Counted from the stretch's first letter, positions 1 to 64,000 are shown. The stretch: 64,000 nt of DNA from a virus (IMGVR_UViG_3300010429_000387:192001-256000), one strand, 5' to 3'. Notes: generated by a model not told the origin, from the sequence alone. Numbers and translations: made by a program.

Positions 1-1
1 C

Positions 2-895
2 CTCAAAGGCCAGGGGCCTGCAAAGGTTGCTGAGTCCACTGACGCAGCCAAGGCCAAGGCGGCCAAGGAGAAGGCTGCTGCTGAAGAGGCTGCCAAGGCC
101 AAGGCCAAGGGAGGGGCTGAAGCCAAGCCAGCCGCTCCGGGAGCCCCAGCCCCACCTTCCCCAACAGGTCAGGCAGCCGCTACTGCCAAGGCCGCCGATC
201 CTGGAAACGCTGGGGCAGTCACGACTTCTACCGCTGCCCCAGCCGCTACCCCAGCCACCTCGACCCCAGGGTCCAACTTCAGCCCGACCCTGGCCCCGAT
301 GAGCAACGTCAACGGGCCGATGATGTCTTCTACCCCTGACAAGGGGACCCAAGAAGTCGTCAGCATGATTGACATCACGGGGAGGGACACCGTCAGGAAT
401 CTCCAGGACCTCTGGGACCTGATGAAGCAGAAGGGTATCAGGCTCAACCCCCAGCGGTTCAAGGAGGACACCAACATCGAGAAGAGTGTCCTTGACGCTG
501 TTCGAGTCGCCCTTTTCGAGTTCGCTGTCTATACCGCTGAGGACCCAAACAAGGTCCTTGAGAAGATGGAGAACTCAGGGCTTGATGCCGGGAAGCAGGC
601 GGAGGCTTTCAAGGCGGCAAAGGGGTACAAGCCTGGGTTCCTGAATGATAACGCTGAAGGTGGTGTGGTTACCAGTGTTGGTGGGGGCCTAGCCACAATC
701 AATCCAGCTCCAGGTGAGGGTCTGGCCTCCATTGGGAAGGGGGAGAGGATCATTCCTGCCGGTGGGGGGCAGGGAGGGGCAGGCAACATCACGGTCAATG
801 TGAATGGGATCGGAGGGGCCGACCTCGCCAATCTCATCAAGGCCAAGGTGGCTGAGGGTGTCTACGAGTACAAGCGTCGGGAGAAGTTTCACTGA
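2..895 (+). CDS. Tail tape-measure-like protein, C-terminal fragment (5' truncated by window edge)
   Basis: The frame of ORF 299..895 is open back to base 2 (LKGQGPAKVAESTDAAKAKAAKEK...). An Ala/Lys/Pro-rich linker is followed by NAEGGVV...GKGERIIP...NITVNVNG, typical of tape-measure C-termini. It lies directly upstream of baseplate genes, with a TGATG overlap to the next gene. Confidence 0.7.
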   Translation, partial: LKGQGPAKVAESTDAAKAKAAKEKAAAEEAAKAKAKGGAEAKPAAPGAPAPPSPTGQAAATAKAADPGNAGAVTTSTAAPAATPATSTPGSNFSPTLAPMSNVNGPMMSSTPDKGTQEVVSMIDITGRDTVRNLQDLWDLMKQKGIRLNPQRFKEDTNIEKSVLDAVRVALFEFAVYTAEDPNKVLEKMENSGLDAGKQAEAFKAAKGYKPGFLNDNAEGGVVTSVGGGLATINPAPGEGLASIGKGERIIPAGGGQGGAGNITVNVNGIGGADLANLIKAKVAEGVYEYKRREKFH

Positions 896-1764
896 TGGGC
901 TACATTCGATCCGCCAATCCGTCGAACTTCGCTCCCACCACGGATGGGAAGGCAGTCTACATCCATGGTGCGGACACCAGGAAGCACTATGTCCCACTCG
1001 CCTTCCAGGTTACCAGCCCCTATGACCACCAGAAGGTCCTACTCCCTCATGCCCTGGTTGCCCACGTCAACCCGATGAGCTTTGCTGAGACCTTCACCAA
1101 GAAGGTCGAGCGGATTCAGACCAGGGGAGGGTTCGTCGAACAGCACTGGGGTGATGAGCTGACTGAAATCTCGGTGGACCAGTCTACTGGAGCCTTCGTG
1201 AACCTGTATACAGGGCTCTCCTCGGTTCTCAGGCAGAGGACCATTGCCTGGGACAGGTACCGGGACCTCTATGACCTCTATCGAAACAACGGCTCGGTCT
1301 ACGACCCTTTTGGGAACATCGTTCTCCAGGGGTGGATCATGCTCATGTTCGACCGGGGGACCTACATTGGGACTTTTCGCAACTTCTCGGTGGAGGAGAC
1401 TGACGATAGTCCCTTCGCCTTCAAGATTTCGTGGACCTTCAAGGTGGAGCACACCATCCAGAAGATCCCCTACACCGATGAGTTCTCCAGAGGGGCTCCG
1501 ACATTCCAGAGCATGAACGGGAAGAAGGTCGAGGTCACCAACCAAGGGGAGACCAACGCCCAATACTACAATCGGCTTGAGGAGGAAAAAGCTGCCGAGG
1601 AGAAAAAGGCGAGTGAGGCTCGGGCAGAGGTTCTTCGACAGACTGCTGTAGCCGGGTACAACGCAGTTGTGTCTGGGTACAACTCCGTCATGGACTTCTT
1701 GGGCGGACTACCCTCAGCCCCCTCGAACCCGGATGCCCCCAAGCTCCCAACCACCAAGGAATAG
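895..1764 (+). CDS. Tail tube initiator / baseplate tube-like protein
   Basis: Motifs VNPxSF...QTRGGFVEQHWGDELTEISV and YIGTFRNFSVEETDDSPFAFKISWTFKV resemble tube-fold baseplate proteins. It sits right after the tape measure gene. Confidence 0.6.
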   Translation: MGYIRSANPSNFAPTTDGKAVYIHGADTRKHYVPLAFQVTSPYDHQKVLLPHALVAHVNPMSFAETFTKKVERIQTRGGFVEQHWGDELTEISVDQSTGAFVNLYTGLSSVLRQRTIAWDRYRDLYDLYRNNGSVYDPFGNIVLQGWIMLMFDRGTYIGTFRNFSVEETDDSPFAFKISWTFKVEHTIQKIPYTDEFSRGAPTFQSMNGKKVEVTNQGETNAQYYNRLEEEKAAEEKKASEARAEVLRQTAVAGYNAVVSGYNSVMDFLGGLPSAPSNPDAPKLPTTKE

Positions 1765-1774
1765 AGTCTAGGAG

Positions 1775-4015
1775 ATGGCGACCAAGAACATCACAGACCC
1801 TACTGGGAACGAGCCTCTGAACTATCAGAGTGGTTGGGGATCTCCACAGGACCCCACTACTTTCGAGGGGATGGTGTTCCCCCCGGTGACGAGTGGGCAG
1901 GCTTCATCGCATCCTCTCCCTCCAGGTGTTCGGCGTGGCGAACGGGTCATCACGGACATCGAGAACAAGGCTGACTACTACTCTCCGGAACTCTACCGGA
2001 AACTACTCACCTTCTTCTCCAGCTCTCAGTTTGAGCAAGACTCTAACACCGACTTCATTCCAATCTCCCAAACGAAGGCCAACCCAAAGCTCTTCGTGGT
2101 TGGGCTCATCCCACCTTCAGCCACCGTCACAGGGAGGCTTCTCGACCGGTCGGCTTCGATTGCAAACGCCACTGGTTGGCCTGACCAGGAGCTAGACTTC
2201 TCTGGGGCCAAGGCTGGTGCTCCTGGGGGTGCTTCTGGTGGGGGTAGTAAGACAATGCCCATCGTGACGGTCTCCGGCTACACGATTGGGCAGGGGACAG
2301 GAAAGTCCGATGGTGTACCAGGGGGAGGGGGAGGGGCAGGACCCAACGGAGGTCCGCCTATCATGACCCGTCTCTCTATTCCCCAGCTCTGGAATGTCCT
2401 GTCTAACGCCTATCGAAGCATGTACGGGAAGGACGCAACCCCTACTGAGATGCAGTTCTATGTTGCTCAGGCTATGCGTGAGACTGGGGGCAACCTCCCA
2501 AACAACAACTTCGGGTTCGTAGGTAACTACCCGAAACCACCCGAGGGGCGTGAGACTTTCAGGTGGACAAACGGGATGTACTTCAACTCCTATGCCACTA
2601 CAGAGGAGGGGGCAAGAGGCTTCCTAGGTCACTTGCGGAGTCAAAATGTTGGTGATTCAGCTCGTGCTGGGGACGTGATGGGGTATATGACCTCCCTTGC
2701 TCAGGGCGGTTATTATGGGGAGCCCGTAGAGGTCTACTACCATGGGACGGCAGCAAGCCCGAAGAATGGGCTGTTTCCAGCCCTTCTGGGGGATGTTGCT
2801 AGGGGGATGGCCCCTTACGGAGTGCAGCTCGATCCAGGAACTAGCCTTCCAGCCCACTCTCCAGATGCTTGCGCCTTCAGGGAAAGCGTCTTTGCCTACC
2901 GAGATCGGACTGCCCCAGGGTGGAACAAGGGGGGTAAGGGTGGTGGCCTGAAGCCGGACAACCTGTTCAGGTTCATGCCTGGGTCGGACTACAGTGGCAA
3001 CTGCACTATGGATGCCAAGACGGCTGGGGAGCCCCCAAGTACCAACGGGGCTTGGGCCGGGTCTGGGAGCAAGGATGCTGCTGCGGCTAAGGCTGCGGAT
3101 GTCAAGAAGACAGACACAGACCTGAACACCTCGGACATTGGGAAGAGGTTCCAGGCTGCTCAGGCGGCTGAGGCTTTCCAGACAGCTATGCTCATCAACA
3201 AGATGAGAGACACCCCACCTCTTCGACTCCTGGTCAACCCCAAGAGCTTCAAGATCAGCTCGGAAAAGATATGCAACGATGGGAACTGGACCCGGAATGG
3301 GCACATCATCGAGCATTGGGGGGACCAGCAGGACAAGCTCGATGCCTCAGGGACTCTGGCAGCCTTCTTTGCCATTGACGCCAACAGCCAGACCCCCGAC
3401 TCGGATGGGTCCAGTCCAGGTCTCACACGGGTCGCTAGGCAATACTCGGAGAGCTTCCAGAACTTCCTGTCCTTGTACCTGCTCTACAAGAATAACGGAT
3501 ACCTGTTCACCTCAGGTTTGGAACAGCAGAACAGCAAGAGCAGCTTCTTCACCCGACTGTCCCTGGTAGGGTCGATCTACATCTACTACGACTCGACTCT
3601 GTACATCGGGTCGTTCGACAACTTCAACATCACTGAGACTGACGACAAGCCCTACACCCTGGAGTACAACTTCCAGTTCACGGTTCGGGCAACGTTCCTC
3701 CTCGACCGCCCAGATGAGTACGACTACGGGAACAAGGACCTGTTCAAGGGGTCCCCAGCCCTCTCAGGAGAGGATGCTCTCTTCCAAAAGGATGAGGAGG
3801 ACAGCCACACCATTGTGGAGGTCCCGCCTGATGCCCCCCAGACAATCGAAGAGCAGTGGGCTCGTGAGGCGGATGAGAAGGCAAGACAAGAGGCGTTCTT
3901 CGCCAGTCTCCCACCTTCTGGAGACACTACCATCGACCCAGCCGTAGCAGCGGCAACTGGTGGTGGGCAAGCGGTTCCTAAGCCAACTCAGGCCCAGAAG
4001 AAGGGGAAGAAGTAG
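1775..4015 (+). CDS. Tube-initiator-like protein fused to a GH73/FlgJ-like peptidoglycan hydrolase domain
   Basis: Central AQAMRETG...NNNFGF...FNSYATTEEGARGFLGHL...GGYY is a glucosaminidase/muramidase-like pattern. C-terminal LLVNPKSF...TRNGHIIEHWGDQQD...YIGSFDNFNITETDDKPYTLEYNFQFTV is paralogous to 895..1764. SD GGAG precedes the ATG. Confidence 0.6.
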   Translation: MATKNITDPTGNEPLNYQSGWGSPQDPTTFEGMVFPPVTSGQASSHPLPPGVRRGERVITDIENKADYYSPELYRKLLTFFSSSQFEQDSNTDFIPISQTKANPKLFVVGLIPPSATVTGRLLDRSASIANATGWPDQELDFSGAKAGAPGGASGGGSKTMPIVTVSGYTIGQGTGKSDGVPGGGGGAGPNGGPPIMTRLSIPQLWNVLSNAYRSMYGKDATPTEMQFYVAQAMRETGGNLPNNNFGFVGNYPKPPEGRETFRWTNGMYFNSYATTEEGARGFLGHLRSQNVGDSARAGDVMGYMTSLAQGGYYGEPVEVYYHGTAASPKNGLFPALLGDVARGMAPYGVQLDPGTSLPAHSPDACAFRESVFAYRDRTAPGWNKGGKGGGLKPDNLFRFMPGSDYSGNCTMDAKTAGEPPSTNGAWAGSGSKDAAAAKAADVKKTDTDLNTSDIGKRFQAAQAAEAFQTAMLINKMRDTPPLRLLVNPKSFKISSEKICNDGNWTRNGHIIEHWGDQQDKLDASGTLAAFFAIDANSQTPDSDGSSPGLTRVARQYSESFQNFLSLYLLYKNNGYLFTSGLEQQNSKSSFFTRLSLVGSIYIYYDSTLYIGSFDNFNITETDDKPYTLEYNFQFTVRATFLLDRPDEYDYGNKDLFKGSPALSGEDALFQKDEEDSHTIVEVPPDAPQTIEEQWAREADEKARQEAFFASLPPSGDTTIDPAVAAATGGGQAVPKPTQAQKKGKK

Positions 4016-4017
4016 TC

Positions 4018-7000
4018 ATGGCACGAGGACCCTTTCAAGGAACCTACACCCCTAACGCCAGGCCAACCGTGGTCATGGCCCCTGATTCCATTGTCTACAT
4101 CAACGGGGAGACGGATATCATCGGGTGTGCCACCTGCAAGCGTCGGTTCGACTTTGGCAAGTACATCACCCAGATCCAGACCAGCCTCGACATAGACAGC
4201 GTCCCTGGGTCCGCCACCATCAACCTGAGTGTCCCACGCCATGTCGTGGACGACTTCTACATGGACGGGGTTCCGGTCATCTCACCCATGATGGAAGTGG
4301 AGATTTTCTCCAAGGGATTCTACCTACTTGAGGGGATCCCCCAGTATTACCCTACTTTCTGGGGGCTCATCACAGAAGTGTCCGACTCCTACTCCAATGG
4401 AGAGCACACAGTCACACTCAGTTGTGCCGATATCTTGAAGTGGTGGGAGATTTGCCGGATGAACGTGAACCCTGCGTTCACGGCTCCCACACCGTCCCTT
4501 GGAAGGTCGATCTTCGGGAACGTCCTCTTCGGGACCAACCCCTACGACCTCATCTTCACCTTGGCTCAGATGAGCTTCGGGGACGTGATCCTGGGGACTG
4601 GGTCGCTCGTGAGCCTCTACAAGGAGGCTGGGCAGAAGGCCACCTTCAACGCTGCCCTTGGGGACATCATGTCCTACTGGTCCCAGCGCTTCTCTCGGAT
4701 TCGCTCGAACCTCCTCCTGTATGGGGTCAATGGAATCGCCATTCGAGGGGACTCGGTTGCCCACAGCTACGAGCAGTCAAAGTTCACCCCAACCAAGGGT
4801 CTGACCCCGGTAGCCAACGCCGTCCGGAATGCCAACGGGGGTCCCCTGGCAGCCCAGCTTGCCTTCGACCCCACTGACCCGGACGTGACTGCCTTTCGGA
4901 CCCAGTTCTCTCAGGCTGGTGAGGTCAACTTTTGGCAGTCTGAGTACCAGACCAAGCTCGAAATCGCCAATGCCTGCAAGGAGGCTATCGGGTTCGAGTT
5001 CTACATGGATGTGACTGGGGACATTGTCTTCAAGCCCCCCTTCTACAACCTGGATATCCTCTCAAACAAGCCAGTTTCGTGGATTCAGGACATCGACATC
5101 ATCGACTGGGACTTCTCTGAGTCCGAGGCGGAGGTGGTCACCCAGCTCACCATCCAGGGGTCCTACGGCGGGAACGTAGACTACGGGTTCGGGCCAGAGA
5201 TCACTCCGTTTACGAGCGTAACTGACTACCACTTGCTTCGGCAGTATGGCTGGCGCCCTCATACCTTCAACTCGGAGTTCATGGGGGACCTGACCCGGAT
5301 GTTCTACCACGGGATGGACATCCTCGACCGCCTGAACTCCAGGCGGCACCAGGGGACGGTTACCATTCCGTTCCGACCTGAGCTTCGCCTTGGCTTCCCC
5401 GTCTACATCGCACCCAAGGATCAGGTCTGGTACATCAAGGGGATCTCCCACAGTATTGCCTTTGGTGGAAGGGCCACAACCTCCCTGACTCTGACTGCAA
5501 GACGGCAGAAGTTCGTTGCCATCCAAGGAATCTCGACCCTCAAGACCAAGGGGGACGCCTCTGAAGCCTACTATGAGAAGGCTTTGGCGGAGTTCAACAG
5601 GCTTGCCCCGGAGAAGAAGAAGGGAAAGTCACCCCCGAAGAAGCCAACCCCCAGTGGCAAGATCCAGGGTCCTCCCACCATTCGTCAACTTCGAGACCGG
5701 GCGTTTGCCTTGGAGATGGGGGACGCTGCCACGATCCCACCCATCGGGATGAACCCCGATGACCCGAAGACTTCGGAACCCTACAAGCCACTGCTCCTTC
5801 GCCACCCCAAGACTGGGAAGGTGGTGGGCTACCCCAATGTCGTGATGGTCTACACGAGGCCCTATGACGGGAAGAAGGGGTATGAGGCCATCGCAGGTGA
5901 GAAGAAGGCTGGGTCAAACAAGCAAGCACCAAAGGCCACAAAGGCCCAAACCGAGCAGCGGCAGAAGGCTGCTAGGGAAGAGGCCAAGAAAGCCTCAGCC
6001 TTCGGGAGGACCGAAGAGCTTCAGGGCAAATACTCGCACAACCGATACTCCTATGGCCTGAATTCTGCTGGGGTCTATGTCTATGCTCACGATGTAGACA
6101 AGTCGGTCACCCAGTTTGCCTTGATTCCTTCCAAGAACATCGTTGTGTCTGGGGGTGATAGCCCATTCACGGAGGAGGGCATCAAGCTAGAGACTCCCAC
6201 CTCGATGGTCAGGCCAGTCTCAGATGAGCGTGGGTTCGAGGTCATCGGTCACTTCCGGTACGGGCGTGGGGTGTCTCTTCGAGACGGGTCCTTGGTCTAC
6301 AACGAGGGTCAGAACAACCAGCAAACCGAGATTGGTGCCCAGCTAGCCTTGGGTGGGGACCTCTTTGCTACCCTCACTGCTCAGAGTCAGGGCCTCACCT
6401 CGGTCATCACGGCTTACCCGAATCCTGCTGATGCCGTGGCAAGGCTCATGCCTGAGGACCTTCAGTCCGCTGGCACTTGGACCATGGAGAACGGGGTTCG
6501 GAAGTTCGAGTTTGCGAACACAGGAACCAACTTCGTTGACTCAGCACCCCTTGGATCTGCTGAGGCCAAGGGGGTACCCCCGAGTGTCGAAGCGGGGCAG
6601 CTATCCAGGGCTTTGACCCTTGCTGAGATGACCGTTCGTTCAGAACTGGTTCCAGGTGACCCTGACTGCCCGTGTCAAACGGGGCGGGCGGATCTGACCT
6701 TCATCAATGTGGGCTACCAGGTCAAGACGATCAACCCTTCTTCCCCTGTCCTAGGTGACTCCCTCTATGGGAACAGGAATGCGGGTGGAAATGAGTTCCA
6801 GGCAGATGGTGCTGGTAGTGGTGGGGCAGCAGCAGATGGGAGCATCAACTTTGACTACCACTCAATCTCTGCTGAGGATTCTGCCGGGTCACAGTCCTAC
6901 TATGAGGCTCCTGTCAAACCCCCAACCCTGAAGGCGAGTGAGGCTATCGAGAGGGTCGAGAAGTACCTCATGACGCTCTACCAAGCCCTCGACACGCCTC

Positions 7001-7467
7001 ACCAAGACTTCGAGAAGTCTCTTCGAGGGGACCCCTCTGGGTTTGAGCTTCAGGGGGAGATTTCGGGGGAACGTCAGGTCCCCGATTTGTTCACCGGAGC
7101 TGAGGGTGATCCGGAGCAGGGGAACTTCTCTCCGCCCTTCAGCTCACCCAACCGATCCAACCTTGGTGACCCTGTTGCAACGGCTCAACAGGCCAGCTCT
7201 GCCATGGGGGACCTGAAGCAATCCTTCTCGGACTTCGGTGACAACCTGAAGAAGAACACGAAGAAGGCCCAACTCAAGTCCGAGATCAACGCTTTGACTG
7301 CCAAGATCGACCGCTTGAAGAAGCGTCAGGCCATGGCGATTGCCTCTTCTGGGTCTGGTTCTGTCACGATCCTGGGGAAGGACGACCCCGAGGAGCTTCA
7401 GAAGCAGATTGATGCAGCCGAACAGGACCGAGCCAACAAGGAGGCCGAGCTTGCCTTGCTCGGGTAA
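4018..7467 (+). CDS. Baseplate hub protein (T4 gp27/Mu gp44-like) with long C-terminal extension
   Basis: ITQIQTSLDIDSVPGSATINL, EFYMDVTGDIVFKPPFYN and GTVTIPFRPELRLGFPV...YIKGISHSIAFGGRATTSLTLT are hub-type motifs. It lies immediately before the spike. Confidence 0.75.
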   Translation: MARGPFQGTYTPNARPTVVMAPDSIVYINGETDIIGCATCKRRFDFGKYITQIQTSLDIDSVPGSATINLSVPRHVVDDFYMDGVPVISPMMEVEIFSKGFYLLEGIPQYYPTFWGLITEVSDSYSNGEHTVTLSCADILKWWEICRMNVNPAFTAPTPSLGRSIFGNVLFGTNPYDLIFTLAQMSFGDVILGTGSLVSLYKEAGQKATFNAALGDIMSYWSQRFSRIRSNLLLYGVNGIAIRGDSVAHSYEQSKFTPTKGLTPVANAVRNANGGPLAAQLAFDPTDPDVTAFRTQFSQAGEVNFWQSEYQTKLEIANACKEAIGFEFYMDVTGDIVFKPPFYNLDILSNKPVSWIQDIDIIDWDFSESEAEVVTQLTIQGSYGGNVDYGFGPEITPFTSVTDYHLLRQYGWRPHTFNSEFMGDLTRMFYHGMDILDRLNSRRHQGTVTIPFRPELRLGFPVYIAPKDQVWYIKGISHSIAFGGRATTSLTLTARRQKFVAIQGISTLKTKGDASEAYYEKALAEFNRLAPEKKKGKSPPKKPTPSGKIQGPPTIRQLRDRAFALEMGDAATIPPIGMNPDDPKTSEPYKPLLLRHPKTGKVVGYPNVVMVYTRPYDGKKGYEAIAGEKKAGSNKQAPKATKAQTEQRQKAAREEAKKASAFGRTEELQGKYSHNRYSYGLNSAGVYVYAHDVDKSVTQFALIPSKNIVVSGGDSPFTEEGIKLETPTSMVRPVSDERGFEVIGHFRYGRGVSLRDGSLVYNEGQNNQQTEIGAQLALGGDLFATLTAQSQGLTSVITAYPNPADAVARLMPEDLQSAGTWTMENGVRKFEFANTGTNFVDSAPLGSAEAKGVPPSVEAGQLSRALTLAEMTVRSELVPGDPDCPCQTGRADLTFINVGYQVKTINPSSPVLGDSLYGNRNAGGNEFQADGAGSGGAAADGSINFDYHSISAEDSAGSQSYYEAPVKPPTLKASEAIERVEKYLMTLYQALDTPHQDFEKSLRGDPSGFELQGEISGERQVPDLFTGAEGDPEQGNFSPPFSSPNRSNLGDPVATAQQASSAMGDLKQSFSDFGDNLKKNTKKAQLKSEINALTAKIDRLKKRQAMAIASSGSGSVTILGKDDPEELQKQIDAAEQDRANKEAELALLG

Positions 7468-7470
7468 ACC

Positions 7471-9660
7471 ATGACGAGAAAGGTGGACTACGGAAAGGTC
7501 CCGAACAAGGACTTCGCAAGCTCAGACAAGCCTTTTGAGGGTTTGAGGGTCGGCATCATCACTCGGGTGGACGAGTTCCACATGAAGGCCGACGTGAAGG
7601 TTCTGTCTGGTCAGGACAACCGCTTCGAGCTGGACCTGACCTCCGCTATGGCAGGCCCGAGGAGCTTCCTAGGAGGCATCCCGGAGGTCGGATCGGTCGT
7701 TGTCATAGGCTACCGCAAGCGAAGCAAGCAAATCTACGAGGCGGTCATCCTTGGGTACGTGCCGGTCGGGAACTCCCTTGGGCTCAAGTTCGACACCTTT
7801 GCGGCTGTACCCCCTAGCGAAGTCTCTCCCGAGGATGCTGAGGATGCCCAGAAGCTCCTCGGTCGTCCTATCCGGTACAAGCGCATCAAGGGTCGCCAGG
7901 GGGACATCTTCGGAATGTCCTCTTCTGGTGCAGAGATGCACCTCTCGAAGGATGTTCGGTTCACCAACCGGGCGGGGGATCTCTTCGAGCTTCGGGACGT
8001 AGACCGAACCTTTGTCAGTCAGGCCCTTCATAGGGTAGAATCCGATGCAGCGGCTTACCTGTACTCGGGACCGATCCGTCGTGGGGCCATGAACCTGCCC
8101 CTGGAAATCTTCGTGAAGGACCCCAAGACCGGGGTGATCACGAAGAAGGTCAGGGGTCCGGATGCTAGGTACTTCGGACAGGATGACCTGTCCACCACGG
8201 GGATTGCTCCCTCGGCAACCTTCATCAACCCGGCAACCTACGAGCGGCTGGACCGGATCAACAAGGATGACGAGTTCCCACCGACCACCTACTCCAACGG
8301 GAGGCAGGTGTTCTACCCCTCTGGGAACCAGGCCACCAACTTCGAGGACCCCCTCAATGGTGGATCTCTCCGGGCCTACACCGAGCGCCGGATGGAGATC
8401 CGTCACGAGACGGACATGGAGCAGGAGGTCTTGGAGGAGATCGATGGGTTCCCCATCGACCGACCGAGGGCCTACATCGAGCAGGTCTTCGGGACCCTTG
8501 TCGGAAACGACCCCATCTCGACTCAGGGGCAACGGCAGTACGCCAGGGTCCTGAAGCCCAAGGTCTTCGAGGACTTCGACCAGGCTTCAGCAGCAGGCAA
8601 CGGGCTGACCGTAGAGGAGTGCCTTCGACCCCCGGCAACGGCTGTGGACGAAGCCCTCAACATGGCGGCAGCCTACTACTTCAGGATCTCCCCACCCAGG
8701 GCTTCCTCGAAGAGCACCTTTGCGGTGGCTGTCTCGAAGCAGGGGAAGCTCTTCGCCAACATCCCTGGTTCCTCCAGCGAGAACTATGCAGCCAAGAACG
8801 TTTCGGCTGAGGTCAACATGGAGGGAGCCCTCAAGATGTTCTTGGGCGCCATGCTCCCTGACCGATACTCCCTTCACCTGACCTGCGAAGGAGGGGTCTA
8901 CCTGGACATCGGGGCCAACTCGAACGGGGAGTGCATCACCACCAACTTCCGGGGGTCTATCAAGAACATCTTCCGAGGTAGCGGGAACTCTGTGGATGAT
9001 GTGGCCCACAGCATGGATGTCCAGGGGAACACTGAGACCCATGTAGGCGGGACCGACAATCAGGTGGTCAAGGGCTCGTACCAGAAGACCGTGGATGGCG
9101 GCTACACCGTCAAGGCCAGTACCATTGCTCTCAATGGGCTCAACGGCTTCAGTGGGAACTTTGGGGGCTGGAATACCCTGGTCTCCGGAAAGACCCAGAA
9201 CTACTACGCCATGATCTACCAGGAGACGGTAGCTCTTGGTGGGAAGCTCTGTACGATTCTGGCGGGTGGGCACATCGAGAACATCTTGGCGGGAGCCAAG
9301 ACGACCACGGTTGCAGCGGGAGCTGTGGCAGTCAACTGTCCGGCTGGGGCCTATGCGGTTACGGTTGGGACTGGTGCTATGTCTCTGACCACTGGGGCAG
9401 GGGCCGTGACCATCTCGACTGGGGCAGGGGCCTTGTCCTTGACGGCTGGAGGGGGTGTGATTGCCATCACAGCGGGCCTGGGGATGACCCTCACGGCATC
9501 GACCCTGGTTTCGATAGTCGCCCCTCAGATCCTTCTGGGAGGCCCCCCAGCAGTCCTTGGGGTGGCCCGAGGGCTTCCGATGCACCCACCGGGGAGTCCG
9601 AGCTTGGACTGGATCACTGGACTCCCCATCCAGGGCTCAGCCATGGTGAGGTCCATCTGA
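7471..9660 (+). CDS. Baseplate central spike (gp5/gpV/VgrG-like)
   Basis: N-terminal OB-fold-like segment (GIITRVD...ADVKV...GIPEVGSVVVIGY...AVILGY). C-terminal beta-helix repeats (MDVQGNTETHVGGTDNQVVKGSYQKTVDG, then TGAGA repeats). Confidence 0.8.
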   Translation: MTRKVDYGKVPNKDFASSDKPFEGLRVGIITRVDEFHMKADVKVLSGQDNRFELDLTSAMAGPRSFLGGIPEVGSVVVIGYRKRSKQIYEAVILGYVPVGNSLGLKFDTFAAVPPSEVSPEDAEDAQKLLGRPIRYKRIKGRQGDIFGMSSSGAEMHLSKDVRFTNRAGDLFELRDVDRTFVSQALHRVESDAAAYLYSGPIRRGAMNLPLEIFVKDPKTGVITKKVRGPDARYFGQDDLSTTGIAPSATFINPATYERLDRINKDDEFPPTTYSNGRQVFYPSGNQATNFEDPLNGGSLRAYTERRMEIRHETDMEQEVLEEIDGFPIDRPRAYIEQVFGTLVGNDPISTQGQRQYARVLKPKVFEDFDQASAAGNGLTVEECLRPPATAVDEALNMAAAYYFRISPPRASSKSTFAVAVSKQGKLFANIPGSSSENYAAKNVSAEVNMEGALKMFLGAMLPDRYSLHLTCEGGVYLDIGANSNGECITTNFRGSIKNIFRGSGNSVDDVAHSMDVQGNTETHVGGTDNQVVKGSYQKTVDGGYTVKASTIALNGLNGFSGNFGGWNTLVSGKTQNYYAMIYQETVALGGKLCTILAGGHIENILAGAKTTTVAAGAVAVNCPAGAYAVTVGTGAMSLTTGAGAVTISTGAGALSLTAGGGVIAITAGLGMTLTASTLVSIVAPQILLGGPPAVLGVARGLPMHPPGSPSLDWITGLPIQGSAMVRSI
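9391..9432 (+). repeat. 27-bp-period repeat (ACTGGGGCAGGGGCC x2) in spike beta-helix
   Basis: Copies at 9391..9405 and 9418..9432 encode TGAGA. Confidence 0.8.
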
Positions 9661-9661
9661 A

Positions 9662-10231
9662 ATGCCGCTTGTGCCACCTGCACTTACGGCCACCATCACC
9701 ACGGGACTGATCTCCGGTGGCATGTTGGGCACGTCTGTACCTCAGCTTGCCTCTGGAATCGGTATGGGCCTGTCTATGTGGGCTCAGCAGCAAACCGTTA
9801 CAACCGTAGACGCTGGAGTTCTGGGTGTAGGTGTCGGGATAGCCCCCTTCATCATCCCTCCTCCACTGATGATCGTCAATCTTCTAGCTGCTTTTGCCTC
9901 GAATGGGTTGCTTGGTCCGATGGCTCCCCTTGAGGCAACTGGACTTGCAAATGGAATCGCTCTCGGGATGGCTCAGGGGGTCCTCCAAACTCAGCACCCG
10001 ACGGTAGGTACCGGGGCTGGGGTGGGTCGCATCGTAGGCCCCCCAGCTTTTTCTTCTTTGATGCAGGGCTTTGGTAGCGTCGGCATCAAAGGCCAGGGTG
10101 CAACCCAGAAGGCCAACGCTATTTCGATGGCCTTGATGATGACCCTACAGTCTCTTGTCTTTCCAATCCCCATCGTTGGCTCGGGGTCACCAGCCTCCTC
10201 TGGTGGGGTAGGTACAGGCAAGATTCTCTGA
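9662..10231 (+). CDS. Gly/Ala-rich hydrophobic spike-associated protein (hypothetical)
   Basis: Starts 1 nt after the spike stop. Hydrophobic, almost uncharged, ends GVGTGKIL. Confidence 0.5.
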   Translation: MPLVPPALTATITTGLISGGMLGTSVPQLASGIGMGLSMWAQQQTVTTVDAGVLGVGVGIAPFIIPPPLMIVNLLAAFASNGLLGPMAPLEATGLANGIALGMAQGVLQTQHPTVGTGAGVGRIVGPPAFSSLMQGFGSVGIKGQGATQKANAISMALMMTLQSLVFPIPIVGSGSPASSGGVGTGKIL

Positions 10232-10248
10232 GATCAGATGAGGAATAG

Positions 10249-13200
10249 ATGGGCTTCTCACTCACCGGCTATGTCATCGAAAAACCTCGGGTTGGAGCTG
10301 CCAACAGCCCGTTCACAGCGAGCCCGGACAACTTCGTTTCGGACCCAGCAGCCTATTCCTCTACGTTTGGGAGTGACGAGTCAGATCCGGGTCGCACGGA
10401 GTACCTGACCATAGTCCTGGTTGATGGTGACTTCCCTGTTGCAGAGTTCGGTTGGACCAAGAACGAGGGAGGGCTCCAACGGTTCGACTACGACGGAGCT
10501 GAGGGCAAGTTCAGGCCCCTTCCTGGTGGGAAACGTCAGCTTCTTGGGACTCTTAGCTTGGAGTCCAACATGACTCGGCTGAAGGTTGCTTCCAAGCCAG
10601 TTTTCTCTACCACCGTTGCGCCATTCCGCCTTTCAGTGGGAAACACTGGAAGCGGAACCACTTTCACGGTGACCCTGGTTGAGCTTGATGCAGACTTCAC
10701 GACGATCACAACCTCGGGGCAGGCCCAACTCAGCCTTGAGACGGGGAACCTCAACTGGAAAGACTCCGACCTGGTTTCCAACCTGGGCCAGGAGGTCTAC
10801 TTCCAGCAGCAGGCGTTCTTCACCCTGAAGGAGTCCAAGGGGCTCCTCGGCACGCTTGGGACTGACCCGATCCTCTTGAACCCGATTCCGGGGCAGGGTC
10901 CAACGGCTGGGACCTATCAGGCCCCCATCCTTCGATTTGGCTTTGGGCTTTACCTGACCCCAGTTCGAGTGGCGGATGAGGCGTCCTTTTCAGTGGACCC
11001 AACCAAGGGCACGTTCGAGTGGGCTCAGTCTACAGGGAGAGTGAACTTCAACTCTTCGGACATGACTGAGAACGATGGGGAACCTGTGTACTATGACGGG
11101 GTTCTCTTTGAGAAGGGCAAGCGCCTCACCAAGCAGGATCTCCTCTCGGTTAGCAGTCCTTTGCCCGTATCGCCTCTTCCGGCCTCTGGTGGGGACCTTG
11201 TTTTTCGAGCTGTAAATCTAGCGTTCTGCCCGTCGGGGACAGCTACGCTTCTCTCAACCTCCCTACTTGAGGACAACTCCGTAGACTTCCTGGTGGGTGG
11301 AGTTCAGGCTGGTGACTTGGTCCTGATCACAGGAGGCCCCTACTCGGGTCTTCGACGGCAGGTGGTTCAGGTAGCTCAGCATCAACTCACTGTCGCCCCG
11401 CCCTTCCCCGCCACCATGGTGGCTACCTACCGGGTCGAGCTGCAAGCTCAGGTTCATCAGTTCCCAGTGACATCCAGGGTGACCTCGTTCACTCCCCCAG
11501 GGGCCTTTGGAACTGTTCAGGTGAACAACACGTCGGGGGCCGTTCAGTTTTCGGTCCCAGACCAGGCTGCCTACGGGACGTGGAGGGTCGAAGCCATCTC
11601 AGGTGACCTTCCCTTGGAGCGTGGTTTGTCGATGAGGTTCTTCCGGTCCCCAGTGGACCTGAGTGGGACCAATCCAGCAGCCAAGGACTTCACCTCCTTC
11701 TACCCGACAGAAGAAGCCAGGTTGGCCGACCCCATCATTGGGGCACCTCTTGTCTTCTTGCCCACCCTTCCGATAGACGACCCGGCCTACCCGACCTACT
11801 ACGAGGTCCAGCAGGGGACCGGGACCTTCTTGGGACCTCTCCCAAGGCTGGACGTAGCCAGCCCACCCTCGGGCTATGGGTACACCATCGACTTCGAGGG
11901 GAAGCAGCTCAGCTACGCCTTCAGGAGGAACCTCGAAGTATCCCAAATCCCCTCGGTGACTGGAGCCTGGACACTTCAACCACTGGTCAACCCAACCGCT
12001 GCTCTGTTTGAGCTGGACCAGGGTACTGGCTACCTTCCGCTTCACTTGGTCGGGGAGGAGCCTATCCTGGGTCCAAATGCTGGGGACGCCATCCTTGAGC
12101 CCACCTCAGGGGTTCTGACCTTCGTGGATGAGGTGGGAACACTTCTCTTGGCTAGCGCCGGAGGTTCGGTCTCGTCCCTGTCTTTGGGAACCCTTCACGA
12201 CAACAGCGTGGATTTCAGCTCTATCCCGGACAACAGTCTCTTGTTCATCTACTCGGGGACGGCCTCTGAGGAGATCAAGGGAGTCTACACCGTCACGGGG
12301 GTGTCTGACTCAACCCACTTGACCTTTACCCCTGCTCTTCCTGTCTTTGCTACAGGGGTCAGTTACGAGATCCGTCAGGACCGGGAGGTCCTTGCAGACC
12401 GGTTCTTCGAGGAGGTCTCGGTTGCTGACCCCAACACCAAGCTGGAGAAGATCCGGATTTTGGGGGTCTGCTCCAACTCGACTCGACTGAACATCAACAA
12501 GGCTCTGGCCTCGGTCTCCAGGTTCAGGTTCGGGACTGACCGATTCTCGACCCAGGTGAACCAGGTTGCCACGGATGCGGACTTCACTACCCTTGCCCAG
12601 GGAGTGGTCGAGGTCAGCCTAGCCACTGGGAACCTCAACTTCTCACCATCCGATGTGTCCCTGGCCCCTCAGGTCTACTGGGTCTGGGCGCTAACTAGCG
12701 GAAAAGACTACAGAATCAGTGCAGAGCTGGGGATGTTCCAGCTCACCGAGCGGCTCTTGTCCATGGACGAGTTGCTGGTGACCTATCCAGCTTCGGATGA
12801 CAATCCTGACCCCACGGTGACCCCATTGGTAATCACCGTTGAGCGTGGGGTGTTCCTTGTTCGGAAGGAACTGACCGAGCACACAGCGATCACCTCAAGC
12901 ATCCCCTTCAACAAGAAGGGGAGGACCGTGGCTACCGTCCCAGCCCCGGTGGTATTCCGTGGGGGTCGCCCACAAGACGATACCCAGGTGGTGGTGAATA
13001 CTGGAAGCTCCACGATCACCTTCCTCCCAGACTTGATCCCTACCCCTGGAGGAGCGCTCCGGGTCACAGATGCGCTCCCTCATGGGGCTCAGATTGGCCC
13101 TGATGAGCGGGTCTACATCGACTACAACATCTACGAGGCCCTTGGGGGTGAGAACACAATCACCGTCACCAAGCCTCCCTTCCTGGTCTCACCCGTCCAG

Positions 13201-16200
13201 ATCACTGAGGGGGCCACCAGCTTCACCATCAAGGGTGACCGGAGAGCAGACTTCCCAGCCAACTACCTCTTCAGGGTGGAAACCGAGCAGCTCTACTACC
13301 TCGGGACCCCCACCTATGATGCGGGTACTGGGCTCACCACGGTCAACTTGGCAGTGGGCCAGAAGTTCAGGGACTCCTTCACCAACCCAAAGCTCTTCCT
13401 GTCCTCTGGGGCTACCAGGGTTGCATCGATCTTCTTGTCCCCAGGGTACTTTGTTCCGGAAGTAGCGACCTTCGAGAGCACCCCTCGGGGCATGTCCAAG
13501 GTGAAGGTCTACGGTGACAAGACCTCCGCCTATCGAACTGGGGTTGTGGTCAACTTCTCTGGGACGCTGGACTCTGTCAACTACAGCGAGTTCTACTTGA
13601 TCTCTGGCGTGGCCTATGATGCCAAGTCAGATAGGACAGAGCTTACCTTCACTCAGTCTACCGCACGCCAGTATTCTTTCGGCCAGTGCGTTATGCGTAG
13701 GTCGGTTCGCCCCATCTATGAGGCATCCACCACGAAGGTCCAGACGGCATCTTCCCCCACGGTACCACCAGCCCCCTCTGGGAGCCCTCCCAACAAGCTG
13801 ATCGACACGGTCATCGTGTACCGAAGAACCGATGGGTCTCCGGGGACTGTCCTCTCCTCCCCCACGGACTTCAAGCTCGATGACTCCGGAAAGCTGGAGT
13901 TCACTGAGCCTTTGGCTCACGGGGAGGAGTTCTCAATCCTGTACACGAAGTTCAGGAGCATTCAGCCGGGCCAGCTTCGGTCGTCCTACACGCACACCAT
14001 CTCTCCCAACGCTGACAACGGTCTGGTGAATCAGATCCTCGTCAGTAGCTTCACGACTTTCATCCCGGATTCTTTCTACTTCCGGGTGGAGACCATGACC
14101 AACTACCGGGGAGAGGTAGCCAAGAAGTACAAGGACGATGCCAAGGCTTCGGTTCCTTCCAGCGGGCCTCGGGTGAGCAATGCTTCTCAGCCCAAGCTCT
14201 ACGAGCAGGGGCAGAAGTCCGTGTTCTTCGATGAGGGGGCCTTGGTCAACGAGGATATCATCGCTCGAACGGTCCTCAAGAACTACAACGACACCATCAA
14301 CACTCTGGAGGACATCCTCTGGAACCTCGATGGGCGTGTGGTCGGGGACTGGGACGGGAAGTTCAGGTTCGATGGGACACTAGGGTCCACTGTCACTGAC
14401 TTTACCCTGGCAAACAACCAGATTGACGACCAGGTCCAGGTCTCACCCTTCCCGATCACATTCAACCCGTCACTGACCTTCATCGGGACCTACATCAAAG
14501 CCTACCAGCCCGGAGCCCAGAGCCGCTTCTATCCGATGCGGAAGACTGGGGTGGGAAAGACGCTCACTGGGAAGGATGACAATGCTGGGACGGGAGCCCA
14601 GCTTGTGGACTTCGAGGCCAAGAACATCATCGGATCGGATCCAACCGTCTACCGCCGGGTCCCTCGGGCTCGGGTCATTCGTCCTGCCAAGGCCGGTGAG
14701 ACGACACTCTACGTGGACTCGACGGCAGCAGTGGACCAGCCACCCTATCGACCAGCTTTCTCGGGTGGGATGAAGGTGGTCATCCAGGATGCAGCCGGGA
14801 CCTTCTACGTGCCCCAGAGCGCACCCCTGACCGTTGGGTCTGTGAGTCCGACCAGCCTCATCGTAGGGGCTCTCCCCTCGGATGTGCCCGCTGGGGCAAC
14901 TGTCTACCTGGGAGAGAAGGATGACAGCTACCAGAAGAGCTACCGAGTTGGGATGGATGTCTCGTTTGACAACGAGAAGGGGTACCTCCTCTACATCAAG
15001 CCCTACTTCCCCTTCGATGGTTCGGTTCCGCTGATCCCAGAGCAGCTCTGCGTCCAGCCTCCGAACAAGAACGAGCTTCTTCAGGGCACCGTTTCAATGT
15101 CCAACGGGCTGACCGCTCCCAAGAAGATCCCAGCTCTCTACGGTCAGGCGTTCGATGACTCCGGGGACCAAAGGATACCCCTTATTGGCCCCTCAATGAC
15201 CTGTGAGAACAACTCTGGTGGGTCTGGGTACTTCGACATCCAGTTGAAGTACGTGGCTCCTAGCGGGGTTCTGGGAGCCTTGCCGGTGCCCTTTGTCGGG
15301 GTGGGGAACCTCGACTCCCTCGGGACAACAATCACCCTTGCCTCCGGGACGTTCCCAGCCCCGGTTCCTCAGCCAGGGGACTTGGTCAGGATCCTTGATG
15401 GAGCCAACGGCCCCTCATCTTTCCACCGGATTACCTCGGTGGGGGCCAACTCTCTGTTCTTTGAGAATGCTCTGGGAACAAGGCCGACCACTGGGTTCCA
15501 GTTCCTTGTCACTACAGCCCCCAACCTAAGGGTGGGCTCCTTCTCGGTCATGTCTGGGGTCACGCTCACGGACCTCACCGCAACCTTCCAGTCCCTTGGG
15601 ATTCAACCAGGTGACACGGTGGTCCTGACCAACTCCTCTCACCTGAACTCGAAGTACCAGCGACGCCAGGTGGTAGCAGTTCTCTCCGAGACCCAGCTTG
15701 TTGTGGACTATGCTTTCACTGGGATAGTCATTCCAGAGACCTACCGGATCTGTCGCCCTCTCAACACCTTCAGCTACAAGGATCGGTTGGCAGAGCTGGC
15801 TGCCTCAGCAGGTGGGTTGGTTCAGATTCTATCCACTAACCCGAACAGTGAGATCGCTTCAGCGGACGCCTTCTTCAACAGCGTGTTCACCGACCGATTC
15901 CCTGGCTCAGTTGCGGGGACCTTCTCGGGGGACACCCTCACGGGGGCTGGTGGGGTAGACTTCGTCACCCACAACGTCCAGGCCGGGGACTACGTCTATG
16001 CCCCCTACCCTCAGGGGAGTGCCGGGTTGTTCCTGGTCACTTCGGTAGTCAGCTCGTCTGTCCTGAAGGTCAAGGATCCCCCTTCTCCAGGTGGCGTGAC
16101 CTTCCGGGTTGCCAGTGCCTTTGGTGTGGTCGAGAAGTCTCTGAGGACCGTCTACGAGATTCGGAAGGCAGCCTACGACTTCGTCCAGAAGCCCATAGCC

Positions 16201-16533
16201 TGGCAGGCCCTTGCCGCCACAAGCATCCCTGTTCTCGGCCCTTCGGGTAGTTCAGATTCCAGCTACTTCGCCCGAGGGTTCCTTCCTGACAGCATCACGA
16301 GCTGGTATTCAGACGTGACCCTTCGTCAATCCAGCATCCCTACGGCAATCACCGACCTAGAGACCATCCTGGCTTCTGGGGATCGCCTCTATGACAAGAG
16401 GTACACCTGGATTGATGCTCGGATCAACTTGGAGAAGGGGCTTCTGGTAAAGCAACAGCGGGCGGCAGCAGAGCGAGTCAAGGCTCAGACCGACACCCTC
16501 AACCAGCTCATCAAGCTCTTGGCAGTTCAATGA
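10249..16533 (+). CDS. Very large (2094 aa) baseplate/tail structural protein
   Basis: Long beta-rich ORF with SD GAGG, internal repeats and several copies of a small beta module (LxDxxxDF...GD). Located inside the baseplate cluster. Confidence 0.6.
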   Translation: MGFSLTGYVIEKPRVGAANSPFTASPDNFVSDPAAYSSTFGSDESDPGRTEYLTIVLVDGDFPVAEFGWTKNEGGLQRFDYDGAEGKFRPLPGGKRQLLGTLSLESNMTRLKVASKPVFSTTVAPFRLSVGNTGSGTTFTVTLVELDADFTTITTSGQAQLSLETGNLNWKDSDLVSNLGQEVYFQQQAFFTLKESKGLLGTLGTDPILLNPIPGQGPTAGTYQAPILRFGFGLYLTPVRVADEASFSVDPTKGTFEWAQSTGRVNFNSSDMTENDGEPVYYDGVLFEKGKRLTKQDLLSVSSPLPVSPLPASGGDLVFRAVNLAFCPSGTATLLSTSLLEDNSVDFLVGGVQAGDLVLITGGPYSGLRRQVVQVAQHQLTVAPPFPATMVATYRVELQAQVHQFPVTSRVTSFTPPGAFGTVQVNNTSGAVQFSVPDQAAYGTWRVEAISGDLPLERGLSMRFFRSPVDLSGTNPAAKDFTSFYPTEEARLADPIIGAPLVFLPTLPIDDPAYPTYYEVQQGTGTFLGPLPRLDVASPPSGYGYTIDFEGKQLSYAFRRNLEVSQIPSVTGAWTLQPLVNPTAALFELDQGTGYLPLHLVGEEPILGPNAGDAILEPTSGVLTFVDEVGTLLLASAGGSVSSLSLGTLHDNSVDFSSIPDNSLLFIYSGTASEEIKGVYTVTGVSDSTHLTFTPALPVFATGVSYEIRQDREVLADRFFEEVSVADPNTKLEKIRILGVCSNSTRLNINKALASVSRFRFGTDRFSTQVNQVATDADFTTLAQGVVEVSLATGNLNFSPSDVSLAPQVYWVWALTSGKDYRISAELGMFQLTERLLSMDELLVTYPASDDNPDPTVTPLVITVERGVFLVRKELTEHTAITSSIPFNKKGRTVATVPAPVVFRGGRPQDDTQVVVNTGSSTITFLPDLIPTPGGALRVTDALPHGAQIGPDERVYIDYNIYEALGGENTITVTKPPFLVSPVQITEGATSFTIKGDRRADFPANYLFRVETEQLYYLGTPTYDAGTGLTTVNLAVGQKFRDSFTNPKLFLSSGATRVASIFLSPGYFVPEVATFESTPRGMSKVKVYGDKTSAYRTGVVVNFSGTLDSVNYSEFYLISGVAYDAKSDRTELTFTQSTARQYSFGQCVMRRSVRPIYEASTTKVQTASSPTVPPAPSGSPPNKLIDTVIVYRRTDGSPGTVLSSPTDFKLDDSGKLEFTEPLAHGEEFSILYTKFRSIQPGQLRSSYTHTISPNADNGLVNQILVSSFTTFIPDSFYFRVETMTNYRGEVAKKYKDDAKASVPSSGPRVSNASQPKLYEQGQKSVFFDEGALVNEDIIARTVLKNYNDTINTLEDILWNLDGRVVGDWDGKFRFDGTLGSTVTDFTLANNQIDDQVQVSPFPITFNPSLTFIGTYIKAYQPGAQSRFYPMRKTGVGKTLTGKDDNAGTGAQLVDFEAKNIIGSDPTVYRRVPRARVIRPAKAGETTLYVDSTAAVDQPPYRPAFSGGMKVVIQDAAGTFYVPQSAPLTVGSVSPTSLIVGALPSDVPAGATVYLGEKDDSYQKSYRVGMDVSFDNEKGYLLYIKPYFPFDGSVPLIPEQLCVQPPNKNELLQGTVSMSNGLTAPKKIPALYGQAFDDSGDQRIPLIGPSMTCENNSGGSGYFDIQLKYVAPSGVLGALPVPFVGVGNLDSLGTTITLASGTFPAPVPQPGDLVRILDGANGPSSFHRITSVGANSLFFENALGTRPTTGFQFLVTTAPNLRVGSFSVMSGVTLTDLTATFQSLGIQPGDTVVLTNSSHLNSKYQRRQVVAVLSETQLVVDYAFTGIVIPETYRICRPLNTFSYKDRLAELAASAGGLVQILSTNPNSEIASADAFFNSVFTDRFPGSVAGTFSGDTLTGAGGVDFVTHNVQAGDYVYAPYPQGSAGLFLVTSVVSSSVLKVKDPPSPGGVTFRVASAFGVVEKSLRTVYEIRKAAYDFVQKPIAWQALAATSIPVLGPSGSSDSSYFARGFLPDSITSWYSDVTLRQSSIPTAITDLETILASGDRLYDKRYTWIDARINLEKGLLVKQQRAAAERVKAQTDTLNQLIKLLAVQ

Positions 16534-16540
16534 GGTCATC

Positions 16541-16747
16541 ATGACGGATGAGACCAAATCAGATGAATCGACACCTGGGACCGACACCGCTACCCCGGAA
16601 GAACCGGTCAAAGCCTCTTGGGAGTACAAGGAAGAGTTCGGCATCGTCCGAGAGATGAAGAAGGTTGTGAACCTGACCAAGCAGGCAACGGAGTTGGAGC
16701 TTGAGGGCCTACGCCGCAAGCTCGAACGTTTGACCTACGGGAGCTGA
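16541..16747 (+). CDS. Small hypothetical protein with C-terminal coiled coil
   Basis: SD GAGG upstream; fills the gap between two large genes; ELELEGLRRKLERL heptad pattern. Confidence 0.6.
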   Translation: MTDETKSDESTPGTDTATPEEPVKASWEYKEEFGIVREMKKVVNLTKQATELELEGLRRKLERLTYGS

Positions 16748-16750
16748 AAC

Positions 16751-18952
16751 ATGGCGTCAGAGTGGAAGGCCCTAGAGATCAAGATTCCGGGCAAGGACTT
16801 GCTCGAACAGGTGAGGAGCGCCCTGGAAGCGCTTGTCACCTTTATGGAGATCATCAAGGCCCTCCTTGAGACGATCAGCCTGTTTCTCATCGACTTCGGG
16901 AACCCGATCCGTCCAATCGTCGAAGCCCTCCTGAAGCTCATCATGCAGCTCTTCGAGAGCTTGAAGAGGACTGGGCTCTTCGGGTGGTTCGACATCCCGA
17001 ACCCGGCTCAGGACCCGAACTTCGACCGGTGGAAGGGGGGCTACCAAGCCTTCGTGAACCGGTTCAAGGCAAGCCTCTTCGACCCCAAAGACCCATTCCG
17101 CCCTCAACCTCTTCCGAACATCAACCAGAGCGGGTTCGTTCTCATCGTTGCGGACGCTCAAGCCGTCTTCGGTCTTCTTCGGCTCATCAAGATCCTCCTT
17201 CGGTTCTTCGGGAAGGAGCTTCTCTCGGCCAAGTACACGGCCCCAGCCAACGTGAAAGCCTTCCCTGCTGGCAAGAAGCCCAAGGCCATGGGCGGGACGG
17301 ACTACGACCCAATCCTCCAGGTGGCCTCGGTCTTTGGTGCCACCCTGAACGGTATCGCCATCGAGTGGACGCTGGCTACCAACCAGTTCCCCCCTGACCC
17401 TGGGTTCCATGACCTTGTAGGCACGGTGGCAAGCGAGATGATCCCCCAGAAGTGGATCATCGAAAAGACCAGCAATCCTGCTGGGCCAGTTACGGTGACT
17501 CTGGACGCTCAGACCAACTTCGAGACCAAGAAGGGCAAGCCGGTCAAGAGGAAGATCAAGGTCCGTGACGAGAATGGTGACTACTTCCGGAAGTTTGAGA
17601 AGTACATCGTCATCGACCCCTCAACGGCTACCGCTACGTTCCTTCTGGGTCAGCTTGGCACGTTCCGCTACATCGACAAAGAGGTGGAGAAGAACAAGAC
17701 CTATCAGTATCGGGTTCGAGCCTTCAGCGGCCCGTTGAAGGTAGGGTCTGACGGCACCATCGAGCTGGACGACCCGATCTTTGACACCTCGAAGAACGAG
17801 TGGATCCAGAGGTGGCCCACCAAGGACCCCAACGACCCGGTGGTGATGGGCAAGCCGAGCCCAACGGTCACGGGCCGGATTCCGAACATCCCTCCGGATT
17901 TCGATGTCATCACGGTCCTCCAGTACACCTTCCGGATGGCTTTCGCCCTGGGGTTCCACCTGGAGCTGGCCCCGACCTCGACCTTTGACGAGAACGGGAA
18001 GAACACGGGGGACACCCCGGCCACCGAGATTGGAAAGGGTACCTTGTCTGGACTCGGGGGTCCATTGTCTCAGATCATCCCGGCGGTCACTTTGGGCTTC
18101 GTGAACCCGAAGTCCACCTCGATGGCAGCAGGTACCGTTGGAGGTGTGGCTTTCAGTGACAAGGGCATCTCTGAAGTCACACCAGACCCAACATCTGGGG
18201 AGTACCCAGATGTCACACACAACTTCTTCTCGGTGAAGGCTCACTCCGCAAGGTTGGCAGATGCAGTTGGCTCTTCTCTCCTTGAGAACAGCAACATGCT
18301 GGTCCCCCTACGAGACCTTTTCACCACCACGTTGGCTCTTCCAGTCCCATCTGAGGGCAACCTTGCAGGATGCTCGACCCTCAAGGACGTGGTCTACGCC
18401 TTCAACAAGATCCCAGACGACTTCCCCAAGCAGTATCACCAGGAAGTCTACATCACCTATGCGGCAGCCTTCTCCGACCAGAACACTCGACTCGACTTGT
18501 TGTCGGCCGTTCGCTTCATCAAGAGCTTCACTCTTGGTGGGACCCCTCCTGACTGGATCTCGATCAGTCTCCTACGAGACATCATCCCGTGGAGCGGGCA
18601 GTTCATCTACGACCTGCTCAACCGGATTGAGGCTCTAGTTGACGCTTTCAAGTCAGCCATTGACGAGATCAAGGCATTCATCGACACTCTCATCCGGAAG
18701 ATCGACACTCTTGAGCGGTTCATCAAGTACCTGATCGAGCTGTTGAACTATCTGGACTCGTTTTCTGCTGGCTTCTACTTCCTGAACGTCCCAAACACGG
18801 ACAAGGGCATCCCAGGGTGGATTGAGGCGGTGGATAATGCTGGGGGCACACCACCTCCGTCTGGTCCAGGAGGCTATTCGGCTGGAATTGCCCTCGCCTA
18901 CTCAGGGACGAACGTGGACGCCTTCGCTGCTGCATTCAGCCTGATCTTCTAA
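16751..18952 (+). CDS. Hypothetical baseplate-region protein (amphipathic helical ends, central FN3-like segment)
   Basis: N- and C-terminal amphipathic helices. Central YIDKEVEKNKTYQYRVRAFS is FN3-like. Confidence 0.5.
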   Translation: MASEWKALEIKIPGKDLLEQVRSALEALVTFMEIIKALLETISLFLIDFGNPIRPIVEALLKLIMQLFESLKRTGLFGWFDIPNPAQDPNFDRWKGGYQAFVNRFKASLFDPKDPFRPQPLPNINQSGFVLIVADAQAVFGLLRLIKILLRFFGKELLSAKYTAPANVKAFPAGKKPKAMGGTDYDPILQVASVFGATLNGIAIEWTLATNQFPPDPGFHDLVGTVASEMIPQKWIIEKTSNPAGPVTVTLDAQTNFETKKGKPVKRKIKVRDENGDYFRKFEKYIVIDPSTATATFLLGQLGTFRYIDKEVEKNKTYQYRVRAFSGPLKVGSDGTIELDDPIFDTSKNEWIQRWPTKDPNDPVVMGKPSPTVTGRIPNIPPDFDVITVLQYTFRMAFALGFHLELAPTSTFDENGKNTGDTPATEIGKGTLSGLGGPLSQIIPAVTLGFVNPKSTSMAAGTVGGVAFSDKGISEVTPDPTSGEYPDVTHNFFSVKAHSARLADAVGSSLLENSNMLVPLRDLFTTTLALPVPSEGNLAGCSTLKDVVYAFNKIPDDFPKQYHQEVYITYAAAFSDQNTRLDLLSAVRFIKSFTLGGTPPDWISISLLRDIIPWSGQFIYDLLNRIEALVDAFKSAIDEIKAFIDTLIRKIDTLERFIKYLIELLNYLDSFSAGFYFLNVPNTDKGIPGWIEAVDNAGGTPPPSGPGGYSAGIALAYSGTNVDAFAAAFSLIF

Positions 18953-18971
18953 TGGGGGGCGGGTAGCTAGG

Positions 18972-19724
18972 ATGCCATTCGATTTTCTAGGGACTTTCAA
19001 CAAAAGCCAGTTTGAGAGGCTTGCTGCGTATGCAAGGGATCGCCTTGCATACGTGGATGCCCGCATCCTGCACCTGACCATGGAACAGCAGAGGGTCGGT
19101 TTCCTGAAGTTCGCCTTTGACCCAGCCGGAAAGCCGACCTCCTATCTTACCGGATCACCTGGGTTCAACACCTACATCGGAAAGCTCATGGCTGCCTACG
19201 AGGTCATGGGTGGGGACCCGTTCTACGACCTTCAGATGAGGTCCAAGTCTGACCCTGTGTACTACTTGAAGGGGGACGAGGTAGCGACCTCCAAGGTCAT
19301 GTCCAACGGGGAGCCTATCCCTCAGCAGGGGCTCTCCGATGCCCCCTCGGGGAATGCAGTCAGGGGCATCCGAGCCTGGATGGAGGATGGGATCGACCGT
19401 CTTGACCGTCTTGAGCGCAAGGTCCGAAGGGCTGTGGACTACTCCGACCAGCTCCAAGAAGAGATCGATCTTCTGAAGAAGATCAAACAGTCGGTTGAGA
19501 CCGAAGGGTCCCTGGAGAACTTGATTGCTTCAGTGGGGAGTTTGTTCACCGACCCAAGCTACCGAGCTATCTCGGACGACAAGGGTGCCGACCCATTCGG
19601 GAAGTTGATCTATGCCCCAATGTCCTCCTACGACTCTGGTGGTGACCGGTCTGGAGCCGATGGCCTGGTTGTCGAACGAACCGGAGCTGGGGTGGTCATC
19701 TCTGGTGAAGGGGAAGTCGCATGA
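18972..19724 (+). CDS. Hypothetical coiled-coil protein
   Basis: IDRLDRLERKVRRAVDYSDQLQEEIDLLKKI heptads; ATGA overlap with the next gene. Confidence 0.6.
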   Translation: MPFDFLGTFNKSQFERLAAYARDRLAYVDARILHLTMEQQRVGFLKFAFDPAGKPTSYLTGSPGFNTYIGKLMAAYEVMGGDPFYDLQMRSKSDPVYYLKGDEVATSKVMSNGEPIPQQGLSDAPSGNAVRGIRAWMEDGIDRLDRLERKVRRAVDYSDQLQEEIDLLKKIKQSVETEGSLENLIASVGSLFTDPSYRAISDDKGADPFGKLIYAPMSSYDSGGDRSGADGLVVERTGAGVVISGEGEVA

Positions 19725-20842
19725 GCTACGACCGTCAGATTGACCAGTTGTGCCCCCACCTCGTTGTCGAGGAGTTCCTCTATCCGACAGACCGGATGCG
19801 GGTTATCCCCATGCGTCCCATCTCTGCCTCAAACTCAGTGGTCTTGCGGGTCGATGGCATGACCGAGGTCCCTTCCTATGGGGTGGACATCCCTGCAAGC
19901 TCAGGGGGGACGAGAGAAGGTCCATTCACCATCAAGTTGGGGGTGAATGACCTGATGCGGCTTCGGGTGAATAGCGGAGAGTGGCAGAGTGTTGTGATCC
20001 CCCCGTCAGTTCGTTTGTCAGCAAAAAGACTGGCGGACCTGATCTCAGCTCAGGTGTCTGGACTCAGCTTCTTTGCTGACGGGAACCTCGTCAAGTTCAA
20101 GACCAACCTGAGTGGGCGGGACAGCACTGTTTTCATCCACCAAGACAGCACCCTTGCGACTGCCCTGGGCATCAAGGTCAACCGAGAGTACCGAGGGAAG
20201 AGGACCTTCCCTGGATGGTCCCTGGTGAACTACCCGAATACGGTGAGCACTCGCCCTCTTCGGATGATTATCTTCGATGAGCCCCTCGCTGCTGACACCC
20301 ACTTTGTTGAGGTGAACTACACGACAGTCCGTGAGGAGTGCCGTAGGTGTGGCGGTCTTGGGATCGAGAACGACTGGCGCTACACAAATGGTGGGGATGT
20401 TGTCAAGTCCTCCAAAGAAGACCTGCTCATGCAGGAGCTTCAGAAGGTTCTGTACACCGTTCGAGGGTCAAACCCGTTCCACCCTTGGTATGGGACCACC
20501 ATCATCGAGCAGATCGGGCAGAAGCTCATCGTCGGGGGTCTCATCCAGAACAAGATCGTCTCCGACATTCAGACCACCTTCAGTCGGTGGCAGAGCATCA
20601 AGAAGCAGCAGGAGGACAACGTAGGGCAGCCCGTCTCGGACGAAGAGTTCCCCTTTCAGCTTCAGAGTGTCACCCTCGAACAGAGCCAGAAGGACCCCAC
20701 GGTGCTCTTCGTGAATGTTACCGTGCGAAATCGGTCCTTTCGACCGATCCAGTTCTCCCGAGGTCTTCGGATCCCACTCCCTCAGGACTTGCTTGGGTCA
20801 ACCCAACAGGACGCCATCACGAAGGCCGTCCGAAACTACTGA
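19721..20842 (+). CDS. Baseplate wedge / sheath initiator (gp25/gpW-like) with Cys/His motifs
   Basis: C-terminal LQKVLYTVRGSNPFHPWYGTTI is the gp25-type T..G.NPF.P.YG motif. Also CPH and CRRCGGLG; directly precedes the J-like gene. Confidence 0.75.
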   Translation: MSYDRQIDQLCPHLVVEEFLYPTDRMRVIPMRPISASNSVVLRVDGMTEVPSYGVDIPASSGGTREGPFTIKLGVNDLMRLRVNSGEWQSVVIPPSVRLSAKRLADLISAQVSGLSFFADGNLVKFKTNLSGRDSTVFIHQDSTLATALGIKVNREYRGKRTFPGWSLVNYPNTVSTRPLRMIIFDEPLAADTHFVEVNYTTVREECRRCGGLGIENDWRYTNGGDVVKSSKEDLLMQELQKVLYTVRGSNPFHPWYGTTIIEQIGQKLIVGGLIQNKIVSDIQTTFSRWQSIKKQQEDNVGQPVSDEEFPFQLQSVTLEQSQKDPTVLFVNVTVRNRSFRPIQFSRGLRIPLPQDLLGSTQQDAITKAVRNY

Positions 20843-20858
20843 TTGGGCTAGGTAAGAC

Positions 20859-23800
20859 ATGGCGACGGCACCCCAGATCAAGCTCCGTGACGGTTCTGGA
20901 TACACCCAGAACCTAGTCTTCACCACCAATCAAGAGGCTGTCACCATCGAGGGCAAGGTGGATGTGTCGGCCGCCGACATCCAGGTCTCTGTCAACGGAG
21001 GGGGCTTCGTCTCAGACCCGACCCTGGTGAAGTTCGACCTCCCCAACTTCGTCATCCCCAACCCCGACAACTACCCGGATGGACTCACTCTGGAGCCAGG
21101 GGTCAACCTCATCCTCATCCGAACCATCGACACGATTGGCGGGGTGAGTGGTGCCTCTTCAGCCAACATCACCAGAGTCAGGCAGTCAGATGTTCTTCAG
21201 GTGGTTACCCCCTCGGGCCTCAGGGTTCGTAGGCGTAGGAACTCGGTGGACATTCTCGCTGCCCTCCCAGCTCAGAGGTTCAGCACCACCGGGGCACCCC
21301 TCGACAGCAACTTCAGGGGTTTCAACTTCTACGCCTCTACTACCCCCGGTGGAACCAACGGGTACTACAAGATCAATGCCAAGCTGGTCTCCGCAAAGTC
21401 AACGATCTACGAAGAGAGTGCTCAGCTCATCTCTGCTGAGAGCACAACGTTCGGCAACAGCAACAAGAAGCAGCTCTCCCTCCGTCTGGTAGACCAGGAT
21501 GAGTTCGGGAATGACATCACCGTCCGCCTCGACCAGACCTACGATGTCTCCCTCTACAATGAGAGCCTACGCTTCAAGGCCAGCCTTGAGGACTACCATC
21601 TCATCGAGTTCATCTCGTTCACTCACGTCAGAACTGGGACCGCCTACAGCATCAATGACGATCAGTTTGCCAGCGTCCCGGATACACTGCCGATCTACTA
21701 TGTAGTTACCTCGGTCTACTACGATCCTGCTACTGGACAAGAGGTGGAGAGCGCCTACTCCCAGGAGGTCCTCGGGGCTCCGTTGGTCATCGACACGAAC
21801 CTTCGGGAACTCCCTGGGAGGAACCAGTTTCAGATTGTCACCGACTACGTGACCGCCATCCAGCGGGTCAACCAGGAAGTGAGCCTTGTCCCAGGGTCCA
21901 CGACCCGTGACGTGAGTATCGACCCATTCAGTTCTGAAGCCGAGCGTCTGTACTTCCTCTTGGACTTCGTCCACAAGTGCCAGAGCTTTCTGACTCTTCT
22001 TCAGCTCGACAATGCTAGCGGGAATGGGGTGTCAGACCCGGTTGCCAGCTCTGCCTACAAGAACGCTCTCAAGGCTGCCCTCGGATACAGCACCAACCAA
22101 GCTGTCCAGGCCCTCATTGATGCAGCCTTCGACAAGCTAGCCAGCAACGTCAACAAGAAGAGGCTCCCAGGCCGTCCTGCTGTGGGCCAGGCTGTCTTCT
22201 ACACCTCGACTCGGCCGACCTTCAACCTGACGGTGCCCTCTGGGACCATTGTCAGCACGAGTGCCGATTCCAGCCTTGGGATCCCCTCCGTTCGGTTCCG
22301 GGTTGGTGGGACCTACGTCCTCCCTGCTTCTCAGGCAGACGCCTACTACAACTTCGATACCAAGCGCTACGAGCTTGTGGTTGACATTGTAGCCGAGACC
22401 ATCGGGGCAGACGGGAACCGACCGGCGGGGCAGATCAAGACCTCCTCGGGTGTCTCTGGCTTCCAGGTTACCAACACTGAAGCCACGGTCTATGGTGCCG
22501 ACCAGGAGAGCAACGCAGACCTGGCAGCCAGGGCTCTCCTAGGGTTCGTCTCAGTCGATACTGGCACGGAGGGTGGTTACGCCTCCACCTCAGCCGAGCA
22601 GATCGGGGTCATCAAGGCCAAGGTCGTCAAGGGTGGGGACCCTCTGATGATGAGGGACTACGACCCGGTGCGGCACAAGCACATCGGTGGGAAGGTGGAC
22701 ATCTGGGTCCAGGGCCTTCGGGAACGTCAGGTCTCGGAGAAGTTCGCATTCACCTTCGAGGTGGCCCGAGACGTTCAGTGTCTCATCTTGGACGCTACAA
22801 ACCTCATCTTCCGGGTTCAGGACAGCCGGGTGACGGTAAACACCCCCCTCACTGAGCTTCTGGACAACGTAACCCAGGGCCTTGGAGTTCGTAACGTAAC
22901 CCAGGGCCTCGACTACACCCTCACTGGGGCTCAGATCCTCGACTACCAGACGTTCAAGCTCGACCCTACCATCTCGGGGCAGGTCGAAACGAACGTGGAT
23001 GATGTGGTGGCAGCGGATTACCGCTTCCGAGTGTTCAACCAGTTCCGGTTCTCCTTCCAGCCCGTTCGACGGGTGGTCTCTGTGGTGGGTGAGGTCTCGG
23101 GTGCCCTAAACTCCGTTGGGGGCTACGACCTCTACAAGACGGCCGATCCTCTTCTTGAGGGTGAGAGCACCATCTCCACAGACTACCTCTCGATCAATCA
23201 GGTTGGGGGTATTCCCTCCGGGGAGAGCCTCCTGGTCAACCATGAGGTTCACGTCCTCATTGGGTTCCAGGAGGAGCCTTTGGGGAGTATCGGGATCAAC
23301 ACGAAGACCATCAGGGTTTTCAACGAGGATCGTTCCATCGAGTATGACGGCCCGGACGCTACCCTCCCTGACTATGAGGTCATCGAGGGGACCCCAACCA
23401 CTCCCGTCCGGATTGTCAGGACCTCCACCTCGGACATCTCGAACGGCTCAACAGTGTCCGTGGACTACTCGCATGACGAGAACTTCACGGTCACTTACGT
23501 TATCAACGACCTTCTCCAGCAGCTTCAGCGGACCATCGACTCCCGCAAGCACGCCACGGCTGACGTGGTTGCCAAGCAGGCTATCCAGAACTCCCTGGAC
23601 ATCGAAACCACGGTCCAGCTCCTCTCAGGAGCCACCAAGGACAAGGTTGACCCTGCCATCCGGTCTGGGCTGAGCCTGGAGACGAACAAGCGCCTCATCG
23701 GGCAAGGGATTGCCCAGTCCGACGCCATTCACGCTATCGACGCCACCGAGGGGGTGGACTACCAGGTCATCCCGTTGGCGAAGATGGCCTATGCCGATGG

Positions 23801-24311
23801 GTCCAGGAAGCTCCGGGAGAGCCTCACCTCGGCCTACAAGGATTTGCCCTCCTTGGGGATAGGCGGGAACCTGGCCTACATCCTGACCACTGGCCTACAG
23901 TCACCTACAACCGATGGGGGTGGGTTGGCAACTGAGCACAAGGGGGTCTTCCAGGATGATGAGCCCATGACCCTGAGCACAACGCTCCTCGGGGTGGCTA
24001 CGCTGCCCAACCAGGCGTTCATCATTGGAGCCGCTGGGGCGGTCATTCCGGGCTACTCGGACCCCACCACGCTCATCTCCGAGGGCTTCGTGACCCCAGC
24101 CGACCAGCAAGCAGAGCTTCTCCGAAGGACGGCCAACCATGTCGTCATCTCCATCTCTGGGTCTGGTAGCCCCATCGACATCCCGACCAACCACATCTAC
24201 GCCGTGTCCTATATCGTTCGAGGTGATTCTGGCTCCAAGGACATCTCCTCCTCTGGGGTGGAGTTCATTGAGCTGGGGAACTTCACGATCACTTTCAGGG
24301 AGGCGAAGTAA
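20859..24311 (+). CDS. Baseplate J-like (T4 gp6) wedge protein, expanded
   Basis: PGSTTRDVSIDP, DKLASNVNKKRLPGRPAVGQAVF, VPSGTIVST, AETIGADGN, GADQESNADLAAR, GTEGGY and GGKVDIWVQG are baseplate-J signatures. Confidence 0.85.
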   Translation: MATAPQIKLRDGSGYTQNLVFTTNQEAVTIEGKVDVSAADIQVSVNGGGFVSDPTLVKFDLPNFVIPNPDNYPDGLTLEPGVNLILIRTIDTIGGVSGASSANITRVRQSDVLQVVTPSGLRVRRRRNSVDILAALPAQRFSTTGAPLDSNFRGFNFYASTTPGGTNGYYKINAKLVSAKSTIYEESAQLISAESTTFGNSNKKQLSLRLVDQDEFGNDITVRLDQTYDVSLYNESLRFKASLEDYHLIEFISFTHVRTGTAYSINDDQFASVPDTLPIYYVVTSVYYDPATGQEVESAYSQEVLGAPLVIDTNLRELPGRNQFQIVTDYVTAIQRVNQEVSLVPGSTTRDVSIDPFSSEAERLYFLLDFVHKCQSFLTLLQLDNASGNGVSDPVASSAYKNALKAALGYSTNQAVQALIDAAFDKLASNVNKKRLPGRPAVGQAVFYTSTRPTFNLTVPSGTIVSTSADSSLGIPSVRFRVGGTYVLPASQADAYYNFDTKRYELVVDIVAETIGADGNRPAGQIKTSSGVSGFQVTNTEATVYGADQESNADLAARALLGFVSVDTGTEGGYASTSAEQIGVIKAKVVKGGDPLMMRDYDPVRHKHIGGKVDIWVQGLRERQVSEKFAFTFEVARDVQCLILDATNLIFRVQDSRVTVNTPLTELLDNVTQGLGVRNVTQGLDYTLTGAQILDYQTFKLDPTISGQVETNVDDVVAADYRFRVFNQFRFSFQPVRRVVSVVGEVSGALNSVGGYDLYKTADPLLEGESTISTDYLSINQVGGIPSGESLLVNHEVHVLIGFQEEPLGSIGINTKTIRVFNEDRSIEYDGPDATLPDYEVIEGTPTTPVRIVRTSTSDISNGSTVSVDYSHDENFTVTYVINDLLQQLQRTIDSRKHATADVVAKQAIQNSLDIETTVQLLSGATKDKVDPAIRSGLSLETNKRLIGQGIAQSDAIHAIDATEGVDYQVIPLAKMAYADGSRKLRESLTSAYKDLPSLGIGGNLAYILTTGLQSPTTDGGGLATEHKGVFQDDEPMTLSTTLLGVATLPNQAFIIGAAGAVIPGYSDPTTLISEGFVTPADQQAELLRRTANHVVISISGSGSPIDIPTNHIYAVSYIVRGDSGSKDISSSGVEFIELGNFTITFREAK

Positions 24312-25127
24312 ATGCCTAGGTTCGTCAAGGAGGTGGATCGCCTCAACTACACGATCCAGCAGTCTGGCAAGGAGTACAACATCCGCCTTGCCAACCGCTC
24401 CCAGGTCATCTTCACCAACTTGATGAACCTTCTCCCGTCGAACTACATCTCGACGGTCCAGGGGCCTAGCTACACGCTTGAGCTGAAAGCTGTGGCAGTT
24501 GAACTTGCCAAGCTGGAGCTTGCCCTAGAAGATGTTGAATTTGATAGTGATTTCAAGGGTACACGCTCTGACTTCATCTATAGCCTCATTGGCTACATGG
24601 TGTTCTTGAACGGCAAGCTGCCGTCCACCACGTTTGATGACCAGGAGTTCAAGACCTTCCTGTTGAACGTCATCCGGATCTACTTCCAGGGATCCGTCCC
24701 AGCCTCTATTCGAGAGGGAGTTCAGCTCTTCGTCTCTGGTACTGTTACAGTGACAGAGAACTTTCTCTTGGTCCGAGAGGGTGCTTCTGGCTACGACATC
24801 TCGGACCAGTTCGGTTTTCAAATCTCAATCGACAGCCTGGAGAACACGTTTCCTCCAGACATCTTCGCTGTTGACTCCAACATCCGTTTGATCCTCAACA
24901 TCATTCGGCCCGCCCACACCTTGTTCACGATCAGGTACGTGTTTCGAGACAAGTACGAGCCGAACAAGGACCAGGGTGGCAGGGTTCTTGACGCTCTTCG
25001 TTGGAGGTTGTCGAACTACTACTACGAGGACTTCCGAGGGTACGTCCGTGGCCTGAAAGACAAGGACCGCCTCGGTGTGAAGACGAACCAGCCGGTCTCC
25101 GGCGAGGATCATTCGATGGATTTCTAG
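24312..25127 (+). CDS. Baseplate wedge protein (gpI/gp7-like)
   Basis: LLPSNY near the N-terminus, YFQGSVPASIREGV and ILNIIRPAHT (typical gpI-like PAH motif). Starts immediately after the J stop. Confidence 0.7.
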   Translation: MPRFVKEVDRLNYTIQQSGKEYNIRLANRSQVIFTNLMNLLPSNYISTVQGPSYTLELKAVAVELAKLELALEDVEFDSDFKGTRSDFIYSLIGYMVFLNGKLPSTTFDDQEFKTFLLNVIRIYFQGSVPASIREGVQLFVSGTVTVTENFLLVREGASGYDISDQFGFQISIDSLENTFPPDIFAVDSNIRLILNIIRPAHTLFTIRYVFRDKYEPNKDQGGRVLDALRWRLSNYYYEDFRGYVRGLKDKDRLGVKTNQPVSGEDHSMDF

Positions 25128-25131
25128 CTGG

Positions 25132-25143
25132 GGAACTACTTAT
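25132..25143 (+). promoter_or_regulatory. Candidate late promoter GG-N7-TAT (GGAACTACTTAT)
   Basis: One of four same-spaced intergenic copies; overlaps an 8-bp inverted repeat. Confidence 0.4.
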
Positions 25144-25171
25144 CCCCAGCACCCCTACGGAGGAACCACTC

Positions 25172-25708
25172 ATGCTCATCCAGGTCAGCGATATCACCGG
25201 TCCCAGGGCTCGGGCCACCATCACTCATGCTCGTGCCTACGACTATGACGAGAAGCGGGGCATCTGGCTCACGAAGGTCATTGACGAGCAGGAATCCCAC
25301 AACATCGTCACGGATGCTGGCCGACGCAGGATCCACACCTACCTCTATGGTGTTGGGTCTCAGCGCTCTGGTCTCGGTGGCGGGCTCAACTACATCGCCC
25401 TCTCGAACGATGCCACGGCCCCAGCAGCGAACGACACTGTCCTCGCTGGGGAGATCCTGGAAGGGGTCGCAACAGCAGGTCTGGCTCGCTCTCTGGCAAC
25501 CGTGACCCTGCCAACGGGCTCGGGAACCCAGACCGTGATTCAGAAGATTTTCACGTACACTGGCGTTCCAGGCCCTCAGGGAGTCCAGAAGACGGCCCTC
25601 TTTGATGATGCCACTACTGGTGCGATGGCTCATGAGATCCAGTTCGCCCCGAGGACTCTCTTCACCAACGACACCCTGACTGTCACGTTCGCCATCACCC
25701 TAGCGTGA
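25172..25708 (+). CDS. Tail fibre attachment/adaptor-like protein
   Basis: Start reassigned to ATG 25172 (SD GGAGG at 25159). HNIVTDAGR...YIALSND.TAP...DTVLAGEI...TALFDDATTGAM...DTLTVTFAITL resembles phage tail-collar/fibre N-terminal domains. Confidence 0.6.
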   Translation: MLIQVSDITGPRARATITHARAYDYDEKRGIWLTKVIDEQESHNIVTDAGRRRIHTYLYGVGSQRSGLGGGLNYIALSNDATAPAANDTVLAGEILEGVATAGLARSLATVTLPTGSGTQTVIQKIFTYTGVPGPQGVQKTALFDDATTGAMAHEIQFAPRTLFTNDTLTVTFAITLA

Positions 25709-25736
25709 GGGCACTTCTGGATGAATGGAGTGCTAA

Positions 25737-26903
25737 ATGGGCGTAGCGACTTGCCAGTTCACACAAGGGAGTAGTGTAGGCGGGAGCGGGAAATCAGTTT
25801 TCGGCTTCCAGTCTGGCGTTTCCGTCACCATGACGGATGACGGTGGCCCAGGTGCGACCTCGTACCAGTGGGAACTCCTTTCGTGGCCTGCTCCACTCGC
25901 TGTCCCCCCAGTCATCACTGACGAAACCCTTCAGGTGGCGACCATCACGCCAACCCTGGATGGGGTCTACATCGTCAAGCTGACAAGGACCGAAGGTGCC
26001 ACGGTCACCACCGACTACAAGTTCTTCGGGGTGGCTGACGAAGACGGACTGACTCTGCCCTCAGCGGGTCAGTCCGGGCACATGACCAACCAGACCACGG
26101 AGACACAGAAGACTGGGTGGGCTGGTAGGGCCAATGCCACTACGAACTTCCAACTCGATGCTTACCTCCGGTTCCTCAAGTCTCGGGTTGGAAGGTATGT
26201 AGGGCACACTCTAGTCATCCCGCACACTGGAACCCACACGACGGTTCAGGTCCAGGATGGGGTGAGTAAGCCCTTCCGGATCATCACGGCCTCGGGAGGC
26301 TCTGGGCTCTACACTGAGGAGCTGGTGATCCCAGCTACCGAGGGGCAGCGGATCCGCTATCTTGTGAGCCTCACAACGGGAGCGGGTGGGGTCAGGATGC
26401 TGAACGGGGTTGGTGGGTCCATAGTCCTGGACCTCCCGGCCCCTCCTTCGGGGACAGTCACCTATGAGGCTGAGTTCGTCTCCGATGGGACCAACTGGAA
26501 CCTCTCCCGAAGCACGGTTGTTGGTCAGAAGTCTCAGTTTCGTAGCCGGGACATCGACTTCGTGGCTGGCCTCAAGACGACCGATCAGACGATCCCGACC
26601 CGAATAGGTTCCGCTCGGATCAACACCAGTGACTTCCCTGACAACACGGAGTTCCGCTTCGTTGTTCAGATTGAGGTCACTGTGGGCCGAAGAGCCTACA
26701 TTCAGGTGTACGACCTGACCGGAGGGGACTACGTTGGCACGTCCCTGACTACGAACATCGAGACTCCAACTCAACTGGAGCAGGTCCTTTCACTCCCTTC
26801 TGGCACGAGGGACTATGAGGTCCTGCTCTGGCAAGGTTCCCCTGGTGGCCCCGCTGACAGGGTAACGTGTACCAGTGCCAAGATTGTAGCAAAGTGGGGC
26901 TGA
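25737..26903 (+). CDS. Putative fibre protein with N-terminal PKD/Ig-like domain
   Basis: ATSYQWELLSWP...ATITPTLDGVYIVKLT is PKD-like. It precedes the paralog array. Confidence 0.5.
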   Translation: MGVATCQFTQGSSVGGSGKSVFGFQSGVSVTMTDDGGPGATSYQWELLSWPAPLAVPPVITDETLQVATITPTLDGVYIVKLTRTEGATVTTDYKFFGVADEDGLTLPSAGQSGHMTNQTTETQKTGWAGRANATTNFQLDAYLRFLKSRVGRYVGHTLVIPHTGTHTTVQVQDGVSKPFRIITASGGSGLYTEELVIPATEGQRIRYLVSLTTGAGGVRMLNGVGGSIVLDLPAPPSGTVTYEAEFVSDGTNWNLSRSTVVGQKSQFRSRDIDFVAGLKTTDQTIPTRIGSARINTSDFPDNTEFRFVVQIEVTVGRRAYIQVYDLTGGDYVGTSLTTNIETPTQLEQVLSLPSGTRDYEVLLWQGSPGGPADRVTCTSAKIVAKWG

Positions 26904-26904
26904 T

Positions 26905-28116
26905 ATGGGCGGAACACTCAGAGGCAAGATTGACTGCTACAACAACTCGTTGAATCACTTCACGAACGCCCAAGAGGTCTTCAAGTGCCTCTACGACTTC
27001 CTGAAGTCTCACCCGAACATGACCGAGATCGCTCGGAACGGTGGGGGTGGAGGGTCGGCTGCAAGCGTTGATTTCTGGGATGGGTCCAACCCATTCAGGT
27101 ACAACGCCTGGTACGTGTTCCGGATGAACGATGCCACCCTAGAGTCTGGGGCGGCTAACCCTACCGGGTACAGCGGCCCGAGGACCTTCCCTTGGTACAT
27201 CTACGTCCAGTGGCTTCGTGGTGACTACACTCAGGACTGGAATGCCTCCCCGGCCACTCCATCTTACTTCGAGAACTACAACAATATCGCCTATTCGGGA
27301 GGGGTGGTAGGGGTCCAGTTCTGCATCCCTGTGGGTACAATAGCTGGAACGAGCGAGATGCCCTGGAACGGAGGCGGGACCTTTGGGGCAAACACCAAGG
27401 GGACTCCGGTTTGGAGGTCAACAGCGGGGACTCCCACAGGCTTCCAAGGCTCCTTCGTCTTCCCCAGGACAAACAACGTGGGTGGTTCCTTCGCTAGCTC
27501 CAGGCAGAGTTGCTCGAATGTCGTTTACTTCAACAACACTGGAACAACACCTGGTCGATGTCACTTCCTGGCCGATGATGACAGCCTGATCATTCTGACC
27601 AACGTCGGGGACAACGCCAACGACTGGACTCTCAACTACTTCGGGCTCTACAACGTTCGCCCTGGGATCACCATCAACTACCCGATGGTTCACATCCAAA
27701 GCGGGCTACCCCTTGGGGTAGCTAACACGACTTTTGGGCCAACAGGTGGGGCCTATCCAGGAGGTGGGTTCCCCGTGAATGCTGTTGCCACTGATGGTGT
27801 TCGTGGGCTGATTGTCTCCCGGTACGATGAGTTCTTCAATCAGTATTCCAGCCCGAACAAGATGTTTGCTTCGGAGCAGTACGATGAGTGGAAGATCCCT
27901 GTTGGGCTCTATGAGTACCCTAGCTACTATGGGTATGCTGGGGAGATAGACCTCCTGAGGGAGGTCTACAACTGGTCTCCGAATGATGCCAACATTGGAC
28001 GCACAAGGCTGGCAATTGGAACGAACACCCCTCAGGGTGTCAAGCTGACGATCCCCTGGAATGGTTCGACGATCCCAAGGTCGAACTTCACCCGAGCTGG
28101 GATCACCTTCCCTTGA
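26905..28116 (+). CDS. Paralog array member 1, putative receptor-binding/virion protein
   Basis: Shares GKI(D/E)C, LYDFL, AWYVF, PWNG, KG.PVW, VFPR.NN.GG, Y.G.ID motifs with the next four genes. Confidence 0.6.
   Translation: MGGTLRGKIDCYNNSLNHFTNAQEVFKCLYDFLKSHPNMTEIARNGGGGGSAASVDFWDGSNPFRYNAWYVFRMNDATLESGAANPTGYSGPRTFPWYIYVQWLRGDYTQDWNASPATPSYFENYNNIAYSGGVVGVQFCIPVGTIAGTSEMPWNGGGTFGANTKGTPVWRSTAGTPTGFQGSFVFPRTNNVGGSFASSRQSCSNVVYFNNTGTTPGRCHFLADDDSLIILTNVGDNANDWTLNYFGLYNVRPGITINYPMVHIQSGLPLGVANTTFGPTGGAYPGGGFPVNAVATDGVRGLIVSRYDEFFNQYSSPNKMFASEQYDEWKIPVGLYEYPSYYGYAGEIDLLREVYNWSPNDANIGRTRLAIGTNTPQGVKLTIPWNGSTIPRSNFTRAGITFP
27148..27211 (+). repeat. 64-bp exact direct repeat, second copy at 28369..28432
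   Basis: GGGGCGGCTAACCCTACC...CATCTACGTCCAGT is identical in paralogs 1 and 2. Confidence 0.9.
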
Positions 28117-28125
28117 GAGGCTGAC

Positions 28126-29334
28126 ATGGGCGGAACACTCAGAGGCAAGATTGACTGCTACTCCAACTCGGGGTCCCAGTACACCAACCCTCAGGCGGTA
28201 TTCAAGGGACTCTACGACTTCCTGAAGTCTCACCCGAACATGACCGAGATCGCTCGTCATGGTGGGAGTGGAGGGTCAGCCTCGAACATCAACTACTACG
28301 ATGAGGCCAATCCGTTCAACCACCAAGCCTGGTACGTGTTCCGGATGAACGACGCCACGTTGGAGTCGGGGGCGGCTAACCCTACCGGGTACAGCGGCCC
28401 GAGGACCTTCCCTTGGTACATCTACGTCCAGTTCAGTCGAGGAGACGTGGGGCAGGACTGGAACGCCTCCCCAGCCAACCCTTCATACTATGAGGCTCAA
28501 ACTGGAACCTACTGGAACGCAGGGATTGTGGGGGTTCAGTTCTGCATCCCAGTGGGGACGATAGCTGGAACGAGTGAGGCTCCTTGGAACGGTGGTGGAA
28601 CCCTCGGGACGAACACCAAGGGTTCCCCAGTTTGGAGAACCACAGCAGGGACCCCTACAGGGTTCCAAGGGTCCTTTGTTTTCCCTCGGTCCAACAGTCC
28701 TGGAGGGTCCCACTCATCTGCTCGGCAAAACTGCTCCAATATCGTGAACATCAACGGATACGGGGGTCCAGTTAGGTACAGTTTCATTGCTGATGACGAT
28801 AGTTTGGTCATCCTCACCAATGTAGGAGATGATGCCAACACCTGGACCATGAACTACTTTGGGTTGTACACTCCCAGGACCGGCCTGACCATCAACTACC
28901 CGATGGTCTACTTGCAGTGGACCCTCCCACTTGCGGTAGGGAACACGGTCTATGGGTCTACTGGAGGAGCCTACCCAGGAGGGGGGATCCCTCTGAATGC
29001 TGTTGCCACTGACGGTGTTCGCCAGGTGATCATCTCCCGGTATAATGAGTTCTTCAACCAGTATTCCAGCCCGAACAAGATGTTCGCCACCGAGAAGTAC
29101 GATGAGTTCCGGATCCCGGTCATCGTGTATGAGTCCCCGACCTTCTTTGGGTATGCCGGTGACATCGACTTCATTCGAGAGGTCTACAACTGGTCCCCGA
29201 ATGACATGACTACGGGAAGGCTACGGGCAGCTTGGGGGACCAACACTCCCTTTGGGATCAAGCTGACCACTCCTTGGAATGGGGTCACTTCCCCAAGGTC
29301 AACCTTCACCCGAGCCGGGGTCACCTTCCCGTGA
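28126..29334 (+). CDS. Paralog array member 2
   Basis: Closest to member 1; identical N-terminus MGGTLRGKIDCY and long identical DNA blocks. Confidence 0.6.
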   Translation: MGGTLRGKIDCYSNSGSQYTNPQAVFKGLYDFLKSHPNMTEIARHGGSGGSASNINYYDEANPFNHQAWYVFRMNDATLESGAANPTGYSGPRTFPWYIYVQFSRGDVGQDWNASPANPSYYEAQTGTYWNAGIVGVQFCIPVGTIAGTSEAPWNGGGTLGTNTKGSPVWRTTAGTPTGFQGSFVFPRSNSPGGSHSSARQNCSNIVNINGYGGPVRYSFIADDDSLVILTNVGDDANTWTMNYFGLYTPRTGLTINYPMVYLQWTLPLAVGNTVYGSTGGAYPGGGIPLNAVATDGVRQVIISRYNEFFNQYSSPNKMFATEKYDEFRIPVIVYESPTFFGYAGDIDFIREVYNWSPNDMTTGRLRAAWGTNTPFGIKLTTPWNGVTSPRSTFTRAGVTFP

Positions 29335-29344
29335 GAGGTCGCTG

Positions 29345-30583
29345 ATGTCCGGTACGATTCGAGGAAAGGTCGAGTGCTACTTCGGGTTCAGGAATACCCC
29401 TACGGGTACTGGGGCTGGGTACAGAGACATCGTCCAAGAGGTGTTCACTGCGATCTACAAATATTTCAAGGTCCATCCGAACATGACCGAGGTGGCTCGT
29501 CATGGGGGGATCGGTAGCACAGCTTCCTCAGTCAACTACTGGGACGAGTCTTTCCCCTTCACCAACAACGCCTGGTTCGTGTTCAAGATGAACACGGTCA
29601 CCGAAAACCCTCTCTACATTGGGACCAGGACGTTCCCTTGGTACGTTCTAGTCCAGTGGAACCGAGATGACCAGGCCAGCTTTGGCTCTTCCCCAGGGAA
29701 CCCAGGGAAGTGCGAAAACAACGCCAACTACAGCGGCAACAACAGCCGCATAGGCATTCAGTTTGCCATTGGCATCGGGGGGGATCAGAACCCCTGGAAC
29801 GGCACGGGGACACTTGGTCAGAACGTGAAGGGTTCCCCTGTCTGGAAGACTCCAACCGGCGGGACTGGGGTTATCGTGTATCCTCGCTCGAACAACGTGG
29901 GTGGAGCCCATGTGACGAACAAGGAGAACACCAGCCACATTTTCTATCGTGATAGTGGGAACACAACCAGTCCAAGCAAGGTCCACATCATCATGGATGA
30001 CGACAACTTCGTCTTCCTTGCAGATCCAACCTACATAGATCAGTGGTCTTTGTGCTACTTTGGTGTCTTCGTTCCACGGCCGGACCTGACTTTTGAATAC
30101 CCCTACGTGATGCTCAACACCATCACGGGGTATCTGCCGATCCTGAGAGGCAATGTCTACGGGAGCACCAACGGACAGGGGTGGTGTAATGAGAGCCCAA
30201 ACAACGGTGGTGGGATTCCAGCCCCTAATCCAGCCGTCAACGGGGTTAGGGGGCTTTTCATGGAGAGGTATCAACTCCTCTTCGACAGTTCATCTCCCTA
30301 TGTGTTCATGAACCCCAACAAATACTTCGACACTCCAGTGTTTGACGAGTACCCGATCCCTATTGCCATGTATGAGTACCCCAACTGGTACGGGTATGCA
30401 GGGCAGATCGACTTCATCAAGGAGACTTCTGGGTCTGAGACCAGGTGTCGAACCACTGGGACAGGTACTCGCTACGTCGTTGGCGGTTCCACCAGTCTCA
30501 CCAACGTCGTCAAGCTCTCTGTTCCCTGGCCTGCCAGCGTGAACCCAGGGATCGGCCTGACCCGAGAGGGAATCGTCTTCTAG
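29345..30583 (+). CDS. Paralog array member 3
   Basis: Start reassigned to ATG 29345 (MSGTIRGKVECY aligns with the paralog starts; SD GAGG). Has HPNMTE like members 1-2 and GIGGDQ.PWNGT like members 4-5. Confidence 0.6.
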   Translation: MSGTIRGKVECYFGFRNTPTGTGAGYRDIVQEVFTAIYKYFKVHPNMTEVARHGGIGSTASSVNYWDESFPFTNNAWFVFKMNTVTENPLYIGTRTFPWYVLVQWNRDDQASFGSSPGNPGKCENNANYSGNNSRIGIQFAIGIGGDQNPWNGTGTLGQNVKGSPVWKTPTGGTGVIVYPRSNNVGGAHVTNKENTSHIFYRDSGNTTSPSKVHIIMDDDNFVFLADPTYIDQWSLCYFGVFVPRPDLTFEYPYVMLNTITGYLPILRGNVYGSTNGQGWCNESPNNGGGIPAPNPAVNGVRGLFMERYQLLFDSSSPYVFMNPNKYFDTPVFDEYPIPIAMYEYPNWYGYAGQIDFIKETSGSETRCRTTGTGTRYVVGGSTSLTNVVKLSVPWPASVNPGIGLTREGIVF

Positions 30584-30587
30584 GAGG
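30572..30587 (+). repeat. 16-bp direct repeat ATCGTCTTCTAGGAGG, second copy at 31825..31840
   Basis: Read directly; precedes paralogs 4 and 5. Confidence 0.9.
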
Positions 30588-30595
30588 AACCAGTC

Positions 30596-31825
30596 ATGGC
30601 AGGTCAGGTCTACGGCAAGATTGAGTGTGTCTCGAACACCGGCAACAACAAGTACAACACCTACGAGGTGTTCAAGGGGCTCTACGACTTCCTCATGTAC
30701 CTTGAGACCCAGGGGGTTGTGACCCTTCGGGCTCGGTATGCTGGGATTGGAGCAGCCTCAGCAGCCTCAGTGGCCTACTGGGACCAGGCGAATCCCTTCA
30801 CCCACAACGCTTGGGCCTTGTTCGAGTGGAGGACCGGTTCGACAACTCCGTCGAATCCGAGCTATGCCGGGACCAGGAATGAGCCGTTCTACATTCTCAT
30901 CCAGTTTGCCACTTCCCCAGATGGATGGTTCTCCCAATCGGGCACCCCAGCGGCCCCGTCTTTGATTTTGGGTGTCAATGGGCCTGATGGGGGTCAATCT
31001 GGAGCTGTAGCCCTCTCAATGGCCGTTGGCATTGGAGGGGACCAGATGCCCTGGAACGGCACGCTGGGGACCTATGGGGACTCAGGGTCGTTCGGGAACC
31101 AAGCCAAGGGAAACCCGGTCTGGAAGGTCCCTACCGGCGGGACCGGCCTCTATGTCTTCCCTCGAAGCAACAACTCCGGAGGGTCCCATAACACCTCCAA
31201 GCAGAACATGAACTACGTGTTCTTCAATCAGTGGACCCCGAACATTCCAGTTAGATACCACTTCATTGCCGACCACGATGGTCTACTCATTCTGAATGAC
31301 GACGCCAATGACGTGAACTACCACTACCTGTACTCGGGGGTCTACAAGCTGAGAGATGGTCTAACTGACCAGGATCCCTACCTCATGATGGGTGGCAGGA
31401 CTGTGATTGCCCCAGATTCAGGAACGTACTTCGGGGATACATTGGGAACCAATGGCACCAACGGTGGTATTGCCTTCAAACGTGATGGGGTTTGTGATGT
31501 TCGGTTGGTAGGCACCTCCCTTCTTCAGGAAGTTCTTGGGTGGTCAACCAACTACACTCAACCGAATCGACTTTTTGCCTCAAGTACCTACGATGAGATG
31601 CCATACCTCATTCAACCGTATGAATACTATGCTGGATTTGCGGGGAGCATCGAGTTCTTCCGCATCGTCCAGAACGTAGCCAACTTGGAGAGGAACACGG
31701 CGGGCAACAAGCTCATCATCGGGACCCCAACTGTATCGGCTCTCAAGTTCATTGTCCCGTGGAACTCTGCTGTGGTCCCCCTCTCTGGGACGACTCGGGT
31801 GGGGACAACCGGGGCATTCCCCTGA
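30596..31825 (+). CDS. Paralog array member 4
   Basis: SD AGGAGG; same motif set; closest to member 5. Confidence 0.6.
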   Translation: MAGQVYGKIECVSNTGNNKYNTYEVFKGLYDFLMYLETQGVVTLRARYAGIGAASAASVAYWDQANPFTHNAWALFEWRTGSTTPSNPSYAGTRNEPFYILIQFATSPDGWFSQSGTPAAPSLILGVNGPDGGQSGAVALSMAVGIGGDQMPWNGTLGTYGDSGSFGNQAKGNPVWKVPTGGTGLYVFPRSNNSGGSHNTSKQNMNYVFFNQWTPNIPVRYHFIADHDGLLILNDDANDVNYHYLYSGVYKLRDGLTDQDPYLMMGGRTVIAPDSGTYFGDTLGTNGTNGGIAFKRDGVCDVRLVGTSLLQEVLGWSTNYTQPNRLFASSTYDEMPYLIQPYEYYAGFAGSIEFFRIVQNVANLERNTAGNKLIIGTPTVSALKFIVPWNSAVVPLSGTTRVGTTGAFP

Positions 31826-31848
31826 TCGTCTTCTAGGAGGTCTAGTTC

Positions 31849-33069
31849 ATGTCGGGGCAAGCCTACGGAAAGCTCGAATGTGTCTCCCTGTATACAGGGA
31901 ACAACGTCTATCAGAACGCCCAGGAGTTCTTCAAGGGCCTCTACGACTTCCTCATGTACCTTGAGACTCAAGGAGTTGTGACCCTTCGGGCTCGGTATGC
32001 TGGTTCTGGGGCGGCTTCGGCGGCAGCCGTTGGCTACTGGGATGAGAGTGGCCCCTTCACCTCGAACGCTTGGTACTTGTTTGAGTGGCGTACTGCCTCT
32101 ACAACCCCAGCAAACCCCAGCTATGCTGGACCTCGAAACGAGCCGTTCTACGTTTTGGTCCAGTGGGTTCAGTACAACAACACCTGGAGCCTTGGGAACT
32201 CCAACCCTGGACTGTGTATTGGTCAGGCCAACAACAACCAGTACGAACACTGGGTAGCGATCCAGATGGGGGTTGGCATCGGAGGGGACCAGATGCCCTG
32301 GAACGGCACGCTGGGGACCTACGGGGACTCAGGATCGTTCGGGAGCCAGGCCAAGGGAAACCCGGTCTGGAAGGTCCCTACAGGAGGAACGGGCCTCTAC
32401 GTCTTCCCCAGAAGCAACAACCTTGGGGGCACCCACTACACTTCCAAGCAGAACATGAACCTGGTGTTCACGACAGCCTACACGGCCACCCCAACCAGGT
32501 ATCACTACCTCGCAGACCACGATGGCCTCTTGCTCTTGGTGGATGACGCAAACAACATCAACTACCATTTCTGCTACACAGGGGCCTACAAGCGTCGAGA
32601 CAACCTGACGACCCAGGACCCTTACTGCATGATGGGTGGCCTGACAACCTCTATGCAGGGGTCCGGTGTGTACTTTGGAGGTGCTTCCGGCACTTCCACC
32701 GATAACGGGGGCATAGCCTTCAACACCTATGGCTCTTACGAGGTTCGTAACATGAAAACCTCGTACCTTGATGAGTTCATGGGGTACAGCGGCAACCAGA
32801 TGCAGCCGAATAGGCTTTTCTCCCCACCCACCTATGATGACATGCCTTGTCTCATTGGGGTTGGTGAATACTACGACGGGTTTGCCGGGGAGATTGACTT
32901 CTTCCGGGTGGTCCAGAACAGTGCCAACCTTCAGTTCAACCTGGACAAGAGCAAGCTCATCATCGGGACGCCCACGGTCACGAACTACAAGCTGCTGGTG
33001 CCCTGGATCTCTTCGGTGAATCCGCTCTCTGGGACGTATCGACTTGGAGTCACAGGGGCCTGTGGTTGA
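31849..33069 (+). CDS. Paralog array member 5
   Basis: SD AGGAGG; shares FKGLYDFLMYLETQGVVTLRARYAG and GIGGDQMPWNGTLGTYGDSGSFG with member 4. Confidence 0.6.
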   Translation: MSGQAYGKLECVSLYTGNNVYQNAQEFFKGLYDFLMYLETQGVVTLRARYAGSGAASAAAVGYWDESGPFTSNAWYLFEWRTASTTPANPSYAGPRNEPFYVLVQWVQYNNTWSLGNSNPGLCIGQANNNQYEHWVAIQMGVGIGGDQMPWNGTLGTYGDSGSFGSQAKGNPVWKVPTGGTGLYVFPRSNNLGGTHYTSKQNMNLVFTTAYTATPTRYHYLADHDGLLLLVDDANNINYHFCYTGAYKRRDNLTTQDPYCMMGGLTTSMQGSGVYFGGASGTSTDNGGIAFNTYGSYEVRNMKTSYLDEFMGYSGNQMQPNRLFSPPTYDDMPCLIGVGEYYDGFAGEIDFFRVVQNSANLQFNLDKSKLIIGTPTVTNYKLLVPWISSVNPLSGTYRLGVTGACG

Positions 33070-33077
33070 GGTGATCC

Positions 33078-33560
33078 ATGACGGTCGCAACTGACGGACA
33101 ATGTGTCACAACCAGGTGGTACACTGATGCTGTAAGGGTGGATGCCAAGTACCCGGCGGACCCTCCTGCTGCAAACACCGGGTTCAACACATCCATGGTT
33201 GATAGGGTGGTCCCTACTTTCGCTCAGGACTTGAGGGCTCTCAACACGTTCTTCAACGTCTTGATGACCCTTCGACAGGTTGGGACCTCCCACCATGACG
33301 GTGCTTTTGTGGTTGAGGAGTTCTGCGACCGTACTGTGTCGAGGATCGGTGTGCAGCATCCCATGAGAACCATCGGAACTGCCTACGCTTCTGGCTCTGG
33401 ATACATCACCTACGTCAAGAAGAGGGCCAGAGATTCCGGGGCTCCAGGGGTTGTCTACGTCACTTGGGTCACGAACGTCATCACTCAACCCTACCCGTTC
33501 ACGCCTCCATACGGTGGCCCTCTTGTGGACACCATCATTGCAGAACTGTGGCAGGTGTGA
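33078..33560 (+). CDS. Hypothetical protein
   Basis: SD GAGGTG; fills the gap between the array and the 1900-aa gene. Confidence 0.6.
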   Translation: MTVATDGQCVTTRWYTDAVRVDAKYPADPPAANTGFNTSMVDRVVPTFAQDLRALNTFFNVLMTLRQVGTSHHDGAFVVEEFCDRTVSRIGVQHPMRTIGTAYASGSGYITYVKKRARDSGAPGVVYVTWVTNVITQPYPFTPPYGGPLVDTIIAELWQV

Positions 33561-33568
33561 GGTGACCA

Positions 33569-36500
33569 ATGTCTTACGGCAGTAGCCCCTTCGGTACGAC
33601 ACCCTTTGGTGGGCTGTCCCTTGAGTCCGGGGGCGTCTCCATCACGTCGGCCACCCCGGCCATTGATGGGACGGGTGCGCCGGTCAACACCCCTGTCCAG
33701 GTCGTCCTCCACAGCATCTCCGAGTTCGAGGCGTACACTCTCCAGTTCTTCCTGAACGGAATCCAGGTCATCCAGGATGCCTCGTTCCTGTCCCCGTTCT
33801 CTGGGACAGTCATCAACGAGGGGCAAGACCTCACCATCAACGTAACTGGGCACCCAGACTTCGCTGACGGGAACACCGTACAGGTGGACATCTCCGTCAT
33901 GACTCTGGCTGAGGAAACTGCGAATCTCAGCTACGTCTTCCACACTGGTGGGGCAGTCTTCGACGGGGCTGAGAACTTCTCCATCGGGGAGGACCTTCGG
34001 TTCGGTCAGCACGCTAGGGTGGAGGAGGCCCTGGTTGTCGAAGAGGGGATCTCCCCCTTCATCGCCAACGCAACTGAAACCCTCACCCAGACCGTCCAGA
34101 CCTCGTTTGACTTCAATGTCACGTTCCAGGTCGAAACCGTCCTACACCTCTTCGAGAGCCTTCAGATCGGCTCTCTTCGGTTCTACAGCATCAACGAAAC
34201 CACGGTTGGCGTAGAGTTCCCAGAGGTAATGGATATCGAGGGGGTCTCGGACCCTATTGCTTACCTCATCACGCCAAGGGAATCGAGAGCTTTTCCGACC
34301 CTCATCAGTTCAGCCATCCCCGTCCAGGATGTCTTTCAGGAGGGATCCTCTGGACAAGTGGTGCCCCCCGAGACGTTCGACTCCAGCAGGGCCGCTCGTT
34401 CTTTCGTCTTTGACACAGTAACCGGGTCGTTCACCCCTAAGAATATCGGGGACTACTTCTACATCGAGGGGGTGATGTTCAACTCCTCGATGCCCTACAG
34501 GATTCTTTCCTACTCTGGGTCCAAGGTGGTCCTGGACCGAGAGGTTCCCTACACAGGGCCAGACAACGGGACCTACATTCCCCCTGGCTCTTCATGGTCC
34601 CCAGGTACTTTTGTGCCTGGGACAGGCACCCTGAAGTGGTCTCACCGGGATGGGGCACGAGGGGCCATCCTGAAGGTCACTGAGACCTCTCTGGGTAGAA
34701 CCTACTTCGGGCAAGTCTTCTTGCTGACTAAGAAGGCTTCTCACACCCCCTACTCAGGAGGGGTCGAGTTCGTTGCCTTTGGGTCGAAGCCCAAGGTGGT
34801 GACCGCCTTCACCGTAGTGGATGATGGTTCGGTCATCGTGTCCTTTGACAAGGACATGCGGGTTGACCCGGATCTTCTCAACCCGAGTGAGTACCTTCTC
34901 CTCGGGCCAACCTCGGAACCCGTCAGGATTCGTGAGGTTCGGGCTATCGACCCCAAGACAGTCGTTCTCTTCACTTCTGGGATGGGTGAGGGGCTCCAAT
35001 ACCTTACGGTCAACGCCCTTGGGACTCCCAAGGATGAGGCTGGAAACCCTGTTGATCCCTCCTTCAACCAGCACACCTTCGTCGGTACGGTCCCCCTTCT
35101 TACCAGGTCTCTCTTCACTGACCGGGGACCAATCTCGAAACCTGCCCTGGACATTCAGACTGGGACCGGAGGGGCGATTCAGACGGCCCCCTCTTTGCAC
35201 TTCGGGAACCTGACCCTGAGCGAGGTGGTCCTTCCTGGTGGTTCGTTCACCTCAAGCCACGTTGGTCTGTACCTGGAGCTAAGTGGGTCCACCGTGAATG
35301 GGGGCTCCTATCGGGTGGTTGGTGTGGTCAACCAGACCCGGCTCAAGCTCCAGGCCAGCTTCCACCTCCCGGACCCTGCCAACGGTGCCCTTTCTTGGCG
35401 CCTGTACGACCCTAGGACAGGGGAGATTGCGGACAGCCCCTCCGATGTCACGGTCAAGATTGACGGCCATCGTGTAGCCGTCCAGGCCGTTGTGGGGCTG
35501 CTTGGGCAGGTGATCCTGGACTCCCCCCCTGCCCCCGAAGCCGATGTGAAGATCGACTACTCCTGGATCCCGGACCCGACTGTTGAGGTCCGGAAGCTCA
35601 ACTCCAAGGAGTTCAGGCTCAACAACTGGCTCAACAATGTGGGCGGTCAGTCTACATCTCAGCACACCTACCGATACCGGAACGTGCTGGTCTCCCCAGC
35701 TTCCTTCCAGACTGAGGGCATCCTCGCCAACCAGGCCCAACCACTGCTTCGGGAACTCCACTACCGAGCTTTTGAGCGGGCCTACTCGGTTGCTCTGAAC
35801 GACCCCAACCTCTTTGTCCTGAATACCCCGATCCATCGGATCGGGTACCCTCCTCTTTCGAGGCAGGTGGAGGAGGTATCCGTCTCCTATTCAGCGGACA
35901 CCCTTCCTGAGGTGGACCCGGTTGCCCCTTGGGTTCGTAGGGGGACTGGGACGGCTGTTGCTGTTGAGGGGGCTCTCCTGGTCGAGAAGACCTCCTCTGG
36001 TCCATTCCCTACAGGGGAGCCTCTATTCTGGACACGGGAGGTAGACCTCACCTTCCCCTGTGTCTACGCTGCAACCTGGCGCCTCAAGATCAACTCCACG
36101 ACACCAGATGGGGTCTACACGGGCATCTCTGTAGGCTGGTCTGACACCAACCGAGTGGTTGTTCTGGGCTACCTCATCGAGAATGGGGTGCGGAAGATCG
36201 GGTTCCTCAAGAATGGATTCGGGAACCGTCAAGCTAGCCTAGAAGCCTGGACGGGTGGGGTAGACTCCAACGGCAACCCCACCCAGCTACCGTTCGACTT
36301 TGACTGGTCTGTTCTCCACTCCTACCGGTTCTTCCGGGACCGAGATGGGGTGACCCGTTTCTACGTGGATGGGGAGGTGGTTGAGAGCCTTCGGATCACG
36401 GAAGAGGAGCTTCCTTTCCTTGAGGAGCTGGATGACCCCTTCAATGAAGTCCAGAATGCCTACTTTGGGTCACTGAGCCGGGAGGCTCAGAACTTGAGCA

Positions 36501-39271
36501 CTTGGGACTTCGTTCGGTACGTTGTCCTTCCAGTCAACCCCGAACAGAGCGCACCCTCGATCTTCGTGTCCTACGAGGGTGACATCTACCCGGAGACGGC
36601 CCTGACCCCCTGGACCCCTGTCGGGTACCATGGGAACGAGTCCCTTTCCAACGGGCTACTTCTTCTTGACTCCACTTCGGCAACGGATGCCTCGACCTCA
36701 AGTGCCGTCGGTCTCATGGGTGGGGACTTCCGGGGCTTCACCAGGATCGAGCCTCTTCTGGGAGCCTCTTCTGATGTGACCCTCGACCTTGGGGTTAGCC
36801 TTCGCACCTACACTCATGGGGTCTCGGCCAACTCAGTCATGGCGGCCATCGACGATGGGACTCGTCTGGTCCAGCTATGCTTCTTCCCCTCGAAGCCTCA
36901 ACCAAAGCTCAGCTACCCTGGGAGATCGCTTCCACAGGATGCAACTCCGAACCCCTGGTCCTCCCACGGGACGGCCCCTGCAACGATGGTTGGGAGGATC
37001 CTACGCATCGAGGACACCACAGTCGTTGATGGTCGGGTCTTCTCCATCAACGACCTGGCACCCATGGGTTCGGACGAGCGAATCCTTGAGGAGAGCCTGG
37101 ACTGGTACGCTGAGGCCAAGTTCCAGGTCGTCTCATACACGCCTGACGGGTCCCCCGACAACAACTTCTGTGGGGCCACTCTGGATGTCTTCGATGGGAC
37201 CCACACCCTTGGGATCATGACCCGAGTGGACCCCACCACGGGGGAACTTCAGATAGCATTCCACTCAGACGGTCAGATCAGACCCGTTTTGACGGCCCTG
37301 ATCAAGTTCAACTGGTTCGATGGGAAGGCCCACATCTACCGTTTGGTGAAGAATACCAGCGGAGACCTCGTGAGCTTGTTCATCGACAACAAGTTCATGG
37401 GATCCATTGCCTACTCCTTGTTCGATACAGCGAACGGGGACCCGACCTACTCCTTTGGGTCCTCCACGTTGACCAGCAGGGTGGCTCGCTCGGTTGTGGA
37501 GTGGCACTACGCCAACGTCTGGCGAGCACAACCGGCTTCTGGGGTTCAGCACTACCTTGGGATCTGGAAGGGTTCGGACCCGAACTCTCTTCTGGGTTAT
37601 CACTTGCCGATCCGGATTCAGGGGAACGGAGCAACAGCAGGCAACCAGCTCACGGATGCAGCAGCCGACTTCGTAGCGGCTGGGGTTCAGGTTGGGGACG
37701 ACCTGATCATCGACTATGGGGTCAACCGAGGAGTCTACTCGATTGCCTCAAGGTCTGGGGGCACGCTCACCATCACTGGGTCCTTCCCTCAGCCTGGGTC
37801 CCTGACTCAGGGGTACCGGATCCCTGCTCAGACTGATTGGCGGTCTTCAAGTCCGATGGCCTTGAAGGCAAGCGGTGGGGGCCTAGCGGTTGCAAACTAC
37901 CTGACGGACAACACCAAGGACTTCGTTGCTCTTGGTGTTCAGCCTGGTGACAGCATAGTGATCGAGGTTGGTCCAAACCAGGGGTCGTTCCCGATTGTCT
38001 CTGTGGATACAACCACACTCACGATTGCGGCCACTTTCCTAACAGTCCCTACTTGGTCTTTCTACAAGATATCGGCTGAAGGGGGTGGGACAACTCACAA
38101 GTTCCGGCTGGTCCGGGACCCAGCAGGGTTTGTGGCCCTCTTCCAGGATGCGATCCCCGAGCCACTTCTTCAGGTGGACTACAGCGAGGTCAATCTTCCT
38201 CACAGCTCGGTGGGACTGCCCTACACGATCAACCGTGGGCTGCCCTCTGTCTCATGGGGGGCCTTTGACCCTGAGAACCTCTCCCAGACCGCTTGGGACT
38301 TCGTCAGGTACGGGGTCACTCGTTCTCCAAGTGAGCTGAAGATTGCTCCGCACCATCAGTTCTTGAATCAGCGGAACGTCATGTCCTCCCCCGAGCACTT
38401 GTTCGGGAAAGTGAAGCACAACCACACCCAGTACACCTCCTCTTCTACAGGTGTGCCCTATCCGTGGGAGGAATACTCCAGCAGCCCTGACATTGTAGCG
38501 TTTACCAGGCTCAACGAGGGTACCCCCCTTGTCCCTCAAACGCAGACCTATGAGGTCCGTCGCCCCAGGCCACAGGTTACGTTCCTATCGACGCTCAACA
38601 ACCCCTCGGATGTCTTGAACACAGAGGGTTTCCAGTTGAATGACGCCTCCACTGAGGTGAAGATCGTTGTTCCAGACAACGTTCTCTACAACAGCCTACA
38701 GGTTCTTGAGCAGAAGTCTGGGGAGCCTGACCTGGTGGCGCCATTCTCCGATGAAAGCGGCCTAGTTCGGATCGGGAAGCTATCCTGGCAGAAGACGGTG
38801 TGTGCCGTCTATGAGGGGGACGTGCTTCCCGAGCAGGACCCTGGCTACGGGACCCCATGGGTTCTGGCTTCGGAGATCGAATCCGAGGTGACTACCACGG
38901 TTGCTGGAGGGGTTCTCACCTATGGGGTGGCTCCTGGCTCCACGACACGGACGGTCTACAGGAACGCAACCCCCATCACGGACCCCAAGGGCCTCTCGAC
39001 CAGGGTGGACTTCCGGCTTCGGCTCTTGAGTGACTCAACGCTCGGGACTGGGGACTCAGGGGTTCGCTTCGGGTTCAGTGCCCTTGGCATGACAGCGGCC
39101 CTGGCGTTCGTTTCTACGCCTTATGGCGAGCGAGAGGTGCGGCTGGTTGACTTGAACTCAAACGCTGTCCTGGGGTCAATCTCGTTCGACTACCTTGACG
39201 GTGATTTTCATGTCTATCGCCTGGTCAAGAATGTGGACGAGGGGGTCGTTGACTTCCTGATCGACCCATGA
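33569..39271 (+). CDS. Giant (1900 aa) multidomain fibre/receptor-binding protein with Ig-like and lectin (ConA/LamG)-like repeats
   Basis: SD GAGGTG. Ig-like segments (VIVSFDKDM...NPSEY...KDEAGNPV) and four repeats starting YxGxxLPE...PW and ending (D/N)W...HxYRLV. Confidence 0.6.
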   Translation: MSYGSSPFGTTPFGGLSLESGGVSITSATPAIDGTGAPVNTPVQVVLHSISEFEAYTLQFFLNGIQVIQDASFLSPFSGTVINEGQDLTINVTGHPDFADGNTVQVDISVMTLAEETANLSYVFHTGGAVFDGAENFSIGEDLRFGQHARVEEALVVEEGISPFIANATETLTQTVQTSFDFNVTFQVETVLHLFESLQIGSLRFYSINETTVGVEFPEVMDIEGVSDPIAYLITPRESRAFPTLISSAIPVQDVFQEGSSGQVVPPETFDSSRAARSFVFDTVTGSFTPKNIGDYFYIEGVMFNSSMPYRILSYSGSKVVLDREVPYTGPDNGTYIPPGSSWSPGTFVPGTGTLKWSHRDGARGAILKVTETSLGRTYFGQVFLLTKKASHTPYSGGVEFVAFGSKPKVVTAFTVVDDGSVIVSFDKDMRVDPDLLNPSEYLLLGPTSEPVRIREVRAIDPKTVVLFTSGMGEGLQYLTVNALGTPKDEAGNPVDPSFNQHTFVGTVPLLTRSLFTDRGPISKPALDIQTGTGGAIQTAPSLHFGNLTLSEVVLPGGSFTSSHVGLYLELSGSTVNGGSYRVVGVVNQTRLKLQASFHLPDPANGALSWRLYDPRTGEIADSPSDVTVKIDGHRVAVQAVVGLLGQVILDSPPAPEADVKIDYSWIPDPTVEVRKLNSKEFRLNNWLNNVGGQSTSQHTYRYRNVLVSPASFQTEGILANQAQPLLRELHYRAFERAYSVALNDPNLFVLNTPIHRIGYPPLSRQVEEVSVSYSADTLPEVDPVAPWVRRGTGTAVAVEGALLVEKTSSGPFPTGEPLFWTREVDLTFPCVYAATWRLKINSTTPDGVYTGISVGWSDTNRVVVLGYLIENGVRKIGFLKNGFGNRQASLEAWTGGVDSNGNPTQLPFDFDWSVLHSYRFFRDRDGVTRFYVDGEVVESLRITEEELPFLEELDDPFNEVQNAYFGSLSREAQNLSTWDFVRYVVLPVNPEQSAPSIFVSYEGDIYPETALTPWTPVGYHGNESLSNGLLLLDSTSATDASTSSAVGLMGGDFRGFTRIEPLLGASSDVTLDLGVSLRTYTHGVSANSVMAAIDDGTRLVQLCFFPSKPQPKLSYPGRSLPQDATPNPWSSHGTAPATMVGRILRIEDTTVVDGRVFSINDLAPMGSDERILEESLDWYAEAKFQVVSYTPDGSPDNNFCGATLDVFDGTHTLGIMTRVDPTTGELQIAFHSDGQIRPVLTALIKFNWFDGKAHIYRLVKNTSGDLVSLFIDNKFMGSIAYSLFDTANGDPTYSFGSSTLTSRVARSVVEWHYANVWRAQPASGVQHYLGIWKGSDPNSLLGYHLPIRIQGNGATAGNQLTDAAADFVAAGVQVGDDLIIDYGVNRGVYSIASRSGGTLTITGSFPQPGSLTQGYRIPAQTDWRSSSPMALKASGGGLAVANYLTDNTKDFVALGVQPGDSIVIEVGPNQGSFPIVSVDTTTLTIAATFLTVPTWSFYKISAEGGGTTHKFRLVRDPAGFVALFQDAIPEPLLQVDYSEVNLPHSSVGLPYTINRGLPSVSWGAFDPENLSQTAWDFVRYGVTRSPSELKIAPHHQFLNQRNVMSSPEHLFGKVKHNHTQYTSSSTGVPYPWEEYSSSPDIVAFTRLNEGTPLVPQTQTYEVRRPRPQVTFLSTLNNPSDVLNTEGFQLNDASTEVKIVVPDNVLYNSLQVLEQKSGEPDLVAPFSDESGLVRIGKLSWQKTVCAVYEGDVLPEQDPGYGTPWVLASEIESEVTTTVAGGVLTYGVAPGSTTRTVYRNATPITDPKGLSTRVDFRLRLLSDSTLGTGDSGVRFGFSALGMTAALAFVSTPYGEREVRLVDLNSNAVLGSISFDYLDGDFHVYRLVKNVDEGVVDFLIDP

Positions 39272-39280
39272 CGGAGCCCA

Positions 39281-41137
39281 ATGTCCTACGGTAGCAAGCC
39301 ATTCGGAATGACGCCCTACGGGGGCGGAATTGCGCTCTTCCAACTGGTCGATGCCACAGCGATCAACCCGTACACCCTCGCCCTGACCTTCTCGGAGGAG
39401 CCCAACCTTGACTCTCCGGATACCAAGGACCCCTCCAACTACTACATCGAGCGGGTCCTTGGTGAGTCCACGGTCCTTCCAGTCAAGAAGATCGTACCAG
39501 ACCCGAATCCACTGTCCCTACGCCTCATCACGAGCGAGCAGTTCTACACACTATATCGTGTCCGGGTCAACGAGGTTGTTGAGAGCATCTTTGGATCTAC
39601 ACTCAACCCCCTTGTAAGCTCCAAGGAGTTCACTGGTTTCCCTCAGGTTGGGCGCCTTCGGGCTCAAGCAGTCCGGCCGGACGGGGTTCTCATCGTCTTC
39701 AACCAGGAGATGATCGGAGACGAGAACTTCCTCTCGCCTCTGAGCTATGCTGTTTTGGACCCGGACGGGGTTCCAGTGGAGGTCACGGAGGTTCAGCCGA
39801 ACCTCATGGTGAACCCAACTCGGGTTACCCTTCAGCTTGCATCCCCCTTGGTCGCTGGGATTGCTTACTCCCTCACTGTCTCGGACAAGGTGCTTACGAC
39901 CTTCGAGATGACAGTGGTCCCGGCCACCTCGAAGATTACCTGGTACAATCCTCAGCGTACTGCCAGGATTTCACTAGCCAAGTTCACGGGGGAAGTTCAG
40001 GCTCAACCCCCGGACCCCAACCGAACCGCCTCGGAAGTCTTCCGTCTTGAGGAGTCCCTTGCGGTAGAGCTGGTTCCGTACCGGATTGAACCAACGGTCA
40101 TATTCGATGCGTTCCAAGAGATTCTGAGCTTCACAGAGTCCCTTGTTGTAACCAGCGGAACACGATTTACCGAGTCTCTTCAGGCCGTCACGGTGTCTGA
40201 GAGCTTCGGCCTTGATGAGTTCGCCAACTTCACCAAGAGGGTTGACACCAGATCCTCGGTGGAGTTGAGCCTGTCTGATCGAGTGTACCTGTCCGAGGCC
40301 CTTGAGATCCTACCAAGGCTTGAGAGCCAGACTGAAGCTGTGGACGCAGGTTTGGGGGACCTGTTCGGAAACCCACAGGGACTTGTATTTTTCAGCCCGT
40401 CCCTCATTCCAGGTGGATCCCCGAACTCGATCCTTCAGGTAGACAGGGTCAAGACCTGTACCGAGGCACACGACACCTACAGGTTCCCACAGCCAGCCGA
40501 CCCAAAGCCCCTCTATACGCATGGGGGTGGTATTGTTGCCACCCCCTCTCCGTCCTCAACCCTGAACAACGCCTCTCTCTTCGTCGAGTTCTATCGTCTA
40601 GGAGAGGCAAAGTTCAACCTTACCAATCGTCCTCAAGAAACTGTCCCCTTGTTTGGGGACATCATTGCTGGGTTGACGCTCCGTGAGGAGGACCCGACAA
40701 GGACGGCGAAGCTGAACAGCCCTGGTTGGCTCATGTTCAAGAGCCCGATGCCACCGGTCGGGGACTTTATCCCTTTGGATGACCACACTTCCAGAGGTTG
40801 GCCTCAGTTTGATGCCTCAGCGGCGACGCCCTATCCGTTCATCACCGTGAACAACCTGTCTCCGTTGCCCGATCCCGTGGTAGAGCCAACTCAACACTTC
40901 GTCAGCCCGATGGAGGTCCTCGGATTGGTCGAAGAGGTCCACCCGGATCGGAGCGTCCTGGTAGGTGTGGATGAGACGGTGACCCGACAAGACGACTTCG
41001 ACCTTGTACCTGGGTCAACGGTGGTTCAGGTCAACTTGGTCGAGTCGATGACCCATTCGGAAGCACTGACTTCAAGCATTGGCATACGGCTCTTTGAGTC
41101 GATCACCTTGTCCGAGGGCTTGTCCCTGACTTCGTAA
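39281..41137 (+). CDS. Ig-like domain virion protein with Glu-spaced repeats
   Basis: N-terminus MSYGSKPFGMTPYGG like the previous gene. Two Ig-like units (LALTFSE...DPSNYYI; VLIVFNQEM...PLSYAV) and ExLxxxExL repeats. Confidence 0.55.
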   Translation: MSYGSKPFGMTPYGGGIALFQLVDATAINPYTLALTFSEEPNLDSPDTKDPSNYYIERVLGESTVLPVKKIVPDPNPLSLRLITSEQFYTLYRVRVNEVVESIFGSTLNPLVSSKEFTGFPQVGRLRAQAVRPDGVLIVFNQEMIGDENFLSPLSYAVLDPDGVPVEVTEVQPNLMVNPTRVTLQLASPLVAGIAYSLTVSDKVLTTFEMTVVPATSKITWYNPQRTARISLAKFTGEVQAQPPDPNRTASEVFRLEESLAVELVPYRIEPTVIFDAFQEILSFTESLVVTSGTRFTESLQAVTVSESFGLDEFANFTKRVDTRSSVELSLSDRVYLSEALEILPRLESQTEAVDAGLGDLFGNPQGLVFFSPSLIPGGSPNSILQVDRVKTCTEAHDTYRFPQPADPKPLYTHGGGIVATPSPSSTLNNASLFVEFYRLGEAKFNLTNRPQETVPLFGDIIAGLTLREEDPTRTAKLNSPGWLMFKSPMPPVGDFIPLDDHTSRGWPQFDASAATPYPFITVNNLSPLPDPVVEPTQHFVSPMEVLGLVEEVHPDRSVLVGVDETVTRQDDFDLVPGSTVVQVNLVESMTHSEALTSSIGIRLFESITLSEGLSLTS

Positions 41138-41148
41138 CGGACCTTGGT

Positions 41149-41160
41149 GGTTTTTCTTAT
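41149..41160 (+). promoter_or_regulatory. Candidate late promoter GG-N7-TAT (GGTTTTTCTTAT)
   Basis: In the largest intergenic gap, upstream of 41225. Confidence 0.45.
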
Positions 41161-41224
41161 AGCTCTGGCCGTTTGAAGCTCGGAGCCCTCTCTGAGGGTG
41201 GGCTAGACGAACAGACCGGAGCAG

Positions 41225-41872
41225 ATGAACATGCAGCTCAAAGAAGCGTTTGCACGAGTGGGGTCAGCAGTCTTCGGAGCCCTACGGCCCAAGTACGAAG
41301 AGCGGGTTGGCTGCATCGTCCGTGGAGACGTGTTCATGACGCTCCGGGATGGGCAGTCTGGAGAAATCCAGGCCAAGCGGGAGCACAGGAACCTCATCGT
41401 CAAGGATGCCAGCATCCTGGTTGCCCGCCTCATGAAGGACAACCAGGAGCCAGCCAAGAGCGTCTTCGTTCTGGCGATGGGTACAGGGGACTCTGGGTGG
41501 AACCCTCTATCCCCTCCGGCTCCTACGAACACTCAGCGGGCGCTCTACTCGGAGCTGACTCGGAAGACCTTTTCCCAGACCCAGTTCATTGACGCTGGAG
41601 GCATTCCTACGGCGATTCCAACCAACGTGGTGGACTACACGACGATCTTTACCGAGTCTGAGGCGGTTGGGCCACTGGTGGAGATGGGATTGCTTGGAGG
41701 GTACATCTCAACGAACCTTTCGGTTCGGAACCCGGTGACGCCCCCCAACGGACCCTATGATCCTCTGGTTGACCTCCGGGAGAGGGAGACCATGGTGAAC
41801 TACCTCACTTTCCCGGTGATCAACAAACCTGCCACTTCTACGCTGGAAATCGTCTGGCGCCTCACCTTCTGA
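41225..41872 (+). CDS. Tail fibre attachment/baseplate adaptor-like protein
   Basis: RNLIVKDAS...LAMGTGD...ALYSELTRK...EAVGPLVEMGLLGG...FPVINKP...LEIVWRLTF; resembles myovirus baseplate/fibre-anchor proteins and 25172..25708. Confidence 0.6.
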   Translation: MNMQLKEAFARVGSAVFGALRPKYEERVGCIVRGDVFMTLRDGQSGEIQAKREHRNLIVKDASILVARLMKDNQEPAKSVFVLAMGTGDSGWNPLSPPAPTNTQRALYSELTRKTFSQTQFIDAGGIPTAIPTNVVDYTTIFTESEAVGPLVEMGLLGGYISTNLSVRNPVTPPNGPYDPLVDLRERETMVNYLTFPVINKPATSTLEIVWRLTF

Positions 41873-41888
41873 TTGAGGAGATCACGAG

Positions 41889-44540
41889 ATGCCTTCAGGT
41901 GGGAACGGACGAAACTTTGGACCGGCAGTCAGTGGCTACCTACTTCCAGATGGAAGGGCCTTTGAGACAACGGTCTTTCAAGCTGGTAAGCCAGTCTTGG
42001 ACAAGGAACTCAACCTTGCCCAAGACATAGACAGTGGGTACGCTCTTGACCTAGCAAGGTCGATTGCTCCTTCTGGGTGGCTCACCGACGTACACATCAA
42101 CTCCTCAGACCCTATGGGTGGGTCTGGGTCGATCTTCATCCCGAGCCCTATCGCAAACACGTTGCTCCTTGCGAACAACCTGAAGGCTCTGGTGAATGGC
42201 TGGCCCGTCTTGGTGGCTTACACCGGGAATGCCAGCTCCAATCAGTTGACGCTTCCCGTTGGCCCAACAGGGAACGGGGCCAAGCGAACGGACCTGGTCA
42301 TTCTGGAGGTCTGGCGTAGGCTCATTGGCCCCTCTACTGGGGATGGGAAGAGCCCTACCGGTCGTATTTGGAGGAACGGCAACGTCGGGGTGTCCTCTGT
42401 CGATGATGCCACCCTGAACTATCAGGACCAGATGCTCGACTCCGTAGTTGGGGCCGAGACCACCAAGAGGGTCCAGATTCAGTACCGTCTTCGGGTCATT
42501 GCTGGAGTGGACCTCTTTGGCTACCCCTACGGGATTGATGACCCTGTTGTGGTGGCACATTCGGTCCCAGCCTCCTCCTCTGCACCAGATGGAGTGGCCT
42601 CGACCTTCGTCTACTACAACCAGAGTGCCTATGGAGACCCTGGTCTATGGGTGGCTGGGGACGGTATTCCAAGCAATGCCCTTGGTACTGTGGATGGTTA
42701 CATGTATGCCATCCCACTGTGCGCAGTATTCAGGCGGAATACGACATCCTTCAAGAAGAACCTGAATCATAACGGGGGAGTGGTCTCTCCTGGACCGTCA
42801 GATCGTCCAGATGGCCTTCTCAGCGACATCTTTGTTGGCACTGACTTGGCGGATCTTCGCCAGGCAGTCTCCACCAGCGGGTGGGACTATCGAGAGGTCC
42901 TTGAGAAGAACTTTGGGATTCTACTTGACAATAAGTTGAAGACCGAGTGGGGGACAACTCCGAATGGCGGAGGGATCTCTGGGCACACCTACCTTTGGGC
43001 GGATGAGGTTGGGACCCTTCCTGGGGACGGGACCATCACAGGGGACACCCCTGGGGCTGAGTTCATCGGTCAGTTCGACTGTACCCGTAGGTTCTTCACC
43101 GACCGGCCCAACTATGAGGTCATGACGTTCAAGATCACTCCTGGTGATCCCAACGTCTCGACTCCGACTTGGCAGGTTGGGACCCAGGTGACGATCAGCC
43201 CCTCCCTGATCTCCCAGTACCCGTTCCCTGCAACCATCGGGTTCCTGACAAGGGCGCCTTCTGGGACACGGATCATCGACATCCTTCGGGCAAGGATTCA
43301 AGGACCACTGGGGACCCAGAAGGGTCTCGACATTGGGTTCTCCGCCTTGGGGAATACCTCAGTGGTCCCCTTCCCTGTCACCAACATCCAGGGGCTTTGC
43401 AGCTATCCTCCGGGGAACATCGTCATCACGCTGGGGATCCCGCCAGACTCAGCAACCACAGAGCCGATGTACATCGACCTCTTGATTGCCTACCCGCCAG
43501 GTCAGGGTTTGGCGAAGACACCAACGAACGACTACGATAGTGCCTCTTTCTCGATCAACAACCCCTCGGCGTTGTCGGCTTCTGCCCCGATATCTTACGC
43601 TGCCATCGACACCCAGGTTCTCGACTACACCCATCGTCAGGTTCAGCTCCAGTATCGGACAAGCCAACTGACGTTCACTACCACGGCTGAGTCCACCAAT
43701 CCGATGGACCAGCTCATCTTGCCGGAACGAGTGAAGACTCTGGTTGAGGTAAGGGTCAACAGTACCCCTGATCCGGGGGCACTCTTGGTGGGGGATGACC
43801 GTCGGAAGGTCCAGCTCAGCTCTGCTGCAACTCCGTTCGATGTGATTGAGGTAGACTACGAGGCCCTTCGCCCTATCCCCCAGTCTACGTCGATGGTTAC
43901 CCCTGGGGTGCAGTTCACGATCTACTATGAGACCAGGGCGCCCCAGACGATTCGAGGGACTATCCTTGGAACGGAGCTGGCCCTGATCCCGAGGTGGATT
44001 TCCCCTAACCTGTACTCCATCACGACTGGGTCTGGGTCTCAGGGGGAGGGCTACCCCTACCCCCAAGCCTACGTTCAGACCGGCGGCATCATCAAGAGCG
44101 TGGGTACCTTCGGTGGGGAGTACGAGCTTGACGGCTCGGAGAACATCTACGTAGCTGAGTTCAACGCTTCGACGGGCTTCCTGAAGGTACCGACCTACAT
44201 CCCTTACGTCCCTGACTCGGAGTCGGTGTCCTTCACCCGGAGCCTGAGCGATGCTGACATCGAGGACCGAACCTACTTCCCGACCTTCTCTGCTGGGTAC
44301 AAGCCCAATGCCTTCGGGCCACCACTCTCGGATGCTCGTGTCCACAAGGTCATCCTACCGACCTTGATGGAGACCGCCTCGGACACGACCCTGGGGAGGA
44401 AGGGGACGCTCCTTCTTGTGAACTTCGTTCGATGGGCGGAGTTTGATGCGGAGAACAGCATCAAGGTCCTCGACACCGACAACACGACCATTGCGAGTGT
44501 CTACCGGGTTTCCGGGAACCTCCTCAACCGGAGAAGCTGA
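41889..44540 (+). CDS. Tail fibre-base protein (DUF6519/DUF4815-like N-terminus)
   Basis: VFQAGKPVLDKELNLAQDI, RTDLVILEVWRR and ETTKRVQIQYRLRV resemble DUF6519/DUF4815-type N-termini. SD GAGGAG. Confidence 0.6.
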   Translation: MPSGGNGRNFGPAVSGYLLPDGRAFETTVFQAGKPVLDKELNLAQDIDSGYALDLARSIAPSGWLTDVHINSSDPMGGSGSIFIPSPIANTLLLANNLKALVNGWPVLVAYTGNASSNQLTLPVGPTGNGAKRTDLVILEVWRRLIGPSTGDGKSPTGRIWRNGNVGVSSVDDATLNYQDQMLDSVVGAETTKRVQIQYRLRVIAGVDLFGYPYGIDDPVVVAHSVPASSSAPDGVASTFVYYNQSAYGDPGLWVAGDGIPSNALGTVDGYMYAIPLCAVFRRNTTSFKKNLNHNGGVVSPGPSDRPDGLLSDIFVGTDLADLRQAVSTSGWDYREVLEKNFGILLDNKLKTEWGTTPNGGGISGHTYLWADEVGTLPGDGTITGDTPGAEFIGQFDCTRRFFTDRPNYEVMTFKITPGDPNVSTPTWQVGTQVTISPSLISQYPFPATIGFLTRAPSGTRIIDILRARIQGPLGTQKGLDIGFSALGNTSVVPFPVTNIQGLCSYPPGNIVITLGIPPDSATTEPMYIDLLIAYPPGQGLAKTPTNDYDSASFSINNPSALSASAPISYAAIDTQVLDYTHRQVQLQYRTSQLTFTTTAESTNPMDQLILPERVKTLVEVRVNSTPDPGALLVGDDRRKVQLSSAATPFDVIEVDYEALRPIPQSTSMVTPGVQFTIYYETRAPQTIRGTILGTELALIPRWISPNLYSITTGSGSQGEGYPYPQAYVQTGGIIKSVGTFGGEYELDGSENIYVAEFNASTGFLKVPTYIPYVPDSESVSFTRSLSDADIEDRTYFPTFSAGYKPNAFGPPLSDARVHKVILPTLMETASDTTLGRKGTLLLVNFVRWAEFDAENSIKVLDTDNTTIASVYRVSGNLLNRRS

Positions 44541-44543
44541 GAG

Positions 44544-46703
44544 ATGCCGTCCAACAAGTCACCCTCTTTCGTCAATCCTGGACCTGGAAAGCTCTCAGCC
44601 GGTCAGGTTCCAGCTTCGGCGCTATCCTTCCCGGTAGGGGGTGCTGGCGACCTTGAGGCCCACATCAACGACCCCGTGGATGCCCACATGTCTTGGGCGG
44701 TTGGCATCCCCGAGGTCAACCCGAATACGGGGCAGGCTCTCTTGGCTTCGGCTGGTGGACCCTATGACGGGGAGAGCGTCATGGACGCCCTCACGGCCCT
44801 GTCTGACCTCCTCCCAGTGAAGCCAGACAAGATCGGCTACGACTCGGGAGCCATCCCGAACTCCGGCCTCACCAACTGGACGCCAGCCTTGACGGTGGGT
44901 GGATCGGCCATCCGTGGAGGGTTCAAGTCTGGGACAGCCGCTATCGTGACGAAGTACCTGACCCCTGTCGGGAGCATCGGCACTCAGACTATTGGGGGAA
45001 TGGTCTTCCCGGCCGACCGAGGGGTCCTTGCTGTCTACCGAACGACCAACAGCGACTTCTTCAACCCGGCAGAGACCACCTTGATCTCGGCCCTTTGGTT
45101 GGGGTCAAGTGCTTCGGCTCCAGCGGGGGTCGCAAGTGCCAACTTCATTGAGGCCACCAGGTCCTCTGGGCAGACTAACTACACCCCCTCCGGGTCAGGG
45201 CTTGATGCCATCACCCTGATCGACAGGCTCCCCTACCAAAACAGCTACCCAGGCGGGCAGTACACAGCCTTCGGGTCCAACTTCTATGCCTACCAGCTTG
45301 GGAAGTATCGCTTCCCAGTGTCTATCACGGCTGGGAACTCTGGGAGCTACCTCCTGGTTCACTGGAAGGAGACCTACGCCACAACGCTTGCCTCCATCCA
45401 GCCTGCAAGCCTCACAGCGGGGAATCTGGTCACTTCCAAGTGTTACTCGGCAGTCCCCTCGGATGCAGCCGCCTACGACAATGTGATCAGGGCCAACGTG
45501 TTTACCGACACATTGAGTGGGTCTGGGCCTACTGGTGCCACCCTCACCACGTCCCCTGCTGGGACCACTACCACGATGAATCTCTCCGGGATCGCCTACT
45601 ACAACAGTACGGCATTCCAGGTGAACTTGCTGTCCACAGCAGCCAACGTCTTCAGCAACTCGTTCCTCACCAACACGTCCCCTTCAGTCTCGGTTCCCCT
45701 TGAGTATGTGTCGGCCCTCCCCGTGGTCCAGGCCATCATGTCCAACTTCAATGGGACTACCTGGACTTACCCATTGTTTGATGGGTCCAACGTCTCCGAC
45801 AACTCTGGGGGGACCCCGTTCTCCCTCTCCAACCCTCCGGACCCGGCCTCTGTTGCCCGACTCTCCAATGCAACTCAAGCAGCCCTCACGGTGGTCAGCC
45901 CGCTTCCGAAGCCGGTTTACCCCAACGCTCAGGTGACGGTTCGTTGGAGGGGTTCATTCAGTTCTGCTGTGGATGTGACCAGCACTGAGCGATACCTTGT
46001 CAACCCTGCCTACAACGAGGCCACCCTCACCACCGAGGTGAAAGAGTCCTTCGTCAGTGAGTCATATCGCTACATCAGCAGCTACAACGCTCCACTGGGG
46101 AGTGCTCCGATCCAGCCAGCGGGTGGAAACGTCTTTGACTCGGCTGGGGCCATAGCTTCAGGGGCTCTTCAAGTGTACTCTGGTCGTCTGGTCTACCCGA
46201 CCACCAACTTCTCGGCCTCCCAGTACAAGCCAACGCAAGCCGGAAGGGACTACTCTGCAATCTATGGGGCTGATGCGGCCAACACGAAGCGTCGGTACGT
46301 TCGTGCGTTCAATACGGGGATCTCAAGGAACAGTGGGAAGATCCTGCTCACCGGACTTTCAGCAGCCGCCTTCAATGCTGCCAACACTCCGGACCCCAAT
46401 GAAATCACGGACCACACGGGCGGGGCTGTAGTCCAGATCAAGATCCCTGGGGTTACCGGGTGGCTCGACCTTGGCCGGTCTGACGGAACTCCGGACAACG
46501 ACAAGACCCAGGACTTTCGTGGGTGTAAGGTTGGAGTGGTTGAGGCTGGGGGGGTCACAACGGTCACCTACAGCACAGGCGGGTCGATGACTGCTCCGAA
46601 CTCAGAGGGCAAGTACCTCTTGTTCGTTCGGGTTACACTCATCAAGAACGGCACAGGGGAGAGCCTGACTCTCCAGGGGATCGATTGGGCGGCACCTACG
46701 TGA
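44544..46703 (+). CDS. Tail fibre-like structural protein
   Basis: LEAHINDPVDAH His-pair motif typical of trimeric fibre N-termini; Ser/Thr/Gly-rich beta body. Confidence 0.5.
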   Translation: MPSNKSPSFVNPGPGKLSAGQVPASALSFPVGGAGDLEAHINDPVDAHMSWAVGIPEVNPNTGQALLASAGGPYDGESVMDALTALSDLLPVKPDKIGYDSGAIPNSGLTNWTPALTVGGSAIRGGFKSGTAAIVTKYLTPVGSIGTQTIGGMVFPADRGVLAVYRTTNSDFFNPAETTLISALWLGSSASAPAGVASANFIEATRSSGQTNYTPSGSGLDAITLIDRLPYQNSYPGGQYTAFGSNFYAYQLGKYRFPVSITAGNSGSYLLVHWKETYATTLASIQPASLTAGNLVTSKCYSAVPSDAAAYDNVIRANVFTDTLSGSGPTGATLTTSPAGTTTTMNLSGIAYYNSTAFQVNLLSTAANVFSNSFLTNTSPSVSVPLEYVSALPVVQAIMSNFNGTTWTYPLFDGSNVSDNSGGTPFSLSNPPDPASVARLSNATQAALTVVSPLPKPVYPNAQVTVRWRGSFSSAVDVTSTERYLVNPAYNEATLTTEVKESFVSESYRYISSYNAPLGSAPIQPAGGNVFDSAGAIASGALQVYSGRLVYPTTNFSASQYKPTQAGRDYSAIYGADAANTKRRYVRAFNTGISRNSGKILLTGLSAAAFNAANTPDPNEITDHTGGAVVQIKIPGVTGWLDLGRSDGTPDNDKTQDFRGCKVGVVEAGGVTTVTYSTGGSMTAPNSEGKYLLFVRVTLIKNGTGESLTLQGIDWAAPT

Positions 46704-46725
46704 TCGGCCTCTTCGCATTGTTCCC

Positions 46726-46737
46726 GGAACCTTTTAT
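46726..46737 (+). promoter_or_regulatory. Candidate late promoter GG-N7-TAT (GGAACCTTTTAT)
   Basis: Intergenic, upstream of the 2623-aa gene. Confidence 0.45.
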
Positions 46738-46770
46738 GGCTACGGCCTAACGCAAGGACGCAAGGACCGC

Positions 46771-49700
46771 ATGGCTACTTCCCACACCTCGACCGGGGCA
46801 ACTTACTCGAACCTGACTCGCCGTGAGCTGGAGCAGCTTCGCAAGGCTGACTTCTTTGCTGGCGGGAAGGCTCTGACCGTTGGTGACGAGTCGAACGCTG
46901 GTTCGATCAACGATGAGAGGTTCTACTCCGGGCCAGCAGTTTTCCTGGACGACGTGTGGGCTATCCGCCCACCCACGACTCCCGTACCGTTCCTCCTCTC
47001 TTCCACTCAGCCGAGCAGTTTCGTAGCCGAGTCGGTCAGGTGGTACGGCCCCAAGTTCATCACCAGCGGGTCTACTGGTATTGCCATCGGAACCTTGGAA
47101 CTCCAGGACTCCAGCATTGATACTGACTTCAGTCTGGTTCAGAGTGGGGACCTTCTTCTCATCAAGAGCCGTCTGGATGGGAGTGATGGGAACGCCAATG
47201 CCACTGGCGTTATTTCCTATGTGGGCAACACTCCGGGGTCCTGGCCGATCTATAGCTTGGTCCTGTCGAGCGTACAGGCCCCCAACAACTCTCCAACCAC
47301 AGCTCTTGAGGTAAGCGCTGAGCCCTACTCCTATGCAGTGGTTAGGCAGGGTGCTGTCCAGCTCTTTGCGGTTCCTGGTTCTGGTCCGTTGGGTCGGGAG
47401 CAGACTTTCCTTGCAGTCAGCCCTGATTCTCTGCTGCATACCATCTCCGCCCCCACCCTCGATCAGATCAACATCGACCGGGTCACGGACCTGGTCTCAC
47501 CCTCGTTCTCAGGGGGTGAGGCAATCGACAGGGCGGACGCAATCTACCAGCCCCCAGCGGGTCCTGGTAGCTCTCTGGACCTGGTGGGCTACCGTCCCAT
47601 CATCTACCGGAGCTTGCCGGATGGTTCGGGTCCAGACTGGAACGCCCCCCTCCCGAAGAACCCCCGTATCGACGGTACGATCCCTGATGCCGATCAGCGG
47701 ATGACTATCGACTACAAGGCGGGTGTCTTCCGGTTCTCGACTCCACCCCTTGCGGGCAACGATGTGAAGCCCACTGGGGGCAACGGAGGGGTGAACACCA
47801 CGACTGGCCGTCTCCAACTCTGGGCGGTCTACTGGGCAGCAGACAAGACCTTGACCAAAGGGTCCGCTTCTTCTGTCTATGTCAGTCGGAGCAACCAGAA
47901 CAAGTATCAGACACCGGCTAGGGTCCGACTTGAGCTTTCAAGTGATGCGAATGGCTTCAATCCTGGAGCCCTCCTCCTTGGAACGACTTCCCAGGGGAAC
48001 GACTTCTACGTCCGTGCCTTGGACGCTGAGGCATCTGGGTGGGGGTCCAGTCCTAATGAGGACATCACCCCCAAGGTAGACTTCGGGGCTAGTAACGCTG
48101 TTCTTTGGTCTAGTGGCGATCCTTTCAGGGGTTTCCGAATCCGACAAGACGGCAAGATCCGGATGATTCAGTATCCGGGCTATGACTACCCCTTTGAGAC
48201 CCGGATTGAGGAGAAGACCAAGATTACCGTTGGTGGGATGACTCACCCTAGCGGAGACTACAACAACTCCCACGACGGGTCTGCCGCCTCATCGGGTCTC
48301 CCAAACACCTATATCCCGCTCCAGAATGCCCTTCTTGAGGCTTTTCAGCAGGGGCAGTATTCCACCGTTCACCTTCGTCGGGGTGTCTACCGGAATACGG
48401 CTGACCACATCTTCATTCCACCGGGTGTCACCCTAGAGGGTGAGGGGTATGGGACCGTCCTCGACCTGAACTCATGTTCGTTGAAGATCGGTCCTAACAA
48501 CCGCTATGGGACCTACGATCCCACAACTGTAGATGTCAATGGGACTCCGTACATCCCGATTTCTGGGTACGAGTTCCCTGAGTCCTTCAAGGTTGAGGGC
48601 TACTGCATCGTCTGGAACAGTGCTCGAAGGGTCTGGGGCACTTTCGTTGCGGATGCCACCTCCAACTCAATCTGGTTCAACGAGATCCGGTTGGATGGCA
48701 CCAGAGTTCTTCCTGGGCTAGGGATCAACGTGAAGAACTCCGCTGGGAAGTTCTTCACGTTGACCTCTCCAAACTCGTCAAACCTGACCTCAGGGCACTA
48801 CCCGAGGGCGGCTCACCATCCGGTGTTGGATGAGTATGTCTTCACTTGGACTGAGGAGTTCTCCGGGTCTTCTGGGGTTGGCCCACGAAGCTACTACGAT
48901 GCCCTAACCTATCGTGCCCAGGACACCCATCAGCCTGTTGCCCAGAGGTACTCTATTCGGTACGGATCCCCAAGGGTGATCTCTCCGTATGGGTTCCAAC
49001 AGTACACGGTTCACCCTTCCATTGCTGTTGGGGATATTCAGAGTTACAACTCATACAGCATTGCTATTGGGTGCTGGGGCTACAATGACCTCGCCTTCAG
49101 CAACACGGCTGCACTTCAGATTATCTATGACTCAGTCTCCGGTCTGACTACGTATGGGACCAGTAGCTACAATGCTGGGACGATCACAAGCTCGACCGAT
49201 GTATCTCTTGTCAGGAGGCGGTCTGCTGGTGGGGTCCAGTGTGACTTCATTTGGTGCTGGTCTGAGAGGCTCCACGCTATCATTACCGGAACAACTGGGT
49301 ACTTCAGTGGTGGCGGGTACCTCAGTGACTCAGCATATCCCAATTGGAGCACGGCTGGGGTACGGGATGGGGACCGGTTCCTTCTCCTCCATCAAACCGC
49401 TGGGGCAGACAACTACAAGGGGCGAACTGGGATAGTTCGTTCAGTCAGTGGTTCCGCCCTGTACCCCCAGTTTGAGGGTGCTGAGGGAGACCAGGCGGAG
49501 GTGTTCAACTCAGGCTCCTCCTTGAGGTACGCCATCTTCCCTGTCAGTCGGGTCTATTGCCGAGCAGGTACGAGCGAGAATCAGATTTATGCCTCGGTGA
49601 AGGTTGCGGGTCCCGACTCCCCAGTACCCAGCAGCACCAGGTTCCACTTCCAAGAGCGTGAGCCGGACTTCGTTCGGATCTCTGGTTCGTCCAAGGACCG

Positions 49701-52700
49701 AGCCATCATCGTTTATCAGAACTTCGACACTAGGGCGGCAGCGAGTCGGGCCTGGATCCCGAACTTCGACAACGGGAAGGACACCAACTACCTGGACAAC
49801 GCTGGGGTCCCAGGAAAGTCCCCGTACCCGGTAAGAGTTCATCTCTCGACCAGTTTCGTCATTGTCTCGCACAAGAACCTGACTGAGGGTTTTACTGGTG
49901 ACTATACCTATCAGGCGGTCATCGCCCCTTCTATGACCGAGGGGTACGAGAGTAGTGTCTCGATGACTGTCTCGACCGCTGACGGGTATCAGAGCACCTA
50001 TCCGTCCAACCTGGGTGAGCTGCGTAGATCCAATGACTTGGAGTTGATTCGCAGGTCTCTCGGAAGCCGAGACCCGTTGGATGTGTACCCCAACACTCAG
50101 GGGAATACCAATCACCCCTATGATGATGTCTCCCTCAGGAACTACTCGATGCCGATCAAGGGTGGTGTCGTGCCATCCTTCATTCCGGGGGTTACCTGGA
50201 ACGGGTCTGATTGGGTCATTGTCAGCCCGACGGTGGACCTCATTCGGTCTGACACGGGTACGCTTTTCGTTCAGAGCGGCACAACCCAGTATCTCTACGA
50301 TGCCACCTTCCTCTTCTCAACTGATACGGCAGACCCCCAAGGAAGGACCTACCGGAAGACTATCTCAGTGGGTGACCTACTGTACTTCCCGGCCTACGGG
50401 GTGTACCGGACGGTAAACGACAGCTACAGCGAGCACGTTGTGGCCCTCGATTCCCTCATTGGTGCCGGAACCTTCGCAAACAACGTAGAGTGGGTGCTGG
50501 TGCAACAGGGGGCTGGGTACGAGACCCAGCAGTCCAATGAGTGCCGTCCAAAGTGCCCTGGATTCAGGGTTGGGCTTGACGGGGAGATCATCGTCAGCTC
50601 GTCCTACACTACGTTTGCTGATGAGATCAACATCTATGGGTACGAGAAGCCCAAGCAGGAGGTCCTAAGCCGGAACCTCTTTGGGAACACTCTATTCAAC
50701 AAGATTCAGGTGAGGGTGGTGGCGAACACCAACGTGCCCAACCTCACTGGACTTGGAGTTACTATTGACGGAGTGGCCCTAAAAACCCCAGGGGACAAGG
50801 TCCTCCTTGCGGCTCAGTCAGTGGGTGCGATCAATGGGGTCTACATTGTCTCTGAGCACGATTGGGTTAGGGCCACTGAGTTCGCTGGTGGTTCCCATGT
50901 AGCTGGGACTCACATCTACGTAACAGAGGGTGATACCCTCTACAATAGAACCTGGACGGTTACCAACACAGCCCCAAATGATGTGGTCGGAACCGATGTG
51001 CTGACCTTCTCCTCTGCTGTTGGCGACCTTTACACCTATGCTGACTCCAAGTACGGTCAGAAGGGGATGGTCTGGAACGACCTGATTGAGGGTTCTCGTC
51101 TTGAGGCTGACCTCGGCTTCCGTGGTGTTGTCGTGGGGGCTCCTAGGAGGACTGGAAGTGGGATCCTCCACCCCACTGAGCAGAGTCATGTTGCAATCGC
51201 CTGGGGCGACAACATGTACGGGTTCCTGGACCGTGAGCGAGTTGACGGGCAGAATGTAAGGGTTCGATCCTTCCGGCAGAGCTTCGGACCCTACAACAGT
51301 GAGATCAAGAACCTCACTGTTCGTTCGGACATTGACACTGGGGACATGACTCTACTGAGTCGCAACCATGTGTACACACGTCATGGTGGGTCTGGGTGCC
51401 CCAACCCGTTCTTTGCGACGGACGGTTATCGGAACGTGTTTCTTCACATCGGGGTCTGGTCCTACGGGCAGTCTTGGGGTGAGAACAAGGTCCTGAATCC
51501 CCCAGTCTTGACCAACCACGACCCAAGGACGGTTGCTGGTTACAACACTAGCCTCTGTGCAGTCTTCACGGACATCACCGGGAAGTACACCCTCAGGAAG
51601 AGGCTCATTACCTTCCCGAACATCAGTAGACTTCAGCCCCCTGTCGTCTACGATGAGAATGATTCTGACTACAAGACCGGGATACCCGAGTGGCAAAGGG
51701 ATTACCTGATCGGGTCACTTCCTCAGGACATCCTCCTTGCCAAGTACCCAAGTAAGCGAAAGCCCACCTATGGTGCTCGGGCAATCTGGACCGGCTCAAC
51801 ATTCCTAGGACTCCTTGTGGTTCCTCGGGGCCTACTCCTTTTCGACCTTGGTTCCAGTGAAGAGGATGAGTTCCTCGACGAGGCAGTTGTGGGTGGGTTC
51901 GTTGTTCGAGACACCTCTACCTACAAGCAGTTCGAGCTTCCTAAGATCAAGGCTTTTGCCTACATCGGGAATGGCGGGGGGACACCCCCAGGGCCGAAGA
52001 CAAACGTCGAACGATTCCTCAACGAGTGTGTCGGGGACACCAGGTCTCTTGAGATCGTTGATGTCGTTCAGGTTGATACCTGCTGGGCAGAGGATACCCT
52101 GGCAGTGGTTTGGCTCGCAGGGTTGAACGGTTCTACCCTCAATGATAAGTGGGGGAACCCATCAGCAGAGGTGACCCTCCAGGAATTGGGCCGTCCTCTG
52201 CTCGGAGTAACCTTGTTCCGTAGGGGTCAGGGTGGGACTATTGCCGCCAAACAAGGGAGGTACAACTCGGCCTTCAACTGTACCTCGTACATCATTGACA
52301 CTACTCCGGTAAGCCCCTCCGACAACAGTCCGCTCCGAAACGGGAACATTCGTGACCCGAAGATCACTTGGAATGGTGATGGGTTCACGGTCACCTATCT
52401 CTTCAAGATGGAGGACGCTGGGGTATCTACCGCCTTGGAGCTGAAGACCTTCACCTTCCCGAAAGAAGGTCTCAAGTCGAACTTCCAGATTGTTTCTGCC
52501 TTTGGCCCAATGAACAGGGAGTCCCCACGGGGGTACTTCTCGGACCAGGCAATCGGAGGGATTACCAGTACAGGGAAGCTCCAGACCCGGCAACCGGTAC
52601 GAGCCGGGGACATCATCCTCATCACCAGAACGTCCAGGTACATCTCTGTTGGAGACACCATTGATGTTCTAAATCAGAGGAACAACAACAGTGCTGGTGA

Positions 52701-54642
52701 TAGTAACCTCGCAGGTGCCTACACTGTAGTACACTTTGATTCTGGAACCGGTGAGGCCGACCTTGGCGTCGATCTGAGGCGTCATGGTGTGCAGGTTGAC
52801 GCAGGGTGCGATGTTTATGGCATGGTTCTCTCCGGAGACGGGATTAGTCCTAGTGCCATGGACGCCAAGAGTGTGGACTACTCGACCAGTTCTGGAACGG
52901 TTCGGGAGGGTTCCATCCTCAAGACGGCCCACTCCATCCCTGGGATTTTCTACAACAATGCGTTCACGGACCTGTGGGGCAGCTTCTACGTAGAGAGCCA
53001 GGACAAGTTCGTTTTGTTCTACAACCGTGGCACACGTCTCGGGGTCACTTCCTTCAATAGGGATGGTATCCGCACGGCGGAGGTCAAGCTCTCCTCCAGT
53101 GGACCAAACCCAGACTTGTTCCTGAGCTTCTCGGTTGGTTGGAATGGGACCTACTTCCTGGTTGTAGGGGTGAGCGACACCAACATCGCTTACTGGGCTG
53201 TGTCTCCCGACCTTGGGGTGATGAGTCGAGGGTACCTCGTGAACTCGATCAACAACCTGATCGGGAACAGTGATCGGTCGTACATCCCTGGGCCTGGGTA
53301 TGGTGCAGTGTCCACAAGCTACCAGCCCACTTATGCCTTCCGGGCAGCCTCAGTCGTTTGGAACGACAAGCTCTGCAAGTGGCAGGTGGCAGCCTCCGTT
53401 GGGTGGTGGGAGGAGGCTACAGACCGGAGCAAGTACGGATCCTTGGAGGTAGCCCATAGGTCTGCTTCTACCATCTCAACCTATTCCGGGAACTCACTCA
53501 CTTTGAGTGCGTCAACCTCGTATCGTCAGCCTGGGGTGAGGATCCTAGCAACACGCTATTCCACCGTACACACGGTGAACTCCACCGATACGTTGGTGGA
53601 CACTTCCCCTCCAACGTTTGGTCAGCACTCACTTTCAGTTGGACCCAGCCTTAATGTCACAACTGATGACACGAATACAAAAACCACTGCAAGCATGACC
53701 CCGGCTTCAACGTCGGTTACAGTTGCAGACATAAGCCTACTTCCGAGTCCGACCTATTATGTGAGGTTCGGATCTGAGATTGCGCTGGTTACCGGTCACT
53801 CTGGAAGTACCCTCTACTTGGAACGTGCCCAAAAAGGCACGATTGCAGGAAGCTACTCAGCTAACTACACTGTCCGAGTAGAGCCCTTGTACAGTGGTAA
53901 CAAGGGCTACTTGGGTGGATCCACCCTGGCCTCTGTTCCTTCGAGCCTACTCTCCACTGCTGCTGGGGACTTGGTGCGGATGGCTGGGGTGGACAACTCT
54001 GACATCATGATGACCCATGCGGCCAGCGATGGGTACCGGTACCTCTGGCCTGGACGAGGGAACATCGACTACATTGAGCTAGAGGGGGCCTTGTATCCTC
54101 TGGACTTCCAGAACAAGGCAAGCTACCCAGGTGCCTCTGGGATCTACGTTGATCGGGTATGCAAGGAGTTTGTGTTCCACACCCTCCAGACACCCTCTGG
54201 GTCTTCTCTGGTTGTCAACCCTTCTGTGTCGGAGTTGACCAACACACCCAACACTTGGGCCAATCACGTCCTGTACTCGATACCACGGGAGGATGTGTTC
54301 CTCTTCACTCTCGGGGACTGGAACCCATTGGTTCAGCTTGAGGATGCTGATGGCGTCAACATCGAGGGTGTCCAGTTCCAAGGTGGAAACTCCGATGTGA
54401 GCGAGTTCTACCCAAGGATGTCTCGACCCTTCTGGAAGACTGGTGGGGTTCCTTACGGCATGACCTCAACGACCTTGGCTGGGGCCAAGATGGGACAGAA
54501 GCCGCACGTCGCACCTGTTACCCCGACCCCACTCGGAAAAGTCGAGGTTCTCCGATTCACCAATGTGAAGTCGAAGTCGAGAGGTAGGTACGGGTACAAC
54601 CCAACCGAGGCGGCCACAACCAAAGGCAAGAAGGGAGCCTGA
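46771..54642 (+). CDS. Giant (2623 aa) tailspike/fibre-like protein (beta-helix cap, propeller-like repeats, fibre modules)
   Basis: VHLRRGVY...IFIPPGVTLEGEGYGTVL (pectin-lyase-like beta-helix start); repeated (I/V)xWNGxxFxV blades; TIDGVALKTPGDKVLLAAQ...NGVYIV fibre module. Confidence 0.6.
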   Translation: MATSHTSTGATYSNLTRRELEQLRKADFFAGGKALTVGDESNAGSINDERFYSGPAVFLDDVWAIRPPTTPVPFLLSSTQPSSFVAESVRWYGPKFITSGSTGIAIGTLELQDSSIDTDFSLVQSGDLLLIKSRLDGSDGNANATGVISYVGNTPGSWPIYSLVLSSVQAPNNSPTTALEVSAEPYSYAVVRQGAVQLFAVPGSGPLGREQTFLAVSPDSLLHTISAPTLDQINIDRVTDLVSPSFSGGEAIDRADAIYQPPAGPGSSLDLVGYRPIIYRSLPDGSGPDWNAPLPKNPRIDGTIPDADQRMTIDYKAGVFRFSTPPLAGNDVKPTGGNGGVNTTTGRLQLWAVYWAADKTLTKGSASSVYVSRSNQNKYQTPARVRLELSSDANGFNPGALLLGTTSQGNDFYVRALDAEASGWGSSPNEDITPKVDFGASNAVLWSSGDPFRGFRIRQDGKIRMIQYPGYDYPFETRIEEKTKITVGGMTHPSGDYNNSHDGSAASSGLPNTYIPLQNALLEAFQQGQYSTVHLRRGVYRNTADHIFIPPGVTLEGEGYGTVLDLNSCSLKIGPNNRYGTYDPTTVDVNGTPYIPISGYEFPESFKVEGYCIVWNSARRVWGTFVADATSNSIWFNEIRLDGTRVLPGLGINVKNSAGKFFTLTSPNSSNLTSGHYPRAAHHPVLDEYVFTWTEEFSGSSGVGPRSYYDALTYRAQDTHQPVAQRYSIRYGSPRVISPYGFQQYTVHPSIAVGDIQSYNSYSIAIGCWGYNDLAFSNTAALQIIYDSVSGLTTYGTSSYNAGTITSSTDVSLVRRRSAGGVQCDFIWCWSERLHAIITGTTGYFSGGGYLSDSAYPNWSTAGVRDGDRFLLLHQTAGADNYKGRTGIVRSVSGSALYPQFEGAEGDQAEVFNSGSSLRYAIFPVSRVYCRAGTSENQIYASVKVAGPDSPVPSSTRFHFQEREPDFVRISGSSKDRAIIVYQNFDTRAAASRAWIPNFDNGKDTNYLDNAGVPGKSPYPVRVHLSTSFVIVSHKNLTEGFTGDYTYQAVIAPSMTEGYESSVSMTVSTADGYQSTYPSNLGELRRSNDLELIRRSLGSRDPLDVYPNTQGNTNHPYDDVSLRNYSMPIKGGVVPSFIPGVTWNGSDWVIVSPTVDLIRSDTGTLFVQSGTTQYLYDATFLFSTDTADPQGRTYRKTISVGDLLYFPAYGVYRTVNDSYSEHVVALDSLIGAGTFANNVEWVLVQQGAGYETQQSNECRPKCPGFRVGLDGEIIVSSSYTTFADEINIYGYEKPKQEVLSRNLFGNTLFNKIQVRVVANTNVPNLTGLGVTIDGVALKTPGDKVLLAAQSVGAINGVYIVSEHDWVRATEFAGGSHVAGTHIYVTEGDTLYNRTWTVTNTAPNDVVGTDVLTFSSAVGDLYTYADSKYGQKGMVWNDLIEGSRLEADLGFRGVVVGAPRRTGSGILHPTEQSHVAIAWGDNMYGFLDRERVDGQNVRVRSFRQSFGPYNSEIKNLTVRSDIDTGDMTLLSRNHVYTRHGGSGCPNPFFATDGYRNVFLHIGVWSYGQSWGENKVLNPPVLTNHDPRTVAGYNTSLCAVFTDITGKYTLRKRLITFPNISRLQPPVVYDENDSDYKTGIPEWQRDYLIGSLPQDILLAKYPSKRKPTYGARAIWTGSTFLGLLVVPRGLLLFDLGSSEEDEFLDEAVVGGFVVRDTSTYKQFELPKIKAFAYIGNGGGTPPGPKTNVERFLNECVGDTRSLEIVDVVQVDTCWAEDTLAVVWLAGLNGSTLNDKWGNPSAEVTLQELGRPLLGVTLFRRGQGGTIAAKQGRYNSAFNCTSYIIDTTPVSPSDNSPLRNGNIRDPKITWNGDGFTVTYLFKMEDAGVSTALELKTFTFPKEGLKSNFQIVSAFGPMNRESPRGYFSDQAIGGITSTGKLQTRQPVRAGDIILITRTSRYISVGDTIDVLNQRNNNSAGDSNLAGAYTVVHFDSGTGEADLGVDLRRHGVQVDAGCDVYGMVLSGDGISPSAMDAKSVDYSTSSGTVREGSILKTAHSIPGIFYNNAFTDLWGSFYVESQDKFVLFYNRGTRLGVTSFNRDGIRTAEVKLSSSGPNPDLFLSFSVGWNGTYFLVVGVSDTNIAYWAVSPDLGVMSRGYLVNSINNLIGNSDRSYIPGPGYGAVSTSYQPTYAFRAASVVWNDKLCKWQVAASVGWWEEATDRSKYGSLEVAHRSASTISTYSGNSLTLSASTSYRQPGVRILATRYSTVHTVNSTDTLVDTSPPTFGQHSLSVGPSLNVTTDDTNTKTTASMTPASTSVTVADISLLPSPTYYVRFGSEIALVTGHSGSTLYLERAQKGTIAGSYSANYTVRVEPLYSGNKGYLGGSTLASVPSSLLSTAAGDLVRMAGVDNSDIMMTHAASDGYRYLWPGRGNIDYIELEGALYPLDFQNKASYPGASGIYVDRVCKEFVFHTLQTPSGSSLVVNPSVSELTNTPNTWANHVLYSIPREDVFLFTLGDWNPLVQLEDADGVNIEGVQFQGGNSDVSEFYPRMSRPFWKTGGVPYGMTSTTLAGAKMGQKPHVAPVTPTPLGKVEVLRFTNVKSKSRGRYGYNPTEAATTKGKKGA

Positions 54643-54645
54643 TCC

Positions 54646-55305
54646 GTGAGCACGCACTACCTGGTTGACCTGTTCAACGACGACATCAACGATGTGGTGA
54701 CCCCACAGAATATCCCACCATCTACGGTCATCACTGGGAACTATGTGGTTCGAGTGGCGGATGACGTGGCAGTTCGGAACCCGATTGACCTGTCAGACCT
54801 TCTCAACAAGAAGTATCAGGCCATTCTGGGCACCCACGGGTTGTTCACTCAAGTCACCTATGACCCGATGTTTGACCCAGACAACGTCAACCTCTCTAGC
54901 AGTAGGGGTATCTTCACCGGCCTGAAGGGTCATGTTGGGTTGTATCCCGTGGACATGACCAACCCGGCTCCGATTCTTCAGACAGACCCCTATGGGATTA
55001 CCTGGGGAGGACCTGGGGCAGGTCCCTCACAGGCCCTTGTTACCTATGAGGTTTTCGCCTACGTGGACGAGGACCCAGCGGATGCCGCTTTTCAGCGACA
55101 CTACCAGGAACTCCCCCCAGATACCGATGTGATGGTGGAGGTCAGCTTCGATGGTGGAGCTACATTCCTACCTGTTCAAGACAAGGCACTCGTGTCCATC
55201 CCGATTTCGTCGAGGGGGACTCAGCTACTACTCAAGTTCACTAGGACTTCCTATGTGGATTCGGTGGCTAAGGTGCTCATTGGATCTTGGGCGGTTCTCT
55301 ACTGA
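54646..55305 (+). CDS. Hypothetical virion protein
   Basis: GTG start 3 nt after the previous stop (SD GGGAG). EVSFDGGATF Asp-box-like motif. Confidence 0.55.
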   Translation: MSTHYLVDLFNDDINDVVTPQNIPPSTVITGNYVVRVADDVAVRNPIDLSDLLNKKYQAILGTHGLFTQVTYDPMFDPDNVNLSSSRGIFTGLKGHVGLYPVDMTNPAPILQTDPYGITWGGPGAGPSQALVTYEVFAYVDEDPADAAFQRHYQELPPDTDVMVEVSFDGGATFLPVQDKALVSIPISSRGTQLLLKFTRTSYVDSVAKVLIGSWAVLY

Positions 55306-55348
55306 TGCCCTGGACCTGACCAAGAACGGATGAAATCGGAGAAGCCCA

Positions 55349-58300
55349 ATGGCGGATAACTTCGGAATTGGCGTTAGCCGGGTCCTGGATCCTAAGAACT
55401 CTGCGTACCTGGAGGTCGTCTGGCAGCAGGGCAAGCCCCCGCTGGACTCGGAGTTGAACCTCATCCAGCAGCTTGAGAACGACTGGAGGCAGCAGCTTGT
55501 TCTCCGGGGGACCCCTTCAGGGTGGCTGGGCAACGATACCAACCCCTCGAAGGACTACGTCACCAGCTCAAGCTGGTCGAACTGGTTCCAGTTCGGTCGT
55601 CAGCGCTCGGGCGAGAAGAAGTCCATCATGTGGGCGGTGGTCAACGGGTGGCTCGTTCCGGTTGCCGGGACGAAGACCGGAACCCCTCCTGGCGCCCCCA
55701 ACAACACGGATGTGTGGAACAAGATCACGCTGGACCCCCCTCCGTCCAACAGCGGGGACTTCCGGTCGGACTTCGTGTTCCTTGAGGTCTGGAAGGCCCG
55801 TGTACCGCCCGGACCATCCAGCCTGAACAAGCCCAGCTCCTCGGCCGTCTACCGCTACGGAAACGTCGAGGGAGGCGCCAGCTACCTTCCTGACGACATC
55901 CAGGACCCAGCCATCGGGTTCGAGACCTCTCAGCGAACCCAGCTCCAGTACCGGATCCGGGTCATCAAGGGGCTCATCGGCCTGGCGAACTACCCCGACG
56001 GCTTCGACGCTACGGCAGTCAAGGCCCAGGGGACCATGGCTACCCCTCCTTCCACTGGGGGCTATCCCTTCGTCAACATGCAGGAGGAACTGGGAGACCC
56101 CGGCCTCTGGCGTGCTGGGGATGGGACGGTCAACGACCTCGGGACGGTTGATGGCTACGTTTATGCTATCCCTCTGTGCGTCGTCTTCCGTAGGAACGGT
56201 GTGGCTTGGGCGGGGGACCCCTCTCAGAACCTCAACGGAGGTCTGAATCGGAATCCTACCGCCATCGACCGAACTGGGGCCAAGACCTTCGCCCCCTTGC
56301 CAGTCCTTGCCACGGCCATCACGGACACGGCTTCTTCGATCACCGTGGTCTCAGCAGCGGACATCCCTCTCCCTGCCAACCCGGCCTCATCCGTCCTCAT
56401 CCAGATTGGGGAGGAGATTCTCTCCTACAACACCATCTCTGGGAACACCATCGGTGGAGTCGTCCGGGCCAAGAACGGAACCGTTGCCGAGGCTCACCCG
56501 GCAGGGTCCGTGGTCAAGGTGCTCTCAGGACGCCCTGACGGCCTCTTCTCAGATCAGGTGGCCCTGACGGACATCCTTGACCTTCGGCACGTTGTCACGC
56601 CCAATGGGGTGGACTACAGGGCCACTCTTCAGTCGAACCTCGACAAGCTCCTCAAGGGGCAACTCCGAGCCAACTGGAAGAGGTCCGGGAGCGGTACCCA
56701 GGGAACTTTCGTTCTGTATGAGGACAAGATCAGTGCCACCCCAGCAGGCTTGGGGATCACCAAGATCGATGCTCCTGACCGGATCAGGATGATCTACTCG
56801 GATGCGTCTGCCCAACAGCCTGTCGAGATCATCTGCACACCCTACACAGGGGTGGTGGTCAGCGGGTCTCAGCCAGTGGCCTCCAACTGGTCCCTGAACG
56901 TCATCAGTGCCACGACCACTCGTCAAGCACTGGGGGACAACTGGTCAGCAGATACTTCAGAACCAGCGGATAACACCGATCCAACTGGTAGGTCTGGAGA
57001 TCGGATTCGCATCCCAGTCGCCCCCTTCAAGAACACGACTCCTGGGGCAGATGCAGACCAGGTTCGTTTGCTCAACGAGGTCCCCCTCTCCAGCTCAACA
57101 GGGGTCTCAACCGTAGGCACTTCTTTCTCTGACCCAGGTATTGCCGACTTCATCGCATCTGGGGTGGAGCCGGGGGATTCCCTGGTGATCTACTACGGGG
57201 CTGCGAAGGGCACCTACGAGATCAAGGCAGTTGCAGCAGGAACCATCACCGTTGATCGTACAATCCCAGCGACCGCTGGGTGCTACTATGAGGTTCGCAA
57301 GGGTCGTGGGTCGGTTCAGATCCGGATTGACGGGTCTTCTGTTCCTCTTCCCCAGCACCGGTTCATCGTTCAACCCTACAATGCCACGTCCACCTCTGAC
57401 CTGACCCTCCAGTTCGTTGGGTCAGGAGCACCCTTCCCGATTGCGAAGAGCGAGAACCCCAATATCTACGTCACTGTCAACGTTCAGTATGGCGGGGGGC
57501 GTGGACTCTCAAGGCGTCCAGACTCGATCCACAACTTGGCGCTCTACAACCCCTATGCAGAGCTGATGATTCAGCCCTCTGGGGTCCCTCAGACCAACTT
57601 CCCGCTGAGAACTGCCTGGGCGATGCTCTGGTCCAAGTACCGGAACCAGCCCTACAAGAATCTCATCCCAGTGACGGCTGAAGCCTATGCTGACCTGGGG
57701 TCGAAGACAGTCATCCTGACCCCATTCCAGAGGATGGGCTTCCCAGCCACCTCTTCCCCAGTCAATGGGGCAGGCGAGAATACCTACGGTTCTGTCTTTC
57801 CAATTACCGGGACAAGAACTGCTACCCTATCGGGGTCTACGCTGACTGACTCCGGAGCTACGTTCACCGGACTTGGTCTTCTCCTAGAGAGTGATGTGAT
57901 CGAGATCACATCTGGCCCTGCGATGGGGATCTACGTGATCAAGGCCCTGGGGGTTGACGACAATCATCAGCTTGAGACCTACCAAGACTTTCCTTCTGTT
58001 TCTGGGACTGTTGAGTACGTCATCCGTCACGCCCAGGGTCTCATGCCCTTGAAGAAGGTGGACGGGGTGACCTCCAAGTGGGCGACTACCGATCCACTAG
58101 GTCACTTCTCAGGCTCTACTCAGTCAGAGGCAAATCTCAAGAACTTCTGTGTCACCCTCCCAAGGCACCTGGTCCCAGGATGGGGTGCGGTCTACCTCCC
58201 CATTCTCCCTGCCAATGGGACTGTGTTCCATCGTGGTATCAACTTCATGCTTCAGTCGCATGAGGGTGGCCCCACGGAGGTTACGGACTCTGACCACAAC

Positions 58301-59968
58301 AAGCAGTACATCAACTATGAGCCTGGGGGGAACTTCTCCTTTGCGGTCTTCTCCACAGGAAACCTGTCTCTTCCCTCGATCACAGAAGCCACCTACAACT
58401 CCACCTTCTCGTTTAGCGGGGATACCTACGCTGGAATCAAGTTCTTCGATGACACCCGAGGCTTGGGTCGTCAGGGGCTCCAGCTCCCACCGTTCTACGG
58501 GATTGCTCGTCTTTGGGCAGTCTATGAGGCGGCAGACTTCAAGGCAAATGGCAGTGCTTTCGATTCAGTGACTAGGGAGCCTAAGGGGTCCGGAGCCAAG
58601 AACCTGCTTCGGCAGAACTTCGACGGGCCGGTCTTCTGGATCGAGATCGATGATGACGGAGACAGCGTCTTCATTCTGAATGCAGATGCTTTGGATCTCA
58701 GCAAGTCGCCTACCCCGATCAGCACGTTCCGGTCGAAGCACTATGTCATCACGGCAAGCATCTTCGGGTTCGACCGTGGGTCCTTCGACCTGAACAAGCC
58801 CTTCAAGATGGTTCTGTCCCGAAAGCGGACGGAGGTCATTGCGGCAACCCGAACGGCTAACTTGACCGCACCCCTTCATGCTCCTTGGGCGATTCTCCCT
58901 GGTCCGTTGACCAGCTTCGACTCGGCTCTCATCAACTACAGCCGAACCCCCTACCAGGGTGACCCCTGGGGGTCTCAGTCCACCTACCTGGACTTGGGGT
59001 ACACGCCAGGGCCTCTGACGAGCGCTACAGCGTACCAGCTCAGCTCCTCGTTCCTGGACCTGGCCTCCCTCACTCGGCCCAACCAGAAGGCCCTGGAGGT
59101 GCTGGCATCGACCGGTTTCATCACGACCCTTGGAACGGGTCGCCTCTCAGGGGACTTGGTCCCACCGAACTGGAACGACTTCCGGAACGTTGGCTACGAG
59201 GACCCGACGGCATACCCTCCAACCTCCTCGATTGACAGCCGACCTGGCCTCATGACGGGAGCCCTGAACCCTGGTGGACTTGGGTTCGACCTCGAAGCCA
59301 GCCCTGAGTACCTGGGTTGCACCGAGAGGCTTCCCCTGGGGGCACTCTACCGGGACAAGGACTTCCACGGTGGCCGGTTCTCGAACGTGAACCCCTCTCC
59401 CCTCATCTACCTCGATGACACGGGCCTGGGTTCGGGCACAGGCAGCTTGGCTCGCACCAAGGTGTTCGAGCAGGACGAGATCACCCTCATGCCTGCTTCG
59501 GTCTCCTCGGGTCTTCCGAGCGATGTTCTGATTCATGTGGATGGTGAGCCGGGTCTCTACGAACTCCTGACCAACTTCCGGGTCAACCGGGGTGGGTCGA
59601 TGTTTGTTGGGTCTGGGGACCGTCCTGGTGGAGAGGTCTTTGCCACTTACTCCAACATCCAGGGGACTGGACGTGGAACCAAGGCCCTCGTTGGTCGGGC
59701 TTACCTGGTCCGGAATGCACCAACCAGCGTTGGTGCCAACAAGGCTAGTGCCGGAGACGAGCTGATGATGGCAGTGGTGACTCGTGTGGTCACCCTTGGG
59801 GTGGACGCTGAGGGTGCCACCGTCGTCATCGGGACGAACGGGACAAGCGAAGGGTCAGCAGCGGCAGACCTCTACCGAATCGAAGGGCACCCCCTCGTGT
59901 CGAACCGAACGAAGTACGAGGTGGACCCCAACTCGATTCAGCTCCCGAACAGGACCGAGGGCTACTGA
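55349..59968 (+). CDS. Large tail fibre-base protein (DUF6519-like N-terminus), paralog of 41889..44540
   Basis: VWQQGKPPLDSELNLIQQ, RSDFVFLEVWK, ETSQRTQLQYRIRV and GDPGLWRAGDG...LGTVDGYVYAIPLCVVFRRN all align with the 883-aa protein. Confidence 0.65.
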   Translation: MADNFGIGVSRVLDPKNSAYLEVVWQQGKPPLDSELNLIQQLENDWRQQLVLRGTPSGWLGNDTNPSKDYVTSSSWSNWFQFGRQRSGEKKSIMWAVVNGWLVPVAGTKTGTPPGAPNNTDVWNKITLDPPPSNSGDFRSDFVFLEVWKARVPPGPSSLNKPSSSAVYRYGNVEGGASYLPDDIQDPAIGFETSQRTQLQYRIRVIKGLIGLANYPDGFDATAVKAQGTMATPPSTGGYPFVNMQEELGDPGLWRAGDGTVNDLGTVDGYVYAIPLCVVFRRNGVAWAGDPSQNLNGGLNRNPTAIDRTGAKTFAPLPVLATAITDTASSITVVSAADIPLPANPASSVLIQIGEEILSYNTISGNTIGGVVRAKNGTVAEAHPAGSVVKVLSGRPDGLFSDQVALTDILDLRHVVTPNGVDYRATLQSNLDKLLKGQLRANWKRSGSGTQGTFVLYEDKISATPAGLGITKIDAPDRIRMIYSDASAQQPVEIICTPYTGVVVSGSQPVASNWSLNVISATTTRQALGDNWSADTSEPADNTDPTGRSGDRIRIPVAPFKNTTPGADADQVRLLNEVPLSSSTGVSTVGTSFSDPGIADFIASGVEPGDSLVIYYGAAKGTYEIKAVAAGTITVDRTIPATAGCYYEVRKGRGSVQIRIDGSSVPLPQHRFIVQPYNATSTSDLTLQFVGSGAPFPIAKSENPNIYVTVNVQYGGGRGLSRRPDSIHNLALYNPYAELMIQPSGVPQTNFPLRTAWAMLWSKYRNQPYKNLIPVTAEAYADLGSKTVILTPFQRMGFPATSSPVNGAGENTYGSVFPITGTRTATLSGSTLTDSGATFTGLGLLLESDVIEITSGPAMGIYVIKALGVDDNHQLETYQDFPSVSGTVEYVIRHAQGLMPLKKVDGVTSKWATTDPLGHFSGSTQSEANLKNFCVTLPRHLVPGWGAVYLPILPANGTVFHRGINFMLQSHEGGPTEVTDSDHNKQYINYEPGGNFSFAVFSTGNLSLPSITEATYNSTFSFSGDTYAGIKFFDDTRGLGRQGLQLPPFYGIARLWAVYEAADFKANGSAFDSVTREPKGSGAKNLLRQNFDGPVFWIEIDDDGDSVFILNADALDLSKSPTPISTFRSKHYVITASIFGFDRGSFDLNKPFKMVLSRKRTEVIAATRTANLTAPLHAPWAILPGPLTSFDSALINYSRTPYQGDPWGSQSTYLDLGYTPGPLTSATAYQLSSSFLDLASLTRPNQKALEVLASTGFITTLGTGRLSGDLVPPNWNDFRNVGYEDPTAYPPTSSIDSRPGLMTGALNPGGLGFDLEASPEYLGCTERLPLGALYRDKDFHGGRFSNVNPSPLIYLDDTGLGSGTGSLARTKVFEQDEITLMPASVSSGLPSDVLIHVDGEPGLYELLTNFRVNRGGSMFVGSGDRPGGEVFATYSNIQGTGRGTKALVGRAYLVRNAPTSVGANKASAGDELMMAVVTRVVTLGVDAEGATVVIGTNGTSEGSAAADLYRIEGHPLVSNRTKYEVDPNSIQLPNRTEGY

Positions 59969-59969
59969 G

Positions 59970-60293
59970 ATGGGCATCCGAACCATCACCCTGTACGAAG
60001 TTCCGAAGGAGATTCGGGCTGTTGGGGCTGCTAGTGCAAGGCGGCAGCTCCAACTCCTTTTGAACAACCCACAGCTCACTTCGGAACAGCGGAGAGAGCT
60101 TCAGGACCAGCTCAAGTGGATCTCTCGCTGGGAGAGGCTTGATATCGAGAACGTGGTTCCACGGTTTGCAAAGCCAGTTGAACCCGTTCTAGCAGCCCCT
60201 CCTCCCGCCCCACCAGCTCAGGCCGAGGCACAGCGAGAGCCTCAACATCACACGATAGAAGTCACTGAATCACTCTCTGTGACCGAGCACTGA
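59970..60293 (+). CDS. Small hypothetical protein
   Basis: Start reassigned to ATG 59970, 1 nt after the previous stop (MGIRTITLYEVP...). Confidence 0.55.
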   Translation: MGIRTITLYEVPKEIRAVGAASARRQLQLLLNNPQLTSEQRRELQDQLKWISRWERLDIENVVPRFAKPVEPVLAAPPPAPPAQAEAQREPQHHTIEVTESLSVTEH

Positions 60294-60317
60294 ATCAAGG
60301 TGGCCTTTGTCGGGTGA

Positions 60318-60329
60318 GGTTCATTCTAT
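60318..60329 (+). promoter_or_regulatory. Candidate late promoter GG-N7-TAT (GGTTCATTCTAT)
   Basis: Intergenic, upstream of the holin-like gene. Confidence 0.4.
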
Positions 60330-60353
60330 GAGCCCACTTTGGATGGAGGCACC

Positions 60354-60836
60354 ATGAACCTTGACGCTCTGGCTCAGGCGGTATTCAACCCACAAACCCT
60401 CTTCATCTGCATGGCTGTCTACGTCATCACCTACTTCGGTAGGAAGGTGATTGAGGGCACCTGGAAGATTCTCGTAGCCAACGGGACTTTCAAGCAGACA
60501 GTGACCCTCGACCGGCTCTGGAACGAGGTCTTCCTGCCCGTGTTTCCCGTCCTTGTGGGTGGGCTCATGGGGCTCATGGCGAAGACTTTTATCTGGCCTG
60601 AGATCACGAATGGTACCCGTGGTGGACGCATCCTCTATGGTGCCATTTGCGGTATGTTCTCGTCTTTCGTGTACAATCGTGTCCGGGCCTGGCTCAAGAG
60701 TGCCCCGTCGAAGGGTGCCAATGCGGCTGAGGATGACAAGGCTCTCCCCCCAAGTGCTTCGGAGCCTCCGGCTGCTGATGGGGCCACTACTCCTGTTGTA
60801 GTGACCACCAAGAAGGACGAGACCCCCAAGCCCTGA
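60354..60836 (+). CDS. Holin-like membrane protein
   Basis: ATG 60354 with SD GGAGG. About three hydrophobic segments (TLFICMAVYVITYFG; VFLPVFPVLVGGLMGLMA; ILYGAICGMFSSFVY) and a hydrophilic C-tail; located at the end of the tail module. Confidence 0.5.
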   Translation: MNLDALAQAVFNPQTLFICMAVYVITYFGRKVIEGTWKILVANGTFKQTVTLDRLWNEVFLPVFPVLVGGLMGLMAKTFIWPEITNGTRGGRILYGAICGMFSSFVYNRVRAWLKSAPSKGANAAEDDKALPPSASEPPAADGATTPVVVTTKKDETPKP

Positions 60837-60850
60837 GCGTGAGTTGAGCC

Positions 60851-62149
60851 ATGCACAATGATCTCCCTCTGATTCAGAAGGTCGCCCGTAGTTGGGCAAG
60901 ACTTTCCTTTGAAGACCGGTACGCACGCCTTCTCCTCTCGATGTCCTTGGAGCAGGCCAAGAGCATCCTGGGGTTCCCTCCTGGGTCCAACCCAACTCCA
61001 ACGGAGATCACCAAGGCGTATCGAGCAAAGGCTTTGGAGAACCACCCGGATCGTGGGGGTGACCACACGAAGATGGTGGAGATCAATGTTGCCAAGGACA
61101 TCTTGGAGGGGAAGGGTCGGGCCACCTGGACTCCCGAACCAGCCCCTCGACCCCCTCGTAGGGAGCCTCCGAAGGCACCTGAGCCAGACTTCGTGATGGA
61201 GGGTCAGACCTTCGATCAGGCTTGGTCTGGCAACTCGCCCCCCGCTGGGGTTGAGTGGAAGTTCGTCTCGGTTCCTGAATACTACTGGGAGAAGACCTAC
61301 TACCCAGGGCACCGGATCTGGACCCTCTACGGGCAGACCGACTCCAAGCACATCTTCCTCGCAATCAAGGAGCGTGGGGAGAGCGCTGGAACCATCCCTA
61401 CCGACAAGGGGATGTTCACCAAGATGATGGAGGACTGGCAGGTCTCCTGGGTGGACGTTCCTCTGTCCCAGAACATCTCCAAGATCGCTACGAAGTATCT
61501 CAAGTCGGTGAGTACCGGCTGGGCTGATGGCTCCAAGCCCAAGCCCCCCAAGAAGTTCATCGCTTGGCCTGGTGGACGCCCAACCGATCAGATCATCAAG
61601 AAGCTCCCTCGTTCTGGGGGGGCCGCTCTCAAGGACATCTTGGTTGGAACCGGCCTTCTCAATGACGAGGATCCCTCCATCGCAGGGAGGAAGAGCGTTG
61701 TTGAGATTTACACCAAGTACAGCAAGGAGAAGATCCAGCGTCGGAAGGCGGAGGGGGCCTTCAAGGACGGGGCGGACAGCTACGACTTCTTCGTCCGTGT
61801 CAACGGGAAAGACTGTCAGTTGTCAGATTCCACGGTGGAGAACCTCAAGAAGCGGTTCATCCCGTGGGTTCTCAACTGGGAGATTTCCGAGGGTCGCCCG
61901 AAGAACCTGACCCGGATGCGTGGTGGTGGTCTGAAGTACCCGGCCTCGGAAGCCATCCAAGCCCTGGCCGATGCTCTGACCAATGAGCCTTCCTGGCTTC
62001 ACCTGGCGCTCATCAAGGCGTCGGAGGAGTACGACTCGAACAACAAGTCGGCCTCGTTGGCTGAGATTCGGTGTTCAATGACACTGAAGCAGGCGTCGGT
62101 GATCACTGGGATCCCGATGTACGACCTGTTCATGGTGCTCCATGGTTGA
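60851..62149 (+). CDS. J-domain (DnaJ-like) protein
   Basis: MSLEQAKSILGF...EITKAYRAKALENHPDRGGDHTKMVEINVAKDIL is a canonical J-domain with HPD motif; the C-terminal region is unknown. Confidence 0.85.
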   Translation: MHNDLPLIQKVARSWARLSFEDRYARLLLSMSLEQAKSILGFPPGSNPTPTEITKAYRAKALENHPDRGGDHTKMVEINVAKDILEGKGRATWTPEPAPRPPRREPPKAPEPDFVMEGQTFDQAWSGNSPPAGVEWKFVSVPEYYWEKTYYPGHRIWTLYGQTDSKHIFLAIKERGESAGTIPTDKGMFTKMMEDWQVSWVDVPLSQNISKIATKYLKSVSTGWADGSKPKPPKKFIAWPGGRPTDQIIKKLPRSGGAALKDILVGTGLLNDEDPSIAGRKSVVEIYTKYSKEKIQRRKAEGAFKDGADSYDFFVRVNGKDCQLSDSTVENLKKRFIPWVLNWEISEGRPKNLTRMRGGGLKYPASEAIQALADALTNEPSWLHLALIKASEEYDSNNKSASLAEIRCSMTLKQASVITGIPMYDLFMVLHG

Positions 62150-62717
62150 TCCGACCCCTGCCCCGACCGAGAAGTCCTTCGGAGAACGCACCTGGGAAGC
62201 CTTCAAGGCTACCATGGGCAAGCTCTGGGACTTCATCCGCTGGCTCAGTCCCAAGACCCTTGGGGTGATCCTGGCTGTGGTGGTCGTGGTGGGGGCCATC
62301 CTTCTCATCTCGATGGGCTTCAAGGAGCTTCAGGTTGGTGGGCTCCTTGGTTGGCTCCTGGGCAAGAAGCCCGCTGACGGGTCCAAGACCATTGAGATTG
62401 CCAACACAGTGGACCCCAAGAGGGTGGACAAGGATGGGAATCTCATCCCCATCGGGAAGCCAGACTCGAAGGGTGATACTCAGGCAGTGGTCGTTCCAAT
62501 CCAGGAGCCTGGGTTGTTCTCGGACCCCAAGACGGTGGTCTTCACCCCTCCCGGAGAGACCAAGCCCATCGAGGTGGTTCTCCCAGATGGGGTCACCAAC
62601 AAGGACGTGGACCAGGTCATCGTGGTCACTCCAAGCGTGATTGCGGTTACGGTCAAAGACAACTCTGGTGTACCTGCTCAGAAGGTTGATGATCTTCTGA
62701 AGAAGTATGGTGGATGA
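62142..62717 (+). CDS. Membrane-anchored hypothetical protein
   Basis: Strong TM segment LGVILAVVVVVGAILLISMGF; overlaps the previous gene by 8 nt. Confidence 0.6.
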   Translation: MVDPTPAPTEKSFGERTWEAFKATMGKLWDFIRWLSPKTLGVILAVVVVVGAILLISMGFKELQVGGLLGWLLGKKPADGSKTIEIANTVDPKRVDKDGNLIPIGKPDSKGDTQAVVVPIQEPGLFSDPKTVVFTPPGETKPIEVVLPDGVTNKDVDQVIVVTPSVIAVTVKDNSGVPAQKVDDLLKKYGG

Positions 62718-62992
62718 TGCCCAGCTCCAGCCCCCTCGATCAGTTCATCGCCTCCCGAGTCAAAGCCCGGTTTGCAGCCAAGGATACCGAGGAGAAGGAC
62801 AAGAAGAAGCTCCTGATGGCTATCTACAAGCGGATGCCCATCGGGAACAAGCATCTTCGTGGTGGCAAGCACACCATCATGTTCTCTGGCTCGTCTGCCA
62901 AGGAATACGGGGTAGACAACTACACTAGCGTCGTCCTCGAAGAGCTTTCGATGGAAGAGCTGAAGAAAGCAGCCAAGGCCGTCGGGGCCTGA
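62714..62992 (+). CDS. Small basic hypothetical protein with PLDQFIAxRVKxRFA N-terminal motif
   Basis: ATGA overlap with the previous gene; motif shared with the next gene. Confidence 0.6.
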   Translation: MMPSSSPLDQFIASRVKARFAAKDTEEKDKKKLLMAIYKRMPIGNKHLRGGKHTIMFSGSSAKEYGVDNYTSVVLEELSMEELKKAAKAVGA

Positions 62993-63001
62993 AGGATCGT
63001 C

Positions 63002-63898
63002 ATGAAACCTGAACTCAATCCTCTCGATCAGTTCATTGCCGCCCGAGTCAAGGACAGGTTTGCCTCCTCAACCAAGGTGGCTGATGTCAACGACTACCCG
63101 GCAGCCTACAACGCCACCAAGTCGGCTGATGCTGCTATTGCTGGGCTCATCACCACCTCCAAGCGGTATGAGAGTGCAGCCAAGTCGGCCCTGGCGGACC
63201 TCGCCAAGGCGGTGGACGGCATCCCGGCTGGTCTGGAGAAGCTCGGGGTCAGCCCCAAGGGCCTTCAGAGGTACCAGACCCAGGCAGTGAACTTGATCAA
63301 GGCTGCTCAGAAGGGCCACCCACTACGGGCCTACAGCACCTACAAGAGTGATGCTCCGATCAGCAAGCTCCAGAAGGTCCTGGTCACGCTCGGGAGTGCA
63401 GCCTTGAAGTCTTCGGGGGTTGGGACCAAGATTCTCAAGCCGGTCATGGTCCAGCACCTCTTCAAGACGGACGTGGCTCCGTCTCTTGATGCCCTCAAGA
63501 GTGCCTGTGATGACTGGTACGAGTCGGCAAGCAACGCCTCTCATGAGATCGAGCGATCCATTTCAGCCGGTGGTTGGCTTGCTGCTGAGCCAACCCGTTC
63601 TGGGTTCGGACCAGATCCAGAGTGGGAGAAGTATGCCAAGGCCCAGAGGGAGTTTGCCAAGGAAGCTCACGACCTGGCAGACATCGTCCGCCACAATGCC
63701 ATCGGGCTCCCCCTGGCAGCCTCCTCGTTCGAGGATTGCGTGGATGTGGACGTGTGCCTCAAGACCATGGGCAAGGCTTGTACGGACCTCCTCAAGCTCC
63801 ACGAGAAGTTCGGCAAGGAGTGGGGTGACTTCCGGTCCAAGCTCCAAGACAAGGAGACCACAGGTCAGCGCTCCTTGTTCGCCAGATCGGAGGGGTGA
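63002..63898 (+). CDS. Helical hypothetical protein with PLDQFIAxRVKxRFA N-terminal motif
   Basis: SD AAGGA; Ala/Lys-rich helical sequence. Confidence 0.65.
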   Translation: MKPELNPLDQFIAARVKDRFASSTKVADVNDYPAAYNATKSADAAIAGLITTSKRYESAAKSALADLAKAVDGIPAGLEKLGVSPKGLQRYQTQAVNLIKAAQKGHPLRAYSTYKSDAPISKLQKVLVTLGSAALKSSGVGTKILKPVMVQHLFKTDVAPSLDALKSACDDWYESASNASHEIERSISAGGWLAAEPTRSGFGPDPEWEKYAKAQREFAKEAHDLADIVRHNAIGLPLAASSFEDCVDVDVCLKTMGKACTDLLKLHEKFGKEWGDFRSKLQDKETTGQRSLFARSEG

Positions 63899-64000
63899 TG
63901 GCTCGGATCCTGGCACTCTTGACGGTCCTTGGGTTCTTGCTCGGGGCTTCCCCGGTCATGGCCCAGGGGACCTGTGATGCAGGGTCAACCTGTGTCCCTC
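63898..64000 (+). CDS. Secreted/periplasmic protein, N-terminal fragment (3' truncated)
   Basis: TGATG overlap, SD GGAGG. MARILALLTVLGFLLGASPVMA-QGTCDAGSTCVP looks like a Sec signal peptide. Confidence 0.55.
   Translation, partial: MARILALLTVLGFLLGASPVMAQGTCDAGSTCVP

Follow-up and report, generated by a model that had tools for sequence, protein, structure and literature searches.

The five consecutive genes considered here raise the question of why a phage should encode several versions of one protein side by side, and whether these versions are interchangeable alternatives or distinct parts of a single assembly. They lie at positions 26905-33069 of the window, the 64,000-nt stretch of DNA that was analysed, which belongs to an uncultured wastewater phage with a complete genome of 407 kb and terminal repeats; the phage is also present in anaerobic digester samples. 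A sequence-only reading had taken the five for an expandable repertoire of interchangeable, receptor-contacting subunits embedded among fibre genes. Much of that description holds, and on balance, with only moderate confidence, we read the five paralogs as separate parts that assemble together into a heteromeric arm or adhesin of the baseplate. The features on which the argument draws are as follows.

20859-24311, plus strand, baseplate wedge protein of 1150 aa, gp6/P2 gpJ-like (Baseplate_J, E 1.7e-15; phrog_6, E 4e-24)
24312-25127, plus strand, 271-aa wedge-associated protein (homology to part of a fusion protein of LR745208)
25172-25708, plus strand, 178-aa protein, phrog_5417 (E 4.8e-7), first gene of the block missing in LR745208
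25737-26903, plus strand, 388-aa lectin-like accessory protein (AF2 pLDDT 86.6; VIA domain matches)
26905-28116, plus strand, paralog 1, class A (A1), 403 aa (class A clade support 100/100)
28126-29334, plus strand, paralog 2, class A (A2), 402 aa (73% aa identity to paralog 1; tree placement)
29345-30583, plus strand, paralog 3, class B, 412 aa (class B clade support 100/99; start codon and RBS)
30596-31825, plus strand, paralog 4, class C (C1), 409 aa (class C clade support 100/100)
31825-31840, plus strand, 16-nt junction copy ATCGTCTTCTAGGAGG (repeat family D9; upstream sequences compared)
31849-33069, plus strand, paralog 5, class C (C2), 406 aa (groups with position 4 of the relative G001, 100/99)
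33078-33560, plus strand, 160-aa protein, last gene of the block (52-55% identical in the relatives G001 and G002, where it also follows the array)
33569-39271, plus strand, 1900-aa giant structural protein (homolog fused to the 271-aa homolog in LR745208)

The five reading frames are intact, run head-to-tail on one strand, and are the only copies in the genome, which holds exactly five. Pairwise identity ranges from 39 to 73% (copies 2-5 are 73, 45, 39 and 39% identical to copy 1), 84 columns are invariant, and the tandem arrangement is visible at the DNA level as direct repeats spaced ~1220-1260 nt. All of the scaffold motifs to which attention had been drawn (GKI[DE]C, PF..NAW, PWNG, KG.PVW, FPR.NN.GG, PN..F....YD, Y.G.ID and PW) are present, so that the description of five tandem paralogs of about 400 aa on a common scaffold is borne out by reading frames, alignment, repeats and motifs alike. 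Intergenic gaps measure 9-23 nt, and each paralog is preceded by its own Shine-Dalgarno-like site. Gene 3 most likely starts at the ATG at 29345 and not at 29279, because a GAGAGG site lies 8 nt ahead of it, as in gene 2. Within the array, promoter- and terminator-like sites do not exceed chance frequency, and this, together with the tight packing and the individual ribosome-binding sites, makes transcription as one late operon likely.

The surroundings agree with the claim that the array is embedded among fibre genes. It belongs to a series of structural genes that continues on one strand without interruption, with the Baseplate_J/phrog_6 wedge gene upstream, the PKD- and CBM-like 388-aa protein as its immediate neighbour, and giant tail-fibre-like proteins encoded downstream. 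Gene order from the J-like gene through the 271-, 178- and 388-aa genes, the array, and the 160- and 1900-aa genes is identical in G001 and G002; in these relatives the wedge protein is 80% and 69% identical, respectively, with the same genes downstream, the 178-aa protein is 78% identical in both, and the 388-aa gene again lies directly upstream of the array. The position after the wedge gene is kept in four phages (G000, the phage studied here, to G003). The two family copies of a 108-kb phage lie two small genes downstream of its phrog_6 wedge gene. In LR745208, a 485-kb relative, the gene after the J-like gene encodes a fusion protein of 1763 aa, residues 49-328 of which match the 271-aa protein and residues 540-1455 the product of window positions 33569-39271; the block missing from that genome runs from the 178-aa gene through the array to the 160-aa gene. 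A second phrog_5417 protein is encoded at 41225-41872 (E 7e-21) and weakly matches Pfam BW3TFN, with no likeness by BLAST between the two phrog_5417 proteins. From its model, the 388-aa protein appears to consist of a PKD-like domain, a helix, a tailspike-N-terminal-like domain and a CBM-like jelly roll: VIA matched residues 1-103 to a PKD domain (Z 9.4), residues 151-262 to the N-terminus of CBA120 TSP4 and the Solidus tailspike (Z 8.2-8.7), and residues 269-387 to a porphyran-binding CBM and CBM36 (Z 10.8 and 10.0). Searches of Pfam, PHROGs and the ESM Atlas gave no lead for the 160-aa protein, and the 1900-aa protein has no PHROG match.

The predicted fold bears on what the paralogs may be. 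The AF2 model of paralog 1 (pLDDT 89.4, pTM 0.92) is a compact domain, largely of beta structure and with one long helix, and its sole strong match in the PDB is the gp47 chain of the JBD30 baseplate (8rk3; VIA Z 17.5), the next best match having a Z of 4.2. This alignment of a predicted model with a solved structure has an rmsd of 3.8 over 253 of 317 residues and covers paralog 1 residues 6-386 of 403. Foldseek also matched both JBD30 chains, of 305 and 317 aa (E 1.2e-4 and 3.7e-4), and none of the trimeric folds of fibres and tailspikes (beta-helix, triple beta-helix, coiled-coil) rose above Z 4.2 against the paralog model. Profile comparison of the 103-sequence family alignment with a 46-sequence gp47 alignment by hhalign gave E 0.064 at a probability under 1%, comparison with single gp47 and gp48 sequences was not significant, and gp47 and gp48 themselves match phrog_687 at about 1e-100; kinship of the paralogs to gp47/gp48 is thus suggested by predicted fold and not by sequence. 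A receptor-contacting fibre subunit, as had been proposed, is in keeping with a predicted fold of this type.

In JBD30, gp47 and gp48 are products of adjacent genes with similar folds, and three gp47/gp48 heterodimers make up each of the tail fibres, which grip the type IV pilus; the structures are PDB 8rk3/8rk5, and the proteins are described as 'tail fibre forming proteins' of phrog_687 (PMC11445458). Proteins of the same type are also predicted for gp67/gp68 of the Mesyanzhinovviridae phage Lydia (PMC11946847). The window paralogs share with this pair the predicted fold, the arrangement as adjacent paralogous genes within a tail-tip or baseplate block, and what the model suggests is a globular form, unlike trimeric coiled or beta-helical fibres, and relatives of both take inserted sugar-binding modules: gp47 relatives have PA14 or discoidin domains, as an adhesin scaffold might, and certain members of the window family have 40-125-aa insertions at one loop, one of which resembles a CBM5/12 module. 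In contrast to gp47/gp48, the window paralogs are about 85-95 residues longer and lack detectable similarity to them in sequence or profile, and their family has three to nine paralogs (a single copy in one contig) rather than a pair. Gene position also differs, between the tape-measure and distal tail genes in the siphophage JBD30 and, for the window paralogs, four genes after a gp6/J-like wedge gene, in a setting of huge myophage-like genomes.

Weaker fold matches in BFVD by Foldseek (E 1.6e-4 to 2.4e-3; TM-score normalised by target 0.44-0.57) include tandem triplets of two giant myophages, ORF158-160 of Bacillus phage 0305phi8-36 and gp371-373 of phage G. All three products of ORF158-160 are virion proteins by mass spectrometry, and their genes lie downstream of a gpJ-like gene in a block (ORFs 152-161) missing from a relative; the comparative paper on 0305phi8-36 does not discuss them by name. 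In phage G the triplet comes after the tail-fibre-like gp369 and is annotated as phrog_9130, 'virion structural protein'. Both triplets resemble the window genes as tandem paralog arrays of giant contractile-tail phages matched at fold level, and that of 0305phi8-36 also in its place downstream of a gpJ-like baseplate gene. They are shorter, at about 270-290 aa against about 400 aa. In small searches they gave weak matches to the profile of the gp47 family (E 1e-9 to 1e-3), unlike the window family, and the phrog_9130 profile has no match to the window paralogs. Branched multi-tailspike adhesion complexes such as that of CBA120 offer a further parallel: the genes of TSP1-4 are neighbours, the receptor-binding proteins that they encode are attached to the baseplate as a group, and the N-terminal region of TSP4 resembles the middle domain of the 388-aa neighbour (Z 8.2). 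The CBA120 tailspikes are trimeric beta-helix enzymes, a fold unrelated to that of the five paralogs.

The descent of the copies bears on whether they are exchangeable. The tree separates the ortholog classes A, B and C, with 100% bootstrap support for every one of the three, and the order A-B-C is kept in G000, G001 and G002; the subfamilies noticed earlier, 1+2 and 4+5, are classes A and C. The class B clade takes in the second gene of both G001 and G002, and the class C clade takes in G001 positions 3 and 4 and G002 position 3. Four more contigs each contribute a single member to class A and a single member to class B. The array grew from three to four to five genes, class C being duplicated first and then class A, and A2 is a duplicate that arose after the split from G001. 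The junction copy at 31825-31840 duplicates positions 30572-30587, that is, the end of gene 3 and the ribosome-binding site of gene 4, and is the scar of the tandem duplication that gave C1 and C2. Paralogs 1 and 2 have exact DNA runs of 64, 47 and 36 nt in common, and their synonymous identity is uneven; the extra A and extra C copies originated by tandem duplication and, on the explanation preferred here, have been partially homogenised by gene conversion. With dN/dS of 0.20 for paralogs 1 and 2 and 0.24 for paralogs 4 and 5, and dN of 0.22-0.30 between orthologs at saturated dS, all copies are intact and under purifying selection.

Two other origins for this diversity were rejected. Paralog 3 had been taken for a mosaic of the two subfamilies, but it forms a clade of its own (class B, 100/99), and its diagnostic sites, 36 in common with A and 19 with C, are scattered along the protein. 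A diversity-generating retroelement is unlikely because the complete 407-kb genome has no RVT_1 match to a reverse transcriptase, although controls matched; the repeats in the array region are the paralogs themselves.

Beyond these phages the family is large, with at least 514 clusters at 50% identity among uncultured phages, huge ones included, and arrays of up to nine genes. It is also unnamed in Pfam and PHROGs, as the failure to recognise it had implied: the paralogs match no Pfam family, three of them searched against PHROGs have no match at E up to 0.1 (phrog_687 and phrog_9130 included), a PDB sequence search with the family profile returned noise only, and tblastn and megablast against 50,697 phage records found no match. 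LR745208 and Tunturi_5, the nearest database phages by wedge protein, lack the family. Copy number is not fixed, which fits the idea of an expandable repertoire: it is 5, 4, 3, 2, 3 and 1 among relatives (2 in G003, 3 in G004) and 4, 7, 9 and 9 elsewhere, through independent expansions in other lineages. The two arrays of nine, in G009 and G010, correspond position for position (9/9 positional orthologs), and the paralogs within each are only 21-35% identical to one another.

It is this retention of order that speaks against interchangeable subunits, with A-B-C kept in every close relative and nine paralogs kept in place in two phages; together with the assembly of adjacent paralogs in JBD30, it points to non-redundant, co-assembling parts. 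Given the fold match to the beads of the JBD30 pilus-grasping arm, such parts are most likely what the paralogs are, rather than interchangeable tips. They would then be virion proteins of the outer baseplate, globular bead-like subunits of gp47/gp48 fold whose mutual assembly would give a short fibre or an arm of hetero-oligomeric make-up, in which the anciently separated classes A, B and C would each occupy their own place. Anchoring on the wedge would probably be through the 178-aa phrog_5417, 388-aa lectin-like and 160-aa proteins, and the assembly would probably make the first, reversible contact with a structure on the host surface, whether a polysaccharide or some filament, for instance a pilus. 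Several observations count against this explanation. A phage with one copy exists, and heteromers are therefore not obligatory; the recent duplicates A1/A2 and C1/C2 could equally represent alternative specificities; conserved polar and Trp residues could mark an enzymatic or sugar-binding site and not subunit interfaces; copies in G008-G010 and G005 lie outside baseplate clusters; and the searches tied none of the paralogs to gp47/gp48 by sequence.

More tentatively, and as a possibility we would not put high, appendages of this kind may be heteropolymers built as beads on a string, with every paralog at a set position along the chain. Gene number (1 to 9) would then determine how long the arm is, as well as its shape and valency, and phages would lengthen or re-tip it by tandem duplication together with gene conversion. 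Such modular construction of fibres would be distinct from that of trimeric shafts. The gp47/gp48-type fibre, of chained globular paralogs lacking a trimeric shaft, has so far come from one solved siphophage, and the predicted fold would now extend it to a large unnamed family (at least 514 clusters) whose ordered arrays contain up to nine genes. Should the subunits co-assemble, such arrays could be read as the genetic plan of a heteropolymeric organelle for host recognition, would improve annotation of 'dark' structural regions in jumbo phages, and would give phage engineers a second type of adhesin scaffold. For tandem paralogs in fibre modules, a cassette of alternative host-range proteins should not be the default reading.

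That default is nevertheless the rival that survives best, though we hold it to be rather doubtful: each paralog, alone or as a homo-oligomer, would be a separate baseplate adhesin, and duplication would widen or shift host range. The variable copy number, with its stepwise growth and independent expansions up to nine, speaks for such a cassette, as do the single-copy phage, the lectin-like neighbour, the CBM-like modules inserted in some family members, and the faster evolution of the array (64-71% identity to G001, against 78-83% for the wedge genes). However, one-to-one, ordered retention of A, B and C and of the nine G009/G010 paralogs over long divergence is unusual for exchangeable cassettes, no class has been lost in any contig long enough to judge, and the only solved homologous fold, that of JBD30, is a heteromer of adjacent paralogs.

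The distribution of conserved residues bears on a further alternative. The paralogs had been described as carrying variable, Asn/Tyr/Trp/Gly-rich loops on a conserved scaffold. Variable columns are indeed richer in Asn, as well as in Ser, Thr and Ala, but Trp and Gly, with Pro and Phe, are concentrated in conserved columns. The pattern of variable loops and conserved strands was itself rejected, as coil positions are not more variable than strands (entropy 1.79 vs 1.88, p = 0.18) and residues 41-100 and 141-200, the best-conserved stretches, are themselves rich in loops. Among the conserved residues, polar ones (D59, R93, K165, D224, D226 and N190) and Trp also sit in loop-rich segments, and a core of this kind (PWNG, KG.PVW, FPR.NN.GG, ADDD) could be a catalytic or sugar-binding site, in which case the paralogs would be a virion-borne set of enzymes or lectins acting on different surface polymers. 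We consider this unlikely. In its favour, the most conserved residues are polar or aromatic, and gp47 has been classified as a nitrilase-superfamily hydrolase, a hydrolase role being suggested by the JBD30 authors (PMC11445458). Against this, the PDB gave no enzyme fold match beyond JBD30, gp47 and gp48 have no Pfam match at E up to 0.1, and ADDD is replaced by ANGRR in the gp47 family, on a tentative profile alignment, so that no site would be common across the fold.

Least probable is a protein of the head or neck surface, or one acting inside the cell, with the baseplate neighbourhood incidental: some members do lie elsewhere than in a baseplate cluster, the arrays of G008-G010 following PhoH-like ATPase and ClpP-like genes and the single gene of G005 lying between terminase and portal genes, but the place after the wedge gene in G000-G003, the uninterrupted structural run around it, and fold relatives that are tail-fibre or MS-verified virion proteins all argue against this reading.

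No RNA sequencing run is listed as containing the phage, and one run labelled RNA is probably DNA. Contigs from sequencing runs break inside the array, and two from a wastewater relative link paralogs 1 and 2 and paralogs 4 and 5; these two may come from strains that have fewer copies or be chimeras of assembly, and were left out as evidence.

The window covers bases 192001-256000 of a virus record that is 407,078 bp long, has direct terminal repeats, and is rated complete, and DNA of this phage is present in metagenomes from anaerobic digesters and wastewater. The + strand carries nearly all long ORFs of the window, forming a single long run of structural genes that includes five consecutive ORFs in head-to-tail orientation (403, 402, 412, 409, and 406 aa). 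This is the tandem array described in the sequence-only reading, and every motif listed there was found in the paralogs, which can be aligned end to end with 84 invariant columns (identity to paralog 1 is 73, 45, 39, and 39%). The whole genome holds exactly 5 copies. Spacers of 9-23 nt separate the ORFs, each of which has its own ribosome-binding site; gene 3 most likely starts at the ATG at 29345, preceded by a GAGAGG site resembling that of gene 2, and not at the upstream ATG at 29279. Within the array, promoter-like and terminator-like sites do not exceed the frequency seen in shuffled sequence, and the five genes are probably co-transcribed. Upstream are a 1150-aa wedge protein (Baseplate_J / phrog_6) and then proteins of 271, 178 (phrog_5417), and 388 aa, while downstream a 160-aa and a 1900-aa protein are followed by more giants with weak tail-fibre matches; the array is embedded among fibre genes, as had been claimed. 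Gene order here is the same in two related contigs, G001 and G002.

Features at and around the array (window positions)
24312-25127: 271-aa protein
25172-25708: 178-aa phrog_5417 protein
25737-26903: 388-aa protein
26905-33069, + strand: five-paralog array
33569-39271: 1900-aa protein
41225-41872: second protein matching phrog_5417

The paralogs have no match in Pfam or PHROGs, and none in phage GenBank records. They belong to a family of 36 close clusters and at least 514 clusters overall (50% identity, E up to 1e-3), all unnamed, mostly viral, and nearly all of ~370-410 aa. From a 39-sequence alignment, AlphaFold2 predicted a single domain with high confidence (pLDDT 89.4, pTM 0.92). Among 48,161 PDB representatives, the best structural match of this model is the baseplate of Pseudomonas phage JBD30 (8rk3; Z 17.5, rmsd 3.8 Å), with 253 aligned residues spanning positions 6-386 of the model; no other entry exceeds Z 4.2. 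With Foldseek, the model matched two chains of this entry, of 305 and 317 aa, lengths that agree with gp48 (307 aa) and gp47 (318 aa), the products of neighbouring genes. In JBD30 these are 'tail fibre forming proteins' of similar fold, and three bent arms, each consisting of three gp47/gp48 heterodimers, embrace the type IV pilus (PMC11445458); the same type of pair was predicted in phage Lydia (PMC11946847). Both gp47 and gp48 are assigned to phrog_687, in which a PHROG search did not place the window paralogs, and a profile-profile comparison gave no significant match between the two families (E 0.064, probability under 1%). The kinship is a purely structural one, read from the predicted model, by which the paralogs would be a new branch, unrelated in sequence, of a fold known from one solved phage. 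What is new here is the predicted occurrence of the gp47/gp48 fold in giant phages as ordered arrays of several genes.

In a maximum-likelihood tree built from 50 members of the family, the array divides into three classes, whose A-B-C order is constant in the phage under study (G000), G001, and G002; in each of four further contigs, classes A and B are represented by one member each.

Paralog classes and their support
Class A, 100/100: G000 genes 1 and 2; G001 position 1; G002 position 1
Class B, 100/99: G000 gene 3; G001 position 2; G002 position 2
Class C, 100/100: G000 genes 4 and 5; G001 positions 3 and 4; G002 position 3

On this tree class C duplicated after the split from G002 and class A after the split from G001, so the array grew from three to four to five genes. 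The 16 nt ATCGTCTTCTAGGAGG at 30572-30587 run from the final codons of gene 3 through its stop codon to the RBS. They are repeated past the stop of gene 4 at 31825-31840, and this junction copy ahead of gene 5 marks the duplicated unit from which genes 4 and 5 arose. Gene 3 had been called mosaic-like; it comes from a separate class, and therefore is not a mosaic, its diagnostic sites (36 in common with A, 19 with C) being scattered along the protein. Paralogs 1 and 2 (26905-29334) have patches of almost identical DNA, with exact stretches of 64, 47, and 36 nt, as do paralogs 4 and 5 (30596-33069), with exact stretches of 41 and 32 nt. Synonymous identity between neighbours varies strongly along the genes, from 29 of 32 codons at the 5' end to about one third elsewhere, and identity to the orthologs P0001 and P0003 changes partner region by region, which suggests patches of gene conversion between neighbouring paralogs. 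All copies are constrained (paralog dN/dS 0.20-0.24); for orthologs of G000 and G001, dN is 0.22-0.30, with dS saturated. Compared with the wedge genes, the array is conserved somewhat less well (64-71% versus 78-83% identity to G001), and about as well as the 1900-aa protein (68%). Contigs from a 2021 wastewater run fuse paralog 1 to 2 (27541-28774) and 4 to 5 (31417-32702), and come either from related strains in which A and C are single-copy or from chimeric assembly across the repeats.

Tandem copies are found in other IMG/VR contigs, four in G007 and seven to nine in the following.

Larger arrays
L028 (G008) 5771-15134: seven copies
L029 (G009) 4263-16864: nine copies
L030 (G010) 4107-17236: nine copies

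Copy number, compared among relatives, thus bears out the claim that the array is expandable, with growth here from 3 to 5 and counts of 4, 7, 9, and 9 elsewhere. The nine G009 paralogs have a mutual identity of just 21-35%, and each of the nine has its best match in G010 at the same position (summed bit scores 195-498 on the diagonal, at most 176 off it). Such ordered, one-to-one, long-term retention of diverged paralogs, A-B-C here and nine elsewhere, is what would be expected of parts with their own place in a complex. Together with JBD30, in which adjacent paralogs assemble as heteromers exactly as proposed for the array, it leads us to favour, at slightly better than even chance, a hetero-oligomeric arm or adhesin that the paralogs would form. 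The recent duplicates, A1/A2 and C1/C2, may make the assembly longer or serve as alternative subunits. That the paralogs are a repertoire of alternative tips, as 'interchangeable' subunits would be, is a distinctly less probable reading, since ordered retention is not expected of exchangeable cassettes.

The pattern of variation departs from the one first described. Coil positions are no more variable than strand positions, and of the Asn, Tyr, Trp, and Gly said to enrich the variable regions, Asn stands (it is enriched in variable columns, as are Ser, Thr, and Ala), whereas Trp and Gly lie in conserved columns with Pro and Phe. Residues 1-10, 41-100, and 141-200 are best conserved, the last being a long irregular segment with PWNG, KG.PVW, and FPR.NN.GG. 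Targeted hypermutation is unlikely, since no reverse transcriptase is encoded in the genome. Longer metagenomic family members (P0049, P0051, P0068, P0152, and P0163) have insertions of 40-125 aa in one loop, at profile positions ~150-187, adjoining the conserved PWNG and KG.PVW motifs. One of these insertions is CBM5/12-like (E 3e-5, narrowly missing Pfam's cut-off), PA14 or F5/8-type-C domains are present in gp47 relatives, and 22% of members of an ESM Atlas structural neighbour cluster have F5/8-type-C domains, which suggests that the fold is a scaffold presenting binding modules. That the paralogs are themselves a set of enzymes or lectins is unlikely.

Matches to the model in BFVD include phage G Gp371, Atu_ph07 proteins, several siphophage proteins, and three consecutive accessions of 293, 270, and 267 aa, lengths identical to those of 0305phi8-36 ORF158-160.

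Triplets in other phages
L020 (phage G) 29965-32568: gp371-373, three tandem paralogs, mutual identity 30-36%
L033 (0305phi8-36) 11676-14200: ORF158-160

The phage G triplet belongs to phrog_9130 'virion structural protein' and follows the tail-fibre-like gp369. ORF158-160 match the gp47 profile weakly, lie downstream of gpV-like and gpJ-like baseplate genes, and are all annotated as virion proteins by mass spectrometry; the block of ORFs 152-161 that includes them is missing from a related prophage (PMC2147016). These uncharacterised gp47-like triplets in two cultured giant Bacillus phages offer a tractable system for the heteromer idea. The most likely role is that of virion proteins at the baseplate periphery, given the predicted fold, the one solved precedent, the 0305phi8-36 triplet verified by mass spectrometry, and the array's place behind the wedge gene. 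Baseplate context is not universal in the family, since a PhoH-like ATPase gene lies directly upstream of the arrays in G008, G009, and G010 (with, in G009, a gene for a ClpP-like protease still farther upstream) and a lone copy in G005 lies between terminase and portal genes; a non-tail role for the paralogs is the least probable reading.

The family is absent from the 485-kb relative LR745208, whose wedge protein is 36% identical and whose next gene (L019 23364-28655; 1763 aa) holds homologs of the 271-aa and 1900-aa proteins in one chain. This Rosetta-stone fusion hints at binding between the two window proteins, with the eight genes that separate them as an accessory block that was inserted or lost. 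Because its flanking proteins are one chain elsewhere, the block at 25172-33560 (178-aa, 388-aa, five paralogs, 160-aa) behaves as a peripheral, accessory baseplate module. The distant, complete 108-kb phage G003 has two family copies, two small genes past its phrog_6 wedge gene. The model of the 388-aa protein (pLDDT 86.6) consists, in order, of a PKD-like domain, a helix, a CBA120 TSP4 N-terminal-like domain, and a CBM-like jelly roll (Z 8.2-10.8). Many shorter homologs (~275 aa) share just its N-terminal 40%, so its C-terminal binding part appears exchangeable.

The two phrog_5417 proteins have no likeness by BLAST; Pfam 'Baseplate wedge 3 tail fiber network component' is a weak match for the second. 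Each stands ahead of a set of large appendage genes, and they are possibly paired adaptors.
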